Below are positions 1 to 64,000 of a stretch of 64,000 nt of DNA, piece after piece. A program made the position numbers and the translations under genes. Under the pieces are notes generated by a model, which worked only from the letters and a program-made list of their open reading frames with translations, ran no database searches and was not told the origin of the DNA. The stretch comes from a phage. The stretch lies in the NCBI GenBank assembly GCA_029742005.1, contig GCA_029742005.1_4113.1; one strand, written 5' to 3'. Positions within the stretch are counted from its first letter, which is position 1. Each line of letters opens with the position of its first letter.

Positions 1-171
1 AAAATACTATGCTGATAGAATAAATTATTATCCCTTTTATATAAGATTAGATGCATTAATATCAAAAAAAGTTGTATATAAACGTTCTCAAGCTGAACTA
101 ACCAATATAGCATTCATTCTTGCAGTACTGTCTAAAATGGGATAATATTAAATTAAGATGGATATTAAGAG

Positions 172-348
172 ATGACACATGAAGAATGGTTAGATGAACT
201 AAAATTCAAACATAATCCTTTTGGTTTTGGTATACGCCAAGGTCATTATGATGTGTTAAAAGATAAACAACTTTTCAAATCATTTGTACTTGATGCGGAT
301 AGCAACCACTGGTTCATCTATGAGCTTGCAATTAGAGACAAAAAATAG
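172..348 (+). CDS. small hypothetical protein, MTHEEW-family paralog (58 aa)
   Basis: ATG..TAG ORF read manually (below the 60-aa track cutoff); N-terminus MTHEEWL shared with ORFs at 690, 1382 and 1543. Confidence 0.4.
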   Translation: MTHEEWLDELKFKHNPFGFGIRQGHYDVLKDKQLFKSFVLDADSNHWFIYELAIRDKK

Positions 349-353
349 TAAGA

Positions 354-452
<99 letters not shown>

Positions 453-472
453 TATAATAAAGGTGATTTAAT

Positions 473-688
473 ATGAAAGTCATTATCAATCCAGCAGGAA
501 ACTTTTTTGGTGAGGTTTTCGGTGCAGACTGTGTTGTGCAAAATTTTCCACGAATTGAAATTGACGGAATTGATGTTCAACAATATGGAAACCTGTACTA
601 TGTAGTTGATGAGACTGGTTCTATTGTTCATGACAGTGCTTTCTTTACAAAAGAAGAGATGAAGCACTTAATTGTACTGGATACATAA
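473..688 (+). CDS. hypothetical protein (71 aa)
   Basis: ORF track; AAGGTGA-like RBS upstream of ATG. Confidence 0.5.
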   Translation: MKVIINPAGNFFGEVFGADCVVQNFPRIEIDGIDVQQYGNLYYVVDETGSIVHDSAFFTKEEMKHLIVLDT

Positions 689-689
689 A

Positions 690-872
690 ATGACACACGA
701 AGAATGGATGTCCAAACAGTATAAAGAACATGACTGCTTTGGGAATGGTATTCGTCAGGTACATTATGATATTCTCAAAGATATAAATTTATTCATAAAA
801 TATGTTTTGGATGAAAATAAACATTGGTTTATATATGAGATTGCATATAGAAACTCAAATAAACAAAAATAA
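690..872 (+). CDS. small hypothetical protein, MTHEEW-family paralog
   Basis: Internal ATG of ORF 672..872 giving N-terminus MTHEEWM; paralogous to 172, 1382, 1543. Confidence 0.5.
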   Translation: MTHEEWMSKQYKEHDCFGNGIRQVHYDILKDINLFIKYVLDENKHWFIYEIAYRNSNKQK

Positions 873-886
873 ATAAGGAATATATT

Positions 887-1105
887 ATGGAAACAACGTT
901 ATTTGAAGTTATTCAAGCATTAAAAACTGGTGATGACATTCAAGTATTGCTACATGGTTATCGTTTAAAAGGCACTGTGGTTTTAGTTAATGACACAACG
1001 TTAGTTATTGCCGAAACAAATCCATATGATAGTAATCAAGTTGCTAATATCCATATTGATATTAAAAGCATTATTGGTGTAGGCGTAAATAAAAATCAAG
1101 AATAA
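887..1105 (+). CDS. hypothetical protein (72 aa)
   Basis: ORF track; AAGGAA RBS. Confidence 0.5.
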   Translation: METTLFEVIQALKTGDDIQVLLHGYRLKGTVVLVNDTTLVIAETNPYDSNQVANIHIDIKSIIGVGVNKNQE

Positions 1106-1184
1106 CAAATGTTTTTGAAAAAACCAGAAAATGAATGATTTTTTTTGGGACAACTCAAAAATATATGATATAATAATTAGTACA

Positions 1185-1274
<90 letters not shown>

Positions 1275-1278
1275 ATAT

Positions 1279-1379
<101 letters not shown>

Positions 1380-1381
1380 CC

Positions 1382-1546
1382 ATGACGCATAAAGAATGGA
1401 TGAATGACATTAATTTTAGATATGCAGGTTTCGGTAACTGGAGAAAGTATCATTGGGAAATCATGTCAGACCCAGCAGAATACGATAAACTTATAAACCA
1501 TGAAGCGTATCCGTGGTTCTTTATTGAAATAATGGTACGAACATGA
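1382..1546 (+). CDS. small hypothetical protein, MTHEEW-family paralog (54 aa)
   Basis: Manually read ORF, N-terminus MTHKEWM; stop overlaps next start (ATGA). Confidence 0.4.
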   Translation: MTHKEWMNDINFRYAGFGNWRKYHWEIMSDPAEYDKLINHEAYPWFFIEIMVRT

Positions 1547-1707
1547 CACATGAAGAGTGGATGAAACGCCAAAAATTAAAGTGGAATCCTTATTATCTCT
1601 CGTTAGAGCCGAGAATGTGGGATGTGATACGTGTTAAATGTATGTACAAATCATTTCTTTGTGATATAATGGATGTTGAAGTTCTGATGCATATTGTGTA
1701 CAGATGA
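1543..1707 (+). CDS. small hypothetical protein, MTHEEW-family paralog (54 aa)
   Basis: Manually read ORF, N-terminus MTHEEWM; translationally coupled to 1382..1546. Confidence 0.4.
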   Translation: MTHEEWMKRQKLKWNPYYLSLEPRMWDVIRVKCMYKSFLCDIMDVEVLMHIVYR

Positions 1708-1717
1708 TTAAAAAAAG

Positions 1718-2131
<414 letters not shown>

Positions 2132-2188
2132 CTAAATAATTCAGTACCAAGGAGATTAATATGTTTAAAGATGAACGTCCAGATTTGT

Positions 2189-2226
<38 letters not shown>

Positions 2227-2589
2227 GAATTCCACAATCAGACGTATATGGTGTAAGTTACGTCGATGCAATCCAGAACAAGATCTCTGGTACTCTAGGA
2301 AGTGGTGAATGTTAACCTAGACGGGTTTGATAATTGGACGATAGGCAATTATTACTTGACTAGCAGGTTTAAACTAGAGGTGATAGTCCTTCACCAAACT
2401 GGAAAACCGGATGGACTTTTATTTAAAAGGGTAAGGCGTGGAAATATGTTTACAGAAGTTGCTTTTAGTAGCCTGTACGCCCCACGTCAAGGTAGCCGAA
2501 AGGCAAGTTAAAACGGGTGGTTATAAAGCTGAATTAACAGCGGCGTTTAAAAGCGTCACCATCCATTTTTTTTAATTAAAGTTGGTGAT

Positions 2590-2979
<390 letters not shown>

Positions 2980-3004
2980 TATTCAGTACTGATATAATTA
3001 ATTT

Positions 3005-3241
<237 letters not shown>

Positions 3242-3314
3242 CTTTTTAATTTAAAAGTACTTTACTGTAGTGTTTAGTACCGTATAATGTAAACAAAAGG
3301 ATAAAATAAAACTC

Positions 3315-3839
<525 letters not shown>

Positions 3840-3861
3840 TTAAAAAATCAGTACTTTATTA

Positions 3862-4152
<291 letters not shown>

Positions 4153-4153
4153 T

Positions 4154-4246
<93 letters not shown>

Positions 4247-4263
4247 TTCACATGATATAGGGA

Positions 4264-4749
<486 letters not shown>

Positions 4750-4833
4750 AAGAACGAAATGTAGACGGTTGTATTCAGTACTGAATCACATGGGGAGGTT
4801 GTGATTCCCGATTCAGTAGCTTATAAAGCAATT

Positions 4834-4939
<106 letters not shown>

Positions 4940-4958
4940 AGAGGTACTTCGAGTATGC

Positions 4959-5084
<126 letters not shown>

Positions 5085-5086
5085 TA

Positions 5087-5173
<87 letters not shown>

Positions 5174-5228
5174 GACTGCCAAACAGCTTGAAGTACTTTG
5201 TAGTGCTGCACCTATGCCGACACTTGGC

Positions 5229-5338
<110 letters not shown>

Positions 5339-5342
5339 ATCT

Positions 5343-5413
5343 GGTTGATTAGTTAAATGGTATAACACGGATCTTGTAAGTCTGAGTCATTAGTTCGATT
5401 CTAATATTGACCA
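5343..5413 (+). tRNA. tRNA-Thr (anticodon TGT), CCA not encoded
   Basis: Manual fold: T arm ATTAG-TTCGATT-CTAAT, anticodon loop CTTGTAA, D stem GTTA/TAAC; several G-U pairs in acceptor. Confidence 0.6.
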
Positions 5414-5466
5414 CAAATATATTCTTAGAAATAACATTTTTCTTGAAAATAAATACTCCATACTAT

Positions 5467-5874
5467 ATGGAGAACTATATGAAAGAAAAACGTTATTGTG
5501 CATGTTGTAAAATTGAATTGGTTCGAAAGGGTCAAACAAAATATTGTAGTGTTGCATGTCAACAAGAGCTACAATATCAACAGAAAGTTGATAAATGGCT
5601 TAACGGTGAACATCCAGGATATAAAGGTATTACTATACAGTTATGTCCATTTGTGAGAAGATATCTACATGAAACACGCGGAACTGCATGTGAAGAGTGT
5701 GGATGGGATAAACGTCATCCAATAGATGGTGCAGTACTGACAGAAGTTGAGCACATTGATGGTGATGCTACAAATAATGACCTACCGAATTTAAAAATCC
5801 TTTGCCCTAATTGTCATTCGATGACACCAACATTCAGAGCGAGGAACAAGAACTCCGCAAGGAATCGTAAATAA
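5467..5874 (+). CDS. HNH endonuclease
   Basis: C-terminal HNH motif EVEHIDGDATNNDLPNLKILCPNCHS plus CxxC pairs; start set at internal ATG (MENYMKEK); directly downstream of tRNA-Thr. Confidence 0.7.
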   Translation: MENYMKEKRYCACCKIELVRKGQTKYCSVACQQELQYQQKVDKWLNGEHPGYKGITIQLCPFVRRYLHETRGTACEECGWDKRHPIDGAVLTEVEHIDGDATNNDLPNLKILCPNCHSMTPTFRARNKNSARNRK

Positions 5875-5891
5875 ATTTTTTAAGGTAAACT

Positions 5892-6308
5892 ATGAAATAC
5901 AACATTGTTAAAATGGTGAACTATGTATTAAAAAACAACAAATGGTCACTCCTGGATGAATATATAGATGATATTGGTGAAGTTAGAGTATTTTGCTATG
6001 ATCCATATTTGAATCAAACCACAGATTTGAGTAAATGTTTTAATATTTTTCTTGGTTATGAATTCAATAATCATTTTTATTCATTTGATGTGTATTTTGA
6101 AAAAGTTATATTCAGAAGTTATAAATGTGATAATCAAGATTATGATGAATCAATTGAATTGAATGTTAACGATATTGATACTGAAGAAAAATTCTTCCAG
6201 TACTGCCTCGTAAACGACCTACGTGGATTAACATTTGATGACATTAGTGCTATCCTTAAAGTTCAAAGATTGATTCCAGAAGAGGTATTAAATCCGTTAA
6301 ATGACTAG
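5892..6308 (+). CDS. hypothetical protein, C-terminal FFQYxLVNDLRGLT motif family
   Basis: ORF track; paralogous to 6301..6666 and others. Confidence 0.55.
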   Translation: MKYNIVKMVNYVLKNNKWSLLDEYIDDIGEVRVFCYDPYLNQTTDLSKCFNIFLGYEFNNHFYSFDVYFEKVIFRSYKCDNQDYDESIELNVNDIDTEEKFFQYCLVNDLRGLTFDDISAILKVQRLIPEEVLNPLND

Positions 6309-6666
6309 TCTAATAGTACGTATAATGCAAGATGTTTGTAATAACCTTTATACAGGCAATTTTGACGATCCGAACATAAAAATATTATGTTATGATGGTT
6401 TTACAATGGTACATCCAGCCTATTCAAATAATATCTACGTAGCATATACAGGTGAAAATCTATTATATCAATTTGATATATATAGTACAATGACAAAGAT
6501 AATTTTGGATGCATCTAAACCAGCAATCTTTATTGCTTCTCATGATTACCATTACACTGAAGAATCACTATTTCAGTACTCAATGATTAATGACATTGGT
6601 GGGTTGACATTGGATGAGGTTAATGCTATACTAGCTGTCTCACGTTTGGTTAAAACCCACAATTAG
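6301..6666 (+). CDS. hypothetical protein, same C-terminal motif family
   Basis: ORF track; C-terminus SLFQYSMINDIGGLTLDEVNAIL. Confidence 0.55.
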   Translation: MTSLIVRIMQDVCNNLYTGNFDDPNIKILCYDGFTMVHPAYSNNIYVAYTGENLLYQFDIYSTMTKIILDASKPAIFIASHDYHYTEESLFQYSMINDIGGLTLDEVNAILAVSRLVKTHN

Positions 6667-6675
6667 GAGATTCAT

Positions 6676-6867
6676 ATGTTCTGGAATTTATTATGCTTGT
6701 TTGGTCGTACATTGGTTCTTGCTATTATTCATACACCTGGTATTCGTAATTATGTTTCTTATGAATTTAAGAAAAATTATCACAACAATACTGAAGTTCG
6801 TACAACTAAGATGTGCAAAGACTTCAAGGTAGATGTTCCACCATTCAAGAAGTACGAGGATGAATAA
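6676..6867 (+). CDS. hypothetical protein (63 aa)
   Basis: ORF track; AGGAG RBS. Confidence 0.45.
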   Translation: MFWNLLCLFGRTLVLAIIHTPGIRNYVSYEFKKNYHNNTEVRTTKMCKDFKVDVPPFKKYEDE

Positions 6868-7151
6868 TGGAATTCATTGTTGCACCTGATGAACTTAAAA
6901 CATTCACGTTCAGAGATAATAACAATTATCCTTATACAAATCATTCATTGAATTCATTACATGTTATTGCAATCATTGCATCTGAATACAGGGATAATCC
7001 ATGTATTGATTTTAAAACCACTGATGGCGAATATACATGGGTGATCCCAAAAGATAAATATAGTTATCAAGGGGCAGTAGAAATTCGTGACTCGATTCTA
7101 AAACAAATCGAAGATGGAAATACTCATCCTAAACTAAACACTCAGTACTGA
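6867..7151 (+). CDS. hypothetical protein (94 aa)
   Basis: ORF track; start overlaps previous stop. Confidence 0.5.
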   Translation: MEFIVAPDELKTFTFRDNNNYPYTNHSLNSLHVIAIIASEYRDNPCIDFKTTDGEYTWVIPKDKYSYQGAVEIRDSILKQIEDGNTHPKLNTQY

Positions 7152-7340
7152 AATCGTTTAACCCGATAGCTTCTAGTCAGTACTGATTCCTCCTTATGTA
7201 TAGAAGCTATCACTTTTTTACGTATAATGATATTACCCTCAAATTCATTATATTCGTTACCCTCTAACAGTATCTTTTTATTCCTCTTGGATGCTGTAAT
7301 TTAGAAGTTGACTTTTTAACTTCTACTGTGTTATACTTAA

Positions 7341-7370
7341 GGCTGATTCGATGAATCGGCCTTTTTTCTT
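7341..7370 (+). terminator. rho-independent terminator
   Basis: Hairpin GGCTGATTC-GAT-GAATCGGCC followed by TTTTTTCTT. Confidence 0.6.
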
Positions 7371-7385
7371 ATATAGGTGAATGCA

Positions 7386-7805
7386 ATGAGTTATTTGTTT
7401 ACTTTAATTGATAAGTATGTTGACATTGTATACCGTCAAGTTTGTAGTGATACGTTTGAAACAAAAAACCCAATTAGAGATGGCATTTTTGATGTTGTCG
7501 TTGGATCATTTTTGAATGGATACACAGAGACATTATACAACAGTAATAATATTTTTATTTCAGTTCAATCCAGACATACATCAGACTATGCTGTTAGCAT
7601 TGATATTTGGGAAAATAATATAGAAATAGATATAACGGAACATACTAACATTCATGTTGATGATACATTTAATCAATTAACTGAAGAAATGTACTTGCAG
7701 TTGAATTTTGTACATGATCTTACAAATATCAGTTATGATACATTAAGGAAAATATGTTTTCTTAGTGGGGTGATCCGTAGTAATATGAGTAAGGATGGGA
7801 AGTGA
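7386..7805 (+). CDS. hypothetical protein, C-terminal motif family
   Basis: ORF track with start moved to ATG having AGGTGA RBS; C-terminus EEMYLQLNFVHDLTNISYDTLRKI. Confidence 0.5.
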   Translation: MSYLFTLIDKYVDIVYRQVCSDTFETKNPIRDGIFDVVVGSFLNGYTETLYNSNNIFISVQSRHTSDYAVSIDIWENNIEIDITEHTNIHVDDTFNQLTEEMYLQLNFVHDLTNISYDTLRKICFLSGVIRSNMSKDGK

Positions 7806-8223
7806 AATGTTAAAAATTCCACCTAAGTCGTTAACACATCTTATTGAATGTGGTGTAATATTTTCCGAAGGTGATACCTCATCATACACATTGGTCGATG
7901 AACCTTATAATTTTTCATACCAATCTTATAAAAATAATTCTAAAATTTCTTGTAGATATGCTGAAAACATATTAATAGATGTTTCGTTACATAATGTTCC
8001 GAAATTTTACATTGATATCTTTGGTGATTCTTTGACAATTCGAACATATGATTATTTTATTAATAAAGACCTCTTGAGTCTTCCAATTGAACATGATACT
8101 ATAGATTCAGAGATGTTCTTTCAGCTATCAACAGTTTACGATTTACAGGGTTTAACTGTTGAGCAGTTGAATGGAATATTTGAGATTTCACGAAACATAC
8201 GAAGCAGGAATAAAAATGTCTAA
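7795..8223 (+). CDS. hypothetical protein, C-terminal motif family
   Basis: ORF track; C-terminus SEMFFQLSTVYDLQGLTVEQLNGIFEISR. Confidence 0.5.
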   Translation: MGSEMLKIPPKSLTHLIECGVIFSEGDTSSYTLVDEPYNFSYQSYKNNSKISCRYAENILIDVSLHNVPKFYIDIFGDSLTIRTYDYFINKDLLSLPIEHDTIDSEMFFQLSTVYDLQGLTVEQLNGIFEISRNIRSRNKNV

Positions 8224-8626
8224 TATTTTAAATGAAAAAACAGTTGATGTTGTTATTGGTGTTCTTAACACCGCAACTTCATTTCAGAAGAAACACAGTG
8301 TTGTATACTTTGGTGAAGATTGTTGGCTGAACTATACTAATAATTCGTTTATAATTCGTGTAGAGGCTGATGATATTGGATTAACCGTTCAGGTAGGATG
8401 TGCCAAAACTGACAAACAAATCACTGTCATTGTTGATAAACTTACGTCTTCTTTTTATGATAGTATAGATGATTGTGAACACTATAGTTCAACATTTTAT
8501 GATACAGAAGAAGAACATTTTATGGAAAGTACTGTTCAAGAGTTAGCTATTCCATATAAGCTAATGAAAGCCGTGAGTGATTTAATTTTAAAATATAAAA
8601 AAATAGGAGTTACTAATGCAATTTAA
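8216..8626 (+). CDS. hypothetical protein, C-terminal motif family
   Basis: Internal ATG with AGGAATAAAA RBS; C-terminus EEEHFMESTVQELAIPY. Confidence 0.5.
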   Translation: MSNILNEKTVDVVIGVLNTATSFQKKHSVVYFGEDCWLNYTNNSFIIRVEADDIGLTVQVGCAKTDKQITVIVDKLTSSFYDSIDDCEHYSSTFYDTEEEHFMESTVQELAIPYKLMKAVSDLILKYKKIGVTNAI

Positions 8627-9062
8627 TGGTAAAGTTTCCAAAGTAGGTTTGGTTTTTGAAAACTGTGAATTTGTTGATATTGATGTAAAGAATGTTTTAT
8701 GGATGCATATTGCTGATGAGAAGACTCTTTGTAGCCGTTTTTCAAACGGACTGACAATTAGTACTGTTATCGGTGAGTTCGGTATTGCATTACGCAGCAA
8801 TACACCATCGGATTTCATGGACAACTCTACACTGTTAGACCGTTTAAAAATGCGTGACGTTACACACGTTTATCTATATGATACTAACGGTGTTGAACAG
8901 CGTTATGTAGTTGAATGGGCTAATTATAACCTTAGTGATCAATATTCAGTAAACCAGCGTGTTCAAATCACCCCTGGTGGTAATATTGTGTTTGTTAGTT
9001 CAACTGGTAAATTAATCAGTGTAGATGATAAAAATATTGATCTATTCACTGCATATAACTAA
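8616..9062 (+). CDS. hypothetical protein (148 aa)
   Basis: ORF track; AGGAG RBS. Confidence 0.55.
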   Translation: MQFNGKVSKVGLVFENCEFVDIDVKNVLWMHIADEKTLCSRFSNGLTISTVIGEFGIALRSNTPSDFMDNSTLLDRLKMRDVTHVYLYDTNGVEQRYVVEWANYNLSDQYSVNQRVQITPGGNIVFVSSTGKLISVDDKNIDLFTAYN

Positions 9063-9073
9063 CAAGAGCTTTT

Positions 9074-9493
9074 ATGAAAACAATCAAAGTGCATTTCAAA
9101 GACACATGGACAGAAGTGAGTACTGGTAATATTCAGGATATTTTATATAGTACTGAAACTATTCATGTTTATGATGAAGATACTGCTGCCGAGCAGTTAA
9201 AAGTTTTGCATCGTAGTGTTGGTGAGCACACTGAATATGGCATTAAACATACTCGTGAATTACTTAATACTAATCACATTGAAACCCGTAAAGCAAACTT
9301 ATCAAAAGAAGAAATGTTCGATTTCATCCTGAACCATAAAGTTCATATTGAGCCTGATGGGTCTATATGGGAGAACACTGCTGGACAAAAAGTGCTGAAA
9401 AAATATCATGTTTCAATTGATAATGTAAAAATGTCAGGGTATGATTTGGAAGATGCAATTAATGAATATGTATCTAGGCAGAGGGCAAATTGA
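9074..9493 (+). CDS. hypothetical protein (139 aa)
   Basis: ORF track. Confidence 0.5.
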   Translation: MKTIKVHFKDTWTEVSTGNIQDILYSTETIHVYDEDTAAEQLKVLHRSVGEHTEYGIKHTRELLNTNHIETRKANLSKEEMFDFILNHKVHIEPDGSIWENTAGQKVLKKYHVSIDNVKMSGYDLEDAINEYVSRQRAN

Positions 9494-9864
9494 TGAGCTT
9501 GATAACATTTACAATTATTTGTTGCATTACTATTGTACTTTGTCGCCTGATTCATGTATACTCATATCATAAAGCGTTGCGAATCGAACAAGAGATTTAC
9601 AACGAAAACCGAGAACCAGAACCAGTCAAGAAGCCACCATCACCTTATGGGTTGAAACGTGAGATGCATTCTCAAAGTAAAAAGTGGGGTTATGCAATTA
9701 CTAAAAATGGCTACATCTATACTGCAAGTAATGGTTATTTTCAAATTCACCACGAATTAGAAGTGGCAGTTCAAATTTTGTGGGAGATGGAGGACATTGG
9801 TGGTTATGAGCGTACTAAGTTTGAATTCATATCAAATGATCCAGGAACTTCACGAGAAACATGA
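9490..9864 (+). CDS. hypothetical protein with N-terminal TM helix
   Basis: ORF track; hydrophobic N-terminus LITFTIICCITIVLC. Confidence 0.5.
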   Translation: MMSLITFTIICCITIVLCRLIHVYSYHKALRIEQEIYNENREPEPVKKPPSPYGLKREMHSQSKKWGYAITKNGYIYTASNGYFQIHHELEVAVQILWEMEDIGGYERTKFEFISNDPGTSRET

Positions 9865-10009
9865 TATAATTGTTGATGTGGAGAAGAAGGAAGTCGTTAT
9901 GAAAAAGCAAGCATATAGAATTTTAGAAGACTTCCATCTAAAAGCATTTATAATGAAGTTCTGTACAGATGAACATCTTACCGGACGAGTAATACGTAAG
10001 GAGTTGTAA

Positions 10010-10351
10010 ATGAACTTAAGTTCAACAATTCAGTACTTGAGCAGTAACTTCGAGAAAATTATTTCTCGCGGTGGGATGATTGTACACCCAGAAACAGAGG
10101 AAATGTACATCATTGGATTTGATAAAAATTCTTATGATCAAGTACTTGTAATTTCCAAGTTAGAAAGTTATAATGAAGTTGTTCAGTTTTGCTGTACCGA
10201 ATTTGGTATCTATATTAAAGACGCTGAAACTAATACAATTTCGCATTATTTTTACCACACACTGATGGGTACTAAAGACTTCGGCTTGAAGTTCGATGAT
10301 TTAGTACAATGTCACTATATGTTTAAAACCTTCCCAGCTAGTGGGCATTAA
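10010..10351 (+). CDS. hypothetical protein (113 aa)
   Basis: ORF track. Confidence 0.5.
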   Translation: MNLSSTIQYLSSNFEKIISRGGMIVHPETEEMYIIGFDKNSYDQVLVISKLESYNEVVQFCCTEFGIYIKDAETNTISHYFYHTLMGTKDFGLKFDDLVQCHYMFKTFPASGH

Positions 10352-10364
10352 GGAGTATATCAAT

Positions 10365-11153
10365 ATGAGCAACATTTTCTTCAAAACTATTTCTTTCAAA
10401 AAAGCATCTTACTCCTACGCCTACGTTGATGGTAAAGTGCTTAATATTGTACTGGATGGTGTTGACGTACCAGTTGAATTTAAAACACATGAAGAAGCAG
10501 TTGAAGGTGCTAAAGAATTGAATTCAATTCTTAATGGTGAAGTAAGTCAAAAACAACATGTAAAATCTGATTTAGATGTACTTTTGGAAAAAATCAAAAC
10601 TGGTGAAGTATTAGAAATTTTAGACAACTGTAATGAAAAACTTCGTAATGTAGTTAATAATGTTCGTGACCAGATTCAAGAAAAAGCACTAGAGCAAGCA
10701 TTCAAACATGTATCCAAGAATGCTGAATCTCGTATTGACGGTATGGTTAAAAATCTTGATGATGTACTATCTCATCTCTTTACTAAAGAATACGAACAAG
10801 AAGTTGAAGAAGAACCAGTAAAAGAAACTAAAAAAGAAAAACGTAGCTTTGGCTCAGGTGATGATGTGTTTGGTTTTACGAATGTCCGAACAAGTGCAGA
10901 TGAACCAAAAGAAATTAGTGAGATGCTCATTGGTGACATGACAACTAAGCAGCTTCGTAATGAAATTGACAAGTTTGTAACTAGTTGTATCAAATCAGAA
11001 CGTGCACAAAGTATGTTTAAAAGCATTAGTGAGAACTTTGGTCCAGAAGCAACTGAGCAGGCACTAACTGCATTTAAAGAATTGATTTATAATGTAGCCA
11101 TTAGCAATCCAGATAAAACACTTGAAGAAGTTCTACGTGACAATTTCAAATAA
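10365..11153 (+). CDS. hypothetical acidic protein
   Basis: ORF track, start moved to ATG after AAGGAG RBS (MSNIFFK). Confidence 0.55.
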   Translation: MSNIFFKTISFKKASYSYAYVDGKVLNIVLDGVDVPVEFKTHEEAVEGAKELNSILNGEVSQKQHVKSDLDVLLEKIKTGEVLEILDNCNEKLRNVVNNVRDQIQEKALEQAFKHVSKNAESRIDGMVKNLDDVLSHLFTKEYEQEVEEEPVKETKKEKRSFGSGDDVFGFTNVRTSADEPKEISEMLIGDMTTKQLRNEIDKFVTSCIKSERAQSMFKSISENFGPEATEQALTAFKELIYNVAISNPDKTLEEVLRDNFK

Positions 11154-11167
11154 TTAGATAAAATTAA

Positions 11168-11193
11168 AGCCACTACAATGTAGTGGCTTTTTT
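11168..11193. terminator. bidirectional rho-independent terminator between convergent genes
   Basis: Perfect palindrome GCCACTACA-TGTAGTGGC flanked by A-run and T-run. Confidence 0.65.
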
Positions 11194-11195
11194 TA

Positions 11196-12350
11196 TTATG
11201 CGTTGTAACCAACTATTACGACTGAGCAGTCAAGCGGTTCTACTACTTTAAGAATTACATTATCATCTTCATCCACTTGTATTTCACTATGAACTACATG
11301 ATTGTCTGAAGAATATAATTGAACTTGTGGTAGTGCTTTACCATGTTCAGTTACTGGAACTGAGATAGAGTACATAGAGTCTTCACCGAGAACCCACTCA
11401 CTTAAAGTATATTCTTTATGGAAAGGAGTAGTATGCAGTGTTTTTCCGATTATACTCAAAGAAACAGGTAAATTATCAGTTTGATACACAGTAATATTAC
11501 CTTCTGCGTCTACAGAAAGATCTACACCAACTTGATATAAGTCACCACTGTATGCTTGAAGTGCTAAGTACTGTCCACGATCATGAACATCAAATGGAAC
11601 AACCGCAGAAAATACACCTTCCGAAACAGGTTCAAATTGGGATAGAAGAACTGATGTAACAAAATCAATATCCTCACCACTTTCAAGAACATCAAATTCC
11701 ACCACTTTAGTGTTATAATATGGAGAAGTGAGCGTAGCAGTACCTTTCCCTGATTGTGTGATAACATCAACTGGAATTGTAAATGCATCATTAACAAATT
11801 GGGTAGTAAAGTATTCTGTCCCGTCTGGTAATACGATTGTTATTACCATACCGTTAGTATCAATTTCTGAACCAGTGTTGAATAATTTACCACTAATTGA
11901 GTCATTACCAACAAATACTGGTGAAATGAGAATATTATCTATATCACGATCTATAATACCACATTCAGGTGTATACATATGATACAAGGTTTGTGAACTA
12001 CCTAAAATTGTTTTATGTAGCATAAATTTATATACAAATCCAGTATCAGTTTCTTGTGGCTCTTCAGAATATCCACGAACAAAGAAACAATTTTTATTAA
12101 TTTCACTTAATAGTTGGTCATTAGTTTTATTGTAATTTAATAGATAACCTTTATTATCTTTAGTTGTTATTTGTACTTTACGATATATTATATTAGTTCT
12201 TGGATCAATTAAATCATATAATCTATGGCTTCTTTGGCGATAGATTCTAATATTTTTTAGTCTAGTTCCATCGTTGAGGATTGCACCATCAACAACATAA
12301 CCACATTCACCAAACTTATAGTGTCCAGCCGCAGCAATTGACCTTGACAT
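11196..12350 (-). CDS. hypothetical protein (384 aa), only minus-strand gene in the first 42 kb
   Basis: Long ORF on minus strand bracketed by terminator and intergenic promoter region. Confidence 0.6.
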   Translation of the reverse strand: MSRSIAAAGHYKFGECGYVVDGAILNDGTRLKNIRIYRQRSHRLYDLIDPRTNIIYRKVQITTKDNKGYLLNYNKTNDQLLSEINKNCFFVRGYSEEPQETDTGFVYKFMLHKTILGSSQTLYHMYTPECGIIDRDIDNILISPVFVGNDSISGKLFNTGSEIDTNGMVITIVLPDGTEYFTTQFVNDAFTIPVDVITQSGKGTATLTSPYYNTKVVEFDVLESGEDIDFVTSVLLSQFEPVSEGVFSAVVPFDVHDRGQYLALQAYSGDLYQVGVDLSVDAEGNITVYQTDNLPVSLSIIGKTLHTTPFHKEYTLSEWVLGEDSMYSISVPVTEHGKALPQVQLYSSDNHVVHSEIQVDEDDNVILKVVEPLDCSVVIVGYNA

Positions 12351-12466
12351 TTATCCCTCCATTGGTATAATTATTATAACGTATTTATTATGAATATCCA
12401 AAAAATGAGCTTGACTGGTGTATGATTTGGTGTTATCATGTAGTGAATGAATAATGAGGTGTTTTT

Positions 12467-13051
12467 ATGAATGTTATTGATAATAGATTAGTACTGAAAA
12501 ATGGAAAAATGACTGTTAAGTTATATAAAGATGAAGCAGATTCTTTTATGGCAAAAGCGATTGAAAAATCAGAACGATATAAACTTTTGGCTCCAGCCAG
12601 TAAATCGCCATATGGTTTTAATCATGCACATAGTCATTTTGTTGGTATGGTATGTGAGCACGCATCTTTAGTACTTTTTAATGAAATTGAAAACAATACT
12701 GGTATTAAACTTAATATCGATCCAGCATTCCAAAATGAAGCACGTGACGGTGAATGTGATATTAAGGTAAACAACCTTCGTATTGAAGTAAAAGGTATCA
12801 AGTATAAATCATGGACTGACTTTGGACCATGTGTTAGTACTCGACAGTTAAAAAATATCCAGAAAAAAGCTGACGTAATACTATGGGTATTGTATAATGA
12901 GAAAAAACAAGAGTTCACGTTTGAGGGATTCAACTATGTAAAAGATATTAGTTCTATCCCAGTTATCCTCACTGGTGTACCAGGGCGACCAATGATTGAA
13001 AATCACCCAGTACTCGGTATTATGAAACCACTACAGGAGTTACCATTGTGA
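12467..13051 (+). CDS. hypothetical protein, possible PD-(D/E)xK-like nuclease
   Basis: ORF track; weak motif ARDGECDIKV...EVKG. Confidence 0.45.
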   Translation: MNVIDNRLVLKNGKMTVKLYKDEADSFMAKAIEKSERYKLLAPASKSPYGFNHAHSHFVGMVCEHASLVLFNEIENNTGIKLNIDPAFQNEARDGECDIKVNNLRIEVKGIKYKSWTDFGPCVSTRQLKNIQKKADVILWVLYNEKKQEFTFEGFNYVKDISSIPVILTGVPGRPMIENHPVLGIMKPLQELPL

Positions 13052-13275
13052 TTACTGCAACTGTATATCAAGATATCAATGAAGAATTTCATTCTAAAAT
13101 TGCGTTCTTATCATTTCCTGTACTCCCAGCAGTTGGGTCAACGTTGAATCTTACCATTTGTGGTTTTGAGAAATATTATAAAGTACTAGATATTGAGTAC
13201 TGTGCTGATGTATATTCATGTAATAGTGAAATTGCAATTCCAGTATCAATCGATATTATTGTAAAAGAGGTTTGA
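13048..13275 (+). CDS. hypothetical protein (75 aa)
   Basis: ORF track; coupled start. Confidence 0.45.
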   Translation: MITATVYQDINEEFHSKIAFLSFPVLPAVGSTLNLTICGFEKYYKVLDIEYCADVYSCNSEIAIPVSIDIIVKEV

Positions 13276-13277
13276 TT

Positions 13278-13733
13278 ATGTTTAAGAATTTTATGGTTAT
13301 CGTAGCAGTACTGTTTGGTACATCATGTTTCATTTCCCCAGTACACGCAGAAGAACAACGTCAAACTATTAAAACTATTGGGACTGGTAAAACTCCCCCT
13401 AAACGTACTGCTGAAGAATACATGCCTGAAATGCGTGAACGTTATCGTCAGACATACAGGGAAAAACATGCTAATGATAAACCCATCAAGAAGCATAAAT
13501 GGGAAGTTGTTAAATCTCCTTCATTTTGTGCTGGATATGCTAAAGTAAAGATTGAGCAGCACAAAAAACAGTACTATAAAGATATGTATTACTTCTATGA
13601 CTCCAGAATTTCTGACACAGATATGATGGCAGGGAAGGTTGATAAAGAAGAATTTCTACAAGGCTATGATATGATGGACGATGACAAAATCATGGAATGC
13701 GTTGAAGTGTATGAAAAATACAGAGGCTTCTGA
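13278..13733 (+). CDS. secreted hypothetical protein
   Basis: Signal-peptide-like N-terminus MFKNFMVIVAVLFGTSCFISPVHA. Confidence 0.55.
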   Translation: MFKNFMVIVAVLFGTSCFISPVHAEEQRQTIKTIGTGKTPPKRTAEEYMPEMRERYRQTYREKHANDKPIKKHKWEVVKSPSFCAGYAKVKIEQHKKQYYKDMYYFYDSRISDTDMMAGKVDKEEFLQGYDMMDDDKIMECVEVYEKYRGF

Positions 13734-14209
13734 TGTTAACAATAGTGTTGTTGGTAAGTCCATTTGTGTATTTTGTGCTGTATAATATTTTTAGTAATGC
13801 TAATCATTTTAAATATGCACAAACAATTGCAAAACATGAAGGATTTTGGAATTTTTTCCCAGCGTTACTATGCTCATATCTATACCATGAACGCTATTTC
13901 ATTTTCCCTGAATATAAAAATTATGGTTATGATTCTAAAGTAAATGGTATAATTGAGTACTGTATAAGAAATTATCTTAATAATAATGATAACGTCCAAG
14001 TAAGAATAGGAAATGGTAATATACCAAGAATAGTTTTCATACCTGATATACAAGACCCAATATACTTATATCCATATGATTATAGTATTAGTGTAGGTTG
14101 TTCGATACATGGTAGTAAATCTATGTACGATTACTTTATCTTACCACCAACACAAATTAGATTAATAGAAAAATATTTGATGGAAAAGTTTGACAACAAA
14201 GATTCTTAG
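13733..14209 (+). CDS. hypothetical protein with N-terminal TM segment
   Basis: ORF track. Confidence 0.5.
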   Translation: MLTIVLLVSPFVYFVLYNIFSNANHFKYAQTIAKHEGFWNFFPALLCSYLYHERYFIFPEYKNYGYDSKVNGIIEYCIRNYLNNNDNVQVRIGNGNIPRIVFIPDIQDPIYLYPYDYSISVGCSIHGSKSMYDYFILPPTQIRLIEKYLMEKFDNKDS

Positions 14210-14250
14210 TATTATAATTAACACACCAAGTAACCCAAGGGGGATGGAAA

Positions 14251-14709
14251 ATGGATGTATTAGCTACAAATTTCAAACGTAATGTTGAAGAGCGTGAAGG
14301 TTATTTTAGTATTAGTGAAGTTGTCGATGACAATTTTAAACAATACATTTTTAATAGTGCAATTAAATTAAAATGCACAAAGGATTCACCTGATCGTAGC
14401 TTTACTAAATGGATTGCATATTGGGAGGATTCACCAGTTGCAATTGAAATGACTGTGATTACAACAGTACTTGAAACTGGTTACATCAAAGCCATTATAG
14501 TTGATAAGAAAGTCCGTACTCTTGATGAAATTAATCCATATCCAGCCCGAAATTCTAAAGTTTTTGGTGTGTTGGTTGATGGTAAATTTATGATAGAAAA
14601 AGATGCAAAGGAATATGTAATTAATAAACTTCAAACTACATCAGAAAAAAAGGAAGTATTGGATCAAAACTCTGTTGATGCAATCAAAAAAGCATGGGGA
14701 CTAAAGTAA
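14251..14709 (+). CDS. hypothetical protein (152 aa)
   Basis: ORF track; GGGGGA RBS. Confidence 0.55.
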   Translation: MDVLATNFKRNVEEREGYFSISEVVDDNFKQYIFNSAIKLKCTKDSPDRSFTKWIAYWEDSPVAIEMTVITTVLETGYIKAIIVDKKVRTLDEINPYPARNSKVFGVLVDGKFMIEKDAKEYVINKLQTTSEKKEVLDQNSVDAIKKAWGLK

Positions 14710-14710
14710 T

Positions 14711-15133
14711 ATGTTCACACTAAGTAATGCAAAATATCTTTTTCTTATTAGTATTATTGGTTGGGTTATGGCTCCAGTGCTAAATGCACTGGGGTTTTCC
14801 GATGAACATAAACTTTTAAATGTTTCAGGTTTAATTCAGGGTATTTCATGGTATACATTAATTACATTTTCAGTGTGCATCAATACATTTGCCCGTGAAC
14901 ATCGACGTTTGTTATATCTGAAAGTATTTGGAACTACCCGATATAGTTTTGTTTACACTTTCATTTTAGTACCGTGTATGTTATATGCATTTGTATTTGA
15001 TTACTATACATATCTATGGGTATGTGGAACTATGTTTGTTATGTTGGAATACATCAGAACTGTTCAAAACTCATATGCCGATGAATTTCATGATCTAGAA
15101 GTTAAACGAAAATTAACGGAGCTAAACAAATGA
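14711..15133 (+). CDS. integral membrane protein
   Basis: ORF track; multiple hydrophobic segments. Confidence 0.5.
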   Translation: MFTLSNAKYLFLISIIGWVMAPVLNALGFSDEHKLLNVSGLIQGISWYTLITFSVCINTFAREHRRLLYLKVFGTTRYSFVYTFILVPCMLYAFVFDYYTYLWVCGTMFVMLEYIRTVQNSYADEFHDLEVKRKLTELNK

Positions 15134-15555
15134 GAGGTTATAATAAGATTTGTATTTTTGTATTTTTAGTTTGTGCATTCAATTCGTTTGGTTACTACTG
15201 TACAGAAAATAATATTTCATATGGTTTAAATCCTTTGTGGTTTACAATTTCTAATGTAGCACAAATTGGTATTGCTCTTATGTCTGCACTTATGTTCTGT
15301 CCAATTGTCACTATGGATACTGATCATGAAAGGCTTGGATTTCTCCGTGATACTGGAGACGAACCTTACAGTAGATTGATTGTGTTGTATCCATTTATTG
15401 TTATTTTAGGTACTAACATCCAACTTGGGTCATTATCTAATAGTGTTACATCAGCAGCTATTGCTATATTTGCATTCACATTTTTTATGGTACACAAATC
15501 AGTACTTAATTGGTATATCACAAAAATGGCAGAAGAAGGTACTAAAAATACTTGA
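15130..15555 (+). CDS. integral membrane protein
   Basis: ORF track; multiple hydrophobic segments. Confidence 0.5.
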   Translation: MRGYNKICIFVFLVCAFNSFGYYCTENNISYGLNPLWFTISNVAQIGIALMSALMFCPIVTMDTDHERLGFLRDTGDEPYSRLIVLYPFIVILGTNIQLGSLSNSVTSAAIAIFAFTFFMVHKSVLNWYITKMAEEGTKNT

Positions 15556-15580
15556 CATAATTTAGTATGTTATATATAAT
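15552..15580 (+). promoter_or_regulatory. sigma-70-like promoter
   Basis: TTGACA-N17-TATAAT. Confidence 0.5.
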
Positions 15581-15614
15581 TATTTTGTTAAAAACAAATT
15601 AGAGTAAGGAACTT

Positions 15615-15866
15615 ATGAACATCGATAAGGTCAAAGAACTTAGTGCTGCACTAATTAAGAATGAAGAAGTTTGTGAAGAACTTCGCAGTACTATCAAAGT
15701 TGAGTACGCACGACTCCAAGGTATGCTTCAAGAATCAGAATGGGTAGTAACTAAATCTATCGAAGCAATCTATAAGGATATCGAATCCCTTTTCAACAAG
15801 AAAAGTAAGATTGAATCTGATTCATATAACAAACGTAAAGAGTTATCTACTGCACTTGGTATCTAA
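15615..15866 (+). CDS. hypothetical protein (83 aa)
   Basis: ORF track; AAGGAA RBS. Confidence 0.5.
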   Translation: MNIDKVKELSAALIKNEEVCEELRSTIKVEYARLQGMLQESEWVVTKSIEAIYKDIESLFNKKSKIESDSYNKRKELSTALGI

Positions 15867-15940
15867 AAGTATTTGACATAACAAATAATATGGAGTACAA
15901 TGTGCTCCTAATTTAATTATCAGCTAAAAAGGAAAACATT

Positions 15941-16201
15941 ATGAAATCTATTCTCGTTGCAGTTAACCTGGTTGCTTCCCCATCTTTCAACTTCAAACAA
16001 GTTGTTGCTGATAATCTGAAGAAGATCTGTCCAAACGCTGAATTAACTTTCTGTGTGTTTGATTCAGAAAAAGTAACTAAAGTTGATCTAAACTATCTTT
16101 TGAACGAAGTAAAAAGCGTTTCTGGTGAAAGTAACTTAAAAGTTCTTCATGATATTGCTGATGATTATGATGATACACTTGTAATTTCGGAGAAATTCTA
16201 A
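15941..16201 (+). CDS. hypothetical protein (86 aa)
   Basis: ORF track; AAGGAAA RBS. Confidence 0.5.
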   Translation: MKSILVAVNLVASPSFNFKQVVADNLKKICPNAELTFCVFDSEKVTKVDLNYLLNEVKSVSGESNLKVLHDIADDYDDTLVISEKF

Positions 16202-16206
16202 ATAAA

Positions 16207-16626
16207 ATGTTTAGATTTCTTCAGTACTTAATCATTAAGTTCTTTGGTTATCATACGATTGAAGGAAAAGCTACACTTGCACATAAAATCTTTGTAGCAT
16301 TATGTACGGGTGATTATGACGTATTGAATAAGTACTGTAAATCGCAAGCATGTATTGATATAATGGCACTTCGTATCTATGAGTGCCAGTTCAATAGATA
16401 TAATTTTTACCAGTACAGATTTGATAAAGAAGAATTTGATAGCATCAAAATGCTAAAGAATTTATGTAACAATAAAAAGAATATGCATATATCAGAATTT
16501 GTTGCTTTGTATTTTTATTTAAAAAGTTCATTGTATATGAACACGATGCAAAGATTCGATACTAGAATTAATGTATTCACCGATAAAGAATTTTATATAT
16601 ACGATAAATTCTTAGATAAGGTTTAA
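16207..16626 (+). CDS. hypothetical protein (139 aa)
   Basis: ORF track. Confidence 0.5.
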   Translation: MFRFLQYLIIKFFGYHTIEGKATLAHKIFVALCTGDYDVLNKYCKSQACIDIMALRIYECQFNRYNFYQYRFDKEEFDSIKMLKNLCNNKKNMHISEFVALYFYLKSSLYMNTMQRFDTRINVFTDKEFYIYDKFLDKV

Positions 16627-16627
16627 T

Positions 16628-17125
16628 ATGACAACTGTTTATATTGATAAACGATTAAATTTATTGATTACCGATTCTAGAGTTACGTCAACTATACCAC
16701 GAAACTTATTTGGTTTTTTTCCACTAAGACCAAAATATCAATATGGAGTTGTTAATCAAAAAACTTTATATGTACATGACCGTTTATTCAGTGCTAGTGG
16801 GGCAGTAAGTGAAATTGATAAAGTACTGGATTGGTTAATTAATAAAGTACCAGTTATACCTGACAGAAAGTTAAGTTGCCATTGTGTGCTTCTTTCTAAA
16901 GATTATGTTATTCATATGATTTTAACTAAAGGAAAGTTTATTAAAAAACTTGAATATCTACATGAAGACTACACTTTCTTTATGGGAAGTGGTGGAGAAT
17001 ACATGGTAGATGCTGCTATTCATGAAGAACATACAACTTTATATGATAAAGTGTTTAGTACTTTCATGGATGTGCATAACCATGATTGCTTCACAGATGA
17101 TAATATTAATGTATATCGATTTTGA
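16628..17125 (+). CDS. hypothetical protein (165 aa)
   Basis: ORF track. Confidence 0.5.
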   Translation: MTTVYIDKRLNLLITDSRVTSTIPRNLFGFFPLRPKYQYGVVNQKTLYVHDRLFSASGAVSEIDKVLDWLINKVPVIPDRKLSCHCVLLSKDYVIHMILTKGKFIKKLEYLHEDYTFFMGSGGEYMVDAAIHEEHTTLYDKVFSTFMDVHNHDCFTDDNINVYRF

Positions 17126-17146
17126 TTTCGTCATTAGGAGATGTAA

Positions 17147-18112
17147 GTGAAAAAGCTTGATTTAAATACAATTGCCGAAGAAGTTCTGGATGAATGTTTT
17201 GCTAATGAAGAAGTCAACACACTAGAAGCCTTAGATTTCGTTGAAGATAAAGATGAAAATGAAGGTAAAGTACAAAGCAGTTTCAAATATAATATTACAC
17301 TTAAGCGACCACCAAATGTTTCCAATGAAGATCTAATTCGTGATATTCAAGCTGGTATCAATGTAAAGAAAAACACTGAACTGTTAGTTCGTTACAATTA
17401 TGGACTGATTATTGATGTAGCAAGTAAATGTACTTGTTATATCCCATTTGAAGATAAGATTTCATATGGTGTTGAGGGGTTCATGAGAGCACTAAAAACC
17501 TTTGATCTTAATAAGAATGTGAAGTTCATTACCTATGCTTCTTCTAGTATTTACATGACAGTTTATAACGAAAGTTCTGACGCTAACTATATGGTACACT
17601 TCCCACGTTATATGAGTGTTCATAAGATCAAAGTAAAAAGATTCTGCCAGGAATATATGCGTAAACATGGTGTTCGCCCAACTCCTGAAATAATCTCAGA
17701 GGGTACTGGGATTGAGATTCAGCATGTTAATAATTGTTTGTTATTTCAAAGCGAATACACTTCACTGGATGCACCATTAGACGGTGTTACAGATGGTACA
17801 CTAGGTGACATTATTCATTCACCTGCTTCTGATTTTAACCTCAATGTTGATAGTATTCGTGCACCTTTACGTTATGCTATCAATGAACTGACTAACGAAT
17901 TGAGTACTAAAGAACGTGAGATTATCCAGCGTGTTCATGGTCTAGGTGAATATGAACCTGAAACGCTTCGTGAGATTGCTGATAATGGTTTTGTTGATGA
18001 TAATGGAAAATATGTTAAATCCCGTTCATCAATACACCGAAAGTACAGTGAAGCTATGCAAAAGCTTAAGAAGCTAGTACTTGCAAAAGGGTACGAATAC
18101 GAAGATTTCTAA
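17147..18112 (+). CDS. sigma-70 family RNA polymerase sigma factor (GTG start)
   Basis: Region-2-like LVRYNYGLIIDVASK and FITYASSSIYMTVYN, region-4 HTH-like LSTKEREIIQRVHGLGEYEPETLREIADNGFV...KSRSSIHRKYSEAMQKLKK; RBS TAGGAG before GTG. Confidence 0.65.
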   Translation: MKKLDLNTIAEEVLDECFANEEVNTLEALDFVEDKDENEGKVQSSFKYNITLKRPPNVSNEDLIRDIQAGINVKKNTELLVRYNYGLIIDVASKCTCYIPFEDKISYGVEGFMRALKTFDLNKNVKFITYASSSIYMTVYNESSDANYMVHFPRYMSVHKIKVKRFCQEYMRKHGVRPTPEIISEGTGIEIQHVNNCLLFQSEYTSLDAPLDGVTDGTLGDIIHSPASDFNLNVDSIRAPLRYAINELTNELSTKEREIIQRVHGLGEYEPETLREIADNGFVDDNGKYVKSRSSIHRKYSEAMQKLKKLVLAKGYEYEDF

Positions 18113-18120
18113 AGAAAAAA

Positions 18121-18146
18121 GGTTGGCATAAGCCAACCTTTTTTTA
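18121..18146 (+). terminator. rho-independent terminator
   Basis: GGTTGGC-ATAA-GCCAACC followed by TTTTTTT. Confidence 0.7.
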
Positions 18147-18671
18147 TGGGATGAAGTAAAAGTTTGTGATATAATTATCTTGTACAATTCTGTTGGCATG
18201 ATATTCATGTACCTGATCCACTCGAAAACGTAGAGGGCAGTTGAGCAGTCCGACAGTGCGAACAGCAAAAGAAACCCGTTAGATGTGGGCATAGTTTGAA
18301 CCCCTCACGGCAATGCGGCTGTATAAAGAACCACGTTAGGATAGCTGGTGGTTCCTTGATAGACATATAAGGATAACACCTTACGAATTATCTAAGGGAG
18401 AGTTATCAAATTTTGTACAGGAAAGTTGCGTCCAGAATTTGAGTACTCACATTAAGTATTTGATTGCATAGATACTTAATGAAGATACACTATGTTTAAA
18501 AGTGTAGACCGTCATATGAAACTGAAGTAGAGAGAAACAGGATGACCCGCTTTCGCACTCGTTATGAGTAATCTTCAATGCAATAGCTCTGATACCATCA
18601 GCGTCAAATTTCCCTCCTTGTGGGGGGGGAAGAAAAATCCCTTCCTCAAATCCCGTCAATATTAAAAGTCC

Positions 18672-18700
18672 TTGACAGTTATTAATCATTCGCGTAGAAT
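18672..18700 (+). promoter_or_regulatory. sigma-70-like promoter
   Basis: TTGACA-N17-TAGAAT upstream of ORF 18765. Confidence 0.5.
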
Positions 18701-18764
18701 ACGTAGTATTAGAAGCGAACAGACATCTCTTCGAGATGGATGATTAACCATTAAGGAATATCAA

Positions 18765-18974
18765 ATGAATTCAGTAATCTTTTTAGTAGTCGCTTTCTCT
18801 GTTAATTCCGGTGTACAAATAACCCCAATGAATTCCATGAATCAATGCATAGCAGTACGTGATAGTACATACGAACAAGTAAACAAAGATATTTGGATTA
18901 CAGTTAATAAAGAACAAATGTGGTGTTACAATAGTAATACTAACACAAAGCTTATTGTAGGACAAACTCAATGA
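18765..18974 (+). CDS. secreted small protein
   Basis: ORF track; hydrophobic N-terminus MNSVIFLVVAFSVNS. Confidence 0.5.
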   Translation: MNSVIFLVVAFSVNSGVQITPMNSMNQCIAVRDSTYEQVNKDIWITVNKEQMWCYNSNTNTKLIVGQTQ

Positions 18975-19201
18975 GTTATGGTGTTCGTTTTGAGATTCGT
19001 TCTATTGTCATCGATGCAGAGAAACAAGTATCGTTAGATGGTGATATACGTGAAATTTATCTATCATGTATCCGTGCGAAATCTGAAGCAGATGCCTTAG
19101 TACAAATGTATAGTTTTAACTTTTCAAATGGATTCTATTTGGTACGAGTTGTTGAAGTTAAAAAAGTAATTCTTGGTTGTTGCATAGAAGGAATAATGTA
19201 A
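18971..19201 (+). CDS. hypothetical protein (76 aa)
   Basis: ORF track. Confidence 0.5.
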   Translation: MSYGVRFEIRSIVIDAEKQVSLDGDIREIYLSCIRAKSEADALVQMYSFNFSNGFYLVRVVEVKKVILGCCIEGIM

Positions 19202-19990
19202 ATGAGCACTATCGATGAACTGATTCAACGGAATTCAAAATATTACCAACCATCAGAAATTGTGGATAACATTACTAAATCTGAGTTTGGACCGAACACA
19301 CGCAAACTCATTCATGTAATGTCACGTGATGGCTTTAAATGTGATTGTTGTGGTGAATCAAATGTAGTATTCACTTTACACAAGCACAGTACTAAAGAAC
19401 GTTATAAATTCAGACATTATGTACTTAAAGGGAAACGTCTTGTACGCATGACGTTAGACCATAACGTACTGGACTGTCTTCAGGGCGGTAATGATAAAGA
19501 GAACATGACTGCACTGTGTGAAGATTGTAACGCATTACGCCAGCATAAGTTTGCTGAATACAGTGAGTTTAAACACTGGTATCATAACGCGGATCGTTCA
19601 ATCGAGCCTGACGTTAACTACTGCTTCATTGAGTACATTAAGAATGCAAAAGATACATACATTCTTAAATCAATGTCACCTATTACCGTGTTTCCTGAGA
19701 ACCTATTCACTACATTAAAGAATAGTTTTATTGTAGGTGATATTGATGCATTCAAGTATTTTGACAAAGGTGCAAAACATTTTGAAATTCAATGTCTTAG
19801 TACTGCACTATGTGAACTCATTAAAATTTACATAAAAGAGTATTTGGGTATTGACAATGTACGTGTACCAGAGTATACTTTTTCTATTGAATTCGATTGT
19901 GAATCAATCAAAGAGTTTGGAATTCTTTTCAATAAACAAATAGAACTTGCAATTCAAAACGAAATCAAGTACTATACTACTAACATTTAA
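19202..19990 (+). CDS. HNH endonuclease-like protein
   Basis: CDCCGE ... LDHNVLDCLQGGNDKENMTALCEDCNALR motif. Confidence 0.6.
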   Translation: MSTIDELIQRNSKYYQPSEIVDNITKSEFGPNTRKLIHVMSRDGFKCDCCGESNVVFTLHKHSTKERYKFRHYVLKGKRLVRMTLDHNVLDCLQGGNDKENMTALCEDCNALRQHKFAEYSEFKHWYHNADRSIEPDVNYCFIEYIKNAKDTYILKSMSPITVFPENLFTTLKNSFIVGDIDAFKYFDKGAKHFEIQCLSTALCELIKIYIKEYLGIDNVRVPEYTFSIEFDCESIKEFGILFNKQIELAIQNEIKYYTTNI

Positions 19991-20005
19991 TCAGAGGAAA
20001 TTATC

Positions 20006-20188
20006 ATGCAAATCATCATTCTTATCGTTGGTATCATGTTAGGTGTTTATGGTCACTCATGGATGAACGAGAAGTTTCCTAATACGCGTCCTGAATATTG
20101 CAGTACTAATGTATTCCAGAATGGTGAGAAACCAAAGGAAAGTATTGGTAAAAAGCTGGACAAAGTACTTGATGTAATCAACGAATAA
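20006..20188 (+). CDS. small membrane protein
   Basis: ORF track; N-terminal TM MQIIILIVGIMLGVYG. Confidence 0.45.
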   Translation: MQIIILIVGIMLGVYGHSWMNEKFPNTRPEYCSTNVFQNGEKPKESIGKKLDKVLDVINE

Positions 20189-20197
20189 GGGGAAAGT

Positions 20198-20398
20198 ATG
20201 TTTAAATCAAATTCGAATGTTGGTAAGAAGGTTCAATTACTTGAGGATGTATCCACTCTGAGTGGGATTTTCCCAAGAGGTCACATCATGACTATTATTG
20301 CCGAAACATCCCGTGGTTGGGACTTGGAAGATGCTGATGGTAATCGCATCCTTGAGGCTGGCTTCTATGGTCATCGTGAATATAAAATTATCGATTAA
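20198..20398 (+). CDS. hypothetical protein (66 aa)
   Basis: ORF track. Confidence 0.45.
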   Translation: MFKSNSNVGKKVQLLEDVSTLSGIFPRGHIMTIIAETSRGWDLEDADGNRILEAGFYGHREYKIID

Positions 20399-20494
20399 GG
20401 ATATAAAATGATGTTAGAGGCTATCGTTGGTATTGTTAGTTTTAGTCATCTGTGTTGCTTGCTTTGGGTATATGATGATTTTTGGTGATTAATA

Positions 20495-20522
20495 CTTGAC
20501 AGAAGATATCAGTACTGTATAA
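20495..20522 (+). promoter_or_regulatory. sigma-70-like early promoter (class A)
   Basis: TTGACAGAAGATATCAGTACTGTATAAT. Confidence 0.6.
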
Positions 20523-20568
20523 TGTTTATATCAAACGAAATCCACTTTAACAAATGATAGGAAATATT

Positions 20569-20847
20569 ATGTCTTTTTCTAAAGAAGAACGTGACCTTAT
20601 TAAAAAAGCAATTTGGTTTTATGCTAATGAAGGGAAGTGCGATGAAGAAAAAGCACGTGAACTGTGTAATATCCTTGAGAAGAAACAAGAACTGAAAGTG
20701 TTTCGTATCCGTGATTTGGATGAAGGGGATCGTATTGTCCTAGCTGAAACAAAAGAAGAAGCAGAACAAATCTTCACTGATAAAAACGAAAATCCACATT
20801 GGATGGAAGAAGTCTGTGATGTTAAAAAAGGTACTTATATCGATTGA
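20569..20847 (+). CDS. hypothetical protein
   Basis: ORF track with start moved to MSFSKEER. Confidence 0.5.
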   Translation: MSFSKEERDLIKKAIWFYANEGKCDEEKARELCNILEKKQELKVFRIRDLDEGDRIVLAETKEEAEQIFTDKNENPHWMEEVCDVKKGTYID

Positions 20848-20872
20848 CAGTACTGAATAATAGCAGTATAAT
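20844..20872 (+). promoter_or_regulatory. sigma-70-like early promoter (class A)
   Basis: TTGACAGTACTGAATAATAGCAGTATAAT, 17-bp spacer. Confidence 0.55.
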
Positions 20873-20965
20873 GTTTATATCAAAGGGAATGCAGTGAAAG
20901 GAAAGACAGCATAATCGTACTCGTCACTGCGTTCCCGCCCTTTTAAATTAAATGAGGAATTAACT

Positions 20966-21274
20966 ATGTTTCAAACTAACACTCAAGGTTTTGTAATCAT
21001 CGATTTGAATCAAAACAGCGGTTATTGGATGAAACCTACTGACGCATGTATGCAGTTTGATTTCTTAGGTTACAGAATTAGTGTAAGTACTGGTGCTTCT
21101 GTACTGAGAGGTGGTTGTATCGTTGAACATCTGGTAACTGATCCAGAAGGTCGTGAGTATGAAATCGCAGGTTCAGTACAAGATGCCATTATGTTTGTAT
21201 GTCAGCGTGAAATGAATGGTTCGAATTCAAATGCACTGACTCATGCTCTTTCTCAAGAAGTGGAGGTTCGTTAA
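20966..21274 (+). CDS. hypothetical protein (102 aa)
   Basis: ORF track; GAGGAA RBS. Confidence 0.5.
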   Translation: MFQTNTQGFVIIDLNQNSGYWMKPTDACMQFDFLGYRISVSTGASVLRGGCIVEHLVTDPEGREYEIAGSVQDAIMFVCQREMNGSNSNALTHALSQEVEVR

Positions 21275-21519
21275 TGAAATATATTGTAGCAGTACTAATC
21301 GCTTTTCTACTCACTGCATGTGATGCTTCTACCAAAGAACGTACAAGTGATTTTGTTCTACCTGCTGAATTAAAAGAAGCAGGGTGTAAGATTTATCGTA
21401 TGCAACAAGATGGTGCTGGTGCGACTTTGTACACTGTGTACTGTCCTAATGCAAACACTTCTACGTCGCATACGAGTGGGAAAATTCGTATGAATACATC
21501 AGTGGTTCATGGAGAATAA
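21274..21519 (+). CDS. putative lipoprotein
   Basis: Signal peptide plus lipobox-like LLTAC (MKYIVAVLIAFLLTACDAS). Confidence 0.55.
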   Translation: MKYIVAVLIAFLLTACDASTKERTSDFVLPAELKEAGCKIYRMQQDGAGATLYTVYCPNANTSTSHTSGKIRMNTSVVHGE

Positions 21520-21521
21520 CA

Positions 21522-21890
21522 ATGAGTCTTGATACAACTCGTGCAGCAAATATCTTAGAACGTTTGAATGATGAAGAATATCTTGCTAATGCAAAATATC
21601 AGCTTGAAAAACTCATTCGAAATGTAAAATATGTTGATATCACTACACAGCTTCCACTAGATGAATATCATAAGCTAAACGAAAATATTGTATATCACCC
21701 AAATGAAATTTGGATTGAGTGGGAATCATGGACCCATTCGGTTCTCCGTATCGAGGGCTATTGTGTGAAATATGAAAGTTCACCAGGTGATTTTACAAAA
21801 AAACTGTCGATATTGTGCACTGACACACATGAAATAGTTGAGGTGAATTTGAATCATATGAAGGGTTGCCGTTGGGGAGATCTTAAATGA
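21522..21890 (+). CDS. hypothetical protein (122 aa)
   Basis: ORF track. Confidence 0.5.
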   Translation: MSLDTTRAANILERLNDEEYLANAKYQLEKLIRNVKYVDITTQLPLDEYHKLNENIVYHPNEIWIEWESWTHSVLRIEGYCVKYESSPGDFTKKLSILCTDTHEIVEVNLNHMKGCRWGDLK

Positions 21891-22162
21891 TTAAAAAACT
21901 ATTGACTGTGTTTGTTGTATTCTGTACAATGTTTCTTACAGCATGTAATGATGACGGCAGGTTTAGTGCAAAAGACTTAGTTCGTCAGGATTGTACATTC
22001 ACAGGCAAGTCTTTTATTAACGAGTATGAAATATGTACACAATCAGGTCGTATCTGTGGTGGTTGGGAAAAACGTCAGGAGCGATTGTATGTATATGAAT
22101 GCCCTGGACATCACAACAAAGTACTAAGCACACACAAACTTGTTTATGATAAGGTTGAATAA
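21887..22162 (+). CDS. putative lipoprotein
   Basis: Signal peptide plus lipobox-like FLTAC (MIKKLLTVFVVFCTMFLTACNDD). Confidence 0.55.
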   Translation: MIKKLLTVFVVFCTMFLTACNDDGRFSAKDLVRQDCTFTGKSFINEYEICTQSGRICGGWEKRQERLYVYECPGHHNKVLSTHKLVYDKVE

Positions 22163-22377
22163 TGACTACCAATGAAATGATGCAGGTTATTTGGGATAAA
22201 GGTTGTGATATTAAAATCACTAGTACTGATGTTCGTGTATTCAAAACTGAATATATGGAGTACTTGGATCTTGATACTTATAATAATATTGTATCAATCG
22301 AACACAAAGGTGCAGTACTGGAAACGATTGATGTAGTACTCAAGAAAGCTACCGACCTATTAGGAGTGGCAGTGTGA
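22162..22377 (+). CDS. hypothetical protein (71 aa)
   Basis: ORF track. Confidence 0.5.
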   Translation: MTTNEMMQVIWDKGCDIKITSTDVRVFKTEYMEYLDLDTYNNIVSIEHKGAVLETIDVVLKKATDLLGVAV

Positions 22378-22531
22378 ATAACAAAGAGTGGGAAGATTAC
22401 CGCAAGAAGTGCCGAGAGTTTGATAAAGAACTCACAGGTGCAGTGAACGCGGTAATGTGGGTATCTGCAATTATTGCAGTACTTGGTTTGGGTGCTATTA
22501 TTATTATTAATAAATTATTGTAAGGACTAAT

Positions 22532-22732
22532 ATGTTTACTTTATATCTTGCAGTAGTACTAACTAATGGTGAAATCACTCGCACCGTTGGTGAAGGTGTA
22601 TATAAAACACCTGAGCAGTGTTACTCTGCAACTCATTGGCCTCGTGATGCTGGTGATGAATCTCGCACTGAATACAAATGTATGAAGGTTAAAGGTGATT
22701 TTGTAAATCTAAAGGTTATTGAGACTAAGTAA
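22532..22732 (+). CDS. secreted small protein
   Basis: ORF track; hydrophobic N-terminus. Confidence 0.45.
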   Translation: MFTLYLAVVLTNGEITRTVGEGVYKTPEQCYSATHWPRDAGDESRTEYKCMKVKGDFVNLKVIETK

Positions 22733-23250
22733 TGGATATTAATGAGTTGTTGAAATTAGTGTTTAATCGTGAACGCCGCGATACAAGACCAATTGAATAT
22801 CAAGATGTGATACGCATTGAAACTGATTTCTGTTATGGTAAAACAACTCATGACCTTTTGAATCTCTCTGGAAAACGCTATGCTGATGTTTGTTTTTCAG
22901 AGAGAAGTGATGGTTCAGAAATAACGAGTACTGATATTGTTTGTTACGCACGCAGTGCTGATAAATCTTATGAAATAGAACTTATATATTCCCCTAGTTC
23001 TAAAACAAATCATCACCGCCATATTTTATATGATGTTTACACACCACCTGGTATTGCTGAATATTTTGTTATTGATTATAGTACTGAAGAAAATGTGTTT
23101 CAACAAAGTTTGATTCATAACTTTGAGGTGAATGATCCATTAGTACCAAAGTTGTTCAAACTACTTGACACCATAGATGTTGATTTTGAATTTGTTATGT
23201 GCATTAGAACTTCTTTATTCAATGAATTCATGGAACTTTTTAATATATGA
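22732..23250 (+). CDS. hypothetical protein (172 aa)
   Basis: ORF track. Confidence 0.5.
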   Translation: MDINELLKLVFNRERRDTRPIEYQDVIRIETDFCYGKTTHDLLNLSGKRYADVCFSERSDGSEITSTDIVCYARSADKSYEIELIYSPSSKTNHHRHILYDVYTPPGIAEYFVIDYSTEENVFQQSLIHNFEVNDPLVPKLFKLLDTIDVDFEFVMCIRTSLFNEFMELFNI

Positions 23251-23468
23251 ATAGATACTATGTTGTGTATGAACACGTCTCTGAATTTAATAACATACGC
23301 GGGTTTTCCAGAGTAGTCACCAAGATGGATGTATTCATTCGTGCTCTTAGTGAAGTAGATGCACTGTTTAAATTGTTTGATGAAATTACAAAGTATAACA
23401 CACCTAAAACACACCGCTATGTGGAAACTGTACATAGCATTATGCTAACTGAAAGTGATGAGGAATGA
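23247..23468 (+). CDS. hypothetical protein (73 aa)
   Basis: ORF track; coupled start. Confidence 0.5.
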   Translation: MNRYYVVYEHVSEFNNIRGFSRVVTKMDVFIRALSEVDALFKLFDEITKYNTPKTHRYVETVHSIMLTESDEE

Positions 23469-23471
23469 TAA

Positions 23472-23690
23472 ATGAATTTATATCTAGTTGAAGGTTTAGT
23501 ACAAGTCTATAAACCAGAAGGTGAAGGTCAACGTTTTTCACACGTAGAAGAATTTAAGTACGTTGTACAGGCTGATGGTCAGTACGATGCGGAAATTCAA
23601 GTAGATGAATCATTCCGTAAGAAAAATGAAATTGGTAAATTTCAATACCAGAACTTACAATATAAAGTATGGCCTAGTATAAATGACTAA
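23472..23690 (+). CDS. hypothetical protein (72 aa)
   Basis: ORF track. Confidence 0.5.
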   Translation: MNLYLVEGLVQVYKPEGEGQRFSHVEEFKYVVQADGQYDAEIQVDESFRKKNEIGKFQYQNLQYKVWPSIND

Positions 23691-23898
23691 GATGTGGTGG
23701 TGTCATGGTGTATATAACGTGTATGTAAATGGTAGATATAAAATGTCTAGTACCTATACAAGACGTGTTAATGCGAACAACCAAGTTGATGCTGCTTGTG
23801 AGATCATTGAGTGGTATGCTGAGTTCAATGCACCTGACTATATGTACGAAATAGTTACAATAAATGTTGTACAAATCGATACATCTTTGATACAATAA
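23683..23898 (+). CDS. hypothetical protein (71 aa)
   Basis: ORF track. Confidence 0.45.
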   Translation: MTKMWWCHGVYNVYVNGRYKMSSTYTRRVNANNQVDAACEIIEWYAEFNAPDYMYEIVTINVVQIDTSLIQ

Positions 23899-23929
23899 CC
23901 ACATCAAAAAATTGCATCTGAGGATACTT

Positions 23930-24592
23930 ATGTTAGTTAATCTTAATTTCATCACTTCACCTGACTGGGCATTACGTGGGGTTTCTTTAAACTTCAAGGA
24001 AACTATGTTTGATTACATTGGTGAGTGTACATTGGTAAATGCAACTTTTGACCCAAATCATCCGTTCTGGGCTGAAATTCATGATCCAACTGTAAACAAC
24101 AATACATCTGTTATGACTATTGTCCAGACTAAACATGCAGGTATCCTTGCAGGTTATCGATCTGCACATGCAATTGAACACTTCACTGATTACGATGTCG
24201 TGGATGAATACCCAATGATCCATGAAGATGGAAGTCTATACACATCTGAAGACTTCCGTGCTATCTTTAATAGTACTGATGATATTCTACCAAGTGGACG
24301 TCCACGTCCTGAGTCTTATCTTATGCATCCATCTTATGGTGTAGCAGATACGCTTGAACAGATTATGAATAAGTACAAGAACCTAATTGAAGGTCCAGAA
24401 GAAATTGTCCTGTGCTATCACCCAGTACTGAAGTCTGAACAACCAAAGGATGGTGGATGGCGTTGGCATAAGAATGGTGAGTATATCGGTACTAAACGAA
24501 GTAAAGAACGTTTTGAGTACTTGTATGATGAGCCAGATGTTGATGTGGTTTTGTGTTATAATTTTATTAAGGTGAAAAAGAAATGTATCTAG
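23930..24592 (+). CDS. hypothetical protein
   Basis: ORF track, start moved to MLVNLN with AGGATA RBS. Confidence 0.5.
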   Translation: MLVNLNFITSPDWALRGVSLNFKETMFDYIGECTLVNATFDPNHPFWAEIHDPTVNNNTSVMTIVQTKHAGILAGYRSAHAIEHFTDYDVVDEYPMIHEDGSLYTSEDFRAIFNSTDDILPSGRPRPESYLMHPSYGVADTLEQIMNKYKNLIEGPEEIVLCYHPVLKSEQPKDGGWRWHKNGEYIGTKRSKERFEYLYDEPDVDVVLCYNFIKVKKKCI

Positions 24593-24825
24593 TACTAAGT
24601 TTTGTTGTTGCACTATTGTTTATGTTTTATCCTACACTAGTAGCATTAGCCACTAAACGACCGATTGTAGATATCACTACTGTATTCTTGCTAAACGTGG
24701 CATTAGTACTGGTGTCTATTATCATTCCAGTGAGCTTTACAGTTATTGATATTATTTCGGTATTACTCTTCGTGTTAAGTTATCTTATGCTTATTGAAGA
24801 AACAAATGTTGACAAACGTTCGTAG
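24583..24825 (+). CDS. small integral membrane protein
   Basis: ORF track; two hydrophobic helices. Confidence 0.5.
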   Translation: MYLVLSFVVALLFMFYPTLVALATKRPIVDITTVFLLNVALVLVSIIIPVSFTVIDIISVLLFVLSYLMLIEETNVDKRS

Positions 24826-24836
24826 TACTGTATAAT
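24809..24836 (+). promoter_or_regulatory. sigma-70-like promoter (class A-like)
   Basis: TTGACAAACGTTCGTAGTACTGTATAAT. Confidence 0.5.
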
Positions 24837-24882
24837 GGTTCCTGTAGTCTGAAACTTAACACTTAAACTTGAGGTAAAAAAT

Positions 24883-25209
24883 ATGCTATCAGTACTAATT
24901 TCAATTCCGTCTTTAATTCTGATTTGGCTTCTGGTTTACGAATGCTTTATTACTGATGATAATGATAAAAAAGAGTTCTCTGAGTTGTTTATGCTTGATT
25001 CACCAATTGTACGTATTTTCTATACAGTCGTTGTGGTTTCAGTAATTGTATGGGTTTTGAGTTTTATCTTCCCACTCGGTGCAGTAGTTAAAACTTTGGA
25101 TTTGGTTGAGAACTTTGTTGCAATTATGTGGCTAATTAAAGCACTATTTGCAGGAAATGTTAAAATTTGGATTGATATTATCAAATTCAAGTTCACGAAT
25201 AAGATGTAA
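24883..25209 (+). CDS. integral membrane protein
   Basis: ORF track; hydrophobic segments. Confidence 0.5.
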   Translation: MLSVLISIPSLILIWLLVYECFITDDNDKKEFSELFMLDSPIVRIFYTVVVVSVIVWVLSFIFPLGAVVKTLDLVENFVAIMWLIKALFAGNVKIWIDIIKFKFTNKM

Positions 25210-25287
25210 CAGTCAAAATACCTCTATAGTATTAAATACTTCTGTACATATATATAGTACAGAAGTATTTCTCGTTAGAGGTTTGTT

Positions 25288-25647
25288 ATGAAAAGTTATA
25301 TAAAATTAATAGCACTTGTGTGTGCATTATTTTCATGTTTTAGTTATGGTGCAGCAGCAGAAACATATTGTCGTAGTACTAAGGGAACGTGGCATGTATT
25401 GACTAACGACCCTAGAAATGGTAAAAATATAGTTGTTGATGGTGTGATTTATCGTTTTAAAGTAGAAAGTATTATCGGTAATAAAAAAATCTCGACTTAT
25501 AGAGATGATTCTGGTACATTAGCAAACGTAATATTAATTGTAGACCCAAGAACTGGTAATGGTGATATCTATATAGTAATTTACTTGGACTCATCGGTAC
25601 GCCGTGACCTAGATATAGATAAATTGAACTTACACTGTGAAATATAG
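25288..25647 (+). CDS. secreted protein, paralog of 26039..26389
   Basis: Signal peptide MKSYIKLIALVCALFSCFSYGAAAE. Confidence 0.55.
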   Translation: MKSYIKLIALVCALFSCFSYGAAAETYCRSTKGTWHVLTNDPRNGKNIVVDGVIYRFKVESIIGNKKISTYRDDSGTLANVILIVDPRTGNGDIYIVIYLDSSVRRDLDIDKLNLHCEI

Positions 25648-25658
25648 GACTTAAAAAA

Positions 25659-26036
25659 ATGGTAAACACTATTTTACTTTTGTTGTTGAATATTCCAATT
25701 ATTCTGTCTTTTTTAATTTCTATTTTTATGGCAGGATATTGTTTAGTTGCAGTAATTCATTTCATTTTAACAAACAAATATGTCCTAATTTCTAAGCTTG
25801 ATTCTATTTTTGCTTGCGATTCGATTGCTTATAACTTGTGGTTAATTTGTTCTTGCATTATGGGAGTAACTTTCCTTCTGTATGTATTTGATGTCCTTGA
25901 CCAAAAGTTCGTATATATCAGTACTGGATTGGCTCTTTATCCTGCTACGTGGTACTTGATTTACGTTGGTGATATATGGTATAGTACTTATAAAGAATAT
26001 CAGTACAAGAAATCACTTAACGTTGGAGGAAAATAA
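25659..26036 (+). CDS. integral membrane protein
   Basis: ORF track; hydrophobic segments. Confidence 0.5.
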   Translation: MVNTILLLLLNIPIILSFLISIFMAGYCLVAVIHFILTNKYVLISKLDSIFACDSIAYNLWLICSCIMGVTFLLYVFDVLDQKFVYISTGLALYPATWYLIYVGDIWYSTYKEYQYKKSLNVGGK

Positions 26037-26038
26037 TC

Positions 26039-26389
26039 ATGAAAATTATTTTATTTTTTGTATGTATGTTAATGTGTGGATTGTCATATGCTGAACCATT
26101 GGAAGGTTTAGTTTGTACAGATGGTAATATTAAACATATCTATCAAGGTGATAGTGACGATCGAGATATTGTATATATTGATGGACAATCATATACGTTT
26201 GTTAAAGAGCATACAGTAGGCGACATTAGCTTCACTGAGTTTTCTAACGACACAGACCCTAACTTCTTAGCGTTTATTGAAGTAGATGTATATGAAGATA
26301 GTAATGGCACACAATATGCTAAATTAGTTATGATGCGTCGTGGTGCTAAAGAAACTAGTTTTGGTGGCTTGTGTAAATATAAGGATTGA
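26039..26389 (+). CDS. secreted protein, paralog of 25288..25647
   Basis: Signal peptide MKIILFFVCMLMCGLSYAEP. Confidence 0.55.
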   Translation: MKIILFFVCMLMCGLSYAEPLEGLVCTDGNIKHIYQGDSDDRDIVYIDGQSYTFVKEHTVGDISFTEFSNDTDPNFLAFIEVDVYEDSNGTQYAKLVMMRRGAKETSFGGLCKYKD

Positions 26390-26393
26390 TATT

Positions 26394-26585
26394 ATGTTGA
26401 TTTATCAAAGTGATAATATTCGTGTTATGCAGCATCCCTACTTACAAATCTTTGATGTGCAGCAGTATATGGAAGGTGATGACCCAAGAACCTATGGTCG
26501 TAAGTATGATTACTTCACTGTAAAGCAGTGTAAAAATATTAACGAAGTACGACAATTAGTTCAAGAACTTCAAAACAAAGGTTGA
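26394..26585 (+). CDS. hypothetical protein
   Basis: Internal ATG after AAGGA RBS (MLIYQSDN). Confidence 0.45.
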   Translation: MLIYQSDNIRVMQHPYLQIFDVQQYMEGDDPRTYGRKYDYFTVKQCKNINEVRQLVQELQNKG

Positions 26586-26611
26586 CTTCGGTCAGCCTTT
26601 TTTGTTATAAT
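26580..26611 (+). promoter_or_regulatory. combined terminator-like stem-loop and sigma-70-like promoter (class B cassette)
   Basis: GGTTGAC-TTCG-GTCAGCC hairpin plus T-run; TTGACT inside the stem, TATAAT 17 bp downstream. Confidence 0.6.
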
Positions 26612-26639
26612 TCTCTTAATAAATTAGAGGATTTTAATT

Positions 26640-27080
26640 ATGTATGTATATCGTTTTGAACTTAAATTTAGTTACATTGAACCTAACTTAGATCCTGCAC
26701 GAACTGTAGGTCCGTTTGCACGGTATTCAACCAGATACAGTACTAAAAATGGATTTGACCGTTTGCTCATGACTACACCTTCTCAATTCCAACCTGAACC
26801 AACTGAGGATGGGATCTATTCAATCAAAAGTGGATGGGTATTTGGCTGTCAAAGTTTGAAAGATTTGTTCAGATTCTTCACTATGGACTTAGGTAAATTG
26901 CATCGTGCTGGGTTTGCTATATCTGTATATGAAGTTCCAGACCACCATGTAGACATTGGTCGTAATCAGGTTCAGTACTATTGCGGTAGTGCTAAATTAG
27001 TTCGTATCATGTCAGTTAAGGAAGCAAAGGATGAGTTCCGACAAAGTAAAAGAGAAACAAATGAGGTAATATATGGATAA
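26640..27080 (+). CDS. hypothetical protein (146 aa)
   Basis: ORF track; AGAGGA RBS. Confidence 0.55.
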   Translation: MYVYRFELKFSYIEPNLDPARTVGPFARYSTRYSTKNGFDRLLMTTPSQFQPEPTEDGIYSIKSGWVFGCQSLKDLFRFFTMDLGKLHRAGFAISVYEVPDHHVDIGRNQVQYYCGSAKLVRIMSVKEAKDEFRQSKRETNEVIYG

Positions 27081-27417
27081 AACTCAAATAGAATTAAAGA
27101 AATTTGTTTCATTCTATCTTCCTGATGACCCACGTAATTCACAAAAAGATATTGAATATTATAATATCCTATCTAAACAGTTAATGAGAAAGTTTCAACA
27201 GTGTTTAACAATATTCAATACAGATGGAAGACGTAGATACCGAATCGTTTCAATGAATGATGAAAACGCAAATTTCTTTGATTACGATGTGGTTTTTAGA
27301 GCATATAATGATGATCGTATAAAATTAAATTATGATCAAATTATACTTGACCTGAATGTTATATGTGTTATAATCACTCACGTAGCCGAACTTAATGGTT
27401 TTAAAGAATGGTATTGA
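27073..27417 (+). CDS. hypothetical protein (114 aa)
   Basis: ORF track. Confidence 0.5.
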   Translation: MDKTQIELKKFVSFYLPDDPRNSQKDIEYYNILSKQLMRKFQQCLTIFNTDGRRRYRIVSMNDENANFFDYDVVFRAYNDDRIKLNYDQIILDLNVICVIITHVAELNGFKEWY

Positions 27418-27431
27418 ATAGAGGATAACAT

Positions 27432-27698
27432 ATGAAGCTTAAATTACAATATAATGGATTTACTTTACGTAATGATACTGAATTTATTAATCGTTCTCCT
27501 GGTGCTGAACTGTTTTTACGAGAGATGAACATTCCTTTCATCATTACTACAGTGGGCGACCGTGAAGTTCTACAATACGCAGAGCATCCGATCATTGATG
27601 TTCCTTGGTACTCTGAGCATATGTACATGGATATGGCACGTCGCTACAACTGTAAGTTCGTAGTTGAAGGTGATAAAATTACAGTCGAATTTAAATAA
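27432..27698 (+). CDS. hypothetical protein (88 aa)
   Basis: ORF track; AGAGGA RBS. Confidence 0.5.
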   Translation: MKLKLQYNGFTLRNDTEFINRSPGAELFLREMNIPFIITTVGDREVLQYAEHPIIDVPWYSEHMYMDMARRYNCKFVVEGDKITVEFK

Positions 27699-27709
27699 GG
27701 TAAATTAAA

Positions 27710-28003
27710 ATGATCAGTACTTCAGTTAATGAAAGCATCGTCGCTGACGTAGAAATGGTTAAAGAATGTGCAGATGAAACTCTTCGTGATATGTACATTA
27801 ATGATTTAATTACTGAATACGGTAGTCGTGGTGTACACGAATTTATTCGTTTAAGTGGAGAGTTGATGAAAAATCGAATTCGTATGAAGCTTAACGTACA
27901 TCCAAAAGCATGGGCATTTACATTAAAATACGCAGAAGATATTGTGAATTTGCGTCGAACTGAAGTATATGAACGTTTGCACAATGGTATGTTAGATAAA
28001 TGA
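27710..28003 (+). CDS. hypothetical protein (97 aa)
   Basis: ORF track. Confidence 0.5.
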   Translation: MISTSVNESIVADVEMVKECADETLRDMYINDLITEYGSRGVHEFIRLSGELMKNRIRMKLNVHPKAWAFTLKYAEDIVNLRRTEVYERLHNGMLDK

Positions 28004-28055
28004 TTGTAAAATAGGAATTCTTAAATGAATTCCTTTTTGTTTATAAGGTATAGTA

Positions 28056-28277
28056 ATGAAATATATAGTACTTGTACTGATATTATTCAGTACTGTTGTA
28101 AGTGCTAAACAAAAAGAATATGTTAAATGTATAAATTATGAAGAGAAATATGTTGAAACATATAAAAAAAGTATAATTAAAAACGTTTCGATTACTAACA
28201 GAGCAACAATCATTGTACTTAAAAATGGGTTAATTATGCTATATAAACCACACGTTAAATGTGAAATTATTAATTGA
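28056..28277 (+). CDS. secreted small protein
   Basis: Signal peptide MKYIVLVLILFSTVVSA. Confidence 0.5.
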   Translation: MKYIVLVLILFSTVVSAKQKEYVKCINYEEKYVETYKKSIIKNVSITNRATIIVLKNGLIMLYKPHVKCEIIN

Positions 28278-28284
28278 GGAAATT

Positions 28285-28857
28285 ATGAATCGTAAAGGTC
28301 GTTTTAAAGTATCAAAAAAGAACAAAAGTTCTAGGTTTAAACCTATTGTTTTAACAGTTAAATCTAACAAAGATTTAACTGCACTTAGTAAAAAGATAAT
28401 TTCATCTAAGATTGAAGTATCATACGTAAATTCATTAAAATATATGAATGTCAAACCACTGGACCAACTCATTTCACTTATATTTGAACGTAATGATTTT
28501 GAGATATCAGTAGATGATTATAGAGCCTATAATGCTGGTTTCATTAATGTTACTTGTAATAAAAAACTAACTGAGTTGGAAAATTTGTCATGTATAATAA
28601 ATCTAGATAAAGGTGTTGTGAAGTACCATTTTGTACATTTCACTAATATCAATAATGGAATGGGTGTACAATCCAGACCTATAGTGCCTACATGTGATGT
28701 TACTAAATTAGCAAAGCTCAATGATGAAGAATATTTTCAAGAAAGTATTGTGACTGAGCATTTAGATGATATAATAGCTACTTACAAAGAGTGCATATGG
28801 GTTTTGAATTCTATAAAGCCTAAATTGTGTTTAATGAATATTGTTCGTGATTTATGA
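28285..28857 (+). CDS. hypothetical protein, C-terminal EEYFQESIVTEHL motif family
   Basis: Internal ATG after GAGGAA RBS. Confidence 0.5.
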   Translation: MNRKGRFKVSKKNKSSRFKPIVLTVKSNKDLTALSKKIISSKIEVSYVNSLKYMNVKPLDQLISLIFERNDFEISVDDYRAYNAGFINVTCNKKLTELENLSCIINLDKGVVKYHFVHFTNINNGMGVQSRPIVPTCDVTKLAKLNDEEYFQESIVTEHLDDIIATYKECIWVLNSIKPKLCLMNIVRDL

Positions 28858-28870
28858 ATGGGGAATCGTA

Positions 28871-29314
28871 ATGAGTTGGGTAAATGTTAATAGTATTGAA
28901 CTTAACGAACAAGATATTTTTGCATTTGTAAATTTAACCAATAATACAGTACTAAAAGGGCGTTTGTTCAGTGCGAGTGATGGATATAAATGGATCTCTT
29001 TGATGGATGATAGTGGTGTGATTTATAATGTAATGCAATTACCCCAATGGGTATATAGTAACACTGCCGACGATGTTCTTGCCGCAGTTATGCGTGAGTT
29101 TGAAAAACTCCCAGGTGGTGATATCAAAAACAAAGTTTTTAATGCAGAACGGAAAAATTATACAGCACAGCAGTTGGAATCCCTTGCCATTGCTGCTTAT
29201 CAAGCTGCTATTAAGAAGCCAGAGTGCGTTATTCTTAAGTATGTACCAGACTTAAAACTTACGTTGGAAGACATGGATGCATTCATTTTTACATCTGAAC
29301 TTGATCAGTACTAA
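28871..29314 (+). CDS. hypothetical protein
   Basis: Internal ATG (MSWVNVN). Confidence 0.5.
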   Translation: MSWVNVNSIELNEQDIFAFVNLTNNTVLKGRLFSASDGYKWISLMDDSGVIYNVMQLPQWVYSNTADDVLAAVMREFEKLPGGDIKNKVFNAERKNYTAQQLESLAIAAYQAAIKKPECVILKYVPDLKLTLEDMDAFIFTSELDQY

Positions 29315-29429
29315 TTTAACTTTGGGACAACCATTCTTATTATGATATAATGTTTTATGTCATTCGATATAAATGACAACGGAACTATAAATATTATAGT
29401 AAAATTTATCTCTTATAGGAGTTATAAAA

Positions 29430-29813
29430 ATGGTTGATAAATGGAATAAGAAAGATCCATCACATGATGTTGATATTTCTGGTCTAGACAATGCACATAA
29501 GCACAAGTATCTAGATTCACTAGGTCTTCTAAAACCAGACCAAAGTCTTGCACATGATCGTCCATCCCGTGAAAAAGCATTTAGCCTAGAATCACTAGGT
29601 CATGAGCTTAATCGTGTGTTTGAGGATCACCCAATCTATGTACGTGATATTATCGAGAAACTTAAAGTAACTCCTAAAGAGCACTTTAAAGCAACTGTAC
29701 ACTCTGCATTCCGTGCATTACATGAATCTCTAAAGAAAACTCACAATCTTCGTAAAATTCATGATGAAATCGTGAATGCAATCGAAAGTGAAAAACATAA
29801 GTTCAAGAAGTAA
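29430..29813 (+). CDS. hypothetical protein, shares LGLL N-terminal motif with 31120..32364
   Basis: ORF track; AGGAG RBS. Confidence 0.55.
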   Translation: MVDKWNKKDPSHDVDISGLDNAHKHKYLDSLGLLKPDQSLAHDRPSREKAFSLESLGHELNRVFEDHPIYVRDIIEKLKVTPKEHFKATVHSAFRALHESLKKTHNLRKIHDEIVNAIESEKHKFKK

Positions 29814-29821
29814 TAAAAAGG

Positions 29822-29858
29822 GGTTGACTTCGGTCGGCCTTTTTTTATATAGTAAATA
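29822..29858 (+). promoter_or_regulatory. terminator-like stem-loop with embedded TTGACT (class B cassette, weaker -10)
   Basis: GGTTGAC-TTCG-GTCGGCC plus T-run, then TATATA. Confidence 0.5.
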
Positions 29859-29891
29859 TATGAAATAATAAAGATTCAGGGATTATATTTC

Positions 29892-31076
29892 ATGGCTAGT
29901 GGGATACGATTAACACAAGAAGAAGCTGAAAAATTAGTAGCGAATAGATGTTTAGAAGAAAATTATACATATAAACCTTTCACTTATATTAACACTAAAA
30001 CAATATTAGAACTTAAATGTGATAACTTTGAACATGAAGAATGGAAATGTAAATTTAGTAAATTCATTTACAAAAGAACTGGGTGTCCAGAATGTAAAGG
30101 AAGAAATTCTTTAAAAGAAAAAACAGCAAGAACTAAAGTTCATGAAATATGTGAATTAAAAGGATATACTTATGAACCATTTGATTTTAACGGTGCTATA
30201 GGAACAAAAATAATAATTCATTGTGGAGTTGACTCTCATAAACCACATGAAACTAATTATAATTCTTTAGTTAATAAGAAAAATGGATGTATTGAATGTG
30301 GTGGAAAGTTAAAATTAACCCAACAACAAGCAGAATTAAATGTAATTAACATATGTAATACTACTGGATATACTTATAAACCTTTTGAATATAAAAATAA
30401 TAGAACTAAAATTACATTAAAATGTTGCAATCCCGACCATGATGAATTTAGTTTAAGTTATGATAAATTTGTATATCAAGGTAATGGGTGTGTAAAATGT
30501 GGAAATCAATCTACAGCTAGAAAACTTTGTCTTTCGCAAGATGAATCAATTAAAAGGCTTAATGAAATTTGTACATCTAAAGGATATACTTATAAACCAT
30601 TTATATATAAAAATGTACATACATTAATTACATTAAAATGTTCAGAATGTGAACATCCTGAATGGACAACTCGATATCAAAATATTGTTCAAAAGCAACG
30701 AGGTTGTCCAAGTTGTAGTCGAGGTGGATATGACCCAAATAAACCTGGTTATTTTTATATACATCGAGTTCTAGGTAATGGTAGGATATATTATAAATTT
30801 GGTATAACAAACAATTATATATACAGATTTGAACAATATAATAAGAATTTATTTAGAACTGAAAAATATAAAACATATTACAGTACTAATGGTATTTTAA
30901 TCAAAGAACTTGAATATTTTATTAAACATATGAGTGGCATAAAAAGAAAAGTTATTGATAAAATAAATTATTTAGATGGGTATACTGAAACAATCAATGA
31001 ATCAGAATATGAAAAATTAATAAAAATAATTGAATCATATAATGTACAAGAACTTGATGTGAACAGTATTAAGTAG
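29892..31076 (+). CDS. protein with four tandem zinc-ribbon repeats and C-terminal T5orf172/GIY-YIG-like domain
   Basis: Four ~65-aa repeats each with GYTYKPF and CxxC pairs; C-terminal GYFYIHRV...YYKFGITNN. Confidence 0.6.
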   Translation: MASGIRLTQEEAEKLVANRCLEENYTYKPFTYINTKTILELKCDNFEHEEWKCKFSKFIYKRTGCPECKGRNSLKEKTARTKVHEICELKGYTYEPFDFNGAIGTKIIIHCGVDSHKPHETNYNSLVNKKNGCIECGGKLKLTQQQAELNVINICNTTGYTYKPFEYKNNRTKITLKCCNPDHDEFSLSYDKFVYQGNGCVKCGNQSTARKLCLSQDESIKRLNEICTSKGYTYKPFIYKNVHTLITLKCSECEHPEWTTRYQNIVQKQRGCPSCSRGGYDPNKPGYFYIHRVLGNGRIYYKFGITNNYIYRFEQYNKNLFRTEKYKTYYSTNGILIKELEYFIKHMSGIKRKVIDKINYLDGYTETINESEYEKLIKIIESYNVQELDVNSIK

Positions 31077-31119
31077 TATAATAAATAATAATATATTTTA
31101 TGCTAAAGGAGGGCACACG

Positions 31120-32364
31120 ATGCCTAGTGATTATAATAATGGTGATATGAAGCACAGAAATGGTGCAATTGTTCAACATTCAAAACGCAAGTCGGAGTAC
31201 CGCCCTGCTGGAAACTATCATAGTGGTAGAAAAATGAGTCGTAACCAAAGCACTGGTGCACAAGGTGTAGAAAATGCAAAGCCGGGTGAAGTAACAGATA
31301 CTTCCAAAATGAATCAACATGAAAAATTAAAATACATGAATGCTTTGGGATTACTTAATGCTCATCAAAAAGAGCAACTAGCTGCAATGGATAAAGCACA
31401 AGAACGTCCAGAAGCAGCAGAAGCCCCCGCACAATCAAAAGCGACTAACCCTGTCAAAGAACTGTCTGATAAGTTAGGTAAGATTTTTGCTAATAAACCA
31501 CAACTTATCCAAGGTATTGTGAAAGAATTGCAATCTGTACCTAAAGAAGAATTAAAAGTCAAAGCACAAGCTGTACTTGATGCAATGAGTGGAAATACCA
31601 GTACTGAACCAACTGAAGTATTCAGTACTATAATGCGTGCACTTGAAGGTACGCAACAAGGTGATGTGCCTGCACAAGAGGAAGTAAGTCTTGAAAGCGT
31701 ACTTAAAACATTTGATAGTATTGGTAAAGAAGACCGTGCTAATGCTCAACAAGTTAAGAATGTACTAGCTAAGTTAGAAAACCGTCTGGAAGGTAAAGAC
31801 GATAAGATTAAATTAGTATCTGATGCAGTTAACGATGCACTTAAATCTTATGTACAAGGTGAAAAGAGTCGTTTTGTAACTGCAATGGATGCTGCATTCA
31901 ATACTATGAAAAAGTATGAAGCTGATCATGGTGAGAAGGTTACACGAGATGGTTATCTGATGCGTGATGATGAAGAAGGTGCAGTAGAACAGAATGATGT
32001 TCATTCAGACGAAGAAATTGATGACATGGAAGCTGAACTGTCACAAGACCGCCAAATGACTGAAAAATCCCATAACGAACTACAGAAATTAATGCAATGG
32101 GTTGCAGATGTTGGTGAAAAAGCTGGTGCTGATAAGAAGAGTATAAACCGAAATCTTAGTTGGATTAAAGATAAAGTTGGTAACAACGCTCGTAAACTAC
32201 AAAAAGCGTGGACTGATGTAGTGAATGGTGCTGTTGACATTGATGTTGAATCCGGTGAGGCATATGATTATGCATTGACTACACTTGATGACTCTTTCCG
32301 TGATTACGAAAATGGAAATGTAACTCCTTGGGAAAAGGATATCATGAGCAAATACGGTAAATGA
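31120..32364 (+). CDS. hypothetical acidic protein (414 aa)
   Basis: ORF track; AAGGAGGG RBS. Confidence 0.6.
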   Translation: MPSDYNNGDMKHRNGAIVQHSKRKSEYRPAGNYHSGRKMSRNQSTGAQGVENAKPGEVTDTSKMNQHEKLKYMNALGLLNAHQKEQLAAMDKAQERPEAAEAPAQSKATNPVKELSDKLGKIFANKPQLIQGIVKELQSVPKEELKVKAQAVLDAMSGNTSTEPTEVFSTIMRALEGTQQGDVPAQEEVSLESVLKTFDSIGKEDRANAQQVKNVLAKLENRLEGKDDKIKLVSDAVNDALKSYVQGEKSRFVTAMDAAFNTMKKYEADHGEKVTRDGYLMRDDEEGAVEQNDVHSDEEIDDMEAELSQDRQMTEKSHNELQKLMQWVADVGEKAGADKKSINRNLSWIKDKVGNNARKLQKAWTDVVNGAVDIDVESGEAYDYALTTLDDSFRDYENGNVTPWEKDIMSKYGK

Positions 32365-32374
32365 TAAAACAAAA

Positions 32375-32406
32375 GGTTGACTTCGGTCAGCCTTTTTTTT
32401 GTAAAT
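32375..32406 (+). promoter_or_regulatory. terminator-like stem-loop with embedded TTGACT (class B cassette)
   Basis: GGTTGAC-TTCG-GTCAGCC plus T8. Confidence 0.55.
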
Positions 32407-32436
32407 ACAAAAGAGGAATTAAGAAGAGGGATTACA

Positions 32437-32688
32437 ATGAAAAAATATATTATATTTGGAATTGTATTATTTTCCAGTACTACTTATGGTGCAGATTATC
32501 ATTGCTCCGTAGCAAGGCAGGATTTCAGAAATGGGGAGTTCTATACTACCTCATACACAAAAGGAATAATACACGACACCGACAGAACTATTGGATTTAA
32601 TGCGTTTGACAACAAAGATTCATATACTTCAGGTATACTATCTGAGCGTAAGACGGATGTACTCGGAATAGAAAAAGAGTTTCGGTGA
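32437..32688 (+). CDS. secreted small protein
   Basis: Signal peptide MKKYIIFGIVLFSSTTYGA; internal ATG after AGAGGG RBS. Confidence 0.5.
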   Translation: MKKYIIFGIVLFSSTTYGADYHCSVARQDFRNGEFYTTSYTKGIIHDTDRTIGFNAFDNKDSYTSGILSERKTDVLGIEKEFR

Positions 32689-32698
32689 TTCCGTGGCA

Positions 32699-33022
32699 AT
32701 GTGTAATGACATTGAAAGTACTAAAAAAATTTATTATAATAATGAAATAAATTATCGTTTTCATAATTTAACCACAAATAAAAGTTTACTATTTTACAAT
32801 TGTAAAGAAGTAAAATTCCCACCAGACAATAGCTGTACTCCAACTAATCAACCCCCAGCACAATGTAATACTCCCTCTGAACCTGATAAAAATAAAAAAG
32901 ACAAAGATAAAGATAAAAAAGAAGACAAAAAACCTTTAAAAGATAAAAAGAAAGATAAAAAACCTAATCCGTTTAAAAATAATAAACCAGCACAACCCGA
33001 TATGACGTGTAAAATAAAATAA
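32699..33022 (+). CDS. hypothetical Lys/Asp-rich low-complexity protein
   Basis: ORF track; KDKDKDKKEDKKPLKDKKKDKKPNP tract; start uncertain. Confidence 0.4.
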   Translation: MCNDIESTKKIYYNNEINYRFHNLTTNKSLLFYNCKEVKFPPDNSCTPTNQPPAQCNTPSEPDKNKKDKDKDKKEDKKPLKDKKKDKKPNPFKNNKPAQPDMTCKIK

Positions 33023-33031
33023 GGATATAAA

Positions 33032-33451
33032 ATGAAAAAGATTTTTTTAAGTATTATTTTAGTACTTTTTAGTTTTAATGTATATGCAGCAGATGCTAAA
33101 CAGGTTGCTAATACAGTAAAAGATGTTATAGTAGACAATGCTCCTACCTTAGAGGAAATTGGGGTAAAAACTTGTGATATTGTAATATATAATTTAGTTA
33201 ATGATGAACGAGTTATGTTGAATACGTATGAACAAGTAGTCCCATTGGTTGAATCTGGTGCTGCTTTTAGCTTTACATATAAAGTTAAATTAACAGGAGG
33301 GGTTGAAGTTAATCTTGACATTGATACCGCTTCAGTACTAAAAGATAAACTAGGATATGTGTTCAATCGTATTCGTGAAGAAGGTCATCTTAAGTATGTT
33401 TATGAAAGTAAAATACTAAAACGTGCAATAGTTATAGAAAACTGTAAATGA
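33032..33451 (+). CDS. secreted protein
   Basis: Signal peptide MKKIFLSIILVLFSFNVYAADA. Confidence 0.55.
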   Translation: MKKIFLSIILVLFSFNVYAADAKQVANTVKDVIVDNAPTLEEIGVKTCDIVIYNLVNDERVMLNTYEQVVPLVESGAAFSFTYKVKLTGGVEVNLDIDTASVLKDKLGYVFNRIREEGHLKYVYESKILKRAIVIENCK

Positions 33452-33460
33452 TAATAAAAG

Positions 33461-33492
33461 GGTTGACTTCGGTCAGCCTTTTTTGTTATGAT
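33461..33492 (+). promoter_or_regulatory. terminator-like stem-loop with embedded sigma-70-like promoter (class B cassette)
   Basis: GGTTGAC-TTCG-GTCAGCC-TTTTTTG-TTATGAT. Confidence 0.55.
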
Positions 33493-33520
33493 GTTGATAT
33501 TAACTACAGAGGATAAAGTA

Positions 33521-34162
33521 ATGACTAAGCAAGAAATATTCAAAACTTTAATTGACATTTTGCGTCCATCAAAAACTCGTTGTGCGATGGAGTTTGATAT
33601 TCCTTATGCTGAACGCGTAATCTTTCCACAAGTTAAAGCTGCTGGACTTACTTTGCTTGGAATGGGGATGTACTCTGTAGTAGTTGAACATAAAAACTAT
33701 CCTGGGCGTGCATTTAAAGTAACCACTTCACGCTGGGATGGTTTTCGTGCTTATGCAATGTACTGCATTGAAAACGCAGGAACCAAGTTTCTTCCAGTGA
33801 TCTACAGTGCAAACGAACAAGGAAACTTTGGATGGTATGAGATGGACAAGTACTATCCTATAATTAAACAAAAAAATAATTATGATGACTTTGTTAGTAC
33901 TAAAATTGGAGATTTATATTCTTATGCACATGCTGGTCAGTATGCTACTTCAGTGAATGATATGCGTGGAAATTCTGAAGAGATTGCTATTGCGACGGTC
34001 GCTGCTAACATCATGAAAGAGTTTCACGGGCGTTTTGTACCAGACATTCATTCCAGTAATGTCATGATGGATAAAGATGGCAATGTATTCATTACTGATC
34101 CTCTTTCGTGTGATGTACGTAGAGAAATACCAGTTACTGAAGAAGATCCAGTTTTTTATTGA
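33521..34162 (+). CDS. protein kinase-like fold protein
   Basis: Catalytic-loop-like DIHSSNVMMDKDGNVFITDP; start at internal ATG after AGAGGATAAAG. Confidence 0.5.
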   Translation: MTKQEIFKTLIDILRPSKTRCAMEFDIPYAERVIFPQVKAAGLTLLGMGMYSVVVEHKNYPGRAFKVTTSRWDGFRAYAMYCIENAGTKFLPVIYSANEQGNFGWYEMDKYYPIIKQKNNYDDFVSTKIGDLYSYAHAGQYATSVNDMRGNSEEIAIATVAANIMKEFHGRFVPDIHSSNVMMDKDGNVFITDPLSCDVRREIPVTEEDPVFY

Positions 34163-34224
34163 CAGAACTGATGTAATGAGGTATTCTTAATAAACCATTA
34201 AAAAGTGCGGTAAAGGATAAAATC

Positions 34225-34506
34225 ATGCGTTCATTTGAAAACTTAATAGGTAAGAATCTTTTATCTGAAATTGATGCAGACGTTAAAGAATTATCCAAAT
34301 CAAAAAGTTACATTCATTTGGATGAACTATTTGTTAAGTACGGTGAGATTGGTTTTAAGTCATTATTTGTTTTTACTATGAAAGTACATAGTTTAAAGTA
34401 CTTCGATTTGAGTGCTAAAGATGGTGAACCGAATCTATATTACATGTATTACCTTAAGAACAAAGATGAAGCTAATACATTACTCTCTGAATATATATTG
34501 GGGTAA
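34225..34506 (+). CDS. hypothetical protein (93 aa)
   Basis: ORF track; AAAGGA RBS. Confidence 0.5.
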   Translation: MRSFENLIGKNLLSEIDADVKELSKSKSYIHLDELFVKYGEIGFKSLFVFTMKVHSLKYFDLSAKDGEPNLYYMYYLKNKDEANTLLSEYILG

Positions 34507-34508
34507 AA

Positions 34509-34847
34509 ATGGAACAATATTTTGAATTAATAAACAAAGTATCATTTTATGTAGTATCTTTGGTTTGGGTGTATTATATGTTTTGCTACATTATTGCATT
34601 CTTCCGATACACTACTTTATATGAACGTATCTACTATGATGCCCCAATTTCATTCTTGATGTTTTGTGCATGTACGTGGGGAATATTAGAAGTACTGATA
34701 TGTGGGTATAGTACTGATGAATTAAATCTGGTATCGGTGTTGACTGGGTTTTCATTTGTTGTTATGATAGCTGCCGTTCCAGTATGGTTGTTCTTTGGAC
34801 TAGTTCATCGCATTGATATATGGCGTTCTAATATCCCTGAAAAGTAA
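34509..34847 (+). CDS. small 3-TM membrane protein, array member
   Basis: Three hydrophobic helices; C-terminal RSNIPEK. Confidence 0.55.
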   Translation: MEQYFELINKVSFYVVSLVWVYYMFCYIIAFFRYTTLYERIYYDAPISFLMFCACTWGILEVLICGYSTDELNLVSVLTGFSFVVMIAAVPVWLFFGLVHRIDIWRSNIPEK

Positions 34848-34850
34848 GGA

Positions 34851-35198
34851 TTGGTAATGATTTATTACACTAACATGTTTGCCTATGCTGTTGCTTGCAT
34901 TTACATTGTTTACTTCTTATTCGGTGGAGTACTGTGCTTCTTTAAGTACAAAACGTTGTTCAACCGAATGTACCCAAATCATCCAATTGTAGTTGTACTT
35001 TTGATTCTTTCAGTTTCTCAAATAATCGTTGAAACTACAATGGGTATCAGTAGTGTACATTATAGTTTTGGTACTATAGTAATTATTACTATGCTTATTG
35101 CATACATTTTAGTACTTGGATATGGTATCTTTGGTAATATTGGTATGAAAATGTATCATCGAATTAAAACATTACGTGATAATCTACCGGAGCGTTGA
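34851..35198 (+). CDS. small 3-TM membrane protein, array member
   Basis: Paralog; C-terminal RDNLPER. Confidence 0.55.
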   Translation: MVMIYYTNMFAYAVACIYIVYFLFGGVLCFFKYKTLFNRMYPNHPIVVVLLILSVSQIIVETTMGISSVHYSFGTIVIITMLIAYILVLGYGIFGNIGMKMYHRIKTLRDNLPER

Positions 35199-35199
35199 T

Positions 35200-35544
35200 A
35201 TGTATAATTTGAACCTAATCTCATATATTATAACAACACTGTTTACATTCTATGCCTTTGTTGGTATAATCCTACTGTACTTTAAATTTTATAAAGTGTT
35301 TAACCGTTTCTATCCTTCAATGGAGAATGAGTTTTTCTTTGTGTTGTACGTATGTTACACATTCATGGCTACATGTTTCACTGTAGTCGATGGTGTCATC
35401 GGCATTAAAACTGCTGCACCAAATGGTAGTACGCTGGTTGCATTTATTCTTACCGGATTCCTTGCAACTTATATTGCCTTCATTGCAACATGGTCAGTGG
35501 TTGAATTTCTCTTGCGACTACGAAAGAATATGCCGAATCGATAG
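35200..35544 (+). CDS. small 3-TM membrane protein, array member
   Basis: Paralog; C-terminal RKNMPNR. Confidence 0.55.
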   Translation: MYNLNLISYIITTLFTFYAFVGIILLYFKFYKVFNRFYPSMENEFFFVLYVCYTFMATCFTVVDGVIGIKTAAPNGSTLVAFILTGFLATYIAFIATWSVVEFLLRLRKNMPNR

Positions 35545-35553
35545 GAGACATAT

Positions 35554-35808
35554 ATGTTTGCATTGCGTAACAAAAACACTAAAGAAATATTATGTTTAGA
35601 TACCGTATGGGATTGTGCGGGATCAACTACAGTTCTTGAAGAAGGAACTGGATATTGCGTGTTTGTTGTACATGATAGGAATGAACTCGAATTATTACTT
35701 GCTGAGTTCAATGCTGGTGGTAATCCTAACAGTACTGAATACCCTGAGATTATCAATCCAGCACCACCAGGCTCTTATGAAATTCTACAACTGTGGGAGT
35801 TGAAGTAA
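35554..35808 (+). CDS. hypothetical protein (84 aa)
   Basis: ORF track; GGAGA RBS. Confidence 0.5.
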   Translation: MFALRNKNTKEILCLDTVWDCAGSTTVLEEGTGYCVFVVHDRNELELLLAEFNAGGNPNSTEYPEIINPAPPGSYEILQLWELK

Positions 35809-36188
35809 TGCGTCAAATGCACAAAGTAACCGAGCTAAACAAGCGTCTGGTTAAACAATCAATGTTCGAGGATAAAGAGTCTTATTATAACTTTAAACGT
35901 GCAGTAGAGGCTGCTATCCACATTCAGAAGCTTAAAGAACGTGGTTGTATTATTCTGGAAAATGGTTCGGAAGTTGTAACGGATGACTTTAGTGTAGCGT
36001 TTGATGTTTCACCTGACGGGACGCTATCAATGCCCCGCTTAGGAACTGGAAACATGACTGTTTGGGTTGGCTTCACTATGGGGAATGTACCTGGTACTGT
36101 GTACGTAGATGATGCGGAATTGAAAGACAGTTTCAAAAACTTATCTTATCTTGAACCACAATACGCACATGAAATGAATTTATTTTGA
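35808..36188 (+). CDS. hypothetical protein
   Basis: ATG overlaps previous stop (TAATG). Confidence 0.5.
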   Translation: MRQMHKVTELNKRLVKQSMFEDKESYYNFKRAVEAAIHIQKLKERGCIILENGSEVVTDDFSVAFDVSPDGTLSMPRLGTGNMTVWVGFTMGNVPGTVYVDDAELKDSFKNLSYLEPQYAHEMNLF

Positions 36189-36189
36189 G

Positions 36190-36217
36190 TTGACAAACAC
36201 ATTCAGTACTGTATAAT
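36190..36217 (+). promoter_or_regulatory. sigma-70-like early promoter (class A)
   Basis: TTGACAAACACATTCAGTACTGTATAAT. Confidence 0.6.
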
Positions 36218-36264
36218 GCTTATCAAGGGGATGAATTTCTCATCCCTACAATCGAGGAACTACC

Positions 36265-36819
36265 ATGATTACTTTTAAGAAAACTGCTAACCACATCCAT
36301 GAAATCTACATTAACGGTCACAAAGCTGGCCTTCTTCGTTTACTCGCCCATCATCCTGATGTTACCGTATCTGATAATGAACCTAAAGATTGGCGTGTAT
36401 TTTTCTTTGGAAAGTACAGTGATTTTCAAGTATCAAACCTGAAGAACATTCGTTCAGTATGCACGTTAACTGAAATTAAAGAAAAGTTAGAAAAAGCATT
36501 GAAAACTAATCCAGATGGTGTTCTTCCACCTGATAACTTTGTAGAGAAAGGTTATGCATTAGCTCATTTCAAAGATGGTACTATTCAATCTATCAGTACT
36601 GAATATGAATATCAATGGACTGAGTACTTCACTTATGGATCGCGTAATACATTGATGGCTTCACGTAGTAAATTGGAAGAAGTACTGACTCGTATGAATG
36701 AACGCGAACGTCAATTTTATGACAAACCAGAAATGTGGAGTTCAACTTACATTGACCGTATTGACTATGTTATTATGACTCCAATCTTTGACACTGCTTA
36801 CTATGATTCTTTGAAATAA
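36265..36819 (+). CDS. hypothetical protein (184 aa)
   Basis: ORF track; GAGGAA RBS. Confidence 0.55.
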   Translation: MITFKKTANHIHEIYINGHKAGLLRLLAHHPDVTVSDNEPKDWRVFFFGKYSDFQVSNLKNIRSVCTLTEIKEKLEKALKTNPDGVLPPDNFVEKGYALAHFKDGTIQSISTEYEYQWTEYFTYGSRNTLMASRSKLEEVLTRMNERERQFYDKPEMWSSTYIDRIDYVIMTPIFDTAYYDSLK

Positions 36820-36830
36820 GGATAACTTAT

Positions 36831-37007
36831 ATGAAACTACGTACTCGTAATCGACTGATGGATGCACTGTACCATGAACAGCTTTCACTGAATGAAGTGA
36901 AGCGACAGTTAATGTACACATATCTGTTACCCGCTCGCATTGCAAAACAACGTGCTAAAGAATTGCTGAAAGAAGCAATCGAGTACTGGGAATCTGATTC
37001 GTACTAA
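36831..37007 (+). CDS. small basic hypothetical protein (58 aa)
   Basis: Manually read ORF below track cutoff; AAGGA RBS. Confidence 0.4.
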   Translation: MKLRTRNRLMDALYHEQLSLNEVKRQLMYTYLLPARIAKQRAKELLKEAIEYWESDSY

Positions 37008-37035
37008 TTGTCACGTTAATTAAGTGAGGCGATAA

Positions 37036-37287
37036 ATGAAAATTTTATTAGTTCTAATACTACTAATTGTTTTACCATTTACGTTAGTATCCCCTGGACT
37101 TGCATGGAATGTGTTTGTGTACTTAGTATGTACTATTGTAGTAAATGGTATCTTGTTCTTAGTTCTATTCATAAATGGAATAGGACACGGTGGAGGATGG
37201 ACCAGTACTGCTGATATTGTACATAAAACCACTATGTCTTTATTTGTAGTGTGGAATTTATTCTGGACTTGGTTTGTGTTCTTCTAA
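37036..37287 (+). CDS. small integral membrane protein
   Basis: ORF track; hydrophobic throughout. Confidence 0.5.
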   Translation: MKILLVLILLIVLPFTLVSPGLAWNVFVYLVCTIVVNGILFLVLFINGIGHGGGWTSTADIVHKTTMSLFVVWNLFWTWFVFF

Positions 37288-37299
37288 TTAAAAAAAAAT

Positions 37300-37671
37300 A
37301 TGAATATAGATTTGAAAGGTGCAACCCGAACTGTCATACTCATTGGGGAATATGCTATCAAGATTCCAACCTTTAAAAGTTGGAAGCTATTCTTAACAGG
37401 GATGATAGCTAACCTCAATGAACGTTCTTGGATGCAGTACTCCAAGCGTAGTGATAGTGGTATCTGCCCTACGTTGTGGTCATCATGTACTGGACTAGTA
37501 ACTGTACAGAAACGTTGTAAGCCAGTACAACATAGGGGTTTATTTTGGGTGGAGTTGTGTGCTTTAGCATTGAATTCAGAGTTAAGTACTGACTTCTTCT
37601 ATTCAGATGCGAAGCCAGAAAACTTTGGGTATCTGGGTGGTAAGTTAGTTAAACTTGATTATGGAGATTAA
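37300..37671 (+). CDS. minimal protein-kinase-like protein (123 aa)
   Basis: Ordered kinase-like motifs: G-rich LKGATRTVILIG, YAIKIP, DAKPENFGY, KLDYGD. Confidence 0.45.
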   Translation: MNIDLKGATRTVILIGEYAIKIPTFKSWKLFLTGMIANLNERSWMQYSKRSDSGICPTLWSSCTGLVTVQKRCKPVQHRGLFWVELCALALNSELSTDFFYSDAKPENFGYLGGKLVKLDYGD

Positions 37672-37672
37672 T

Positions 37673-38095
37673 ATGTACGCACTGTATAATAAAGAAAAGA
37701 AACAATTTGCTAAGGTTGAAAAATCGATTGATACATTTGGCATGTTTAAGTACTGTATTGTGACGGACCCATATGCTAACTTGTATTACGTTCTTGATGA
37801 CGTATCAGTACTGCAACGATTGCTTGAACGTTCCAAAAGCCAATGCCAAGGTATCCATGATGGTTCAACTTATGAAACACCTGAGTGTTCCTATGGCTAT
37901 CTGGATGGGTATGAGATTGTGAAGTTGGGTGCATTGTTGATTAATGAGGAATTTATGAAACTATGTACATGTGATGATTGTGGTAAACAAATACCAGAAA
38001 GTGAAGTATATCGTAATGAAACTGCATTCGGTGATGATGGTGACTACTGCCAGGATTGTTTTTACGAGAACCATTATGATTTTGGCGATGATTAA
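37673..38095 (+). CDS. hypothetical protein with C-terminal zinc-ribbon
   Basis: CTCDDCGKQ ... YCQDCFYENHYDF; internal ATG after GGAGA RBS. Confidence 0.5.
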   Translation: MYALYNKEKKQFAKVEKSIDTFGMFKYCIVTDPYANLYYVLDDVSVLQRLLERSKSQCQGIHDGSTYETPECSYGYLDGYEIVKLGALLINEEFMKLCTCDDCGKQIPESEVYRNETAFGDDGDYCQDCFYENHYDFGDD

Positions 38096-38101
38096 AACAA
38101 A

Positions 38102-38134
38102 GGGTTGACTTCGGTCAGCCCTTTTTGTTATAAT
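38102..38134 (+). promoter_or_regulatory. terminator-like stem-loop with embedded sigma-70-like promoter (class B cassette)
   Basis: GGGTTGAC-TTCG-GTCAGCCC, T-run, TATAAT. Confidence 0.6.
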
Positions 38135-38162
38135 CATTTCATCGAAACGAGAGGATGAATAC

Positions 38163-38678
38163 ATGACACGCATTAACTTAGTACACGTTAAAGAACTTGC
38201 TGACCAACATCTGATGGCTGAATATCGTGAACTCCCACGTGTATTTGGTGCTGTACAAAAACACGTTCAAGCACGTAAGCGTGTACGTGATTTCAAAATT
38301 AACAGTACTTACCTGTTAGGTTCAGGTCATGTAACATTCTTCTACAACAAGTTATTGTACTTACAGAAGCGTCATATTGATATTGTTAACGAATGTTTGC
38401 GTCGTGGTATGAAGATTCAAAACACTGAAGTAAACGACATTAGCGGATTCCCTGCTGAGTTTTGTAATGACTACGTACCATCGGAGTCAGAGATTAAAAT
38501 GTCTCGTGAGCGTTTGATTGAGAAGCTACAGATGAAGCCTACGTGGTATAAATTTACTGACGTTGAACGCCCACAGTATGTTAAAGATATGCAGGACGTA
38601 AGTAGTAATATAGAATCTAGTACTGATTTGTTCGACGAAATTGAAGAACAAATCAAAGATGAAATGAATAATTATTAA
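38163..38678 (+). CDS. denV: endonuclease V, pyrimidine-dimer DNA glycosylase
   Basis: N-terminal two-thirds closely matches T4 DenV as recalled from memory (MTRINL...[18 protein letters not shown]...KRVRDFKI...GHVTFFY); extra acidic C-terminal tail. Confidence 0.85.
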
Positions 38679-38685
38679 AGAAAAG

Positions 38686-38718
38686 GGTTGACTTCGGTCA
38701 GCCCTTTTTGCTATAATT
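38686..38718 (+). promoter_or_regulatory. terminator-like stem-loop with embedded sigma-70-like promoter (class B cassette)
   Basis: GGGTTGAC-TTCG-GTCAGCCC, TTTTTG, CTATAAT. Confidence 0.6.
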
Positions 38719-38745
38719 ATTTCATCAACTGATGAGGATAACGAA

Positions 38746-39516
38746 ATGACCAGAGAAGCACGTAGCATTCAAATCCAGAAAAACTTCAACTCCATGATGG
38801 TTGCTCTTGAGTGTTTGCTCGATGATAGCAGTACTGTAAAAAGTATGGTTGTCAGCGGTGCACCTGGTGTTGGTAAGACTTACACCCTGTCACAACGCCT
38901 CCAGAAAGCTCATGACGCAGCAGAATGGAACGTAGCTACTATCAGTGGTAAGATGACTACTCTTGCTCTGTATGAAGTTCTGTACAAGAATCGTCACAGC
39001 ACTAACGTATTAGTACTGGATGATATGGACAGCATCTTTGATTCAGAAGACGGTATGAACCTGCTCAAAGCAGTACTGGACAGCGGTAAACGTACTGTGT
39101 CTTACATGACTAGCTCTAAGTACTTAACTACCAACGGTATCCCTAACAGCTTTGATTTTAACGGTCGTATCGTATTCATTACTAACAAAGATTTAGCACT
39201 GAATGCTAAAGCTAAAACCAAAATGTCTGCTCACTATGCTGCTCTTATGTCTCGCTCTGTGTATGTTGACTTACAGATCCAGACTAAAAGCGATATCATG
39301 ATTCACATTGAAAACGTAATGAACAAGACCAACATCCTGTCAACTAAAGGTGTTAATAGTAATGGTAGTAAAGCAATCCTGAATTGGATGCTGAAACATG
39401 AAGATGCACTTCGTGCCCCTTCACTGCGTATGCCTCTGTTGATTTCAGCAGTATACAACAACAACCCGTATGATTGGGAAGAGCAGTGCGAAAACTTGTT
39501 CCTTGAGAAAATTTAA
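38746..39516 (+). CDS. P-loop NTPase (Walker A GAPGVGKT)
   Basis: Walker A motif VVSGAPGVGKTYT and Walker B-like VLVLDDMD. Confidence 0.6.
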   Translation: MTREARSIQIQKNFNSMMVALECLLDDSSTVKSMVVSGAPGVGKTYTLSQRLQKAHDAAEWNVATISGKMTTLALYEVLYKNRHSTNVLVLDDMDSIFDSEDGMNLLKAVLDSGKRTVSYMTSSKYLTTNGIPNSFDFNGRIVFITNKDLALNAKAKTKMSAHYAALMSRSVYVDLQIQTKSDIMIHIENVMNKTNILSTKGVNSNGSKAILNWMLKHEDALRAPSLRMPLLISAVYNNNPYDWEEQCENLFLEKI

Positions 39517-39583
39517 TTACATGTATTGACAGTACTACACTATGGTAGTACTATAACTTAATATTCACCACCGGAGATACGAT

Positions 39584-39922
39584 ATGCTTGAGTTTTTTAA
39601 TTCAGATACAATGCTTAGTATTACTTTGATTTATCTGTTTGGTTTTTTCTTTTATCATGCACTAGTTGTAGTACTATGGTATTTTAAAAAGAAAATCGTT
39701 TTCAAACTGTATCCTGATGGAAACATTTCACTACTTCTTTTCACTATTATCCAAGGTATGTTTGCAATTGTTGGTCTTATCGCACACTTAATTTATTGTG
39801 CTAATCCACAGTTGAACTCAATATCACAATATATTGTATTCCTTGGATTACTAATTTGGGTGCTGATATACTTGTTTAATCTCATCATTAATGGTAGAGC
39901 AAAAATTCGTGGGGACTTCTAA
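39584..39922 (+). CDS. small 3-TM membrane protein, array member
   Basis: Paralog of 34509-35544 family. Confidence 0.55.
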   Translation: MLEFFNSDTMLSITLIYLFGFFFYHALVVVLWYFKKKIVFKLYPDGNISLLLFTIIQGMFAIVGLIAHLIYCANPQLNSISQYIVFLGLLIWVLIYLFNLIINGRAKIRGDF

Positions 39923-40269
39923 TGTTTGAATCTTATCTTGAGTTTTTAAAGAGTAGTTCTGTTGCACATTCAATTGCAGGGATTATTCTAACAGGTTATG
40001 TAACATTTTGGGTAGTTATGTTTCTAGGATGGTATTTTAAACGACAATTCTATAAGCGTAATGGTGAAGATTTTATGAATTCTTTCATTAATCAATCGTT
40101 GTTTGCATCAACATTGATAGCATGTATTGTAGCAACACTCACAGGAAAGGTACTGCCAGCATTCTCCGCAGTTTACGGTACATTGGGTATGATATGTGTA
40201 GTTTTTTACTTGACCATTAAACTTTGTTGTGTTATGATTGAACTTCGAAACAAGATACCGGAGGAATGA
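39922..40269 (+). CDS. small 3-TM membrane protein, array member
   Basis: Coupled start; C-terminal RNKIPEE. Confidence 0.55.
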   Translation: MFESYLEFLKSSSVAHSIAGIILTGYVTFWVVMFLGWYFKRQFYKRNGEDFMNSFINQSLFASTLIACIVATLTGKVLPAFSAVYGTLGMICVVFYLTIKLCCVMIELRNKIPEE

Positions 40270-40604
40270 TGGAATATTTTTTACACTTACTGCCGTGGTA
40301 TATGAAAGTTAGTACTATGTACTATATTCTTAGTGCTGGATTCTACTTTCTGATGTGGTTCTTCAAACGACCAATTTCAGTATTCATCTCTGATAACATG
40401 CTGCAATTAAAATTACACGCATGGTTTTTTATGGCGATGTTTATGCCTATTATTCACTACTCAATGATTAGTAGAGGTTTACGTTCTAATGGTGAACCAA
40501 TTATATTAGTATTCTATTGGGGTTCAACTATTGCATATGTAAGTTTGTTGTTGATCCCAGCCGTTCATAAATTACGTGCTAAAGTTCCTGATGTGAGGTA
40601 CTAA
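40266..40604 (+). CDS. small 3-TM membrane protein, array member
   Basis: Overlapping ATGA junction. Confidence 0.55.
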   Translation: MMEYFLHLLPWYMKVSTMYYILSAGFYFLMWFFKRPISVFISDNMLQLKLHAWFFMAMFMPIIHYSMISRGLRSNGEPIILVFYWGSTIAYVSLLLIPAVHKLRAKVPDVRY

Positions 40605-40918
40605 TGGATATCTTAACATTGATTTACACGTTGTATTCATTCTATTTTATTATGTGTTGGGTTGGATTTTTATTTGTACTGAAGATGTTTGATTATGTTG
40701 AAAAACAGATAAAAGAATTTTGTATTCCTTTTATTGGGTCAACCATTATTAGTATTACTTGTTTGTATTATTTGGTATGTGATCCACCTGATGATACAGC
40801 TATGATTGATTTCATGTTATTGCCAACAACTGTTATTTTTTTATGTAGTCTGATGCCACCGATTAGCCGTGGACTAACTGAATTTAGACGCAATCAAAAG
40901 CGTAAACGAGGGATGTGA
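40604..40918 (+). CDS. small 3-TM membrane protein, array member
   Basis: Coupled start. Confidence 0.55.
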   Translation: MDILTLIYTLYSFYFIMCWVGFLFVLKMFDYVEKQIKEFCIPFIGSTIISITCLYYLVCDPPDDTAMIDFMLLPTTVIFLCSLMPPISRGLTEFRRNQKRKRGM

Positions 40919-41286
40919 TGGAAATTGCACTTATTATATTAACTGCTATGTTGTTTATTAGTACAATTGTTATTATTGGCAAGTTCTTCTGTGTATCCTT
41001 CTTGGAAACCGTATACGATGAAATTGCTGATGATTATGAATTACATGCGGGATTTTTTACTACGTATTGGATTAGTTTATTACTACTTATCACTGTATGG
41101 ATTTTACATATATTCAAATGGGGTATGGTAGATGGTGATCCAGTACTGGCAATTATCTGTGTAGTGTTTGGTCTACTCGGTGGTGCTGTCCATAATCTGA
41201 TGGTAATTTGGCAAACCGTACAATATGTATTAGTTCCACATTTTCAGAGAATGCACCAAAGCATCAAATACCGCAAACGAGGATAA
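40915..41286 (+). CDS. small 3-TM membrane protein, array member
   Basis: Overlapping junction. Confidence 0.55.
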   Translation: MMEIALIILTAMLFISTIVIIGKFFCVSFLETVYDEIADDYELHAGFFTTYWISLLLLITVWILHIFKWGMVDGDPVLAIICVVFGLLGGAVHNLMVIWQTVQYVLVPHFQRMHQSIKYRKRG

Positions 41287-41287
41287 C

Positions 41288-41650
41288 ATGAATAATATTG
41301 AATTATCTTTTATTGGTCAATTAATGGTAATGGCGTATACATTTATCTTCTCACTGAATGCATTCGTGTGCATTGGGAAGTACTTCCATAAGCGACCATT
41401 ATCAAATATATATGATGTAATCCAAAAGAGATATAGTCCAGCATATACTGTGTTGGGTACAGTATTCAATTTTGGTTTTATTGTATTAATAATTGGACTG
41501 TTCACATCCTCTTTGAATACAATAACCTTCGGTCTTATGATATGTTCATTGGTATTAGCCGTAATTATATGTTGTTTAGTACTACACCTTGTGATACTAT
41601 TATATATAAAGATCTCTGAAATCCACCAACGTTTGGGTATGAGGAAATAA
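41288..41650 (+). CDS. small 3-TM membrane protein, array member
   Basis: Coupled start. Confidence 0.55.
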   Translation: MNNIELSFIGQLMVMAYTFIFSLNAFVCIGKYFHKRPLSNIYDVIQKRYSPAYTVLGTVFNFGFIVLIIGLFTSSLNTITFGLMICSLVLAVIICCLVLHLVILLYIKISEIHQRLGMRK

Positions 41651-41651
41651 T

Positions 41652-42023
41652 ATGAGTTACCGTGAGATATTTTCCATTATTTCAATTATTATGTTCAGTA
41701 CTGGAACACTGGTATGGTTATTATATTTCTTCTGTATTAATCCAGTGTATAATATGTTATGTAATATTAAATCAAGTGCCGGATATATCACTTTTATGGT
41801 CTTTATGGGATATTATTGTCTAAGCATTTTAGGTGTTGTTTTGGTTGTTATATTTGATGTGGGGCCAAATAGTGATGGTATGGAAATACATGAATTAATA
41901 ACCATGTTTGGATGTATGATACCAACAGCACTACTGTTTGTAGCTACTGGTAGTGGATTGATAAAATTATATAATTATTTAAAATCCATTCATAATTCCA
42001 TTCATAATAAGCGTATGTCATAA
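41652..42023 (+). CDS. small 3-TM membrane protein, array member
   Basis: Coupled start. Confidence 0.55.
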   Translation: MSYREIFSIISIIMFSTGTLVWLLYFFCINPVYNMLCNIKSSAGYITFMVFMGYYCLSILGVVLVVIFDVGPNSDGMEIHELITMFGCMIPTALLFVATGSGLIKLYNYLKSIHNSIHNKRMS

Positions 42024-42065
42024 TAAAAAATCCAGTACTATTAAGTACTGGATGTATAAGGAGTT

Positions 42066-42728
42066 ATGATGAAATCAAAATTAGGTTTGTTTTATAAAAA
42101 CTATTTTGTTAAACAACGTAAATTTATAAAAAAATATTTCTCTGGTGAGAAGTCTAGTCCTATAATTTTTAAAAGACCAAGTTATAATACTTACTTAGCT
42201 GGTGCTAAACAGTCTAAGAAATTTATTACTCTTTTAAATAAAAACAAAATTAAAGCTTCTTATGTTGAAACGAGAAGAAACTCATCAATAACTCCTGGTG
42301 ATTTTATTGAGTACGGATGTTTCAATATTAAGTATAATGATAATACATACTTTATGGATATTGATTGTAATACATCCAATCTTTTTAACATTGTAGTAAA
42401 TCCATTAAAACAATATAATGTTTATGGTGATTCTATTATCAAATTAATAAAAAACAAAGATGGCTTTGATTTTGAAATAAATGTTTTAGATGATAATTTT
42501 GACGAAGTACCCGTAAACCCTGAAATCTGTGATATTTTAAACAGTTTAAAAGGTAGTACCTACAATATATCATCTGATTTAATGTTTCAGTACTCATTAA
42601 TCCATAAAGATATTGAAAAGTATATTGAATGCTCCAGAATTTTGAATTTTCTCTATGATGAATTTAAAAAGAGTTCTAAAATAACTGCATACACTTTGTA
42701 CAATATTCCTAAAATGGTGAATCTTTAA
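42066..42728 (+). CDS. hypothetical protein (220 aa)
   Basis: ORF track; AAGGAG RBS; last plus-strand gene before strand switch. Confidence 0.55.
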   Translation: MMKSKLGLFYKNYFVKQRKFIKKYFSGEKSSPIIFKRPSYNTYLAGAKQSKKFITLLNKNKIKASYVETRRNSSITPGDFIEYGCFNIKYNDNTYFMDIDCNTSNLFNIVVNPLKQYNVYGDSIIKLIKNKDGFDFEINVLDDNFDEVPVNPEICDILNSLKGSTYNISSDLMFQYSLIHKDIEKYIECSRILNFLYDEFKKSSKITAYTLYNIPKMVNL

Positions 42729-43132
42729 CAAATACAGTACTGGCAACTCCACCGTCTGTAATATATTGTCCAGTACTGTAAATTTGTATACCATCGGTTA
42801 AGTAAGTTCTGTATAAAGTTGCTGTAACATATACGTTATTCATATTCATCTCTATTGGTAGTACACATTTGGTATAGGCCGACACATCTGTTTGTGTACC
42901 TATACCCAATTGACCTGCGTTATCGCCTGTGTTATTACCAGTTGCGTAAACACCCAATGAAGTTATAATATGATTAGAAAAATATGAATAACCCAAACTC
43001 TTGAGATTCTCTACTGTACAACGTACCATCTGACATAAGGGCAAAAACTGTTGTATCAGATGAAGCTATTTTTGTTACAGAAGGTTGTATGTTCTGTTTT
43101 GATGATGTGATAATTCTTCGAAAGGGTAGCAT
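42709..43132 (-). pseudogene. truncated and frameshifted RCC1-like paralog
   Basis: N-terminus MLPFRRI in one frame (42974..43198) continues in another frame (42709..43044) carrying GNNTGDNAGQLGIGTQTD. Confidence 0.5.
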
Positions 43133-43203
43133 TGTATCCTCCAAATGTAAATCGTTATTATATTTAGGACAAAAAATGCCAGTACAAGGCACTGGCATAA
43201 AAT

Positions 43204-44373
43204 CTAAGCAGAAGGCATATCCTTCATCTTAATAAATGAAAATTGTGTACCAGTATTTGTGGTTTGATCAGTAAAATATGAATTACTACCAGCCCAGTAC
43301 AATTCATTATTAACTATACAATATATAACAGAACTCGAACTCTGTGAATACACACGACTTATATTTGATGGTTCTACTCCAGTACTGAACTGAACCGAAC
43401 CCAACTGTGAACTTGGTATCACATCAGTTGGTCTACCTAAACCATTAACACCAGCCCCACCACCACATGTATATACCCCAGTACTATCAGTTGATATATT
43501 AACATAACCATTCCCGGCATTTTCAAATAGTATTTCACTGGGAGCAACACCAAATCCTGTAAGATCTATTTTCCTGAATGTAGTGTAAACAGTAGAACCA
43601 CCAACACCTCTTCCACCATAATCATTAGAACCAGCCATATAGATACTATATCCAGAACTTCCTAAACATAATAACTGTACGTTGTCATATAATATTTGCA
43701 TAGATATAACGTTATCAGGAATACTCAATACCGTAAAAGTAGTTAAAGAAGAACTTCCAATATTACTACCAACCGATGTTCCACATCTGTAGTACTTACC
43801 GCCTTTTATATAATGGAACGATGAACCCCCTAACTTATGTGCTCCTATTGCACTTACCTCAGTATCTATGAGAATGGGAGATACAACTTTGTTATTAACA
43901 CCTAACTCAGATCTACTGTTCATACCGAACCCATATAAACGACCATCTAACATCAATATTAGTGTACTACCGGAAGTACCCGCTGACGTAAATTCTATAT
44001 TCTTTATTTGCGACACGTCAATACCTACAAATAATGAAGTTACTTCAGTCCAGTTAACATATGAACCACTAGCCCCAAAATATCCACCCATGTATAGACC
44101 TGCACAATATAATTTATTATCAACAGTCTTTATTAATGTACCGGATACACACGCCCAAAAATCATCAACTTCATAGGGTACATGTACCCAACCACCTAAT
44201 ACATCACTAGCATCCCCTGTACCTAATTTATAGTTCGAACCAGAACCACGCATGTACATATTCCCTGTACTATAAAGTAATCCGACATGTAATTGACTAC
44301 CATCCAATTTCTTTATTTCGGGAAGAGTTGGTTTAATATTTCCGTACTTTAACATTCTTCCAAAAGGTAACAT
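43204..44373 (-). CDS. RCC1-like beta-propeller repeat protein, array member 1
   Basis: Start at MLPFGRMLKYGN after AAGGAGG RBS; repeated Y-x-x-G-x-N-x-x-G-x-L/G-G motifs. Confidence 0.7.
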   Translation of the reverse strand: MLPFGRMLKYGNIKPTLPEIKKLDGSQLHVGLLYSTGNMYMRGSGSNYKLGTGDASDVLGGWVHVPYEVDDFWACVSGTLIKTVDNKLYCAGLYMGGYFGASGSYVNWTEVTSLFVGIDVSQIKNIEFTSAGTSGSTLILMLDGRLYGFGMNSRSELGVNNKVVSPILIDTEVSAIGAHKLGGSSFHYIKGGKYYRCGTSVGSNIGSSSLTTFTVLSIPDNVISMQILYDNVQLLCLGSSGYSIYMAGSNDYGGRGVGGSTVYTTFRKIDLTGFGVAPSEILFENAGNGYVNISTDSTGVYTCGGGAGVNGLGRPTDVIPSSQLGSVQFSTGVEPSNISRVYSQSSSSVIYCIVNNELYWAGSNSYFTDQTTNTGTQFSFIKMKDMPSA

Positions 44374-44444
44374 AATTCCTCCTTTATTCATTATACTATA
44401 TTTAATACAAAAAGAAAAGCCAGTACAGAGTACTGGCCTATATT

Positions 44445-45164
44445 TTAGACTGAATTGTTAGGATAATATCTCCCACGTCCCCATATTATTCGCACAGCAC
44501 CACCACCAGCAGCCGTATAAGAAAAATTATCCCATATACTACCACCACCACCATACATCTTACCAGCACCACCACTACCAGCACCACCATTATATGAACC
44601 ATCGTATCTACCGCCAATACCATTAGCACCTTGAACAATGATACCAGTACCACCACCCGTACCAATGAACGAGGTATTATAGAATGCACCACCACCGCCG
44701 CCGCCGCCAGCACCATTTTCACCAGTGATTGCATCTCCGTTACCACCTTTACCAGTGTAGCCACCAGCACCACCACCAATGACTGCACCACCACTTACAC
44801 CAGCGTTGCCCCCATTACCACCACCATCATTAATAGCGTTAGCAGCTTTCCCACCTAGTCCACCAACCCTATATTCACCAGTGAAGCTAACACATAGTTT
44901 TTCAGTTCCACGATATAAACCGTTTTCAACTGGTGTAGTAGTGTTGGGATGTGTAAGAGAAACACTTAAGTACTCACCACTAGTAACCGGAATATTATTA
45001 CGCCACGATAAGCCGCCACCAGCACCACGTTGACCACCCGGCGAAATAACACATACTGATATTTCGGTAACGCCAGCAGGAACTGTAAATTGTGTTGTTC
45101 CTATTGTCGTGATTAATTGTTCACCATGTGGCTTATATTCAATTTTATTCCCTCCTTTATTCAT
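44445..45164 (-). CDS. glycine-rich repeat protein (start codon uncertain)
   Basis: ~100-aa N-terminal domain then GGxGG-rich tract ending GGGAVRIIWG; same upstream cassette as RCC1-like genes. Confidence 0.55.
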   Translation of the reverse strand: MNKGGNKIEYKPHGEQLITTIGTTQFTVPAGVTEISVCVISPGGQRGAGGGLSWRNNIPVTSGEYLSVSLTHPNTTTPVENGLYRGTEKLCVSFTGEYRVGGLGGKAANAINDGGGNGGNAGVSGGAVIGGGAGGYTGKGGNGDAITGENGAGGGGGGGAFYNTSFIGTGGGTGIIVQGANGIGGRYDGSYNGGAGSGGAGKMYGGGGSIWDNFSYTAAGGGAVRIIWGRGRYYPNNSV

Positions 45165-45218
45165 TATAATATATTTAATACAAAAAAGAAAAGCCAGTAC
45201 TCTGTACTGGCTTTTACA

Positions 45219-46409
45219 TTACAATTGTCTAGGTGTATCCAGTACATATCTATTTGTACGAGGACCACCATCATCATGCGTTCCGGTTGAATATATATTT
45301 TTCATATCAGCAGTTAGGAAAGTACGATACGAACCGCGATATATTTTAATTTTATCATACATAGAATATGTTATTCCTGACGGCAATGGACATGCAGTAA
45401 ATTTACCAATGGTAACATTAGAACCAACACCTAATGTACCAGCATAACCACTCGCATTTAAACCAGTTGCATATACACCTGTACTCGTAACTAGTATACT
45501 AGATTGTGATGCATATCCAGTATGGATTGAATAATAAGTTCCTGATGGTAATGTAGTACTATTATTCCCTAATACTGCTAGTGCTGTACTATTCGTAGTG
45601 TTATTACCCCATGCCCCATTATTAGCTAATCCACCAACTAGAAACTGACGTGCTCCTGTATTTGGATTCTCCACTAAAGCACTGACAGCACCAAATGAAC
45701 AAACAGTATATTGTAATGTTTTTGTATATGTGGTACTTGGCTTATACAAAGTATATTCATTAAATGGTGTCCATGTGGTACTAGTACTTATGCCAGATGT
45801 ACTACCACCAATATATAAATTATTTTGTGTATCAAAAAACATTGCACAGTAATTTGTTGACTGTATTTGTGCAATATCTACATCTGGTGTTACCGCTTTA
45901 ACAAATGAACCATCTGATATTTGATAAGTAGTTCCTGTACCATCTGCGAATTGTCTAGCACTATTCCACCCTGTACTCCATATTGTATTATTATCCATTA
46001 AGAAAGTAAACCATGTAGTACCTGCATACATCTGTTTAATTGAAGTACTTGAACTTTGTTTGTACAATTTTTCAATATATTGGTTATAACTTAAAAATGA
46101 TGTAGTACTAGTTTCTAAACCAATATGACTACCATATCCACAATAAAAATAATTTAAGTCCTTATCTTGAACTAACAAAGTTCCTTGTGTCATCCAGCAA
46201 TCTTTGACATTTTCTCTAATTAATGTCCACGACCTTACTGCATTATTATTTCCTCTACCAAACTTCCCAAAACTATTACTGCCTCGTGCGTATAGTTGAC
46301 CGTCGGTATAAAGTACAACAACCTCAGTATCAGTTGGTATTATTTTCTTAATTTGAAGAGGTTCAGGTGTGATATTCCCATAATCAAACATTCTAACAAA
46401 AGGTAACAT
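45219..46409 (-). CDS. RCC1-like beta-propeller repeat protein, array member 2
   Basis: N-terminus MLPFVRMFDYGN. Confidence 0.7.
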   Translation of the reverse strand: MLPFVRMFDYGNITPEPLQIKKIIPTDTEVVVLYTDGQLYARGSNSFGKFGRGNNNAVRSWTLIRENVKDCWMTQGTLLVQDKDLNYFYCGYGSHIGLETSTTSFLSYNQYIEKLYKQSSSTSIKQMYAGTTWFTFLMDNNTIWSTGWNSARQFADGTGTTYQISDGSFVKAVTPDVDIAQIQSTNYCAMFFDTQNNLYIGGSTSGISTSTTWTPFNEYTLYKPSTTYTKTLQYTVCSFGAVSALVENPNTGARQFLVGGLANNGAWGNNTTNSTALAVLGNNSTTLPSGTYYSIHTGYASQSSILVTSTGVYATGLNASGYAGTLGVGSNVTIGKFTACPLPSGITYSMYDKIKIYRGSYRTFLTADMKNIYSTGTHDDGGPRTNRYVLDTPRQL

Positions 46410-46478
46410 ATTTCCTCCTTATTCATTATACTATATTTAATACAAATAAGAATGCCAGTATCAAGTACTGGCATTATG

Positions 46479-47588
46479 TTATTTTGGTAAATCAATTTTA
46501 GTAAAGACTGCAACATCCTCGATTGCACCTGGAATGGCGTAATACGATCCAGTACTATACACATCTCCATTTTTGGTTAATATCGATGTCAAACCATCAC
46601 TAAAAAGAACATCCCTAATCTCACTAACTTCAACGGGTAATTGTAAATTGGTAGCACTATATATAGCACCAGTTTGAGAATTGTTTAATCCCAAACCACG
46701 GTTCGCCCCAACACCCTTCTGATATGTACTAGTAATTACCATTTGTGTAGCAGTATTTAAGGCAGGTGAATTCGTCATAAACAACGGAGAACTATTAGGC
46801 AAAGTACTTACAGGAACGGCACGGAATGTAGTCGTGCCTGAACTAAGAAAGTTTGGAGTTTGACCACATACGAAATATGATGTACCATTATAGTAATTGA
46901 ATGCATTACCACCAATGGCTGCATCGATTACACCAGAACTACGCAATCCCCAAGTGTTAATTTGTGTTTGGTTCCCCGTACCATGCTGTCCACTACTATT
47001 CCATCCAGAACTATATAGCTTATTATCTAATGTAAGATACATACTATCATTCGCATTGGTCATTACTTTACGAACGTTCGTAGCACATTGAGTTAATGTG
47101 TAAATTGATGAGGAACCAATACCCAAAGAACCACGATATCCATTATCTCCTGCACCATAGAGTACTGAATTAGTGCTAAGTACAAATATTAAACCATTTG
47201 TACATACAATATTAGCAATTTCACTTACTGGTATAGCATTGGTAAACCAATTAGTCCTTTCAACTAATACAGTACTGTAAGAAGTAGTTGTAGAAGATGA
47301 GAACCAGTACGTTTGACCTGATGTCCATATCGTATTATCATTTTTAATAATAACAAGTGTACGATCACCCACGAAAAAATTAGAAACATCTGCACTTACT
47401 AATATCCATGAAGATACCGTGTTGGTATTACCATTTCCAGATTCACCACCTTGATTTCTACCTATGTAATATAAATCATGTGAATCAGTCAATAAGAATT
47501 GACCTTGTGTAGAAGCACCAACTTTAATTATATTTTTAGGACCAGGTACAATATTTCCGTACTTAACCATTCTTGCAAAAGGTAACAT
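46479..47588 (-). CDS. RCC1-like beta-propeller repeat protein, array member 3
   Basis: N-terminus MLPFARMVKYGN; C-terminus FTKIDLPK. Confidence 0.7.
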   Translation of the reverse strand: MLPFARMVKYGNIVPGPKNIIKVGASTQGQFLLTDSHDLYYIGRNQGGESGNGNTNTVSSWILVSADVSNFFVGDRTLVIIKNDNTIWTSGQTYWFSSSTTTSYSTVLVERTNWFTNAIPVSEIANIVCTNGLIFVLSTNSVLYGAGDNGYRGSLGIGSSSIYTLTQCATNVRKVMTNANDSMYLTLDNKLYSSGWNSSGQHGTGNQTQINTWGLRSSGVIDAAIGGNAFNYYNGTSYFVCGQTPNFLSSGTTTFRAVPVSTLPNSSPLFMTNSPALNTATQMVITSTYQKGVGANRGLGLNNSQTGAIYSATNLQLPVEVSEIRDVLFSDGLTSILTKNGDVYSTGSYYAIPGAIEDVAVFTKIDLPK

Positions 47589-47598
47589 AATTCTCTCC

Positions 47599-48729
47599 TT
47601 AATTTAATAATGCCCCTGGCAAATCCACTTTGACGAATTGTGCATATGCTGAGGAATTTTGATCAAAGTTTGGTCCCAATCCATAAAATGAGCTAATGCC
47701 GTCTTCATTTGTGTATATGATATAAACGTTCTTTACATCATTTCCGCATATAAATCGAATGTCTTTCGTTTGTGTTCCCGCTGGAACATTACGAAGGTTC
47801 ACAACGCCATTACTTGCATTGTTATCAGCCGACGCAATTGGTAATTGATTTTGACCATATTGACCACGCATATTTTTTGCATCTAAACCAAACACAGTAT
47901 TTGATACCGCACCAACTTTCAAAAATGAACCAAAACTATTATTGAATGACTTTGGAAATGTACCACTATAAACACTTCTCCCATCTGATAATACCGCTGA
48001 ACTGAATTTCCCGTTATTCGATATGGCAAATTCATTGTAAGGAAGTGTACCCATTTTGGTATATACAGAATATGAATTAGTGGAAGTATTATCAATAATC
48101 TTATTACCATTATATCCAATACCATACTGGTATCCGTCTGCATCTTGAACTATACACAAAGGACCACTTGGGGTTTGTGTCAACGAAACAACACGTTCAA
48201 CTTGTATATCACCAAATGTATTTCTTCGCCATGTTCTATCTATTATAGTACTAGTATTACCCAAAGATAATTCCACACTATATAATAGATTGTTTTCAGT
48301 AAAAATGGCAACATAATATGCGTGGTTAATAACTTGCTTCATCCCAGCATCAATAACTTCCTGTGGAATATGATCAGTAACATCCAACCAATCAAGGTTA
48401 GATGATGCAATATCTGGAGTACTGAATTTGTCAAATCTAGTTGAGCCACAAACTAGCACTCTATCATCATTTGTCAAAGCCACTGTGCTAGTCTGCATAT
48501 TAGAACTGAATGATTTAACATTACTAATGTTAGACTTGTACCAACCCTTATCAGCAGCACCCACCGTGAATCCGGTTCCCATTGATCCACTTGTACTTGT
48601 ACCATAAGCCCACATCTCACCACTATATGTTAGTGCCATACAGTGGCTTCCATTTGCTTGGAAATCCTTTATACCAGTGGGAGCAACCACTGTATTCCCA
48701 TAATCAAACATTCTAACAAAAGGTAACAT
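47599..48729 (-). CDS. RCC1-like beta-propeller repeat protein, array member 4
   Basis: Start at MLPFVRMFDYGN; C-terminus FVKVDLPG. Confidence 0.7.
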   Translation of the reverse strand: MLPFVRMFDYGNTVVAPTGIKDFQANGSHCMALTYSGEMWAYGTSTSGSMGTGFTVGAADKGWYKSNISNVKSFSSNMQTSTVALTNDDRVLVCGSTRFDKFSTPDIASSNLDWLDVTDHIPQEVIDAGMKQVINHAYYVAIFTENNLLYSVELSLGNTSTIIDRTWRRNTFGDIQVERVVSLTQTPSGPLCIVQDADGYQYGIGYNGNKIIDNTSTNSYSVYTKMGTLPYNEFAISNNGKFSSAVLSDGRSVYSGTFPKSFNNSFGSFLKVGAVSNTVFGLDAKNMRGQYGQNQLPIASADNNASNGVVNLRNVPAGTQTKDIRFICGNDVKNVYIIYTNEDGISSFYGLGPNFDQNSSAYAQFVKVDLPGALLN

Positions 48730-48804
48730 AACTAAAATCTCCATATAATAATTATAATGTATTTACAAAAAAATACCAGTACATATTTCAGTACTGGCAT
48801 TTTG

Positions 48805-49932
48805 TTAAAATGGTAAATCTATTTGTTTAGTAAATGTCATACTTAGTGGTATTGAACACATTGACGCATTTCTCCCATTTAAATTGGACGGAGGCTGTCC
48901 GTTCATCCATATATTGGTATCGTCGTAAAAAGTACTCCACCACGTAGAACCTTCCGTATGAAGATTAATATTAAAATCAGGGAATTGACATTCTTGAAAA
49001 ACATCAAAAAACGGGATAGATGATACACTACTACCAGTAAATGGAGTGTAGCCTGTTGACATTAATTTATTAGTATCCGAATTTACCAAAAAGATAACAG
49101 AACCAGTATTGAATGGTGAATATTTTGGATACAAATTACTCATATCACCGATAGTGAAGTTGATATCAAATATTTTACTATGCTTACCAGTTCCTGAAAG
49201 TGTAGTACCAGTTACATATATTTTATTATCAGTTGTTCCCATGACAAACCCAATTCCAAATCCCACACAAAATGTTATGTCATATGGTATATTATCAAAG
49301 AGTGGGACAAACGTTGTGGCATCACCAGTAGTAGCTTTTATTTGATAGCTATTATTTGCCCCAGCACCCCAAACAGTACCATTTGATTTCACTTTGAATA
49401 TACTATCTCCTATGTAGTGACCGTATATACTATCAACTTCAGTATCAAGTTTTGTCCATTGTGATACAAAGTTTTTATGCCCTAAACCTAAACAACCATT
49501 GCGGTTTAGTCCCCTGCCGTATAGTGTACCATCATTCATCAGTACAAATGTTGTGTATCCACAAAGCATTTTTTTGATTTGTGTAACATCAATACCAGCA
49601 AAAAAACCACTCCAATCAGTATATCCTTGTTGGATTGCGTTTGATTTGGTGAATGACATAGTTGGTCCTGAACCATATATTTTACCATCTTTTATAATCA
49701 CTGAATAAGAACCTAACCATACATCTTGAACATTCTCACTAATTGTTTTCAATTCACCATATGCAGAGAATGGAGTACTTTGCCCTGCACTATATGATGA
49801 ATCTTCACCGTGTGCATATAATGTTCCATTTTCTGTTAGAATCATTTCCAAATATACACAATTGACAATTTTCTTTATTTTATTAACTTCTATTTTATTT
49901 CCGTACGCTAACATCCTTGCAAAAGGTAACAT
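48805..49932 (-). CDS. RCC1-like beta-propeller repeat protein, array member 5
   Basis: Start at MLPFARMLAYGN; C-terminus FTKQIDLPF. Confidence 0.7.
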   Translation of the reverse strand: MLPFARMLAYGNKIEVNKIKKIVNCVYLEMILTENGTLYAHGEDSSYSAGQSTPFSAYGELKTISENVQDVWLGSYSVIIKDGKIYGSGPTMSFTKSNAIQQGYTDWSGFFAGIDVTQIKKMLCGYTTFVLMNDGTLYGRGLNRNGCLGLGHKNFVSQWTKLDTEVDSIYGHYIGDSIFKVKSNGTVWGAGANNSYQIKATTGDATTFVPLFDNIPYDITFCVGFGIGFVMGTTDNKIYVTGTTLSGTGKHSKIFDINFTIGDMSNLYPKYSPFNTGSVIFLVNSDTNKLMSTGYTPFTGSSVSSIPFFDVFQECQFPDFNINLHTEGSTWWSTFYDDTNIWMNGQPPSNLNGRNASMCSIPLSMTFTKQIDLPF

Positions 49933-50007
49933 AACTAAAATCTCCATATAATAATTATAATGTATTTACAAAAAAATACCAGCACATATTTCAGTACTGG
50001 TATAATG

Positions 50008-51180
50008 TTATGGTAAAATAATAGCTTGTAACGAACTCATACCCAATGTTGGAACACTCGCCTGTGGTGCTGGTGCATTCACTTTTGGTGATGAAACCGC
50101 ATAAGTCATTCCTGTACCCAAATCTGGATCAAAAACTACAGAACAATAATCCCCATTGTATATAAGTCCATTAGTATATCCTTGTACACTTTGAATGCAT
50201 TTCGTGAACGTACCAATGTCAGTAGTGGCATTTATTAAGTTCCTCCCACGGTAGCCACATGTGTATATGAAATTATCATCACCTATGTACATACTCGCAT
50301 TCCCAGAAGAACTACATAGATAAGACATATAAGCACGCATGTTTTTAGGAGCAACTGACAATGTACCAGCATAGAATTTATTATTCATACCCGAAATATC
50401 ACCATCACCCAAAGCACCAAAACTCCCCCAACCAGTACCATAATATCTCTTATCACTCAAGAATATAATACAGTTGTTATTACACATCTTGACTTGATAT
50501 ATCAATGAAGGATCAACCCCAGGGAATGATTCAGTGTATGTTAGAACAGCCAGATCAGTACTGGCATTACATTGATGATATGTATTAGTACCAGCGGACA
50601 ATATTGTACCATCAACTAATAGAATCCTCGAAGTGCCAGTACCAGCAATACAAGCAACAGCATTACCTGTATATATTTTTCTGAAAGTAAAGAAACCAAC
50701 AGTCTTACTCCCCTGTCCACTCCAACCAGTATTATCAACACCACATGCCCATACTGAACCATCTTGCATGATCATCATTACACCATAGCGTTCTATCGAA
50801 ATATAGACAATCTTCGTAGTATCAACTGCACTAAATCTAGAAGTTATATCAGTCCAAACCTTTACACTCACCGCCGTCGCACCGAAAGTAGGATCTTCCC
50901 CTGCTATCATTATCCTACCATTGTTAGTCAGATACATTGTCTGACTATAACCAGTACTACAAAACTTAACACTATCAGTCTCTGGAACTTTTAACCACTC
51001 GTTGTAACGTGTTACGTTAGTGTTATTATCTAACTGATAATAGTTATTCATCCCAGATACATATAACACACCATCCTTTATTAAACTATAAGTCGCACTA
51101 TAGTCACTACAGGTATAACGTGTACCCACAGGTCGCTCAACGACGTTCCCATATTCTAACATCCTTACAAAAGGCAACAT
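50008..51180 (-). CDS. RCC1-like beta-propeller repeat protein, array member 6
   Basis: Start at MLPFVRMLEYGN. Confidence 0.7.
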   Translation of the reverse strand: MLPFVRMLEYGNVVERPVGTRYTCSDYSATYSLIKDGVLYVSGMNNYYQLDNNTNVTRYNEWLKVPETDSVKFCSTGYSQTMYLTNNGRIMIAGEDPTFGATAVSVKVWTDITSRFSAVDTTKIVYISIERYGVMMIMQDGSVWACGVDNTGWSGQGSKTVGFFTFRKIYTGNAVACIAGTGTSRILLVDGTILSAGTNTYHQCNASTDLAVLTYTESFPGVDPSLIYQVKMCNNNCIIFLSDKRYYGTGWGSFGALGDGDISGMNNKFYAGTLSVAPKNMRAYMSYLCSSSGNASMYIGDDNFIYTCGYRGRNLINATTDIGTFTKCIQSVQGYTNGLIYNGDYCSVVFDPDLGTGMTYAVSSPKVNAPAPQASVPTLGMSSLQAIILP

Positions 51181-51221
51181 AACTAAATACCAGAACATAT
51201 TTCAGTACTGGTATCGTAGCG

Positions 51222-52364
51222 TTAAAATGGCATCTTAACCTCTTTATATACTAATATATCACCGGATAAACCAGGAAACGCAGAACCATTACCACATGCA
51301 TATATAGTACTGTCATTCCACGCCGCTTGATGGTAATTACCTATAGTACATTTATAATTCGATAAATCAGTCACACCAGGTGTTAGTACATAATATACTG
51401 GTCCACTAGGTAAATTAAAATCAAATCTACCAAAGTAGTTCAAACCAGATGAATAGGACTTGTCATTAGCAAATATTACAGTACCATCTTCTGTAAAAGA
51501 ACTGTGAGAAATGTCTTTGAGATTGTTCACAACACCAGACGGTATTGATGTATTCAACGTAAAGGACGTCAATGGTGCTGCACTCGGTGTGTTGTTCGCC
51601 GTGTAACCATAATATGCATAACCAGCTACATATACACTCGAATCTGAACAAAATAAAAATGCACTCCTATAACCCAACCTAATACTCTCTATAGTCTTAC
51701 TAAAAGTAACTTTAGTAAAGGTAGGAACTAAACCACTATATCCTACCCCACATGTACCAAAATCATTCTTCCCAGTACTGTACAATTCGTTATTATTTGT
51801 AAGGTAAAATGACGCAGCAGCACCGCTATCTAAAGTACTGTAAACGTCTTTTACATTACTCGCAATCAATTTAAATGCACTCAATACGGTAGCCGAACCA
51901 TTGTTAGACAGCGTTGTTGAATCCGTGCCTTGTCCTATTGTATATAAATCTCCAGTACTAGTCAAAACAAATATACCATTAGTCGCCATAACAATTCTGT
52001 CATTCTTTAAATTAAATGAACTAAAAAGTGTACTTATATCAGTAAAGGTAGTATAACGCCCACTCTGCCCTATACTCGATAAATTCCCACTCAAATAAAC
52101 CTTATTATCATTACCAACAGCTACATAACAACCCCACCCAGCATATATCTGATCAATGCCTTGTATCGGTATTTGTAACCATTCACTACCAGTTACCGAA
52201 GCAGTACTTCCAGTTCCAAGTTCACCAGAGTTATTAGCTCCGAATACATATAAATTCCCACTATCCGATAAAACAACTGTATTACCAACTCCAGTTTTTA
52301 TATCCTTGATACCATTCTTAGGAGCAACATTCCCATAATCAAACATTCTAACAAAAGGTAACAT
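51222..52364 (-). CDS. RCC1-like beta-propeller repeat protein, array member 7
   Basis: N-terminus MLPFVRMFDYGN; C-terminus YKEVKMPF. Confidence 0.7.
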   Translation of the reverse strand: MLPFVRMFDYGNVAPKNGIKDIKTGVGNTVVLSDSGNLYVFGANNSGELGTGSTASVTGSEWLQIPIQGIDQIYAGWGCYVAVGNDNKVYLSGNLSSIGQSGRYTTFTDISTLFSSFNLKNDRIVMATNGIFVLTSTGDLYTIGQGTDSTTLSNNGSATVLSAFKLIASNVKDVYSTLDSGAAASFYLTNNNELYSTGKNDFGTCGVGYSGLVPTFTKVTFSKTIESIRLGYRSAFLFCSDSSVYVAGYAYYGYTANNTPSAAPLTSFTLNTSIPSGVVNNLKDISHSSFTEDGTVIFANDKSYSSGLNYFGRFDFNLPSGPVYYVLTPGVTDLSNYKCTIGNYHQAAWNDSTIYACGNGSAFPGLSGDILVYKEVKMPF

Positions 52365-52436
52365 ATTTCCCTCCTTTATTCATTATACTATATTTAATCA
52401 AAAATAAAAGCCAGTACTTGAGTACTGGCATAGTAT

Positions 52437-53564
52437 TCAAAAAGGTAAATCAATTTGCTTAGTAATAATAGTATCTAACGGTATTGAACACAATGAGAAA
52501 TTCTTTCCACCCGTATTTTCAGGATTATATCCATTCATCCATACATTATTACCTTCGTAAAATGTATTCCAGTATAAAGCCCCACTATATCGTGTATTCG
52601 AATTGAACGATGGAAAGTTGAATTCTTGGAATGATGTAAAATATGGAATGGAACTTGAACTACTTCCCGTAAATGGGGTATACCCAGTTGCTATTAGTTT
52701 GTTTGTATCTGCATTAATTAAAAATACAACACTAGTCGAATAGTCCAACGAATCAGGATGATATATATTACTCATATCACCTATAGTAAAACCAACATCA
52801 AAAACTTTACTATGTGCACCACTACCAGCAAAAGTAGTTCCAGTTGCATATATTTTATTATCAGATGTTATCATTACAAAACCAACACCAGAAACAAAAC
52901 TGCATTTTATATCATAAGATATATCATCAAACAACGGAACAAATGTGGTTGCATCACCCGATGTTGCTTTAACTTGAAAGCTGTTATTTGAACCTGAACC
53001 ATATACAGTTCCATCGTTTTTAATCTTAAACAATGTATCGCCAAGGTAACCGCCAAATATATTATCCACATTAGTGTCAAGTACAGTCCACGCTGAAACA
53101 TAATTTTTATGTCCTAAACCTAATGCACCACTTCGATTCCATCCTCTTCCATAAAGTGTTCCGTCTTTCATTAATATAAATGCTGTATAACCACATAACA
53201 TTTTTTTAATTTGGGTAACATCTATACCAGTGAAATACACAGCCCAGTCAGTATATCCTTGTTGGAAAGTATCAGAATTCGTGAATGCATATGTTGGACC
53301 TGAACCATATATTTTATCACCTTTAATAACAACGGAAAACAATCCTAACCATAAGTCATCAACTTCAGTTGTGATTTGTTGAACTGCTCCTAACGATACA
53401 AACTTTGTACTTAAACCCGCATTATAGTTTGAATCTTCACCGTGTGCATATACAGTGCCATCTTGCATTAGAAACATTTCAAGAGTGCCACTAACAACAC
53501 TTTTCTTTATATTATTAACTTCGATTATATTCCCATAATCAAACATTCTAACAAAAGGTAACAT
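52437..53564 (-). CDS. RCC1-like beta-propeller repeat protein, array member 8 (close paralog of member 5)
   Basis: N-terminus MLPFVRMFDYGN; C-terminus ITKQIDLPF. Confidence 0.7.
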   Translation of the reverse strand: MLPFVRMFDYGNIIEVNNIKKSVVSGTLEMFLMQDGTVYAHGEDSNYNAGLSTKFVSLGAVQQITTEVDDLWLGLFSVVIKGDKIYGSGPTYAFTNSDTFQQGYTDWAVYFTGIDVTQIKKMLCGYTAFILMKDGTLYGRGWNRSGALGLGHKNYVSAWTVLDTNVDNIFGGYLGDTLFKIKNDGTVYGSGSNNSFQVKATSGDATTFVPLFDDISYDIKCSFVSGVGFVMITSDNKIYATGTTFAGSGAHSKVFDVGFTIGDMSNIYHPDSLDYSTSVVFLINADTNKLIATGYTPFTGSSSSSIPYFTSFQEFNFPSFNSNTRYSGALYWNTFYEGNNVWMNGYNPENTGGKNFSLCSIPLDTIITKQIDLPF

Positions 53565-53636
53565 AATTCCCTCCTTTATTCATTATACTTTATTTAATAC
53601 AAATAAGAATTCCTGTATCGAGTACTGGCATTCAAT

Positions 53637-54785
53637 TTATTGTAAAAAGGACATATCTACTTCTGTATAACTAAGAATGTTTTGACCAGCAATTCCACCC
53701 ATTACTACTATTGCATACCCACAATAATATAATTTCCCAGTGTCCGTAAGTATAAGTGAACCAGAAGGTGTTCTTACCAAATTACACGAACTATTAAAAG
53801 AAGTATACGAAGGAGTATAGGAGTACTGATTAATATTATTACCAACACCTAATTGACCACCCCTATTCGAACCAGATGCATAAAGTACTTCATCTGCTTT
53901 GACAATATGTGATGCCATGTTAGCAACACATGCATATACACCATATACCCCTGTACTCAATAATGTAGGAGTCTTGTATTGAATATCAGTACTAGTAGAT
54001 GTTCCACCTGTGCCAAATTCATTACCATATTGTGCTCCGTACTGCTTCCCACATGCGTACAAATTATTATCCGATTTGATAAAAAATGTACTCTGATAAC
54101 TTACATCAAAATCTATAACATCCGAAGAAATCATCGTTACCCCAGTAATCGAAGTTTGATTACCAGTACCCAACTGGTAGTAATAGTTAAAACCACAACC
54201 CCATAAAGTATTATCTTCTTTTAGGTATATGTTACCAACTGCCTTTTTAACCGAAGTTATAGTATCTACCCTTTTGAATGTGTTAAAAGAATTAATGTTT
54301 GTACCATCACCAAATGATGATAGGTTCGAGTTATTGTTAACTCCACAACAATACAACGTACCATCGTTTGTTATCAAATTCACCTTCATATCATTAAAAC
54401 TACTCATGTATTTTATATCAGAAACATTAATACCACCTGATGTTATCCATGTAGTACAGTCCGTCCATAACGTCTTCCTATCAGTTACCCCAGTAAATGC
54501 CTTCGTGTTACCAGTGATAAACACTTTACCAGTACCCTTTTCTTCATACAATTGACAATCACTACTGTTATCTTCCAATAAAACCCTCTGTACATTCTCT
54601 GCACAAAGAATAAATTTACTCGATGCTACACCTGTTCCAGTACCCCAATTCGTCGCAGAAGATGCATACAACTTATGTGTTAGTGTATCATGCAAATACA
54701 TAGAACCACTAGAATATATTTTAAAACGCCCAGAGTTGGTAGGTGCTTCATTCCCATAATCAAACATTCTAACAAAAGGTAACAT
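53637..54785 (-). CDS. RCC1-like beta-propeller repeat protein, array member 9
   Basis: Start at MLPFVRMFDYGN; C-terminus YTEVDMSF. Confidence 0.7.
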   Translation of the reverse strand: MLPFVRMFDYGNEAPTNSGRFKIYSSGSMYLHDTLTHKLYASSATNWGTGTGVASSKFILCAENVQRVLLEDNSSDCQLYEEKGTGKVFITGNTKAFTGVTDRKTLWTDCTTWITSGGINVSDIKYMSSFNDMKVNLITNDGTLYCCGVNNNSNLSSFGDGTNINSFNTFKRVDTITSVKKAVGNIYLKEDNTLWGCGFNYYYQLGTGNQTSITGVTMISSDVIDFDVSYQSTFFIKSDNNLYACGKQYGAQYGNEFGTGGTSTSTDIQYKTPTLLSTGVYGVYACVANMASHIVKADEVLYASGSNRGGQLGVGNNINQYSYTPSYTSFNSSCNLVRTPSGSLILTDTGKLYYCGYAIVVMGGIAGQNILSYTEVDMSFLQ

Positions 54786-54827
54786 ATTTCCTCCTTTATT
54801 CATTATATCATATTTACCCCATAACCC

Positions 54828-54856
54828 TTGACATCCTTTCAGTACTGGTGTACTAT
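54828..54856 (+). promoter_or_regulatory. sigma-70-like promoter at strand-switch, driving the plus-strand small-gene array
   Basis: TTGACATCCTTTCAGTACTGGTGTACTAT. Confidence 0.5.
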
Positions 54857-54881
54857 AGAAGGAATATAAGGAGAACTACAC

Positions 54882-55109
54882 ATGACAGCTACACTTAAGT
54901 ACTACATTAATACTCTAAATGAACTAGAGTACGGTAAGTTTCTCGCGGATTGTTCGTGGCTAATAGAGCTAAAAACACATAACAGTACTGGATGTAACCT
55001 TATGCTGAACAATGCACTTGATACCCTTGTAGTGAGTATTTTACACAGCAACATCTGCGGGAATAGCAATAAACAATTATCAAAAATCTTAGTACTGGTA
55101 GCTATATGA
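54882..55109 (+). CDS. small hypothetical protein, first gene of small-paralog array
   Basis: ORF track; AAGGAGAA RBS. Confidence 0.5.
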   Translation: MTATLKYYINTLNELEYGKFLADCSWLIELKTHNSTGCNLMLNNALDTLVVSILHSNICGNSNKQLSKILVLVAI

Positions 55110-55318
55110 ACACTATGAACATTAAACAGTACTACATCGATGCACTACCAACAAAAGGTCTACGAGAAAGCCTACTGTATACACAAAATAATTTTATACA
55201 CTACAAACGTTATCCTAAACTCCTGAACTCGTACAGGAATAATAACATAAGAAATGCTTTACAAGGGGTAGAAAGTATGCAATACTATTACATCCTTACC
55301 CTTTTAATCGAGTACTAA
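55106..55318 (+). CDS. small paralog-array protein (YY-N-term, LLIEY C-term)
   Basis: ORF track; coupled start. Confidence 0.5.
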   Translation: MNTMNIKQYYIDALPTKGLRESLLYTQNNFIHYKRYPKLLNSYRNNNIRNALQGVESMQYYYILTLLIEY

Positions 55319-55319
55319 T

Positions 55320-55505
55320 ATGTATAAAGAATTCTACTGTAGTAAGCTGCACAAGCAATACCGAGATTCATTCCCCAATGAACCTATGGACATGAATAGT
55401 CCATTTTATAAATTTGACTTCAGACTGGAGACACGTTATGCAATAGAACATCAATTTCCTGAAACTAAGTACTTATCTATCATGAACCTCATCTTTAAGT
55501 TCTAA
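55320..55505 (+). CDS. small paralog-array protein
   Basis: ORF track. Confidence 0.5.
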   Translation: MYKEFYCSKLHKQYRDSFPNEPMDMNSPFYKFDFRLETRYAIEHQFPETKYLSIMNLIFKF

Positions 55506-55516
55506 AAGAGTACTAT

Positions 55517-55729
55517 ATGAAAACTATGAACATTCATCAGTACTACTTAGATATTCTCCCTAAAGATGTGCAGAACATCCTTAAACAAGAATTCAGTACT
55601 TTAAAAAACCTTAAAAGATCCGCACCGAATGTACTCATCCTGCACCAAATAAATGTAGTTGATAATATTCTACAAGGTGTACCAGGAACCGAGTACTTTA
55701 ATATAGTAAGGCTAATTACATTACAATGA
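55517..55729 (+). CDS. small paralog-array protein
   Basis: ORF track; similar to 55106..55318. Confidence 0.5.
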   Translation: MKTMNIHQYYLDILPKDVQNILKQEFSTLKNLKRSAPNVLILHQINVVDNILQGVPGTEYFNIVRLITLQ

Positions 55730-55911
55730 ATCATATAAGCTACTATTACCAAAAACTATCCGACCGAGACAAGTACAGCCACAACTCCCATGTATGGTAC
55801 TACAAACGCGGTAGTATAAGGGACAAACAACATTACTTCTGTACTGCTATAAAAGAAAAACTAACAACTAAGTACACGTACAGAGCAGTACTGAAACTTA
55901 TTGATATGTAA
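55726..55911 (+). CDS. small paralog-array protein
   Basis: C-terminus KYTYRAVLKLIDM. Confidence 0.5.
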   Translation: MNHISYYYQKLSDRDKYSHNSHVWYYKRGSIRDKQHYFCTAIKEKLTTKYTYRAVLKLIDM

Positions 55912-55921
55912 AGAGAATACT

Positions 55922-56107
55922 ATGAATACATTTGAGTACTATACAAATAAACTATCTATGCCAGAAAGATCTCATCTCTATGTGTGGAGAAATGCGTATA
56001 AAAGCGGCAATAAACTTATACAAAGAAATTCCCTTACAGTGTGTACAAATTTAATTAAAGCAGAGTACCGCACATATATTGAAGTACTGAAACTAATCTC
56101 TATCTAA
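55922..56107 (+). CDS. small paralog-array protein
   Basis: Internal ATG (MNTFEYY); C-terminus YIEVLKLISI. Confidence 0.5.
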   Translation: MNTFEYYTNKLSMPERSHLYVWRNAYKSGNKLIQRNSLTVCTNLIKAEYRTYIEVLKLISI

Positions 56108-56115
56108 GGTACTCT

Positions 56116-56295
56116 ATGCAAGAATTCTATATCTATAAACTTCAGCACAAAGATAGATACAACTATAATAAATTCCAAAGGTACTACACAGTCGGGAACA
56201 AAAGAGATAAAAAACGATACTTTCTATCATGTACAGTAGAAGCACAAAACGAAAAGTACACGTACAGAGAAGTACTGAAACTCATCTCAATCTAA
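56116..56295 (+). CDS. small paralog-array protein (59 aa)
   Basis: Manually read ORF below track cutoff; C-terminus KYTYREVLKLISI. Confidence 0.45.
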   Translation: MQEFYIYKLQHKDRYNYNKFQRYYTVGNKRDKKRYFLSCTVEAQNEKYTYREVLKLISI

Positions 56296-56303
56296 GGAAT
56301 AAT

Positions 56304-56483
56304 ATGCAAGAATACTATATAGAACACATAAGCATTAAAGACCGTTTCATGTACGACACCTTCGTGAAGTACTACAACCTGGCAACTAACAGTACTAAAA
56401 ATATTAATCTCAATAGCTGCATTCATCAGGCACTAACAAAAGATAATCCCTTCAGGGAAATCCTCGCTCTCGCATCTGTATAA
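56304..56483 (+). CDS. small paralog-array protein
   Basis: Internal ATG (MQEYYIEH) after AAGGAA RBS. Confidence 0.5.
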   Translation: MQEYYIEHISIKDRFMYDTFVKYYNLATNSTKNINLNSCIHQALTKDNPFREILALASV

Positions 56484-56494
56484 AGGAATCTAAT

Positions 56495-57154
56495 ATGAAA
56501 CTTAATGCACACAGTAAACAATACCTTAAGCACTTTAAGTACCTCAACAGTATTCAAGCAGAATCTTTTACACCAACATATACTTACGACCCGTGTGTAC
56601 TAAAGAAACGAAATAAAAAGAAAAAATCCAGAAATGTTCTCGTATCTAAGAACCTCAAATCGTACTTGAAGAAAAATAATATAGCTCTTGCTTTTATTAA
56701 TATCTATAATACTGATTTAAAAGTATTGAGTACTAATACCAGCACAAAAGCACTAAAGAATGCATCTATCTATATACACATGGATAATATCCCGTGTACT
56801 ATAATTCTATCTTTCGGGAATGTATACTTCTTCGGGAATTGTAATAGCACCCATGATATCAGTACTGCACAATTCCAAATCGGCGATATGTACTGCATGG
56901 GTTCAGAAAAAATACACGATAACATGCACTTCTTCCAAAAGCAACGTACTAACGAAACTGATACAGTACTGCAATTCCTCAAAGAATTACAAGGCAAAGA
57001 ATTATCAGAAGAAGATCTATTCATGTACAGTACTGTAATCGATAATCCAGAACTCTATAAAAACGCGTACAATCTAACAAAACATGTACAGGAACTTATC
57101 AGTACTGATAAGAAATTTCATCACCTCATTACGTATATTTCAAACTATGTATAA
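56495..57154 (+). CDS. hypothetical protein (219 aa) embedded in small-paralog array
   Basis: ORF track; AAAGGAA RBS. Confidence 0.55.
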   Translation: MKLNAHSKQYLKHFKYLNSIQAESFTPTYTYDPCVLKKRNKKKKSRNVLVSKNLKSYLKKNNIALAFINIYNTDLKVLSTNTSTKALKNASIYIHMDNIPCTIILSFGNVYFFGNCNSTHDISTAQFQIGDMYCMGSEKIHDNMHFFQKQRTNETDTVLQFLKELQGKELSEEDLFMYSTVIDNPELYKNAYNLTKHVQELISTDKKFHHLITYISNYV

Positions 57155-57329
57155 AGAATACTACAAAGATAAAATCCCAATGCATCTACAACACCATATA
57201 CCAAACGTTGCATTGGGTATCAAAGATCACGCAAAGATAATGTTCCAACAATGTACTAAGTACACGCTCATATACGATGATAATCCATATATGCTGTACT
57301 ACGTAGTAATGCTAACATTCAGGTACTAA
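57147..57329 (+). CDS. small paralog-array protein
   Basis: Internal ATG (MYKEYYKDK) overlapping previous stop; C-terminus VVMLTFRY. Confidence 0.5.
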   Translation: MYKEYYKDKIPMHLQHHIPNVALGIKDHAKIMFQQCTKYTLIYDDNPYMLYYVVMLTFRY

Positions 57330-57330
57330 T

Positions 57331-57510
57331 ATGAATACTTATAAAGAATTCTACCTCTCGTACCTTAATTCCGATATAGTAACATCCAATACATTCAGTA
57401 CTAAAATTATCTATAATGAATTAATGAAAGAATGTATTAACGGTGCTATTAACCCTAAAGATACGTATGACTTGTACTATGCAGTACTAACCCTTGTTTT
57501 CACGAAATAA
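57331..57510 (+). CDS. small paralog-array protein (59 aa)
   Basis: Manually read ORF below track cutoff (MNTYKEFY...); TAATATG junction. Confidence 0.45.
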   Translation: MNTYKEFYLSYLNSDIVTSNTFSTKIIYNELMKECINGAINPKDTYDLYYAVLTLVFTK

Positions 57511-57518
57511 CACATAAT

Positions 57519-57710
57519 ATGAATAACCACAAAGAATACTACATAGAGAAACTCCCAATGTATCTCCAACACCTTGTACCAACAGAACCATTGGGTATAG
57601 AAAAAAACTACGAAAAAGACTACTTCATTCAGTGCACTAAATCCTCGATATATATTGAAGACTATAATCGAGTACTGTATCACATCCTTTTACTAATATA
57701 TAGGTACTAA
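57519..57710 (+). CDS. small paralog-array protein
   Basis: MNNHKEYYIEKLP ... LLLIYRY. Confidence 0.5.
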   Translation: MNNHKEYYIEKLPMYLQHLVPTEPLGIEKNYEKDYFIQCTKSSIYIEDYNRVLYHILLLIYRY

Positions 57711-57711
57711 T

Positions 57712-57894
57712 ATGCACAAAGAATACTACACACAATTTCTCCCCAGCATTTTTGAACACTACGCCAGATACAAAGTCCCTATGGATAACGATTTGGCAGT
57801 ACTGGGATTCAATAACTGCATAGAACGAAGTATAGAAAATAGTAGTAGTTATGACCAGCTATATAACACTATCCTACTTATATTCAGGTACTAA
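57712..57894 (+). CDS. small paralog-array protein
   Basis: MHKEYYTQFLP ... ILLIFRY. Confidence 0.5.
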   Translation: MHKEYYTQFLPSIFEHYARYKVPMDNDLAVLGFNNCIERSIENSSSYDQLYNTILLIFRY

Positions 57895-57895
57895 T

Positions 57896-58081
57896 ATGCA
57901 TAAAGAATACTACACACAATTTGTTAAAGGGAACTACAAACATGCCGTACCCAGAACCCCTTTAAATTCTCATGACCCAAGTACTATATTCTTGTTTAAT
58001 GACGCAATACGTACAGTACTCAATACTAAAGATGAAGATGTGCAGTACGTATTCTTACTATTACTTATATACAGACACTAA
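57896..58081 (+). CDS. small paralog-array protein
   Basis: Internal ATG (MHKEYYTQFVKG); C-terminus LLLLIYRH. Confidence 0.5.
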   Translation: MHKEYYTQFVKGNYKHAVPRTPLNSHDPSTIFLFNDAIRTVLNTKDEDVQYVFLLLLIYRH

Positions 58082-58086
58082 CTAAT

Positions 58087-58296
58087 ATGAATAAAGAACA
58101 TAAAGAATTCTACTCCAAATACATAAGCCCCTCAGAACAAATGTTTCTAAGGACTACTCCACCTTTAAGTACTAATACATTTTTCGGCAGAGTATGCTAC
58201 AATAATTGTATTCAAATGACTTTAAACGCAAACGAAGATGGTAACAGTACTAACCTGTACTCAGGTATCATAGGTATACTATTCCTGTATGAATAA
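58087..58296 (+). CDS. small paralog-array protein
   Basis: MNKEHKEFYSKY ... Confidence 0.5.
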   Translation: MNKEHKEFYSKYISPSEQMFLRTTPPLSTNTFFGRVCYNNCIQMTLNANEDGNSTNLYSGIIGILFLYE

Positions 58297-58477
58297 TTAC
58301 AAAGACTTCTATTTGAATACACTACCTACTGTACTTTCTCTAAGTGCTCAATGTAAAATCCCGCTGGATAATGCTTACGCCAGATATAGCTATTCCATAA
58401 CTGTTAATCGATGTATAGAGAATCATTGCAGTACTAACCAGTACTATAACATAATCCTACTTATATTCAGGTACTAA
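58289..58477 (+). CDS. small paralog-array protein
   Basis: MNNYKDFYLNTLP ... ILLIFRY. Confidence 0.5.
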   Translation: MNNYKDFYLNTLPTVLSLSAQCKIPLDNAYARYSYSITVNRCIENHCSTNQYYNIILLIFRY

Positions 58478-58478
58478 T

Positions 58479-58625
58479 ATGAATAAAGAACATAAAGAAT
58501 TCTATATACGAAAACTAACATTCGTCCCCGTAAGAATATATAAAGAATGCGACCCAAGATTATACCTATGGCACTTCAATGAGTGCATAAAAGATTCTAT
58601 ATACCATAAGAACTATAAAGAATAA
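58479..58625 (+). CDS. small paralog-array protein, short variant (48 aa)
   Basis: Manually read ORF (MNKEHKEFYIRKL...); may be a truncated copy. Confidence 0.35.
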   Translation: MNKEHKEFYIRKLTFVPVRIYKECDPRLYLWHFNECIKDSIYHKNYKE

Positions 58626-58676
58626 TTGTGCTCAGTACTAACACTAGTACTATCATATTAATTAATAGAGAATACT

Positions 58677-58868
58677 ATGTATAAAAACTTCTATATAAGT
58701 AAACTAAAAGAAAATGAACAAGTATGGATTAGATCTATAATTCCACTGGCATTTAATAGATATGCATTTAACAGATGTACCGAGATTGCTATAGACCCTT
58801 ATAATATTAAAGAGAATGTACAGTATAATCAGTACTACTATATCTTAATGCTTATATATAGAAAGTAA
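58677..58868 (+). CDS. small paralog-array protein, last member
   Basis: MYKNFYISKL ... ILMLIYRK. Confidence 0.5.
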   Translation: MYKNFYISKLKENEQVWIRSIIPLAFNRYAFNRCTEIAIDPYNIKENVQYNQYYYILMLIYRK

Positions 58869-59506
58869 TTAAACACAAGTAGACAGGGGAAGCTCCTAGT
58901 GAACAACCTTTATGTACAGGCGAATTGTTAAAATTCAGCCTGGACAAATGCGATCACTAGGATTCTCCCCAGGCTAAACCCCGTAATCATAGGTAGTCAT
59001 AAGTAATCATATATAAACATTTATATGAGCACCGTAGAATCACAGAATGATTATATATGATTCAGTACTGATTAGTATAGACAAGATTGCTCAAGAATGC
59101 ACGGAAATGTGTGTGAATGATTCAGTACTGATATCCCACTAAGTAGGCAGAGGAAGTCTGCCGTACTTTTTAGTTTCCAAGCTCCTTTTCCATTTTTCAA
59201 ATTACATCAAATGTAATCAAAAGTAATCACGCAATGATTAGTACTGAATTATTACTTTCACCTTAATTTCAATGACCCCTTTACCCTTCGGGGTAAAATT
59301 CCATTACCCCTTGAGGCTCCAGCAAAAAGTTGGTTAGTACTCCATCCTAAATCTCGATCCTAAAAATTTTGGAGTACCTATGAAATAAAAGTTGGATCTT
59401 CGAAAGTTGAAATTTACGTTGGGACGTTTATGATTTGTGGGATATAATGATGTTTGTAGTCGGGTAGTTCTCAAGAATATCAGTACTGAATAATGAAAGA
59501 AAGCTA

Positions 59507-59533
59507 TTGACATTATGATTCAGTACTGTATAA
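59507..59533 (+). promoter_or_regulatory. sigma-70-like promoter inside the ORF-free region
   Basis: TTGACATTATGATTCAGTACTGTATAAT; no ORF downstream. Confidence 0.5.
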
Positions 59534-59920
59534 TGTTCTACATAGCTTCAAGGGGTGATGAGTTGCTGCGAACAATTCATTTACTCTACCTCCTGTCGTG
59601 AGACAGTACAGAAAAGATAGTTCCTCCTGTGGTGGTACATCTTTTTGAACCTCATATGAAAATCGTAATAACAGTACTGATATTAACAGAATGGTGTCAG
59701 TACTGATTTTAATCTAAAGCATTATGCCACCAGCACAAGCTGGTGGATTCCCTCTAACAGTATTCAGTACTACATGATAGTCTTCATCCTCCTAGGGTAA
59801 CATAGTGAGGGCTATGATGGCAGTACTGAATACTCCCTTTCAAAAGATAGATCTATGGTATAGTACTGACGGATTTTGGGCGTAGTTACCCTGGATGGAT
59901 TTTGGACGTAGATATGTCTA

Positions 59921-60060
59921 GCCCTCCAGAAGTCTGGAAGTAAAGATGGCTATCCATCTAGACGGCTAAACGGCTAGATTTCTGGATGGCTGGATGGCTA
60001 GACGTTTGGACGGCTAAACGGCTAGATGGTTACACGTCTGGAAGTATAGACGGCTAAATC
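59921..60060. repeat. cluster of short direct repeats (iteron-like)
   Basis: GACGGCTAAACGGCTAGAT x2, GTCTGGAAGTA x2, multiple GGATGGCT copies. Confidence 0.6.
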
Positions 60061-60220
60061 AAAATTTTATTTTGTTTTTTCCAATAGTTCCCCTACCGCG
60101 TGGGGATAGTTTCCCCGCAGTATCTGGAGTTAGATTTTTCTGAATCTGGAATCATTATCTTATAAACTGGGGGCAATGTCAACCGCCTGGACGGATATTT
60201 TTAAAAATTTTTTCAGTACT

Positions 60221-60295
60221 GAATTTTGGGCGTAACTATGCACCCGGTGGGCTATAGTCTTTCTCGACTTGATGGAACTATTATACAGTACTGAA
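60221..60295. repeat. ~70-bp repeated element, copy 1
   Basis: GAATTTTGGGCGTAACTATGCACCCGGTGGG...; related copies at 60436 and 63774. Confidence 0.5.
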
Positions 60296-60435
60296 AAAAT
60301 AAAGCAATACCCTGGAAGCAAAAAAGTTTTAATTAATTTGCTTGCCATCCTGGGCCGTACTATGGTACTATATTTCAGTACTGAGAAAGTGCGTTTACCT
60401 GCTAGGGTGCGGGAGTGTATCCTTTTTTTATATCT

Positions 60436-60505
60436 TGAATTTTGGGCGTAATTCCGCACCCTCTGGGGTTTCCGCTTTCTCGCGTCTATGTAGTAATTAT
60501 ACGCT
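60436..60505. repeat. ~70-bp repeated element, copy 2
   Basis: GAATTTTGGGCGTAATTCCGCACCCTCTGGGG...TAGTAATTATACGC. Confidence 0.5.
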
Positions 60506-60816
60506 TTTTCAGGATCAAGTCAATACCTAAAAACAAAATAATTGAAAATAATTTAACGCGTTTAAACGGCCCGTAACGCCCTGGAATGATTGGAATGGTG
60601 CAAATGTATAGCTTAGGTGTATTAATGCGTTAGAATGCGTCTGAGGCCGTTTTACGGGGTATGGGGATGATTTAGTGGATTGATTCAGTACTGAATGATA
60701 GTACTACTATATAGAAAGATAGTTCCCCTGGATGGTTGCAGTACTGAATGATAGTACTGAATAATAGTTCCCCTATATAGAAAGAAAACTATTTTAAAAG
60801 TATTTGTAGAAAGTAC

Positions 60817-60876
60817 TTGCAAACTATGTTTAACGGCGTATAATGTTTTACATCGAGAGCGGGAACACTTCCCGCT
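60817..60876 (+). promoter_or_regulatory. class C cassette: sigma-70-like promoter plus GC-rich leader hairpin
   Basis: TTGCAA-N16-TATAAT then hairpin GCGGGAAC...TTCCCGC. Confidence 0.6.
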
Positions 60877-60899
60877 ACACTTTAAGAGAGATTAATACG

Positions 60900-61262
60900 A
60901 TGGCGACTCAAATCACTAAAATCATGCTTAACCTGGTAAACTTCCGCGATGAGATGAAAGGTCTTCCGGCTGAAACTGTAAAAATTCACATTGCAGCTTA
61001 TCGGGAACTTATTGCAATGTTGCCGCTTAAGCGTGAACAATACGCCGCTACTTTGATGCTTGATTCAATGATCCATATAATGATCTCAAATGATTTAACG
61101 ATGGTTTATCAGTATATGGGTGAATTGTTCGCGGTGTATAGTAAACCAGTACCAGGAATGGAAAGTACAGAAGTATTACACGGTTTAAATTTAAAACAAG
61201 ATGCATGGGATAATATGCCTCGTTTCCTGGTATGGGCTGACAGTGGCAAGATTTACGAATAA
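60900..61262 (+). CDS. hypothetical protein
   Basis: Internal ATG (MATQITKIM) downstream of leader hairpin. Confidence 0.55.
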   Translation: MATQITKIMLNLVNFRDEMKGLPAETVKIHIAAYRELIAMLPLKREQYAATLMLDSMIHIMISNDLTMVYQYMGELFAVYSKPVPGMESTEVLHGLNLKQDAWDNMPRFLVWADSGKIYE

Positions 61263-61276
61263 GTTTTAGAAAGTAC

Positions 61277-61335
61277 TTGCAAACTAAGTTTAAAAGCGTA
61301 TAATGTTTTACATCAGGTGGGGAATAGTTCCCCAC
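61277..61335 (+). promoter_or_regulatory. class C cassette: promoter plus leader hairpin
   Basis: TTGCAA-N16-TATAAT then GTGGGGAA-TAG-TTCCCCAC. Confidence 0.6.
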
Positions 61336-61355
61336 TATATAAGAGGATTAAAAAA

Positions 61356-61595
61356 ATGGCTAAATCAAAAATGTTCTTGGGTCACAAAAACAAAACTCAT
61401 TGGAATGTAAGCCTTTGGATTAATAACGATGAGTCATTGTACCGGTTGGCCCAGGACTTTATTGCCGCCAATACTAATCGCAATGATGCGGCCCGTCATA
61501 TGATGTTATTTTTAGAACAGACTGGACAATATAAAACACCGGACGGATTCAAATATAGCACTACTGCGATCCGTGCGGCGATGGTTGGAATGTAA
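61356..61595 (+). CDS. hypothetical protein
   Basis: ATG after AGAGGA RBS (MAKSKMFLG). Confidence 0.55.
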   Translation: MAKSKMFLGHKNKTHWNVSLWINNDESLYRLAQDFIAANTNRNDAARHMMLFLEQTGQYKTPDGFKYSTTAIRAAMVGM

Positions 61596-61680
61596 TAGAA
61601 TTTATTTAAAGTACTATCGCAAAAAATGATAGTACTTTATAATAGTGTTTTATTCATACACCAACGATAAGGGCAACAGC

Positions 61681-61947
61681 ATGAATATTAAGTATTTTGC
61701 GACGCGTGAACAAGCTCGGATCGCCGCACGCCAGGACGGGGCAACGTTTAAAGATATGGGCGTACAATCGGAACGTGGTAAACGTTGGGCCATTATAAAG
61801 CGTAGTACCGCCAGATCATTACAGTACTGGCTATCTGCTTTAAAGCGTCCTGATAGTGTATCGCGTCGCGTGGTAGAAATAAAGCACGACCGCAAGGGCA
61901 ACCGCGTTACTGTGTACAGTACTAAAAAGATAGCAGTACTTGAATAA
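61681..61947 (+). CDS. hypothetical basic protein
   Basis: ATG after AAGGGCAA (MNIKYFATREQ). Confidence 0.5.
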   Translation: MNIKYFATREQARIAARQDGATFKDMGVQSERGKRWAIIKRSTARSLQYWLSALKRPDSVSRRVVEIKHDRKGNRVTVYSTKKIAVLE

Positions 61948-61953
61948 AAGTAC

Positions 61954-62022
61954 TTGCATACTATGTTTAAAGGCGTATAATGTTTTACATCAGGACGGGG
62001 AACGAAATAAGTAACTTCCCGT
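61954..62022 (+). promoter_or_regulatory. class C cassette: promoter plus leader hairpin
   Basis: TTGCAT-N16-TATAAT then ACGGGGAAC...CTTCCCGT. Confidence 0.55.
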
Positions 62023-62071
62023 TAAGTAGCCCAGGAGTAAGGCACACGAAAAACTCCCCTGATAAAATAGT

Positions 62072-62099
62072 TTGACAAATGTTTTTAAAAGCGTATAAT
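62072..62099 (+). promoter_or_regulatory. sigma-70-like promoter
   Basis: TTGACA-N16-TATAAT upstream of ORF 62132. Confidence 0.55.
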
Positions 62100-62131
62100 A
62101 CTTACATCAACTACTGAATGAGGGTTACAAA

Positions 62132-62743
62132 ATGAAAACTATCACTACTACTACTTTCGTTATGGCTTTTTCTGAATTGAACGCAGAACAACAAACGTCA
62201 GCTATCGAACTGGTTCGGGATCGGGAACGTTCAAGCGGTGATGATTTCTTTTCTGAGTCAGTGATCGAGTACTATAAAGAAACAGTACTACCAGAATATG
62301 GAATTGATGACGCTGATTTGCAATTCAGTGGTTTTTGGTCGCAGGGTGACGGTGCATCAATCAGTACTGACCACGTTGACGCAGTGAAGTTTTTACGCAA
62401 GATTAAAGCATTAACTAAGTATCGTTCTATCCGTCACCTGCTGAATGAAGATGATTTGGCGATGAGTGTAAAGCGTTCTCACTCCCACTACTCGCATGAA
62501 AACACTGTAAGCGGGTACATTGAATCGGGGTACACTGATTTAACCGCAAAACAAGAAACGTTAGTTAATGAGCTTGAGGAACTACTCACTGAAACTATTC
62601 GTGAATTATCCCGCAAGTTGTACCGTGATTTAGAGAATGCATATGAGGATCAATTCACTACTGAAAACATTACGGCACTGATTGAGGGTAACGAATATCA
62701 ATTCAATGTTATTGATGGCGTAGTAGAATCTATCGAATATTAA
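62132..62743 (+). CDS. hypothetical acidic protein (203 aa)
   Basis: ORF track; GAGGG RBS. Confidence 0.6.
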   Translation: MKTITTTTFVMAFSELNAEQQTSAIELVRDRERSSGDDFFSESVIEYYKETVLPEYGIDDADLQFSGFWSQGDGASISTDHVDAVKFLRKIKALTKYRSIRHLLNEDDLAMSVKRSHSHYSHENTVSGYIESGYTDLTAKQETLVNELEELLTETIRELSRKLYRDLENAYEDQFTTENITALIEGNEYQFNVIDGVVESIEY

Positions 62744-62799
62744 TTCAGTACTGAATCAATGGCGGGAGTGGTTCCCGCCTATAACCAGGAGTAAGCATC

Positions 62800-63033
62800 A
62801 TGTTCGAACAAATTCAAACGACCACAAGCCGGAGCGGAACGAAAGTACATTACATCGCTGATACTGATAAAGGTGTACCCTATTGTGCTGTACACGTAAA
62901 TACTGACGGTGACTATTGGTTAACTGTATACGGGCGTTACTCGTTTGCTTTTAGTGCACATTGTAAGATCCTGGAAGTAGTGAAGCCTACCGGTAAGAAT
63001 ATCACGCCGGGAAAATGTTTTACTAAGCACTAA
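62800..63033 (+). CDS. hypothetical protein, paralog of partial ORF at 63955
   Basis: N-terminus MFEQIQTTTSRSG vs MLEQIKSTSSNVTG. Confidence 0.55.
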   Translation: MFEQIQTTTSRSGTKVHYIADTDKGVPYCAVHVNTDGDYWLTVYGRYSFAFSAHCKILEVVKPTGKNITPGKCFTKH

Positions 63034-63040
63034 AAAGTAC

Positions 63041-63101
63041 TTGCATACTAAGTTTAAAAGCGTATAATACTTTATATCGAGGCGGGGGAATGGTTCCCGC
63101 C
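63041..63101 (+). promoter_or_regulatory. class C cassette: promoter plus leader hairpin
   Basis: TTGCAT-N16-TATAAT then GGCGGGGGAA-TGG-TTCCCGCC. Confidence 0.6.
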
Positions 63102-63119
63102 TTTACTGAGGATTATCTA

Positions 63120-63407
63120 ATGAGCAAAGTAATTAACTATACAGTACTAAGCAAGTCATTATCTATTAGCCAGTGCACCGATGGTTTTTGGCTGTACGAT
63201 GAAACGCGTGGCATGAATTTAGCTATGCGGGAGAAAACTGCTGAGGCGGCGTATTTACAAGCCCTGGAATACTACCAGGAACGTTTAAAGGAAGTAGAAA
63301 ACAATTATCAAAATTTAAAAGAGAAAGTAGATAATTTCGTTGGTCAATTCGTTGACGATGACGAGGAAGACGGGCACTACTGCAACCGTTGCGGATCTTA
63401 CAATTAA
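63120..63407 (+). CDS. hypothetical protein with C-terminal CxxC
   Basis: ATG after GAGGA RBS (MSKVINYT). Confidence 0.55.
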   Translation: MSKVINYTVLSKSLSISQCTDGFWLYDETRGMNLAMREKTAEAAYLQALEYYQERLKEVENNYQNLKEKVDNFVGQFVDDDEEDGHYCNRCGSYN

Positions 63408-63411
63408 GTAC

Positions 63412-63471
63412 TTGCAATTAGTTTTCAGTACTGTATAATGGTTTACATCAAAGGGAGAAATGGTTCTCCCT
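63412..63471 (+). promoter_or_regulatory. class C cassette: promoter plus leader hairpin
   Basis: TTGCAA-N16-TATAAT (spacer has CAGTACTG) then AGGGAGAA-ATGG-TTCTCCCT. Confidence 0.6.
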
Positions 63472-63489
63472 GGTAATGAGGAAAATAAA

Positions 63490-63711
63490 ATGGCTAATAT
63501 CACTACTCTTTCCCAACTGGAAGCACTGGTTAAATCTATGCGGGAACATGCCGACAAAATCGGCGTACAAGATCCAGCCGTTTGCTTTTGCGACGAATTG
63601 AATGATGATACCCTGGTAATAGCAGAAGTCCAGGACGTTTCTAACTATTCCTCGCGTTACACTGGCGGCGTAGCAAATAAAGGTGACTTCTGTTTATACC
63701 TTACAAAATAA
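63490..63711 (+). CDS. hypothetical protein
   Basis: ATG after GAGGAA RBS (MANITTLSQ). Confidence 0.55.
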   Translation: MANITTLSQLEALVKSMREHADKIGVQDPAVCFCDELNDDTLVIAEVQDVSNYSSRYTGGVANKGDFCLYLTK

Positions 63712-63773
63712 CAACGCGGGGAGATAATAACTCCCCGTTACTTTTTCAGTACTGAATCATTTAATAGACGGAT

Positions 63774-63826
63774 CTATGCACCCGGTGGGTTAGTGACTGT
63801 TTCGTCTTGATGTAGTAATTATGCCA
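63774..63826. repeat. ~70-bp repeated element, copy 3
   Basis: TCTATGCACCCGGTGGGTTAGTGACTGTTTCGTCTTGATGTAGTAATTATGCC. Confidence 0.45.
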
Positions 63827-63879
63827 GTACTGGATGCACTTGTCAACAATTATTTTTCAAATACTTTTTATTAAAATAC

Positions 63880-63933
63880 TTGCAATTAGTTTTTAAACGC
63901 GTATAATGTTTTGCATAGGGGGAGCGGTTCCCC
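63880..63933 (+). promoter_or_regulatory. class C cassette: promoter plus leader hairpin
   Basis: TTGCAA-N16-TATAAT then GGGGGA-GCGG-TTCCCC. Confidence 0.6.
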
Positions 63934-63954
63934 TGGTAACTAAGGAATAATAAA

Positions 63955-64000
63955 ATGCTTGAACAAATCAAATCAACGTCTTCGAATGTAACGGGAACGG
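63955..64000 (+). CDS. hypothetical protein, 5' partial at window edge
   Basis: ATG after AAGGAA RBS; ORF runs off the window. Confidence 0.4.
   Translation, partial: MLEQIKSTSSNVTGT

Follow-up and report, generated by a model that had tools for sequence, protein, structure and literature searches.

Two arrays of paralogous three-helix membrane proteins in a 121Q/PBECO4-like jumbo coliphage

Ten genes of a jumbo coliphage, arranged in two arrays, form one ancient phage-restricted family and encode small inner-membrane proteins with three transmembrane (TM) helices each. The genes lie in a 64-kb stretch of DNA (64,000 nucleotides; the window), the source of which was a 121Q/PBECO4-like (Asteriusvirus) phage with E. 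coli as host. All ten open reading frames (ORFs) proposed in a sequence-only reading were located on the plus strand, three at 34509-35544 and seven at 39584-42023, and the computed lengths of 104-123 aa (10/10) agreed with the ~105-123 aa expected. Start codons were corrected utilizing the GenBank annotations of relatives and Shine-Dalgarno spacing; ATG at 34857 was chosen over TTG at 34851 for m2 and ATG at 35200 over GTG at 35176 for m3. The arrays are separated by 4,039 bp, close to the ~4 kb first estimated, and both denV and the P-loop ATPase lie inside this gap. The features of the locus are listed below with PHROGs matches, family HMM scores, E-values of recovery by a leave-one-orthogroup-out HMM (leave-one-out), hhalign values and orthologs in Klebsiella phage Muenster.

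33488..34162, plus strand: T7 gp0.7-like protein kinase of host-takeover type (phrog_15752, 2e-97), upstream of array 1
34225..34506, plus strand: 93-aa soluble protein (phrog_37917), stop 2 nt before the m1 start
34509..34847, plus strand: m1, array 1; 112 aa; tail RSNIPEK; phrog_19285 4e-59; family HMM 85.7 bits; 100% identity to 121Q gp207
34857..35198, plus strand: m2, array 1; 113 aa; tail RDNLPER; family HMM 67.4 bits; 100% identical copies in 21 phage records
35200..35544, plus strand: m3, array 1; 114 aa; tail RKNMPNR; family HMM 79.8 bits; leave-one-out 2e-7
38163..38678, plus strand: denV, pyrimidine-dimer DNA glycosylase (Pfam Pyr_excise PF03013, 9e-15)
38746..39516, plus strand: P-loop/AAA ATPase of T4 NrdC.10 type (Pfam AAA), directly upstream of array 2 and outside the family
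39526..39556, plus strand: putative sigma-70-like promoter, TTGACAGTACTAC-N6-GTAGTACTATAAC, with an internal palindrome; a GGAG Shine-Dalgarno site lies between it and m4
39584..39922, plus strand: m4, first gene of array 2; 112 aa; tail GRAKIRGDF; phrog_19454 1e-46; family HMM 86 bits; leave-one-out 1e-8; ortholog Muenster gp556
39922..40269, plus strand: m5, array 2; 115 aa; tail RNKIPEE; phrog_19046 1e-50, cross-matching phrog_16874, 19454 and 27396; family HMM 104 bits; leave-one-out 1e-12; hhalign 94% to m6 and 94% to Muenster gp554/555; hub in the family similarity network
40269..40604, plus strand: m6, array 2; 111 aa; tail RAKVPDVRY; phrog_27396 5e-58; family HMM 64 bits; leave-one-out 0.024 (window copy) and 1e-6 (Muenster ortholog gp557)
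40604..40918, plus strand: m7, array 2, the family's most divergent member; 104 aa; tail FRRNQKRKRGM; phrog_33258 1e-50; family HMM 57.6 bits; leave-one-out 1e-3 (window copy) and 3e-8 (A4 ortholog); ortholog Muenster gp558, 1e-21
40918..41286, plus strand: m8, array 2; 122 aa; GKFFC motif; tail HQSIKYRKRG; phrog_26405 1e-60; family HMM 75.8 bits; leave-one-out 3e-7; hhalign 74% to m10 and 58% to m9
41288..41650, plus strand: m9, array 2; 120 aa; GKYFH motif; tail HQRLGMRK; family HMM 85.9 bits; leave-one-out 8e-9
41652..42023, plus strand: m10, final gene of array 2; 123 aa; YFFC motif; tail HNSIHNKRMS; phrog_27618 1e-70; family HMM 98.6 bits; leave-one-out 1e-9; ortholog Muenster gp560, 2.5e-36
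42030..42053, unstranded: perfect hairpin, ATCCAGTACT-ATTA-AGTACTGGAT, immediately downstream of the m10 stop

The paralogy claimed for the ten proteins was borne out by profile comparison and by the leave-one-orthogroup-out HMM. Nine members were recovered at E-values of 1e-12 to 1e-3 and m6 at 0.024, m6 and m7 being the weakest orthogroups; A1, the group to which m1 and m2 belong, was recovered at 5e-7 or weaker. Comparison with hhalign gave 39% to 94% between family groups and ≤4% against the controls, which were six other families of small multi-TM membrane proteins from the same genomes; m7 gave no hhalign link to the other family groups. The family HMM scored the ten genes at 57-104 bits and the best other ORF, across six frames of the 64-kb window, at 8 bits, and the resemblance is therefore far beyond chance. 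Control TM families reached ≤4.4 bits. When a profile of the ten proteins was run against 1.84 billion (1.84e9) proteins only 23 clusters matched, all of 99-125 aa except two fragments.

Unrelated hydrophobic or chance ORFs in T-rich DNA, with small 3-TM proteins just looking alike, would be in keeping with the low pairwise identity of the paralogs (only 13-25%), with the several paralog BLASTP pairs that were not significant and with the AT skew of the region (-0.08 to -0.15). This explanation was rejected and its probability is negligible, given the hhalign and family HMM values of the control families, the recovery of every group by leave-one-out profiles, the score gap within the window, the high specificity of the profile and the purifying selection indicated by dN/dS values of 0.1-0.46 against orthologs, from which the array genes are truly coding.

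Three hydrophobic helices had been predicted, and Kyte-Doolittle analysis showed three peaks of ≥1.6 in nine of the ten proteins; m6 has one strong peak and two weaker ones, the weakest among the ten. Neither a failure of TM prediction nor an absence of detectable homology, which had been named beforehand as the grounds for refutation, was found. The AlphaFold2 model of m1 (pLDDT 74) contains helices 2-32, 45-65 and 74-107 and, in a loop, a further short helix. Summed over the family, K+R residues number 4 in the N-terminus, 28 in loop 1, 4 in loop 2 and 41 in the C-tail, a bias that predicts a periplasmic N-terminus and loop 2 and a cytoplasmic loop 1 and basic C-tail. TMHMM notes for five Muenster members (gp554-557 and gp559) give 3 TMDs, N-out and C-in; those for gp560, the m10 ortholog, and for gp561 give N-in/C-out, which leaves the topology less certain for the m8-m10 subgroup.

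Two conserved motifs sit at the membrane interface on the cytoplasmic face. The first, [FY]-F-[KRC], follows TM1 at its cytoplasmic end, and the second, h-x-x-h-[RH]-x-[KN]-[IL]-[PK], lies in the C-tail; the F of the former and the R/H of the latter are each conserved at 100% over 85 weighted sequences, and across the ten proteins of the window only the F32 column is invariant. The basic tail motif described earlier stood in relaxed form, R-x-[NK]-[ILMV]-P, for m1, m2, m3, m5 and m6 and did not hold for m4, m7, m8, m9 and m10, the tails of which follow [RH]-x-x-h-x-x-[KR][KR]. Conservation between orthologs was lowest in TM3, TM2 and loop 2 (38-48%) against 57-58% in the N-terminal half.

Junctions overlapping by ATGA had been reported; instead, mostly 1-nt overlaps or 1-nt gaps were found. 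Overlaps of 1 nt (TAATG or TGATG) join m4/5, m5/6, m6/7 and m7/8, and 1-nt gaps separate m2/3, m8/9 and m9/10; only the alternative starts 40266 (ATGA) and 40915 (GTGA) would allow a 4-nt overlap. Each downstream gene has its Shine-Dalgarno site inside the tail codons of the preceding gene and, judged by sequence, the array genes are translationally coupled.

A promoter scan upstream of array 2 returned TTGACA-17-TACTAT, and this site is conserved ahead of the array in fEgEco12, 121Q, ph0011, BF17 and JNE01; matches to the promoter-like consensus were no commoner than in shuffled AT-rich sequence (70 found, 65.6 expected). A second promoter-like site, at 34159-34187, is located ahead of the 93-aa gene, which probably leads the array-1 transcription unit. 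The T4-type late motif TATAAATA was absent from 30-45 kb. The hairpin following m10 has its T-run on the minus-strand side and is likely a transcription stop where gene orientation switches, and the GC skew reverses its sign at about 42 kb.

Family members occur in Asteriusvirus, in RaK2-like Klebsiella phages and in one Erwinia jumbo phage. The description of the set as unusual is fair, but the set is not peculiar to one phage, being conserved throughout Asteriusvirus and present also in RaK2-like Klebsiella phages. Members from RaK2-like phages are already in GenBank as 'putative membrane protein, 3 TMDs', and PHROGs splits the family into eight unconnected entries (19285, 19454, 19046, 27396, 33258, 26405, 27618 and 16874) with no function assigned and the paralogy nowhere stated; the grouping as one RaK2/121Q small 3-TM protein family is defined here.

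The products gp554-gp561 of Muenster and their RaK2/K64-1 equivalents belong to the same protein family and, as at array 2, the eight 3-TM genes of Muenster are preceded, at a distance of a few hundred bp, by a P-loop NTPase gene. Orthologs were identified there for 6/7 array-2 types (m4, m5 in two copies, m6, m7, m8 and m10) in nearly the same order, m4 and m5 being swapped, and six of the seven types are retained one-to-one between Asteriusvirus and Alcyoneusvirus. Aligned identity of the Muenster orthologs to the window proteins is only 23-41% and synonymous sites are saturated. The stretch of Muenster examined contains no clear counterpart for m9 or array 1 (m1-m3). The ATPase also adjoins the array in Muenster, RaK2, A4 and JNE01; tblastn located NrdC.10-like ATPases in 1,310 phage records, the majority from T4-like phages without the array, and T6, which was checked, has the ATPase family and lacks the array. 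Relatives carry HNH endonucleases at the locus, not lysis genes.

Gene content varies between phages: 121Q and ph0011 each carry an additional m4-like gene, there are two m7-like genes in JNE01, A4 has a single array-1 gene against three in the window, and m7 is broken in two in 121Q (gp228/229). Tile identities placed a recombination breakpoint within m9, between fEgEco12-like and 121Q-like segments, and the window array is chimeric, with m4-m8 from one haplotype and an m10 allele 63% identical to the m10 of the partner haplotype. In comparison with phage A4, identity is 93-99% for the flanking genes and 27-65% for the array members. By these sequence comparisons the array is, within Asteriusvirus, a hot-spot of recombination and also of gene gain and loss.

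The reading we prefer, tentatively and at somewhat under an even chance, is that of an early set of independently acting inner-membrane effectors working in a superinfection-exclusion or host-takeover manner. Host RNA polymerase would transcribe the arrays early, in one host-takeover block with the gp0.7-like kinase, denV and the NrdC.10-like ATPase, and the products would be inserted in the inner membrane of E. coli. There every paralog would act largely alone on its own membrane target, recognized via the variable second half (TM2, periplasmic loop and TM3), and together the paralogs would be a battery protecting the inner membrane of the infected cell, either by blocking the DNA entry of competing phages (Imm/Sie-like superinfection exclusion) or by neutralizing membrane-bound host functions or defences. 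An early, host-takeover context is drawn from the conserved promoter, the lack of the late motif in 30-45 kb and the kinase, denV and ATPase neighbours; independent, modular, conflict-type evolution is drawn from the copy-number changes, the split m7, the m9 breakpoint, the divergence from A4 and the variable second half. The putative sigma-70-like promoter, the host-takeover neighbourhood and the hot-spot diversity speak for the candidate exclusion or immunity function put forward in the sequence-only reading, and the lack of any sequence relation to Imm or to other known exclusion or defence families speaks against it.

T4 Imm and Sp, P22 SieA and HK97 gp15 are inner-membrane proteins of small size that phages make early in infection or as prophages, and their site of action is the envelope of the infected cell. 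The family resembles such exclusion proteins in its predicted early-type context and in a hot-spot diversity typical of conflict genes. The superinfection-exclusion proteins known so far are encoded singly and have one or two TMDs, whereas the family forms seven-to-ten-gene arrays of 3-TM proteins. Imm_superinfect and other exclusion/defence families gave no match at E≤1 (Pfam, NCBIfam, PHROGs, PADLOC), and no sequence or fold relation of the ten proteins to Imm, Sp, Sie, holin or defence/anti-defence families was found. Against independent effectors, one-to-one retention in near-same order would also fit the fixed, non-redundant subunits of a complex.

Such a complex, a doubtful alternative, would be one phage-built inner-membrane assembly (a hetero-oligomeric scaffold or channel) with the paralogs as subunits or adaptors, the conserved cytoplasmic motifs docking a common partner, possibly the upstream P-loop ATPase. 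The nearly kept order of m4, m5, m6, m7, m8 and m10 in Muenster despite synonymous saturation is consistent with this, as are the confinement of family-wide conserved residues to the cytoplasmic face, the position of the ATPase beside array 2 both in Asteriusvirus and in RaK2-like phages and the joint divergence of ATPase and array in JNE01. Tight translational coupling would match expression levels, but close gene packing is general throughout the genome. The split of m7 in 121Q, the copy numbers varying among phages and the chimeric window, in which the m9-internal breakpoint pairs divergent alleles, argue against a single assembly. The ATPase, moreover, belongs to a family present in some 1,300 phage genomes, most of which lack the array (T6 among them), is 96% identical in phage A4 where the array is 27-65% identical, and is not found near the family members of Erwinia phage Hallingskeid. 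That the order-conserved m4-m10 make up a hetero-oligomeric machine in the inner membrane, confined to jumbo phages of RaK2/121Q type and forming a channel or membrane platform that the ATPase might drive or load, is unlikely; we know of no counterpart of such a machine in smaller phages. Class I holins, such as lambda S105, are small proteins with three TMDs, N-out/C-in topology and a charged C-tail, and lambda S105 and P22 gp13 share length, TMD number, predicted topology and charged cytoplasmic C-terminus with the family. Holin/antiholin-like proteins of this architecture setting lysis timing would fit the length (about 105-120 aa), three TMDs, predicted N-out/C-in topology and basic C-tail of the ten proteins and yet are very improbable here: 0/10 proteins matched a holin family at E≤1 (Pfam, NCBIfam, PHROGs), neither array adjoins an endolysin or spanin gene (the neighbours being the kinase, denV, the ATPase and proteins of unknown function), the arrays lie among early-type genes behind a putative sigma-70-like promoter, and there is no Met-Lys-Met-type dual start. 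Class I holins are set apart by lysis cassette and dual start from a family whose promoter-like matches look early-type and which has ten copies, and ten holin copies in one phage would, to our knowledge, be unprecedented.

RCC1-like 'DNA condensation' paralogs adjoin the locus. In the jumbo phage PhiKZ, inner-body/injected proteins sharing PF12699 are tandem paralogs (bioRxiv 10.1101/2024.03.24.586471). The ten-gene family, which is integral-membrane and has no known virion role, differs from both of these sets, which are soluble virion proteins unrelated to it in sequence; like the family, the PhiKZ PF12699 set and the RCC1-like paralogs are lineage-specific, tandem-expanded and kept as sets.

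The window derives from a jumbo coliphage in the genus Asteriusvirus (121Q/PBECO4 group); bases 34000-42500 matched phage fEgEco12 at 92% and were matched by ∼30 further Asteriusvirus genomes. Start codons were selected by Shine-Dalgarno spacing and by the annotations of fEgEco12 and 121Q. All ten small ORFs proposed by the sequence-only reading were present on the + strand, with products of 104-123 aa:

34509-34847, +, m1 (array 1)
34857-35198, +, m2 (array 1)
35200-35544, +, m3 (array 1)
39584-39922, +, m4 (array 2)
39922-40269, +, m5 (array 2)
40269-40604, +, m6 (array 2)
40604-40918, +, m7 (array 2)
40918-41286, +, m8 (array 2)
41288-41650, +, m9 (array 2)
41652-42023, +, m10 (array 2)

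The arrays are separated by 4,039 bp. Of the ten ORFs in this gap, one is denV (Pfam Pyr_excise, 9e-15) and another encodes a P-loop protein of AAA type (the ATPase). The earlier observation was confirmed overall, with the exception of the ATGA overlaps described at the junctions: 1-nt overlaps (TAATG/TGATG) were found at four junctions and 1-nt gaps at three. The Shine-Dalgarno site of the downstream gene lies within the tail codons of the upstream gene (e.g. CCGGAG = Pro-Glu + GGAG), and these conserved codons serve also as the ribosome binding site of the next gene (35170-35200, 39905-39922, 40250-40269 and other junctions). Every gene therefore brings the start signal of its downstream neighbour, which would render tandem duplication units self-sufficient. 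The ten copies lie in two arrays that are translationally coupled.

The paralogs share just 13-25% pairwise identity, BLASTP linked only some pairs (m1-m2 1e-9, m2-m3 8e-6, m10-m1 1e-3, m4-m5 2e-3, m8-m9 9e-3) and the ten proteins fell into seven separate PHROGs families with few weak cross-hits. Orthologs were therefore gathered for profile tests from fEgEco12, 121Q, ph0011, BF17, A4 and Muenster. For the later ortholog and conservation analyses the set was extended by JNE01, RaK2 and Erwinia phage Hallingskeid; the CMSTMSU locus was left out, its record being unverified and containing many frameshifts. Profile-profile comparison between orthogroup alignments with hhalign gave probabilities of 94% for m5-m6 and for m5-Muenster gp554/555, 85% for (m1-3)-m4, 74% for m8-m10, 58% for m8-m9, 52% for m5-m9 and 39% for m4-m5, and of ≤4% against each of six further families of small multi-TM proteins encoded at the same loci. 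No link between m7 and the other groups was obtained by hhalign. Leave-one-orthogroup-out HMMs recovered all groups, with E-values for the window copies (Z=2000) of 2e-7 (m3), 1e-8 (m4), 1e-12 (m5), 0.024 (m6), 1e-3 (m7), 3e-7 (m8), 8e-9 (m9) and 1e-9 (m10). The weak m6 and m7 values were backed by orthologs, Muenster gp557 (m6) scoring 1e-6 and the A4 m7 ortholog 3e-8.

A full family HMM was run against six-frame ORFs. Scores were 57-104 bits for the ten members and at most 8 bits for any other ORF of the 64-kb window, the other small TM ORFs (24883, 24583, 14711 and others) reaching ≤4.4 bits; the window therefore holds exactly ten members. When 1.84 billion representative proteins were searched with a profile of the ten, no more than 23 clusters passed E≤1e-3; two fragments aside, these were 99-125 aa long with the same architecture. 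The proposed paralogy is accordingly supported by hhalign (m7 excepted), the leave-one-out HMMs, the family HMM and the specificity of the large-database search. Two invariant positions mark the family: the Phe of [FY]-F-[KRC], which lies where TM1 ends on the cytoplasmic side, and the R/H of the tail motif h-x-x-h-[RH]-x-[KN]-[IL]-[PK]-x-[RK]. Members m1-m6 carry WYFK/FFKR with an R-x-[NK]-h-P tail and m8-m10 carry GKFFC/YFFC with an H-x-x-h-x-x-[KR][KR] tail; m7 is an outlier to both subgroups.

Small TM ORFs at 14711, 15130, 24583, 24883, 25659 and 37036 were considered as extra members and ruled out by hhalign and the family HMM. Two clusters of such ORFs, at 14711-15555 (140 and 141 aa) and at 24583-26036 (80, 108 and 125 aa; conserved in ph0011 and BF17), are unrelated to the family (≤4.4 bits, hhalign ≤10%). 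The hydrophobic 83-aa protein encoded at 37036-37287 ends in WNLFWTWFVFF, keeps 96-99% identity throughout Asteriusvirus, A4 and JNE01 included despite the high divergence of the nearby array in these two, and has a likely Muenster ortholog in gp543 (hhalign 68%).

The three-TM topology put forward from sequence was supported by several lines of evidence. Three Kyte-Doolittle peaks ≥1.6 were present in nine of the ten proteins, with m6 weaker. Lys and Arg residues summed over the ten were concentrated in loop 1 (28) and the C-tail (41), against 4 each at the N-terminus and in loop 2; by the positive-inside rule this predicts an N-out/C-in topology. The Muenster GenBank record carries the note 'TMHMM: 3 TMDs; N-out, C-in' on five members (gp554-557 and gp559). 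The notes give two TMDs for gp558 (m7 ortholog) and N-in/C-out for gp560 (m10 ortholog) and gp561; this disagreement lowers confidence in the topology of the m8-m10 subgroup. From the alignment of the ten, an AlphaFold2 model was generated for m1; it had a pLDDT of 74, with helices at 2-32, 35-41, 45-65 and 74-107.

Array 2 is preceded by a promoter-like element at 39526-39556 (TTGACA-17-TACTAT) with the palindrome GTACTAC-N6-GTAGTAC between the -35 and -10 boxes, followed by a GGAG Shine-Dalgarno site. Element and palindrome are kept in five further Asteriusvirus genomes, one of which, JNE01, is divergent. Behind m10, at the point where GC skew and gene orientation flip, lies a perfect hairpin (42030-42053). 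Array 1 lies directly behind a 93-aa ORF and a T7 gp0.7-like kinase. The T4-type late motif (TATAAATA) was absent from 30-45 kb. Early expression is only suggested, because the promoter-like sites are consensus matches whose frequency in this AT-rich DNA was not above that in shuffles.

The arrays undergo recombination and gene turnover. An extra m4-like gene is present in 121Q and ph0011, JNE01 has two m7-like genes and array 1 of A4 comprises one gene rather than three. Array members are 27-65% identical to those of A4 and flanking proteins 93-99%; in JNE01 the ATPase also belongs to the divergent block (60%). The window itself is mosaic: a segment resembling fEgEco12 (96-100% nt) at 36.25 to ∼41.4 kb is flanked by 121Q-like sequence, which is 98-100% identical up to ∼36 kb and resumes at ∼41.5 kb. 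Of the two breakpoints, the second falls inside m9, so that m4-m8 of one haplotype stand beside an m10 allele 63% identical to the m10 of the other. Among orthologs TM3 (38%), TM2 (46%) and the periplasmic loop (48%) were least conserved, and the N-terminus, TM1 and loop 1 most conserved (57-58%). Array genes are under purifying selection (dN/dS 0.1-0.46), with weaker constraint than the ATPase (0.03-0.18) or kinase (0.06-0.08). The m7 ortholog of 121Q is represented by two short ORFs, gp228 and gp229, of 180 and 168 bp (2285-2600 of the 121Q locus), probably a frameshift or pseudogene in a viable phage.

Orthologs of m2 were found in 33 records, all Asteriusvirus. Searches by tblastn with m4 and an m10-like protein added the divergent Asteriusviruses A4, Turkey5 and JNE01 and the RaK2-like Klebsiella phages (Alcyoneusvirus). 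A third lineage is represented by Erwinia phage Hallingskeid, where at least two members stand side by side in a NadR/PnuC neighbourhood. An IMG/VR scan with an m10 profile returned 121Q and RaK2 themselves and no others, and a 47-sequence family alignment, used for a word-indexed search of 5.8 billion proteins, retrieved Asteriusvirus- or RaK2-type proteins only; one metagenomic match (P0034) lay in an A4-like contig of the same layout. In Muenster a P-loop NTPase gene is located a few hundred bp upstream of eight family genes, separated from them by the small non-family ORFs gp552 and gp553. Orthogroup HMMs assigned gp554/555 to m5, gp556 to m4, gp557 to m6 (3e-24), gp558 to m7 (1e-21), gp559 to m8 and gp560 to m10 (2.5e-36). 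The array-2 paralogs therefore split before the divergence of Asteriusvirus and Alcyoneusvirus, with order mostly retained. The family is real, ancient and phage-restricted, and consists of 3-TM inner-membrane proteins with a conserved signature on the cytoplasmic face.

A link to phage phi92, taken from the ph0011 GenBank names 'Phi92_gp233' (m4-like gene) and 'Phi92_gp231' (ATPase), was rejected as spurious. In the fetched phi92 region gp231 is 121 aa and gp233 75 aa, the family HMM gave ≤-1.0 bits and tblastn with m4 (E≤1) did not match phi92. The 'Phi92_gp226/231/233/234' notes of ph0011 have no homologous phi92 genes behind them and sizes differ; for the two noted genes checked, HMM and tblastn similarity to phi92 was nil. 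The ATPase was likewise rejected as an obligate partner: it is of the T4 NrdC.10 type, found in 1,310 phage records mostly without arrays, and in T6 it has no adjacent membrane array.

Scans of the ten proteins against Pfam, NCBIfam, PHROGs and PADLOC matched no holin, Imm/Sp, defence or anti-defence family, those of Pfam, NCBIfam and PADLOC giving sub-threshold noise only. With the m1 model as query, fold searches of BFVD and the PDB gave no match better than E=0.69. The family is not discussed in the literature on 121Q, PBECO4, RaK2, CBB, Muenster, phAPEC6 and Sharanji or in a comparative genomics review of jumbo phages; it is undescribed in the literature searched and annotated just as 'hypothetical' or 'putative membrane protein'.

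The preferred reading, advanced tentatively, is of a battery of early inner-membrane effectors, largely independent of one another, that shield the membrane of the infected cell. The variable TM2-loop-TM3 half of each paralog would engage a different membrane target, and jointly the paralogs would protect the membrane, either by keeping out the DNA of competing phages or by disabling host functions located in the membrane. Conflict loci typically show such hot-spot diversity in genomes that are otherwise near-identical. Superinfection exclusion is a plausible candidate function. The main rival holds that the paralogs build one hetero-oligomeric assembly, or serve as a set of adaptors, perhaps together with the ATPase. 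In its favour are the six paralog types kept in order across genera and the cytoplasmic motifs; it is considered rather unlikely, and modular action is favoured over an obligate complex, because gene loss, duplication and chimeric haplotypes occur in viable phages. A holin or antiholin role would suit the architecture but neither the context nor the sequence, no lysis genes flanking either array, and is judged very improbable.

Genes for small membrane proteins rank with the most poorly understood in phages, and the few characterised (Imm, Sp, Sie proteins, holins) govern entry to or exit from the infected cell. At this locus seven to ten related genes form a compact, defined family with a clear sequence signature, and there is a natural allelic series of at least four divergent haplotypes within otherwise near-identical genomes, with natural losses and duplications; the locus is therefore well suited to finding out what these proteins act on. 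In phage-therapy cocktails of 121Q/PBECO4-like phages, mutual exclusion would matter. For annotation, eight unconnected PHROG families become one superfamily.

Further elements were observed around the arrays. An 18-nt hairpin with a UUCG loop, GGTTGACTTCGGTCAGCC, occurs in six copies (26580, 29822, 32375, 33461, 38103 and 38686), all intergenic and on the + strand, where zero were expected. It precedes the kinase, denV, ATPase and other genes; it resembles a joint terminator/promoter unit, since its stem includes a TTGACT -35 box and TATAAT lies ∼18 nt downstream. The kinase gene (33488-34162, upstream of array 1) matched phrog_15752 at 2e-97, with no Pfam match at E≤0.01. The ORF at 32693-33022 has an extremely K/D/P-rich, low-complexity C-terminal half (KKDKDKDKKEDKKPLKDKKKDKKPNP) and no PHROG match. 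Several of the terminator-like hairpins, those listed being 42030-42053, 43176-43198 and 44417-44439, have a common CCAGTAC...GTACTGG stem. Past array 2 the coding strand flips (43204-45164, - strand) to a 395-aa RCC1-like 'DNA condensation' paralog and then a glycine-rich 239-aa ORF. The RCC1-like genes form a tandem paralog series of their own in relatives, and their products are listed as virion proteins in the phAPEC6 paper.

Follow-up and report, generated by a model that had tools for sequence, protein, structure and literature searches.

A large uncharacterised phage protein family best described as an extreme, DFG-terminated variant of the protein-kinase-like superfamily

Here we describe a 123-residue phage protein, hereafter the mini-kinase, encoded in a 64,000-nucleotide stretch of phage DNA (the window). 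It is best described as an extreme new variant in the protein-kinase-like (PKL) superfamily, belonging to a large uncharacterised phage family whose members end at DFG. The kinase fold and homology are very likely, as argued from a confident structure model and from catalytic motifs conserved across the family. On balance we favor, with a probability of about 0.55, that the mini-kinase is a stand-alone mobile phage accessory protein, a drastically reduced kinase that acts as an active, low-specificity phosphotransferase for host takeover or counter-defence.

Results

A constrained gene in an E. coli jumbo phage

The source phage is an Asteriusvirus-type (121Q/PBECO4/fEgEco12-like) jumbo phage of E. 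coli, and region 36000-39600 of the window is 97% identical to phage fEgEco12. About 35 related phages carry the mini-kinase gene (Table 1) under the label 'hypothetical protein'. Among six orthologues of the ORF, dN/dS calculated by the Nei-Gojobori method is 0.03-0.17 (Asteriusvirus), while dS is at most 0.65 inside the genus and 1.8 against phage EJP2. Given this low ratio and a stop codon that is kept in the orthologues, the ORF is a genuine coding gene under strong purifying selection. The gene carries 5' deletions in the close relatives SD-1_S14, SD-2_S15 and TH47, and is thus dispensable and decays in some lineages. Truncated copies lacking the 5' part were seen in Salmonella phages SD-1_S14, SD-2_S15 and SD-6_S16 and in Escherichia virus TH47, one of them being a 102-aa remnant that matches the C-terminal half only. 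The family HMM found no paralogue within the 64-kb window.

Table 1 Features of the mini-kinase and its locus in the window
Feature	Coordinates	Strand	Remarks
Sigma-70 consensus promoter TTGACA-16-TATAAT	36190..36217	+	12/12 consensus match; putative function
Mini-kinase ORF	37300..37671	+	ATG 37300, TAA 37669-37671; 123 aa; phrog_4301 member
Beta1-loop-beta2 nucleotide-binding loop LKGATRTV, residues 5-12	37312..37335	+	G7, T9, R10, V12 conserved; model strands E2-4, E10-15
Beta3 YAIKIP, residues 18-23	37351..37368	+	K21 is the VAIK-type ATP-anchoring lysine, 99% conserved
AlphaC-like helix, residues 28-43	37381..37428	+	Model and alignment; conserved F31, G34, N38, E41
AlphaE-like helix, residues 79-92	37534..37575	+	AlphaFold2 model and family alignment
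Catalytic loop D103-A-K105-P-E-N108, Ser/Thr-kinase-type DxKPxN	37606..37623	+	Alignment; TTK and PKA loops
D120-Y-G122, DFG-equivalent (Mg-binding Asp)	37657..37665	+	One residue more, then stop codon
Downstream, translationally coupled ORF	37673..38095	+	140 aa; residues 1-87 match phrog_8563, tail Cys-rich
Intrinsic-terminator-like hairpin	38099..38124	+	11-bp stem and T-run; ends unit after downstream ORF

The mini-kinase gene is one of five tightly packed plus-strand ORFs (36265-38095) lying downstream of the 36190-36217 promoter, which is the likely start of a five-gene unit. The terminator-like hairpin at the end of this unit overlaps the next promoter, upstream of a denV-like gene, and comparable promoter modules stand ahead of neighbouring genes. 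Read from consensus matches, this layout suggests early transcription by the host RNA polymerase; the regional count of sigma-70 consensus matches is not above chance.

Several neighbouring genes could be assigned. The product of the denV-like gene (38163-38678, plus strand) is a pyrimidine-dimer DNA glycosylase of the DenV type that is extended at the C-terminus by an acidic stretch (Pfam Pyr_excise, 9e-15; phrog_1183, 9e-59). The gene is followed by a gene for a 256-aa P-loop AAA/STAND-like NTPase (38746-39516, plus strand; phrog_1250, 7e-103). Near-consensus sigma-70 promoters are located at 38105-38134 for the former and at 38688-38717 for the latter. Small predicted membrane proteins of about 112-122 aa are encoded in two tandem arrays (34509-35544 and 39584-40604, plus strand). 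They share similar C-terminal basic motifs (...R.NIPEK, ...NLPER, ...NMPNR, ...KIPEE, ...KVPDVRY) and resemble paralogue families on either side of the kinase/DenV region.

Four kinase motifs are the most conserved segments of the family

The original prediction had read kinase motifs in canonical order into this ORF: a glycine-rich segment (LKGATRTVILIG, residues 5-16), YAIKIP (residues 18-23), DAKPENFGY (residues 103-111) and KLDYGD (residues 118-123) at the C-terminus. All four segments are present in the translation in that order. The order is not a coincidence, since an alignment of 256 diverse family members, on which all conservation values given here were computed, shows its strongest conservation in these four segments. 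The first segment deserves its name only in part: its G7 is conserved, but it is the single conserved glycine of the loop, and the pattern is G-x-T-R-x-V rather than GxGxxG. The list had also left out the invariant alphaC glutamate E41 (within ANLNER; 100%), the predicted salt-bridge partner of K21.

Conservation in the alignment is highest, after E41, at K21 and R10 (99%), followed by G34, N38, G7 and D120 (98%), P23 and G110 (97%), F31 and V12 (95%), T9 (89%) and K105 (87%). Position 103 is Asp in 75% and Glu in 25% of the members, position 108 is Asn in 76% and Ser in 21%, and Y121 and G122 are found in 82% and 83%. In the Kc263 subgroup the catalytic loop has diverged, and the chemistry may differ between subfamilies that vary at positions 103 and 108 or in this loop. 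The residue before D103 is Ser or variable, with no His-Arg pair, and is not Arg in the mini-kinase. This makes the protein a non-RD type, in keeping with its lack of an activation loop that could be phosphorylated.

The predicted fold is that of a kinase without most of the C-lobe

An AlphaFold2 model built with a 91-sequence alignment reached a mean pLDDT of 94.9 and a pTM of 0.84. Its elements run in the order beta1-beta2-beta3, a long alphaC, beta4-beta5, an alphaE-like helix and a short helix, and the model ends with two strands flanked by the catalytic loop and D120. Foldseek matched it to Lpg2603, TTK, WbdD and RIOK2 with a probability of about 1 and TMq of 0.5-0.66, in independent agreement with a kinase-like fold. 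Both marks of the PKL superfamily are present: a beta-rich N-lobe whose beta3 Lys/alphaC Glu pair faces a sheet carrying the catalytic and Mg-binding loops, and a D-x-x-x-x-N loop with a downstream Mg-binding Asp in canonical register. The nearest structures in BFVD are other small phage proteins, a few of which are named 'protein kinase domain-containing'. BFVD also holds many further phage proteins of 140-235 aa with a reduced kinase fold (in CBB, RaK2, Lacusarx and D6), and phages may hold a continuum of miniaturised kinases.

At the sequence level the evidence for a kinase is weak. Searches of Pfam, NCBIfam, PADLOC and the PDB sequences gave no kinase family at a significant profile score. 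The best PDB match in phmmer and hmmsearch was TTK (family profile E 0.18-1), with the loop aligned to sDlKPaN. In an hhalign comparison with a single PKA sequence, which served to check the register only, residues 96-123 alone were aligned (E 0.026), placing D103, K105, N108 and D120 opposite D166, K168, N171 and D184. The family HMM found neither T7K nor PKA. Pfam gave no match to the ORF at E <= 1, and among 91 members Pkinase, RIO1 and Kdo were all absent at this threshold; sub-threshold matches among the 91 were to ABC1 (7) and PIP49_C (5). The type of motif nevertheless can be told: the D-x-K-P-E-N loop and the ...K-L-D-Y-G pattern are those of Ser/Thr ePKs, not of RIO, Bud32 or APH.

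The mini-kinase comprises Hanks subdomains I-VII only (beta1-3, alphaC, beta4-5, alphaE, catalytic loop, beta7-8 and DFG). The activation segment, the P+1 loop, APE and helices alphaF-alphaI of the C-lobe are absent. In the family, charged residues (E/K/R) predominate at positions 87-88, where the alphaE-like helix faces outward, which suggests that the surface usually buried under alphaF is solvent-exposed here and that the domain is autonomous.

The truncated end is a property of the family

We considered whether the mini-kinase is only the N-terminal part of a longer kinase, either separated from 37673-38095 by a frameshift or nonsense change or completed by a C-lobe that the adjacent gene supplies in trans. 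A frameshift junction had been raised as something to check in the original prediction, and the downstream ORF indeed starts only 1 nt past the stop codon, while a few family members are longer (205-267 aa). However, six orthologues spanning 97% to 67% DNA identity all keep the stop codon after ...LDYGD, and the C-terminus lies 2-3 residues past D120 in 201 of the 256 members (79%) and at most 5 residues past it in 225. The downstream ORF has a Shine-Dalgarno sequence of its own (GGAG, 37663-37666), and its product matches its own PHROG from residue 1 (profile position 2) and varies among close relatives. The conserved stop codon, the family-wide C-terminus and the separate family of the downstream ORF practically rule out a split gene, leaving it an extremely small chance. 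A C-lobe in trans from a conserved partner gene was likewise rejected, the neighbours being unrelated across six phage lineages. Nor are the longer variants (Kc263, 267 aa; P0220; P0253) full-length kinases: the extra residues are low-complexity N- or C-terminal tails without APE, DxWxxG or other C-lobe motifs. A 1,073-aa candidate (P0140) was discarded as a repeat artefact. The reading as a minimal kinase is thus supported by conserved catalytic motifs, a kinase-like fold and a family-wide end at DFG.

The downstream locus itself is variable. Compared with the fEgEco12 locus (L007, 7671-8366), the 140-aa ORF consists of 88 aa homologous to fEgEco12 g569 and a Cys-rich CxxC...CxxC tail, whereas g569 has 89 aa and is followed by an inserted, separate HNH endonuclease gene. 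The locus looks like a hot spot for insertion of, or replacement by, mobile nucleases.

The family is widespread, mobile and confined to phages and prophages

The only PHROG matched by the ORF is phrog_4301 ('unknown function', E 9e-44), and none of the Pfam, NCBIfam and PADLOC models matched it significantly. With clusters formed at 50% identity, an exhaustive profile search identified at least 1,214 representatives at E <= 1e-3, of which 640 also reach E <= 1e-10; nearly all are 110-135 aa long. By tblastn, full-length homologues (~120 aa) are found in 118 phage records of very different lineages, including jumbo phages of Escherichia, Erwinia, Aeromonas, Klebsiella, Ralstonia and Pseudomonas, a few T4-like phages (JS10, IME341 and the BASEL phage PaulHMueller/Bas45), N4-like phages (phi G17 and Moonfish), and Vequintavirus-like and Felix-O1-like phages. 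More distant homologues (about 30% identity) occur in M6/PaMx11-type Pseudomonas siphophages. Members from unrelated coliphage lineages share 74-79% identity (74% for T4-like versus N4-like), indicating horizontal transfer of the gene. Shewanella phage SXP01, Aeromonas phages PS1/PS2 and AerS_266 each have two places matching the mini-kinase and therefore carry paralogous copies; the annotation of the SXP01 protein as a virion structural protein belongs to the adjacent CDS and was dismissed.

The family is confined to phages and prophages, and every copy from a bacterial assembly occupies an accessory slot of a prophage. In Salmonella lambdoid prophages the gene stands between the Rz lysis gene and the terminase gene nu1, in an Aquimarina prophage directly upstream of the terminase, and in a marine prophage in a late operon that also holds an Acb2/Tad1-type gene. 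On the two marine prophage contigs (L008 and L010), the gene with the Acb2/Tad1-hairpin domain, of the anti-CBASS/anti-Thoeris sponge family, is at 4318-4650 and 4348-4650, respectively, and the mini-kinase homologue of the late structural operon is at 8001-8360, which suggests that this operon collects counter-defence morons. No conserved neighbour gene was found in the six lineages examined; since the flanking genes differ in each, with no pairwise similarity, the mini-kinase gene is a stand-alone accessory gene. Annotators have noticed the resemblance to kinases, as homologues in three GenBank records were independently labelled Ser/Thr kinases, but full-text searches of the literature found no description or study of the family.

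Discussion

A proposed mode of action and its alternatives

The mini-kinase retains the full predicted set for Mg-ATP binding and phosphotransfer, namely K21-E41, D103/K105/N108 and D120. We then propose the following model. The gene would be expressed early by the host RNA polymerase from the sigma-70 promoter. The protein would bind Mg-ATP through K21-E41, N108 and D120 and transfer the gamma-phosphate using D103 and K105; judged from these residues, it is probably an active ATP-dependent phosphotransferase. Judged from its DxKPxN loop, the expected substrates would be proteins, phosphorylated on Ser/Thr, although we put protein substrates at somewhat under even odds. Without an activation loop or a P+1/alphaG substrate platform, and being of the non-RD type, the enzyme would probably be constitutively active with poor substrate selectivity. 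By analogy with the hyper-promiscuous T7K, phosphorylation of host proteins could then serve host takeover or counter-defence, the anti-defence role being a tentative suggestion. A bolder version, possible but doubtful in our view, is that of an autonomous, active protein kinase of ~120 residues without alphaF-alphaI, a promiscuous and constitutive 'phospho-bomb' that phages of many lineages would use against host defence or metabolism. It would be a second, independent invention of the T7K strategy, present here together with a T7K homologue.

Two other readings keep the fold and change the function. In one of them, which we find unlikely, the protein phosphorylates a small molecule or nucleic acid, such as an immune-signal nucleotide, a metabolite or, as for the archaeal minimal kinase Ark1, an RNA 2'-OH. 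The cleft is bare without a C-lobe and offers room for a non-protein substrate. However, small-molecule ePK-like kinases form the substrate pocket from C-lobe inserts, which are absent here, and K105 is widely conserved: a Lys inside the D-x-K-x-x-N loop is the hallmark that sets Ser/Thr protein kinases apart from kinases of the APH, choline, RIO and Bud32 types, where it is missing. An rnlB gene adjoins a family member in one lineage only. A variant acting on 5-hmU DNA was suggested by the PaMx11 homologue and rejected, since 5-HMUDK is the P-loop protein PaMx11 gp49 (PMC8989533) and the mini-kinase homologue PaMx11_73 differs from it in locus and fold; the mini-kinase is not a P-loop kinase in an aGPT-Pplase cluster. 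In the other reading, the protein is a non-catalytic nucleotide binder (a pseudokinase, sponge or decoy) that sequesters a nucleotide or blocks a host protein. Its very small size and the lack of a substrate-binding platform would suit such a role, as would the D-to-E and N-to-S changes in the catalytic loop of about 25% of the members; phage sponges of similar size exist, and one homologue shares its late operon with the Acb2/Tad1-type gene. Pure binding would not lead one to expect a near-universal catalytic set (D/E103, K105 and both metal ligands), and pseudokinases typically lose at least one of VAIK, HRD and DFG, so that we regard a non-catalytic role as improbable. We thus retain the reduced, active phosphotransferase as the preferred reading.

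If active, the mini-kinase would be by far the smallest enzyme with a protein-kinase fold, at ~120 aa against ~160-170 aa for OspG/NleH, and subdomains I-VII alone would sustain ATP binding and phosphotransfer. It would work without the alphaF-alphaI scaffold, which the hydrophobic-spine theory, with its spines anchored on alphaF, holds indispensable; we know of no active kinase that lacks the entire alphaF helix. Activity would therefore matter for how kinase architecture is modelled and for attempts to design miniature kinases. For phage biology, the family is a candidate host-manipulation enzyme that moves horizontally, is widespread among jumbo, T4-like, N4-like, siphophage and temperate phages, and is missed by current annotation resources.

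Comparison with known kinases

T7K (gp0.7; PHROG 2828/15752) is, like the mini-kinase, a reduced kinase encoded by a phage; it is expressed early, is hyper-promiscuous and disarms defences, with broad anti-defence activity (PMC13645617). Its kinase domain, estimated from the T7K sequence, is about twice as long as the mini-kinase, and it has DPV in place of DFG and a D-x-H-x-x-N loop, where the mini-kinase has DYG and DxKPxN. The two proteins show no similarity (blastp E = 33). According to a 2026 study, diverged homologues of T7K occur in jumbophages, 'Escherichia phage G17' among them (PMC13645617). The mini-kinase is not that homologue, because in the window T7K matches 33641-34150 (tblastn E 1e-6), inside another ORF (33488-34162, plus strand) that presumably represents the G17 clade. 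This 224-aa T7K-like ORF matches phrog_15752 (E 2e-97) and phrog_2828 (E 8e-17), has DIHSSN and ITDPL motifs and no shut-off domain, and ends about 20 aa past its DFG-equivalent; the mini-kinase family HMM did not find it. Two reduced kinases that are unrelated to each other thus lie within 4 kb of this phage genome, with the T7K homologue 3 kb upstream of the mini-kinase, and the phage offers a natural setting in which to ask if phage kinases duplicate one another or have specialised. The kinase survey of the BASEL collection listed T7K homologues and P1 Doc only (PMC13645617); Bas45 from this collection encodes a member of the mini-kinase family.

NleH and OspG are active kinases without subdomains VIII-XI (PMC12756638), and the mini-kinase agrees with the minimal-kinase definition of that study in one respect. 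Solved chains of OspG, NleH1-2, HopBF1 and Ark1 have 160-176 aa, and compared with the effectors OspG, NleH1-2 and HopBF1 the mini-kinase, ending at DFG+3, is ~40-50 residues shorter. These effectors are secreted and exert their action inside eukaryotic cells, OspG requiring E2~ubiquitin for activation, whereas the mini-kinase family consists of phage proteins acting in bacteria. With only 6 residues ahead of the G-loop and genes in phages and prophages, the mini-kinase is no type III effector with an N-terminal secretion or targeting region. Searches of PDB sequences and profiles found no sequence homology to OspG/NleH.

RIO, Bud32 and Ark1 kinases have 170-250 aa with helices after the DFG motif, while the mini-kinase ends at DFG. 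Their catalytic loops (HxDLSxxN / HGDLTxxN) have no Lys and their metal motif is IDxxQ or similar. The mini-kinase matches neither the RIO1 nor the Kdo (WaaP) profile, and it has neither the Lys-less catalytic loop nor the IDxxQ-type metal loop of RIO/Kdo/Bud32 kinases. Compared with Hanks Ser/Thr kinases such as TTK/MPS1 and PknB, it lacks GxGxxG, the His and Arg of HRD and subdomains VIII-XI; it stays below the Pfam gathering threshold for ePKs (PF00069/PF07714) and is without APE, the alphaF DxWxxG, alphaG-alphaI and the subdomain XI Arg. By these tests of membership the mini-kinase is outside the ePKs of Pfam, OspG/NleH, T7K and RIO/Kdo, yet it has the same catalytic core.

Follow-up and report, generated by a model that had tools for sequence, protein, structure and literature searches.

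What do the tandem genes between positions 42709 and 54785 of this phage DNA (64,000 nucleotides in full, hereafter the window) encode, and what might they do for the phage? The source is an Asteriusvirus, i.e. a Rak2-like jumbo coliphage of ~350 kb related to PBECO4, 121Q and phAPEC6, and strictly speaking not the T4-like phage assumed in a preliminary description of the sequence. As that description held, the array contains nine minus-strand RCC1-like paralogs of 369-396 aa, whose ATG starts were located (the higher coordinate of each gene in Table 1). The nine are not consecutive, since an unrelated glycine-rich ORF splits the first and second copies. Nor is the array an unrecognised system. 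The CBB paper of 2017 (PMC5259590) mentioned it in 121Q and PBECO4, the phAPEC6 paper of 2020 reported eleven RCC1-like proteins in it, eight of which were found in virions by mass spectrometry (PMC7247149), and the family is PHROG 4219. The claim of novelty fails because the gene set is already known under an established name, although that name, "DNA condensation protein", lacks support. The row of genes has thus been reported previously; a common leader tag and swapping joints apparently have not. What appears to be new is that most genes form separate units (terminator hairpin, late-type promoter, ribosome-binding site and leader), and that breakpoints relative to phAPEC6 lie inside ~110-bp cassettes, with 25 gene types in five genomes.

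Table 1. Array genes, cassettes and the one motif-bearing gene outside the array (positions in the window).
Feature	Position	Strand	Remarks
Conserved virion structural protein gene, outside array	11196..12350	-	ninth TAAATA-N3-TATAAT motif upstream, 12373-12387
Degraded RCC1-like copy	42709..43132	-	leader plus ~50 residues from the N-terminus, followed by ~97 from the C-terminus in a different frame
RCC1-like propeller gene type F, 389 aa	43204..44373	-	phAPEC6 gp010 ortholog
Type A cassette (example)	44374..44444	-	hairpin GCCAGTAC-N3-GTACTGGC, T-run, TTAAATA-TAG-TATAAT, AAAGGAGG
Glycine-rich "brush"/adhesin-type gene, type E	44445..45164	-	between RCC1 copies; same upstream cassette
Further type A cassettes	45165-45218, 46410-46478, 52365-52436, 53565-53636	-	similar to 44374-44444
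RCC1-like propeller gene type B, 396 aa	45219..46409	-	Pfam
RCC1-like propeller gene type A, 369 aa	46479..47588	-	without own cassette
RCC1-like propeller gene type S, 376 aa	47599..48729	-	Pfam, PHROG; type B cassette upstream
Type B cassette	48730..48804	-	ACCAGTACTGAAATATGTnCTGGT hairpin, T-run, GTAAATA-CAT-TATAAT, TATGGAG
RCC1-like propeller gene type R, 375 aa	48805..49932	-	Pfam; type B cassette upstream
Second type B cassette	49933-50007	-	
RCC1-like propeller gene type Q, 390 aa	50008..51180	-	Pfam; upstream cassette truncated
Truncated type B cassette	51181-51221	-	promoter part gone
RCC1-like propeller gene type P, 380 aa	51222..52364	-	paralog chosen for modelling
RCC1-like propeller gene type O, 375 aa	52437..53564	-	Pfam matches
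RCC1-like propeller gene type C, 382 aa	53637..54785	-	first in array; phAPEC6 gp549 ortholog
Type A cassette without hairpin	54786-54817	-	similar to 44374-44444

The propeller fold of the array proteins

All nine paralogs matched Pfam PF25390 (RCC1-like domain; E 7e-8 to 2e-30, with type C at 3e-28), and seven of them passed the RCC1_2 cut-off; type C was above the cut-off for both RCC1 and RCC1_2, and type P matched PHROG 4219 at 9e-55. An alignment profile matched UVR8 at 1.7e-60 among PDB sequences. The structure model, made with AlphaFold2, covers one of the nine propellers (type P; pLDDT 77.6, pTM 0.80), and Foldseek aligned it with the propellers of UVR8, RCC1, RPGR and HERC2 at TM ~0.8 (0.78-0.81 for UVR8 and RCC1). 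Pfam on each paralog, the model and Foldseek bear out the RCC1-like reading and confirm the array genes as encoding predicted seven-bladed beta-propellers of this kind. The conserved C-terminal motif described previously was loose overall and could be recognised clearly in roughly half of the copies; in the model it forms the final strand of the propeller. Pairwise identity among the nine was 21-39%, except for types O and R (64%, the sole close pair), and type S was the most divergent copy, a degree of divergence that points to ancient paralogs. The tenth, frameshifted copy is a real remnant. Relative to a copy like PBECO4 gp296, it kept the leader and residues ~1-50 and ~298-393, lost ~722 bp internally and changed frame. 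phAPEC6 and G17 share this remnant, and PBECO4 has a longer version of it.

In the literature such proteins are labelled "DNA condensation protein" or "regulator of chromosome condensation", implying that they condense DNA or organise the genome within the capsid. The name was carried over from eukaryotic RCC1, and the role was speculated on by the phAPEC6 authors (PMC7247149) and repeated in PMC10059673. However, seven of the nine paralogs have a pI of 4.7-6.7 with zero or negative net charge, and the label, a transferred name, does not suit proteins that are acidic. Furthermore, Kelch, LamG and brush-domain proteins share the leader and the locus in related phages, and gene content differs between near-identical phages, unlike that of a core packaging function. 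RCC1 itself targets Ran and nucleosomes, which to our knowledge are missing in bacteria and phages. We consider a condensation role highly improbable.

A portable 12-residue leader

The near-identical N-terminus was found in all nine paralogs, which start M-L-P-F-[VAG]-R-M-[FLV]-x-Y-G-N (leader consensus M-L-P-F-x-R-M-h-x-Y-G-N, where h is hydrophobic). In the type P model, residues 1-12 had a pLDDT of ~51 and the first propeller strand began at residue 19, placing the leader outside the predicted folded domain. It occurs on four folds: RCC1 propellers (Asteriusvirus, Yersinia phage fHe-Yen9-04 g527c-g531c and GAP32_001), the glycine-rich protein, LamG/ConA-like proteins (GAP32_002; CBB gp426, gp428, gp430, gp431, gp442 and gp443) and Kelch propellers (CBB gp425, gp427 and gp429). 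Within 121Q, the array was the only part of the genome with the strict leader DNA pattern.

The glycine-rich gene, which the preliminary description had overlooked, lacks the leader in the window, where a 37-bp deletion between GGGAAT repeats took the ATG and leader codons 1-10; its orthologs in phAPEC6, G17 and 121Q carry it. By structure, its cargo is a tail-fibre or brush domain, and Pfam PF21722 was found in homologs.

Leader residues L2, P3, F4, R6, Y10, G11 and N12 stay the same despite synonymous codon changes, which indicates selection on its amino-acid sequence. We infer that it is a docking signal, or address tag, into the virion. Known tail-fibre anchor domains are much longer than a 12-residue peptide, which counts against such a tag. 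In addition, codons 1-4 are almost invariant within Asteriusvirus even at synonymous sites (CCT 24/24, TTT 24/24, TTA 23/24), so part of the conservation could reflect gene conversion or a translation-initiation constraint. Were gene conversion between cassettes and/or such constraints to account for the whole leader, it would be no address tag, and each protein's own fold would decide whether the virion is reached. Leader variants are indeed homogenised per genome, with five FD-type leaders in the window as against VK or MN types on the orthologous gene bodies of phAPEC6. However, the motif persists across genera without DNA similarity, through synonymous changes (CCA/CCT/CCG, TTT/TTC, TAC/TAT, GGA/GGT/GGG) and on unrelated folds, the Yersinia phage array keeps it without any intergenic cassettes, and virions are strongly enriched in leader proteins (see below), all of which makes a leader that is no tag distinctly unlikely.

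Intergenic cassettes and late-type promoters

The genes do not all share one upstream cassette, as had been described. Type A cassettes (TTAAATA-TAG-TATAAT-GAATAAAGGAGG) precede five RCC1 genes and the glycine-rich ORF, type B cassettes precede two genes, a truncated one stands at 51180 (type Q), its promoter part deleted and its hairpin retained, and there is none at 47588, where the type A gene starts 10 nt beyond the preceding gene's stop. Cassettes of the same type, measured from the stop codon through codon 12, were 81-90% identical over 108-114 bp, and the motifs greatly exceed chance, a 28-nt cassette core having five occurrences compared with none in 100 shuffles. The hairpin reported downstream of each gene held for most: seven of eight folded stably (-12.9 to -17.2 kcal/mol, z -4.4 to -6.7), that downstream of 53637 was degenerate, and no hairpin lies downstream of 47599.

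The TAAATA-N3-TATAAT core occurred nine times in the window, always on the minus strand and eight times inside the array. The ninth precedes the structural protein gene at 11196-12350, which is 100% identical to phAPEC6 DNA (record 46466-47617) and has a hairpin terminator downstream (11170-11186). On the strength of a matching mass (42.9 kDa), we take its product to be phAPEC6 virion protein gp077, represented by 10 peptides in the phAPEC6 mass-spectrometry table (PMC7247149). The late genes proper of phAPEC6 carry TATAAATA or xTAAATA. A late promoter in the cassettes, as suggested previously, is plausible, since the motif resembles that of phAPEC6 late genes and that ahead of 11196-12350; from this resemblance the array genes would be expressed late. 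Most genes appear to be transcription units of their own, each comprising an intrinsic terminator hairpin, a T4-late-like promoter (xTAAATA-N3-TATAAT), a Shine-Dalgarno sequence and the leader codons.

Variation in gene content and order

Orthologs of array genes in other phages were 91-99.7% identical. Type C was 91% identical to phAPEC6 gp549 and type F 99.7% to gp010, and types B and A matched unannotated phAPEC6 ORFs at 94% and 99.5%, type A being also present in G17, PBECO4 and 121Q. Types O, P, Q, R and S were not found in phAPEC6, G17, PBECO4 or 121Q. The five genomes compared held 25 gene types in partly different orders, and the best public record covered at most 41% of the array, the flanks being 95-98% identical. 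All three array breakpoints relative to phAPEC6 fell at cassettes (window 44329-44440, 46366-46493 and 47601/53527). The notion of diversifying cores between conserved termini was not upheld, since the paralogs are old and each is conserved between phages; the comparison indicates that gene content and order vary, rather than cores changing in place. The ~110-bp near-repeats could serve as homologous-recombination joints for gain, loss and reordering of whole genes between related phages.

Virion association and possible function

Published virion analyses place orthologs in the particle. In CBB virions, 7 of 9 leader proteins were detected compared with 55 of 554 proteins overall (Fisher p 2e-6), and in phAPEC6 virions 8 of 10 compared with 62 of 551 (p 6e-7). 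Three more leader proteins are in the JP4 LC-MS/MS list, and GAP32_001 was detected in virions by mass spectrometry. For the Asteriusvirus RCC1 proteins the data are thin per protein (1-5 peptides and 3-17% coverage in phAPEC6), gp549 being found with 4 peptides and gp010 with a single one (PMC7247149). The proteins of the window would likewise be virion-borne. The few peptides in phAPEC6 and JP4 would also be expected of intracellular late proteins, e.g. binders of host or defence proteins, that were detected through carry-over, and propellers are generic protein-binding scaffolds. This is very unlikely given the independent detection in four phages of three genera, the peptide coverage of up to 24-51% for five CBB leader proteins, and the late-type promoter that the units carry as structural genes do.

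We see about an even chance that the array supplies late-expressed binding modules carried on the virion, as a repertoire that is shuffled between phages: nine propellers and a single adhesin-type protein of the polyglycine "brush" kind. Normally each of them begins with the portable leader, which would dock or incorporate the module into the virion. The docking site would most likely be an external scaffold, possibly the hair-like fibres of 121Q, phAPEC6 and CBB, where many different heads could provide multivalent binding to host surface structures. The earlier proposal of a host-interaction or decoration module is in this respect the best-supported reading, indirectly, shorn of its "diversifying" and "unrecognised" parts, and the array proteins would be external and act as adhesins. 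The folds that carry the leader resemble those of adhesins. phiCD211 and Jenst have giant tail-module proteins that contain RCC1-like domains, and in a metagenomic homolog the RCC1 domain is preceded by a sub-threshold match to a phage-tail repeat. The hairs of CBB, which like phAPEC6 and 121Q was reported as hairy, are tipped with tiny globules and have no assigned proteins. GAP32 has leader proteins yet no report of hairs, which counts against docking on hairs.

Against an external location, the phAPEC6 authors proposed RCC1-like proteins for the inner body, which measures 91 x 18 nm and has no assigned proteins (PMC7247149). The array products might then be internal head (inner-body) or ejected proteins, i.e. 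varied cargo, such as anti-defence binders, that is loaded into the prohead and injected with the DNA, with the leader directing it to the capsid as the T4 capsid-targeting sequence (CTS) does for IPI-III and Alt. The logic matches that of the T4 internal proteins, which come from a hyperplastic locus and are otherwise unrelated but have a short conserved N-terminus in common. Protein abundance is low and differs between proteins, the repertoire is strongly strain-variable, as an arms race predicts, and by inspection some copies have a T4 prohead-protease-like I/L/V-x-E soon after the leader (IIE, KIE, VVE, LPE). However, this site is not conserved, four of the nine copies having no Glu near the leader, and the leader has no known resemblance in sequence to the T4 CTS. 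Moreover, instead of small basic proteins the array encodes 40-kDa binding folds that are mostly acidic or neutral, the glycine-rich cargo is a tail-fibre/brush domain, and the LamG and Kelch cargos are lectin/adhesion folds. An internal location is possible but unlikely.

Comparison with known systems

The arrays of other Asteriusvirus genomes (phAPEC6 gp001-gp010 and gp549-551, 121Q 234-248, PBECO4 gp286-296; PHROG 4219) occupy the same locus, with the same flanking genes, leader, cassettes and remnant, and hold orthologs of four of the nine propellers (A, B, C and F) and of the glycine-rich gene at 91-99.7% identity. The window differs in types O, P, Q, R and S, absent from phAPEC6, G17, PBECO4 and 121Q, and in its leaderless glycine-rich gene. 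The Kelch/LamG clusters of CBB (CBB_548-554, CBB_536/537) and GAP32_001/002 are syntenic, lying beside an array of small membrane-protein genes, and share the MLPF...YGN leader and the late-type promoter; most are confirmed virion proteins. In contrast, their cargo consists of Kelch propellers and ConA-like lectin domains, and the genes are mostly tightly packed, without individual terminator/promoter cassettes.

The PeSL cassettes of T4-type phages (PMC2839356, PMC4122927) are likewise small repeated terminator/promoter composites in a hyperplastic region, and insertion, deletion and replacement junctions between close relatives fall at them. However, PeSLs carry strong sigma-70-like early promoters, whereas the array cassettes have the late-type xTAAATA-N3-TATAAT without a -35 element. 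Unlike PeSLs, the array repeat also takes in the ribosome-binding site and the 12 codons that open the gene, and recombination therefore preserves the leader. The T4 internal proteins with a CTS also have a short conserved N-terminal peptide on unrelated, strain-variable virion proteins, but share no known sequence similarity with the array proteins, which have no consistent protease site and bear large acidic binding folds.

With the RCC1-like superfamily (UVR8, RCC1, RPGR and the RLDs of HERC1/2), the array proteins share the seven-bladed propeller of RCC1 repeats at TM ~0.8, but only 16-20% identity. "Chromosome condensation" is a misnomer because the phage proteins lack a Ran, nucleosome or UV-B context and instead have an extra 12-residue leader and virion association. 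For type E, the nearest systems are the polyglycine "brush" adhesin domains of the Pam3 tail fiber (7ypx), Bxb1 gp33 and gp29, and S16 gp38, from which it differs as a free-standing protein of ~245 aa with an MLPF leader (lost in the window). The same brush domain bears a different N-terminal motif, M-[LIF]-E-x-[LM], in other phage lineages, and brush domains are considered antireceptors (PMC13243795).

Results

The phage and the surroundings of the array

Megablast comparison of nucleotides 42000-55000 of the window matched 37 phage records, all of Escherichia or Salmonella jumbo phages of ~350 kb, including PBECO4, 121Q, phAPEC6, G17 and slurp01. The records whose taxonomy was retrieved (phAPEC6, G17, CMSTMSU and PBECO4) belong to Asteriusvirus. 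The preliminary description had treated the phage as T4-like; it is instead a member of the Rak2-like phages, which have core genes in common with T4 but are not T4-like in the usual sense. CMSTMSU was the best match; this record is flagged UNVERIFIED and many frameshifts interrupt its array genes, so it was left out of the gene-level comparison. The flanks of the array were 95-98% identical to phAPEC6, while coverage of the array was at most 41% in any record. The array lies between a gp011c-like gene and a rightward small-gene block, a position that is syntenic in phAPEC6, G17 and PBECO4.

Small genes annotated as membrane proteins also adjoin the arrays of leader-bearing genes in CBB and Yersinia phage fHe-Yen9-04; this synteny therefore spans genera, despite weak sequence similarity. 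As a candidate for a conserved partner gene beside the array, 42066-42728 was rejected, as it shows no homology to the genes for DUF1190 lipoproteins found there in CBB and the Yersinia phage. Several ORFs of the tandem family to the right of the array start with M-x-T-M-N-I-x-Q-Y-Y and have a hydrophobic, LKLI-like tail, and this block was only 80-89% identical to phAPEC6, below the flanks surrounding it.

Positions of features in the window and of second-motif genes in phage 4MG
Feature	Position	Strand	Remarks
Ninth TAAATA-N3-TATAAT (ATAAATA-CGT-TATAAT), upstream of 11196-12350	11170-12387 (element span)	minus	hairpin terminator after gene
Sigma-70-family sigma factor (regions 2, 3 and 4)	17147-18112	plus	
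CapR homology / treble-clef zinc-finger protein	29892-31076	plus	
Small AAA/STAND-type P-loop NTPase	38746-39516	plus	
Six tandem small hydrophobic genes (104-123 aa) resembling membrane proteins	39922-42023	plus	directly left of array, opposite strand
Array	42709-54803	minus	
Remnant of tenth copy	42709-43132	minus	
Gly-rich ORF (type E)	44445-45164	minus	239 codons; inside array
Second tandem family, seven small ORFs (61-84 aa)	54882-56483	plus	right of array
Second-motif genes in phage 4MG	6953-7603 and 11936-12589		motif also in many metagenomic large-phage contigs

Nine old propellers and a remnant

The ORF list and upstream sequences confirmed nine minus-strand paralogs of 369-396 aa, with the MLPF methionines at 54785, 53564, 52364, 51180, 49932, 48729, 47588, 46409 and 44373 as their true starts. 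They do not form the unbroken run that had been described, since a Gly-rich ORF, unrelated to the propellers and missed at first reading, lies inside the array behind the same cassette (a ~110-bp intergenic unit of terminator hairpin, late-type promoter, ribosome-binding site and leader codons).

Pfam searches and structure prediction bore out the proposed RCC1-like fold: an RCC1-like domain was matched in all nine paralogs, and the fold was modeled for one. RCC1_2 (PF13540) reached the Pfam gathering score, at 22 bits or more, in seven of the nine, with 43204 (15.6 bits) and 50008 (20.4 bits) below it, and the whole-domain model PF25390 matched every paralog at 32-107 bits, under its 150-bit cut-off. 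The AlphaFold2 model of 51222-52364, the only paralog modeled, contains 29 strands in seven blades (pLDDT 77.6, pTM 0.80). Foldseek matched it to UVR8 with a TM of 0.78-0.81 and to RCC1, RPGR and HERC2 with 0.68-0.73, and the propeller family profile matched UVR8 at 1.7e-60. With both the seven-bladed fold and the RCC1 repeat signature, the array propellers are members of the RCC1-like domain (RLD) superfamily. In the model, the leader (residues 1-12) was of low confidence and lay outside the propeller. The C-terminal motif noted earlier is present and forms the last beta-strand of the modeled propeller, which explains why its conservation proved looser than had been claimed.

Identity among the paralogs was 21-39% (64% for one pair), whereas orthologs in other phages were 91-99.7% identical. 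Thus, the cores are old and stable rather than diversifying in place, as the preliminary description had suggested, and the same comparison rules out recent tandem duplication or in-place hypervariation. The frameshifted tenth copy proved to be a genuine remnant that has lost ~722 bp internally and changed frame, and relatives carry a remnant too.

An NCBIfam search with a propeller, the Gly-rich protein and a gp077-like protein returned no matches. A profile built from the paralog alignment gave 151,466 matches among 1.84 billion representative proteins. The best of these were giant proteins rich in RCC1-like repeats, and the total does not indicate how large the leader-bearing family is. RCC1-like domains are also part of giant tail-module proteins in phiCD211 and Jenst, and in one metagenomic homolog a sub-threshold phage-tail-repeat match was found N-terminal to the RCC1 domain.

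A published array with a doubtful label

The array is real and is another instance of one that has already been published for related phages (PMC7247149, PMC5259590), contrary to the first impression that it was undescribed. The phAPEC6 paper reported "eleven similar RCC1-like proteins", eight of them among 62 virion proteins detected by mass spectrometry (PMC7247149), and the CBB paper noted multiple copies in 121Q and PBECO4 and GAP32 gp1 as a structural protein (PMC5259590). The orthologs detected in phAPEC6 virions were gp010 (type F), gp549 (type C) and six other array members, and an independent LC-MS/MS list for JP4 includes three MLPF-leader proteins. The published count of eleven is not exact, because the ends of the public phAPEC6 record (MK817115.1) are duplicated, with gp550 and gp551 repeating the first two array genes at 100% identity, and because four or more array ORFs lack annotation (record 3-1145, the type A gene of 369 aa, the type B gene of 396 aa and the Gly-rich gene).

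PHROG 4219 was matched by all four paralogs tested (E 7e-23 to 4e-60), and the label "chromosome condensation" has been repeated in later genome papers. Seven of the nine paralogs had a pI of 4.7-6.7, with a net charge of 0 to -11; this label fits poorly, because these proteins are acidic or neutral. RCC1 proper is defined by a basic surface or tail that binds DNA or nucleosomes and by action on Ran; the charge of the array propellers does not match the former, and Ran and nucleosomes are not known from the bacterial host. Dozens of jumbo-phage records now carry the condensation-type annotation, which is almost certainly misleading.

A leader peptide carried by different folds

The leader, M-L-P-F-x-[RI]-[MIL]-x-x-Y-[GA]-N, stands at the start codon of all nine propellers, and the remnant retains its first four residues. 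We propose to group the proteins that bear it as MLPF-leader virion proteins of Rak2-like phages. The leader is portable between folds. In GAP32 it is present on the RCC1-like gp1 and on gp2, which is ConA/LamG-like and annotated in the record as a virion structural protein; fHe-Yen9-04 has five tandem RCC1-like genes with the leader, and the syntenic locus of CBB has nine leader-bearing genes whose products are Kelch propellers and LamG-like proteins. Both folds are of the lectin or adhesion kind. Seven of the nine CBB leader proteins are among the 55 virion proteins detected in that phage, and leader proteins were strongly enriched in the virions of both CBB (p 2e-6) and phAPEC6 (p 6e-7).

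Synonymous codon changes were found at L2, P3, F4, R6, Y10, G11 and N12, both within and between genera, indicating selection at the peptide level. In the 121Q genome, the strict leader DNA pattern was confined to the array, and an IMG/VR scan with the leader DNA pattern found two contigs only, apparently 121Q and CBB. A different N-terminal motif, M-[LIF]-E-x-[LM], was present on the same cargo families (the domains behind the leader) in Vequintavirinae (4MG) and many metagenomic Gly-rich homologs; examples from the LamG-like and glycine-rich families are MLEAMLTAGK, MEEMLLVGGGK, MLELLAVSGTK and MIELLAISGTK. This suggests that tags are lineage-specific, and judging from these sequences the motif may represent a second such N-terminal tag class.

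A leaderless allele of the Gly-rich gene

The Gly-rich protein begins MLPFGRM[VI]KYGN in phAPEC6, G17 and 121Q. In the window, a 37-bp deletion on the minus strand (45146-45180) between GGGAAT direct repeats, one within the spacer of the ribosome-binding site and one at leader codons 11-12, has removed the ATG together with codons 1-10 of the leader. What is left of the ORF can open only at an ATG within the -10 box, or at a possible ATT 6 nt past GGAGGG. The type E gene of the window is thus a natural leaderless allele; a protein from a Logan assembly (P0013) has the same N-terminus, and the gene is intact in ECO103 4-12-1, phAPEC6 and G17.

In CBB, nucleotides ~1968-2066, directly upstream of gp425, encode ...GAVRIIYGDDRSFPNT, the C-terminal signature of the Gly-rich family, with a broken MLPF start nearby, so CBB too seems to have a Gly-rich member or remnant at the head of its array. 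In the literature, polyglycine "brush" domains are considered to be antireceptors (PMC13243795). Neither the Gly-rich protein, searched as a single sequence and as a profile, nor the LamG-like protein of 4MG matched any PDB sequence, and hence no solved virion structure places these cargos.

Cassettes with late-type promoters

Contrary to the preliminary description, the upstream cassette is not the same before every gene. Five propeller genes and the Gly-rich ORF have a type A cassette, and two genes have a type B one; the cassette upstream of 51180 has lost its promoter part, and the gene starting at 47588 begins 10 nt past the previous stop and has none. From stop codon to codon 12, cassettes span 108-114 bp, with 81-90% identity within a type. 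The downstream hairpins were largely borne out, seven of eight folding stably (-12.9 to -17.2 kcal/mol, z -4.4 to -6.7) and being followed by a T-run. The same CCAGTAC...GTACTGG arms recur in a hairpin at 42030-42053, which separates two genes on the plus strand, has A- and T-runs on its two sides and matches the position of a terminator annotated in the G17 record; stems of the CCAGTAC type are thus not restricted to the array.

Nine copies of the core TAAATA-N3-TATAAT were found in the window, all on the minus strand and eight of them in the array. The ninth precedes a 384-aa gene (pI 4.6), the sole sizeable minus-strand gene of the window outside the array. This gene encodes a conserved virion structural protein and is 100% identical to a phAPEC6 sequence that we take, by its matching mass, to be virion protein gp077. 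It looks like a late gene set in reverse within a rightward small-gene block. In phAPEC6, TATAAATA or xTAAATA accompanies late genes encoding the major capsid protein, gp226, gp228, gp231, gp232, gp238, gp242, gp244, gp245 and gp247, and a related motif, ATAAATA, was predicted as the late promoter of CBB (PMC5259590). Sigma-70 promoters were rejected for the cassettes: no -35 hexamer was present at 16-18 nt, and a scan returned 76 sites versus 75.6 expected.

Gene content changes at the cassettes

Clustering at 80% identity resolved 25 gene types across five genomes.

Order of gene types in the arrays of five genomes (clusters at 80% identity; E, Gly-rich gene)
Genome	Gene types
Window	C-O-P-Q-R-S-A-B-E-F
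phAPEC6	C-I-D-A-T-J-B-E-G-K-H-L-F
G17	U-M-A-J-C-D-B-E-K-V-H-F
PBECO4	M-A-N-C-B-G-W-X
121Q	D-A-N-B-E-Y-G-H-L

The blocks that share homology with phAPEC6 have their ends or overlaps in cassettes (44329-44440, 46366-46493, 47601 and 53527), and all three gene-content changes relative to phAPEC6 have their junctions in cassettes.

Discussion

The leader-plus-cassette logic is apparently undescribed and would be the new part of this finding. We regard the propeller fold, the portability of the leader, the layout of the cassettes and the shuffling bounded by them as established, as is, from the literature, the virion association of orthologs. We infer that the leader addresses or docks proteins to the virion, the modules behind it being external adhesin heads, possibly on hairs. 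Long hairs on tail and head have been reported for CBB, phAPEC6 and 121Q, those of CBB ending in tiny globules, and the CBB (PMC5259590) and phAPEC6 (PMC7247149) papers both leave the hair or whisker proteins and their role open. A 12-residue leader shared by virion proteins of four binding folds offers a concrete, testable hypothesis for this question.

The main rival is that the leader directs internal cargo to the capsid, like the internal proteins of T4. The phAPEC6 authors speculated that the RCC1-like proteins organize DNA in the inner body (PMC7247149), a structure to which no proteins have been assigned. The rival is made less likely by the adhesin-type folds and acidic charge of the cargos, which at 39-44 kDa and mostly acidic are not small basic DNA-associated proteins. 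A consistent prohead-protease site (L/I-x-E) was not seen either: by inspection, I/L/V-x-E follows the leader in some copies (IIE, KIE, VVE, LPE) but is missing from 46479, 47599, 51222 and 53637.

Extending the external reading, we tentatively propose, as a possibility that we consider somewhat short of probable, that MLPF...YGN is a lineage-wide virion address tag which, with the second tag class and the recombination cassette, makes up a natural plug-and-display system. Any tagged binding domain (RCC1 propeller, Kelch propeller, LamG lectin or polyglycine brush) would plug onto one common scaffold, probably the hairs or whiskers of Rak2-like jumbo phages, and in Vequintavirinae and other large phages the M-[LIF]-E-x-[LM]..G tag would serve these cargo families likewise. 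The terminator, late promoter, ribosome-binding site and leader would together act as a recombination module through which heads are traded and the tag is kept. If the leader suffices for incorporation, it would be a ready-made display tag for jumbo-phage engineering, and the composition of the array would then be a candidate by which to mark the adsorption range of therapeutic isolates of Asteriusvirus.

The array cassette has a parallel in the PeSL of T4-type phages, which likewise has a stem-loop able to terminate transcription and lies where insertions, deletions and replacements between close relatives have their junctions (PMC2839356, PMC4122927). However, the PeSL promoter is a strong, sigma-70-like early promoter, whereas that of the array cassette is late-type, like the promoters of phAPEC6 structural genes, and the array repeat, unlike PeSL, extends into the coding leader.

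What the first reader, a model, noticed from the sequence alone, without database searches (positions are those of the whole stretch)
44445..45164. Glycine-rich repeat protein embedded in the RCC1-like array
A 239-aa ORF with a ~100-aa N-terminal domain followed by dense GGxGG tracts and a C-terminal GGGAVRIIWG sits between array members 1 and 2 and carries the same upstream cassette. Co-regulation with the propeller genes suggests a shared function, perhaps a flexible fibre or spacer. The start codon is unclear because no RBS precedes the first ATG.
Basis: seen in the sequence. Interest (0 to 1): 0.6.

Follow-up and report, generated by a model that had tools for sequence, protein, structure and literature searches.

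The report
Truncated glycine-rich phage adhesin-module gene
This ORF is a real jumbo-phage gene for a compact "TNF-like plus polyglycine" binding module of the kind found at phage tail-fibre tips, but in this genome a 36-37-base deletion has removed its own start codon and the 12-residue N-terminal tag that it shares, in sister phages, with the neighbouring propeller proteins.

Summary
There is a 239-codon ORF at 44445-45164 (-), 29% Gly, ending GGGAVRIIWG. It lies between two RCC1-like genes and sits behind the same terminator/promoter-like/SD cassette.

The unclear start has a concrete cause. Compared with all GenBank relatives examined, this allele lacks 36-37 nt between two GGGAAT repeats. 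The deletion removes the native ATG and the residues MLPFGRMVKYG. The remaining ATG lies inside a conserved TATAAT.

The lost peptide, MLPFxxxxxYGN, heads RCC1-like, Kelch, LamG and Gly-rich proteins across Rak2-like jumbo phages. Several of these proteins have been detected in virions by mass spectrometry.

The likely reading is an accessory virion-displayed adhesin gene that is crippled in this genome. As a gene it is ordinary; the shared tag is the interesting by-product.

The parts
44445..45164 (-). 239-codon ORF plus stop: the 5'-truncated allele of the Asteriusvirus glycine-rich-domain protein (245 aa in 121Q, G17, UE-S1 and ECO103 4-12-1)
   Evidence: phrog_4474 E=2.3e-65. 93-99% aa identity in 17 GenBank coliphage records, 84% in an 18th (CMSTMSU).
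44880..45131 (-). Predicted TNF-like beta-sandwich part (window residues about 12-95; the C-terminal strand AVRIIWG probably returns to it)
44499..44879 (-). Glycine-rich region (window residues about 96-222; 40% Gly in residues 101-239), predicted polyglycine-II lattice; contains the family-invariant INDGGGNGG and GGAGGY motifs
44478..44507 (-). C-terminal motif GGGAVRIIWG (residues 220-229), conserved family-wide as G.VRIIWG..R.FP
   Evidence: nearly invariant R231, W234, G235, R238; invariant P241 in P0001 numbering.
45147..45152 (-). Deletion junction: a single GGGAAT where relatives have two copies 37 nt apart (36 nt missing relative to 121Q-type sequences). The lost segment holds the SD-start spacer, the native ATG and codons for MLPFGRM(V/I)KYG.
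   Evidence: Alignment A1. In one search, the 7 records (6 phages; 121Q is listed under two accessions) matching both halves of the 161-nt junction query span 196-197 nt, and no record crosses the junction in one piece. The identical junction is in L010, L011 and L012.
45150..45157 (-). Shine-Dalgarno sequence AAGGAGGG of the cassette, now downstream of the only in-frame ATG
45141..45143 (-). In-frame ATT (codon 8), 6 nt after the SD (the spacer is AATAAA): the only start-like in-frame codon correctly placed. An out-of-frame TTG at 45142-45140 opens a 9-codon ORF.
   Evidence: no in-frame ATG, GTG or TTG in codons 2-130.
45163..45177 (-). Promoter-like 15-mer TAAATATATTATAAT of the array cassette. 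Its last two bases are the A and T of the ORF's ATG (45164-45162).
   Evidence: (8 hits against 0.48 expected). UE-S1 has TATAAC-A here, so it has no ATG at this position.
45189..45215 (-). Hairpin terminator of the upstream RCC1-like gene (GCCAGTAC...GTACTGGC plus a T-run), first element of the cassette
   Evidence: (7 terminator-like sites against 1.7 expected), family D4.
44417..44439 (-). Hairpin terminator after the glycine-rich ORF, which starts the cassette of the next array gene
45219..46409 (-). Upstream neighbour: RCC1-like propeller gene carrying the N-terminal tag MLPFVRMFDYGN
43204..44373 (-). Downstream neighbour: RCC1-like propeller gene carrying the N-terminal tag MLPFGRMLKYGN (true start 44373; the 'MNKGGI' extension to 44391 is again the cassette ATG)

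Best explanation
SHOWN. The ORF is the local allele of a conserved Asteriusvirus gene. Its product is a stand-alone TNF-like beta-sandwich plus polyglycine-II 'glycine-rich domain' module. This is the fold that forms the receptor-binding tip of the Pam3 tail fibre, the Bxb1 gp33 tail brush and the ligand-binding domain of ALK.

In sister phages the 245-aa protein begins MLPFGRMVKYGN. The same 12-residue N-terminal peptide heads every RCC1-like protein of the array. In other Rak2-like jumbo phages it also heads Kelch propellers, LamG-type lectin-like proteins and another Gly-rich homologue.

In this window a 36-37-nt deletion between two GGGAAT repeats has removed the native start codon and 11 of the 12 tag residues. 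By frame, it fused the rest of the gene to an ATG that is part of the cassette's TATAAT.

INFERRED.
(a) The MLPF...YGN peptide is a virion-incorporation or docking tag. It lets a set of interchangeable binding modules be displayed on the particle, probably on the 'hairy' capsid and tail appendages of these phages.
(b) The intact glycine-rich protein is one such accessory adhesin that contacts a host-surface ligand through the loops of its polyglycine lattice.
(c) The allele in this window is crippled. On its own transcript only an AUU, or an out-of-frame UUG, follows the SD. Any product would lack the tag, so it is expected to be made poorly and not to be mounted on the virion.
For: Genome identity.

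Family: phrog_4474 E=2.3e-65. 12 of 60 homologues reach Pfam PF21722. The profile finds 6,604 cluster representatives.

Deletion: alignment A1. No GenBank record crosses the junction. The same allele, nucleotide-identical, is in GCA_958319075.1 and two Logan assemblies.

Start: there is no in-frame canonical start other than the cassette ATG. That ATG is absent in UE-S1. It lies in a 15-mer conserved across cassettes.

Tag: the only invariant block among RCC1 paralogues that are otherwise 18-30% identical. Synonymous codon differences occur within it (TTA/TTG, AGA/AGG, TAT/TAC, GGA/GGG, AAT/AAC), and it is kept behind three different upstream sequences. It is found many times per genome only in Rak2-like jumbo contigs, always at ORF starts, on RCC1-like (11), Kelch (5), Laminin_G_3 (5) and Gly-rich proteins.

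CBB_548-554 all carry the tag, two of them with A for the G (YAN).

Virion mass spectrometry detected CBB_551 and CBB_552 and GAP32 gp001 (PMC5259590), and phAPEC6 gp003/005/006/007/009/010 (PMC7247149). phrog_6011 'virion structural protein' aligns from residue 1. The N-terminal 12-15 residues have low confidence in both AF2 models and different predicted secondary structure in each. This fits a tail that is not part of either fold.
Against: There is no direct evidence that the glycine-rich protein itself is in any virion. In phAPEC6 it was annotated in the wrong frame, so it could not have been found by MS.

The tag's role is an inference from co-occurrence. It could instead be a capsid-targeting, chaperone or translation signal.

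The promoter reading of TATAAT is untested. Read-through transcripts would contain the ATG at 45164, and SD-less initiation in an AT-rich leader is possible.

The truncated allele keeps an intact 239-codon frame and occurs in at least three further assemblies. All copies are nucleotide-identical, so this says nothing about selection.

dN/dS among intact alleles is only moderately low, about 0.3-0.8 in most pairs, and rests on few substitutions.

Only 18 of the 37 related GenBank records carry the gene, so it is dispensable.

The fold assignment rests on a predicted model.
Confidence: 0.6

Rival explanations
1. The allele in this window is fully functional. Translation starts at the ATG at 45164 and gives a 239-aa untagged glycine-rich protein. 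That protein acts free in the cell or lysate, or joins the virion by another surface.
For: The reading frame is intact, and the deletion leaves the ATG in frame. The allele is present in four assemblies. The whole globular module is retained. The AT-rich leader could support weak SD-independent initiation.
Against: No SD lies upstream of this ATG; the SD is downstream of it. The ATG overlaps the conserved TATAAT of the cassette and is absent in UE-S1. All GenBank relatives keep the native start and tag. The four copies are nucleotide-identical, so persistence under selection is not shown. One of them (L010) has lost a further 33 codons, including the invariant GGAGGY.
Confidence: 0.25
2. The protein is an intrinsically flexible glycine-rich linker or fibre: the first reader's spacer idea, or a collagen- or PE-PGRS-like low-complexity protein.
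For: High Gly content. Some database records name homologues 'PE-PGRS' or 'collagen-like'.
Confidence: 0.03
3. The tagged proteins, including the intact glycine-rich protein, are internal capsid cargo ('DNA condensation' or inner-body proteins, as proposed for the RCC1-like proteins of phAPEC6). On this view MLPF...YGN is a capsid-targeting sequence.
For: The RCC1-like proteins are virion-associated by MS, and the phAPEC6 authors suggested an inner-body or DNA-condensation role (PMC7247149). T4 internal proteins use a short N-terminal targeting sequence (established knowledge).
Against: Every domain carrying the tag is a typical extracellular ligand-binding fold: RCC1 and Kelch propellers, LamG, and TNF-like/polyglycine. 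The closest solved relatives are external fibre or brush components. The tag has no conserved Glu or other protease-site-like residue. These phages have unexplained external hairs (PMC7247149, PMC5259590).
Confidence: 0.1
4. The family has a lysis- or cell-wall-related role, suggested by gene neighbourhood in other phages.
For: One homologue sits directly after a PG_binding_1/Muramidase gene in a 216-kb contig. Another sits directly before two small genes that look like spanins, followed by terminase, in a phiTE-like contig.
Against: This rests on only two contexts. In Asteriusvirus the gene lies in the array of virion-protein genes. The fold relatives are adhesins. There is no enzymatic motif and no transmembrane segment.
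Confidence: 0.02

Closest known systems
Cyanophage Pam3 tail fibre gp24 (PDB 7YPX; PMC9608196)
   Different: Sequence identity is 17%. gp24 has an N-terminal alpha-helical shaft that trimerises and docks to the baseplate, and it needs a chaperone (gp25). The Asteriusvirus protein has no helical domain, only a 12-residue N-terminal peptide, and that peptide is deleted in this window. Oligomeric state is unknown.
Mycobacteriophage Bxb1 gp33 'tail wing brush' and gp29 tail spike subdomain (PDB 9D93)
   Different: The host and virion type differ (a siphovirus of an actinobacterium). gp33 is held through gp30/gp31. There is no shared N-terminal tag.
ALK/LTK receptor glycine-rich domain (PDB 7LRZ, 7LIR, 7LS0, 7NX3)
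   Different: It is part of the ectodomain of an animal receptor kinase. Identity is 16-18%. No homology is claimed beyond the fold.
S16/T2-type gp38 long-tail-fibre adhesin (PDB 6F45; 9V85)
   Same: Polyglycine-II sandwich with glycine-rich motifs separating variable loops that bind outer-membrane proteins (PMC9608196, PMC13243192).
Pfam PF21722 Gly_rich_2 / phrog_4474
   Same: phrog_4474 matches at E=2.3e-65. More distant homologues reach PF21722.
   Different: The window protein and its 245-aa parent give no PF21722 hit, even at E<=0.1 for the window protein. Both families are annotated only as 'glycine-rich domain' or unknown function.
MLPF...YGN-headed virion proteins of Rak2-like jumbo phages (CBB_548-554, GAP32 gp001, phAPEC6 gp003-010, 121Q gp234-248)
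   Same: In sister phages the glycine-rich protein carries the same N-terminal 12-mer and the same cassette. Several members have been detected in virions by MS (PMC5259590, PMC7247149).
   Different: Their globular parts are unrelated folds: RCC1, Kelch and LamG. The window allele has lost the tag. I found no publication describing the tag.

Membership tests
Pfam PF21722 (Gly_rich_2, glycine-rich domain) | HMM score above the gathering threshold (24.3 bits) | tested here: not met
   The window protein gives no hit at E<=0.1, and P0001 gives none at E<=0.01. 12 of 60 aligned homologues do match (best 8e-13), so this is a divergent branch of the same superfamily.
PHROG phrog_4474 | Significant profile match over the module | tested here: met
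   E=2.3e-65, 222.6 bits; residues 8-238 against profile positions 145-398 of 407.
TNF-like + polyglycine-II glycine-rich domain fold (Pam3 gp24 / ALK GRD type) | Beta-sandwich with a glycine-rich extended-strand lattice; structural superposition on solved members | tested here: met
Pam3 gp24-type trimeric tail fibre | N-terminal alpha-helical shaft for trimerisation and baseplate docking | tested here: not met
   The model has no helix of 5 or more residues; the first ordered element is a beta-strand at about residue 20. The protein is only 245 aa, with a 12-residue N-terminal peptide.
Pam3 gp24-type trimeric tail fibre | Dedicated Tfa-type chaperone gene next to the fibre gene | tested here: not met
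   Both neighbours are RCC1-like genes.
gp38-type (S16/T2) adhesin | gp37-binding N-domain plus PGII sandwich with hypervariable segments | tested here: inconclusive
MLPF...YGN-tagged accessory virion proteins of Rak2-like jumbo phages (group defined here) | N-terminus M-L-P-F-x5-Y-G-N directly after the start codon | tested here: not met
   The window allele starts MNKGGNKIEY; the tag was removed by the 36-37-nt deletion. The feature is met in 121Q, phAPEC6, G17, UE-S1, ECO103 4-12-1 and CMSTMSU and in the CBB Gly-rich homologue (L046).
MLPF...YGN-tagged accessory virion proteins of Rak2-like jumbo phages (group defined here) | Presence of the protein in purified virions | not testable with these tools
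   MS evidence exists for RCC1-like, Kelch and LamG members (PMC7247149, PMC5259590). There is none for the Gly-rich member; phAPEC6 gp004 was annotated in the wrong frame.
Collagen-like / PE-PGRS proteins | GXY triplet periodicity (collagen) or a PE N-domain with a PGRS repeat (mycobacterial) | tested here: not met
   No Pfam collagen or PE hit. The motifs are GGxGG-type and position-specific. The 'PE-PGRS' labels in some records are annotation carry-over.

The most novel reading that the evidence does not exclude
The 12-residue N-terminal peptide MLPFxxxxxYGN may be a previously undescribed universal 'plug' of Rak2-like jumbo phages (Asteriusvirus, Mimasvirus/CBB, GAP32 and others). On this reading it mounts a changeable repertoire of unrelated binding modules on a common socket of the virion. 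The modules are RCC1 and Kelch propellers, LamG lectin-like domains and TNF-like/polyglycine domains. This would explain the molecular make-up of the enigmatic hairs or whiskers on capsid and tail. The glycine-rich gene of this window would then be a natural 'unplugged' mutant.
Probability: 0.35. Interest if true: 0.65.

Novelty: new member of a known kind. Interest (0 to 1): 0.4.

Why it matters
As a gene it is ordinary: one more member of the widespread phage glycine-rich-domain (TNF-like/polyglycine-II) adhesin modules, and here a damaged allele.

There are three practical consequences:
- The gene is mis-annotated or unannotated in several GenBank jumbo-phage records. phAPEC6 gp004 is called in the wrong frame, so published virion proteomes could not have detected it.
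- The puzzling start codon is explained by a microhomology-mediated deletion, not by unusual translation.
- Following the lost N-terminus revealed a short peptide shared by at least four unrelated binding folds in Rak2-like jumbo phages, several of them MS-confirmed virion components.

If that peptide is a docking tag, it gives a testable handle on what the 'hairy' appendages of these phages are made of. It would also offer a possible way to display foreign modules on jumbo-phage particles.

Tried and rejected
- Direct Pfam and NCBIfam scans of the protein gave nothing: no Pfam hit, and only a meaningless TagQ hit at E=9.
- The sequence search of the PDB returned only artificial Gly-Ser linker/Strep-tag constructs (8r9y, 9bgy), which I rejected as compositional.
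- The exact deletion junction was not found in IMG/VR, nor with a 42-nt megablast query in GenBank phages. The second negative could be due to the low-complexity filter, so I repeated it with a 161-nt query, which confirmed that no record crosses the junction.
- dN/dS among six alleles rests on too few substitutions to be decisive (about 0.3-0.8 in most pairs).
- The nucleotide identity of the four deletion alleles means nothing can be said about selection after the deletion.
- The homologue search with an RCC1-like paralogue found only 11 proteins. The RCC1-like AF2 model is mediocre (pLDDT 67.6), so whether the tag packs on the propeller is unresolved.
- Literature searches for the tag, for PF21722 and for proteomic evidence found no description of the tag or of this protein.
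- No supplementary peptide tables were available for the phAPEC6 paper.
- The sigma-70 consensus scan is uninformative in this AT-rich DNA (24 hits against 21 expected).
- The lysis-gene neighbourhood idea rests on two contexts only, and I set it aside.
- Closer Gly-rich homologues in other phages start M[LI]E[LM]L, even when an extra Ig-like domain follows. This may be an analogous tag in other phage groups, but I did not test it.

Full report
**What is there.** The window is 31-41% G+C, and its 43-55 kb stretch is read on the minus strand. DNA and protein searches place it in the Asteriusvirus group of about 350-kb 'Rak2-like' jumbo coliphages (121Q, PBECO4, phAPEC6, G17 and others). The 4-kb region around the finding matches 37 phage records.

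The reported ORF exists exactly as described: 44445-45164 (-), 239 codons, ATG start. It has 70 glycines (29%), rising to 40% in residues 101-239, and GGGAVRIIWG is residues 220-229. It lies between two RCC1-like genes, 43204-44373 and 45219-46409. These belong to an array of nine intact paralogues plus a degraded remnant at 42709-43198.

Upstream of the ORF lies the same cassette that precedes most array genes. It consists of:
- a GCCAGTAC...GTACTGGC hairpin with a T-run at 45215-45189;
- a 15-mer TAAATAyAkTATAAT, found 8 times in the window against 0.48 expected, 7 of them in the array;
- the sequence GAATAAAGGAGG.

**The gene is real.** tblastn finds the protein in 18 Escherichia phage records, at 93-99% identity in 17 of them and 84% in CMSTMSU. 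A word-indexed search finds 113 more distant proteins. A profile of 60 homologues finds 6,604 cluster representatives at E<=1e-3 and 1,897 at E<=1e-30. Many of these are large multi-domain proteins with several copies of the module.

The alignment has invariant or near-invariant non-glycine motifs: LSWRNNIPVTPGE, INDGGGNGG, GGAGGYxGxGG and G.VRIIWG..R.FP. These fix the Gly reading frame. The V-, T- and P-rich ORFs in the other frames are by-products of GGN codons. One such wrong-frame ORF is what GenBank annotates as phAPEC6 gp004.

**What it is.** Pfam and NCBIfam give no hit for the protein itself. PHROGs gives phrog_4474, of unknown function, at E=2.3e-65. Twelve of the 60 homologues reach Pfam PF21722 Gly_rich_2.

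An AlphaFold2 model of the full-length 245-aa form, built with the 60-sequence alignment, is very confident: pLDDT 92.8, pTM 0.89. Only the first ~15 residues are poorly defined. Residues ~100-228 are ordered but almost free of helix or sheet by DSSP, as expected for polyglycine-II/PPII segments.

Foldseek against viral models returns 'glycine-rich domain-containing', tail-fibre, minor-tail and baseplate proteins.

The Pam3 paper describes exactly this architecture: a TNF-like sandwich whose loops form a four-layer glycine-rich lattice, 39% Gly, with variable distal tips proposed to bind the receptor. It notes the resemblance to S16 gp38 and ALK (PMC9608196). Bxb1 gp33 is an accessory decoration held through gp30 and is absent from close relatives (PMC12646305; PMC13243192).

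So the protein is a compact ligand-binding module, not a flexible fibre or spacer.

**Why the start is unclear.** The closest database protein, P0001 (245 aa, 98% identical), begins MLPFGRMVKYGNKIEYKP. The window protein begins MNKGGNKIEYKP.

I aligned the 5' regions of 121Q, phAPEC6, G17, CMSTMSU, ECO103 4-12-1 and UE-S1 with the window. The window lacks 36-37 nt. In G17-type sequences the missing segment lies between two GGGAAT direct repeats:

...AAAGGAGGGAAT|TATGTTACCTTTTGGAAGAATGATTAAGTAC|GGGAATAAAATTG...

The deletion removes the SD-start spacer, the native ATG and the codons for MLPFGRM(V/I)KYG.

A 161-nt query across the junction shows that every GenBank record matching both halves is 35-36 nt longer there. 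None crosses the junction in one piece.

The deletion is not an assembly artefact of this window. The same junction and a nucleotide-identical gene occur in GCA_958319075.1 (a 346,757-bp contig) and in two Logan assemblies. One of these, L010, has lost a further 33 codons, including the invariant GGAGGY. Their differences from the window lie in the neighbouring RCC1-like gene, so this is one recent haplotype moving among mosaic relatives.

After the deletion, the only canonical in-frame start in the first 130 codons is the ATG at 45164. That ATG has no SD before it. Its A and T are the last bases of the conserved TATAAT of the cassette. It is absent in UE-S1, which reads TATAAC-A.

Behind the SD (45157-45150) come an in-frame ATT (45143) and an out-of-frame TTG (45142) that opens a 9-codon ORF.

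Inference: on the gene's own transcript there is no good start, and any product lacks the N-terminal peptide.

**The lost peptide is the interesting part.** All nine RCC1-like proteins of the window begin MLPFxRMxxYGN. In an alignment of 16 RCC1-like proteins, most of them only 18-30% identical to the reference paralogue, this is the only invariant block: M1 L2 P3 F4 R6 Y10 G11 N12. Two observations point to selection on the peptide rather than on the DNA:
- the block carries synonymous codon differences (TTA/TTG, AGA/AGG, TAT/TAC, GGA/GGG, AAT/AAC);
- it is kept behind three different kinds of upstream sequence.

I scanned IMG/VR for ATG-Leu-Pro-Phe-x5-Tyr-Gly-Asn. Multiple hits per contig occur only in Rak2-like jumbo contigs, always at the start of ORFs of 168-676 aa:

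| Contig | Hits |
|---|---|
| 121Q | 11 |
| CBB (378,379 bp) | 8 |
| 370,971-bp contig | 9 |
| 355,155-bp contig | 5 |
| 371,104-bp contig | 4 |
| 358,663-bp contig (the size of GAP32) | 2 |

Hits in small contigs are mostly short chance ORFs.

Of 30 such proteins, 11 are RCC1-like, 5 are Kelch propellers and 5 are Laminin_G_3. One is another Gly-rich homologue (L046). Note that the invariance of MLPF/YGN within this set was imposed by the search pattern and is not independent evidence.

In CBB, seven consecutive genes (CBB_548-554) all start MLPF..Y[GA]N, and five are annotated as structural proteins. The CBB paper reports:
- CBB_551 and CBB_552 in virions by MS;
- the RCC1-like GAP32 gp001 as an MS-identified structural protein;
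- long tail 'whiskers' whose components could not be assigned (PMC5259590).

The phAPEC6 paper lists gp003, 005, 006, 007, 009 and 010 (the RCC1-like array) in the virion proteome. It also describes unassigned fibres at hexamer centres and in three rings on the tail (PMC7247149). phrog_6011 'virion structural protein' aligns to the LamG-type members from residue 1.

In both AF2 models the 12-mer has low confidence. It is predicted as strand in one model and helix in the other. I found no publication describing this peptide.

**Most likely mechanism.**

Shown: the fold family, the deletion, the shared cassette and the shared N-terminal peptide.

Inferred:
- the peptide is a virion-incorporation or docking tag that lets unrelated binding modules be displayed on the particle;
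- the intact glycine-rich protein is one such accessory adhesin;
- the allele in this window is poorly translated and cannot be mounted.

The gene is dispensable: it is present in 18 of the 37 related records, the CMSTMSU copy is frameshifted, and L010 carries a further deletion. This matches the accessory nature of Bxb1 gp33.

**Rivals.**
- The truncated allele is functional from the upstream ATG (0.25).
- The tagged proteins are internal capsid cargo and the peptide is a capsid-targeting sequence (0.10). This is disfavoured because all tagged domains are extracellular-type binding folds and the tag has no conserved protease-site residue.
- A disordered spacer (0.03).
- A lysis-related role suggested by two gene neighbourhoods (0.02).

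**Comparison and novelty.** The protein works like the distal module of Pam3 gp24, Bxb1 gp33 and the ALK GRD. It is a member of phrog_4474 and a divergent relative of PF21722. It is not a Pam3-type fibre, because it has no helical shaft and no adjacent chaperone gene. It cannot be called a gp38-type adhesin.

It is a new member of a known kind, and in this genome a damaged one. The possibly new element is the MLPF...YGN tag shared across four folds in Rak2-like phages. It lies outside the original finding and needs experiments.

**Verdict.** Interest is 0.4: low for the gene itself, raised by the tag lead and by the annotation corrections.

Noticed in passing
window 43204-54785 (-), and loci L015, L016, L039, L054, L056: The N-terminal peptide MLPFxxxxxYGN heads all nine RCC1-like proteins of the window. 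In other Rak2-like jumbo phages it also heads Kelch, Laminin_G_3, Gly-rich and unassigned proteins. CBB_548-554 all carry it, and several are MS-confirmed virion proteins. I found no description of it in the literature.
   Followed up: partly
window 55106-58868 (+): About 14 tandem small ORFs (59-76 aa) share an N-terminal 'M..KE[FY]Y' motif and a C-terminal 'LL[LI][FY]R[YHK]' motif, with repeated upstream sequences (repeat families D10-D12 and D15-D19). This is a second, unrelated paralogue array of unknown function.
   Followed up: no
window 39584-42023 (+): Seven consecutive ORFs of 104-123 aa look like small multi-pass membrane proteins and appear to be paralogues.
   Followed up: no
window 42709-43198 (-): Two overlapping ORFs (111 and 74 aa) carry RCC1-repeat-like sequence and a degenerate tag (MLPFRRIITSSK). 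They appear to be a frameshifted or truncated remnant of a tenth array member. A hairpin terminator (43198-43176) overlaps the 5' end of the remnant.
   Followed up: no
L003 (MK817115.1 7716-8018) and L005 (MH494197.1): phAPEC6 gp004 is annotated in the wrong reading frame of the glycine-rich gene, as a V-rich 101-aa ORF. The real 244-aa protein was therefore absent from the published virion-proteome search. The CMSTMSU copy is split by a frameshift and labelled with a carried-over M. tuberculosis note.
   Followed up: yes
window 44390-44404, 45163-45177, 46425-46439, 48751-48765, 49954-49968, 52382-52396, 53582-53596 (-); also 12373-12387 (-): The conserved 15-mer TAAATAyAkTATAAT sits in front of the array genes, in two cassette types. 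It is a candidate phage promoter. In type A cassettes the TATAAT-G creates a spurious ATG that ORF finders use ('MNKGG...' extensions). In type B cassettes a separate upstream ATG gives the 'MEILV...' extensions.
   Followed up: partly
window 45219-46409 (-) compared with L011 and L012: The RCC1-like gene upstream of the finding is mosaic. Almost all of the 108 (L012) and most of the 118 (L011) differences from two otherwise near-identical relatives fall inside it, while the glycine-rich gene is nucleotide-identical. This suggests frequent recombination or exchange of array members.
   Followed up: partly
proteins P0005-P0026, P0030, P0042, P0078, P0097; locus L008 8134-8799: Closer Gly-rich homologues from other phage groups start with M[LI]E[LM]L..., even when an Ig-like domain is inserted after it. 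In a phiTE-like contig a nearby 221-aa protein starts similarly (MNEMMIVS...). This may be an analogous N-terminal tag in other phages.
   Followed up: no
window 38163-38678 (+): The N-terminus ([29 protein letters not shown]) resembles T4 endonuclease V (DenV). This is from memory only and was not tested.
   Followed up: no
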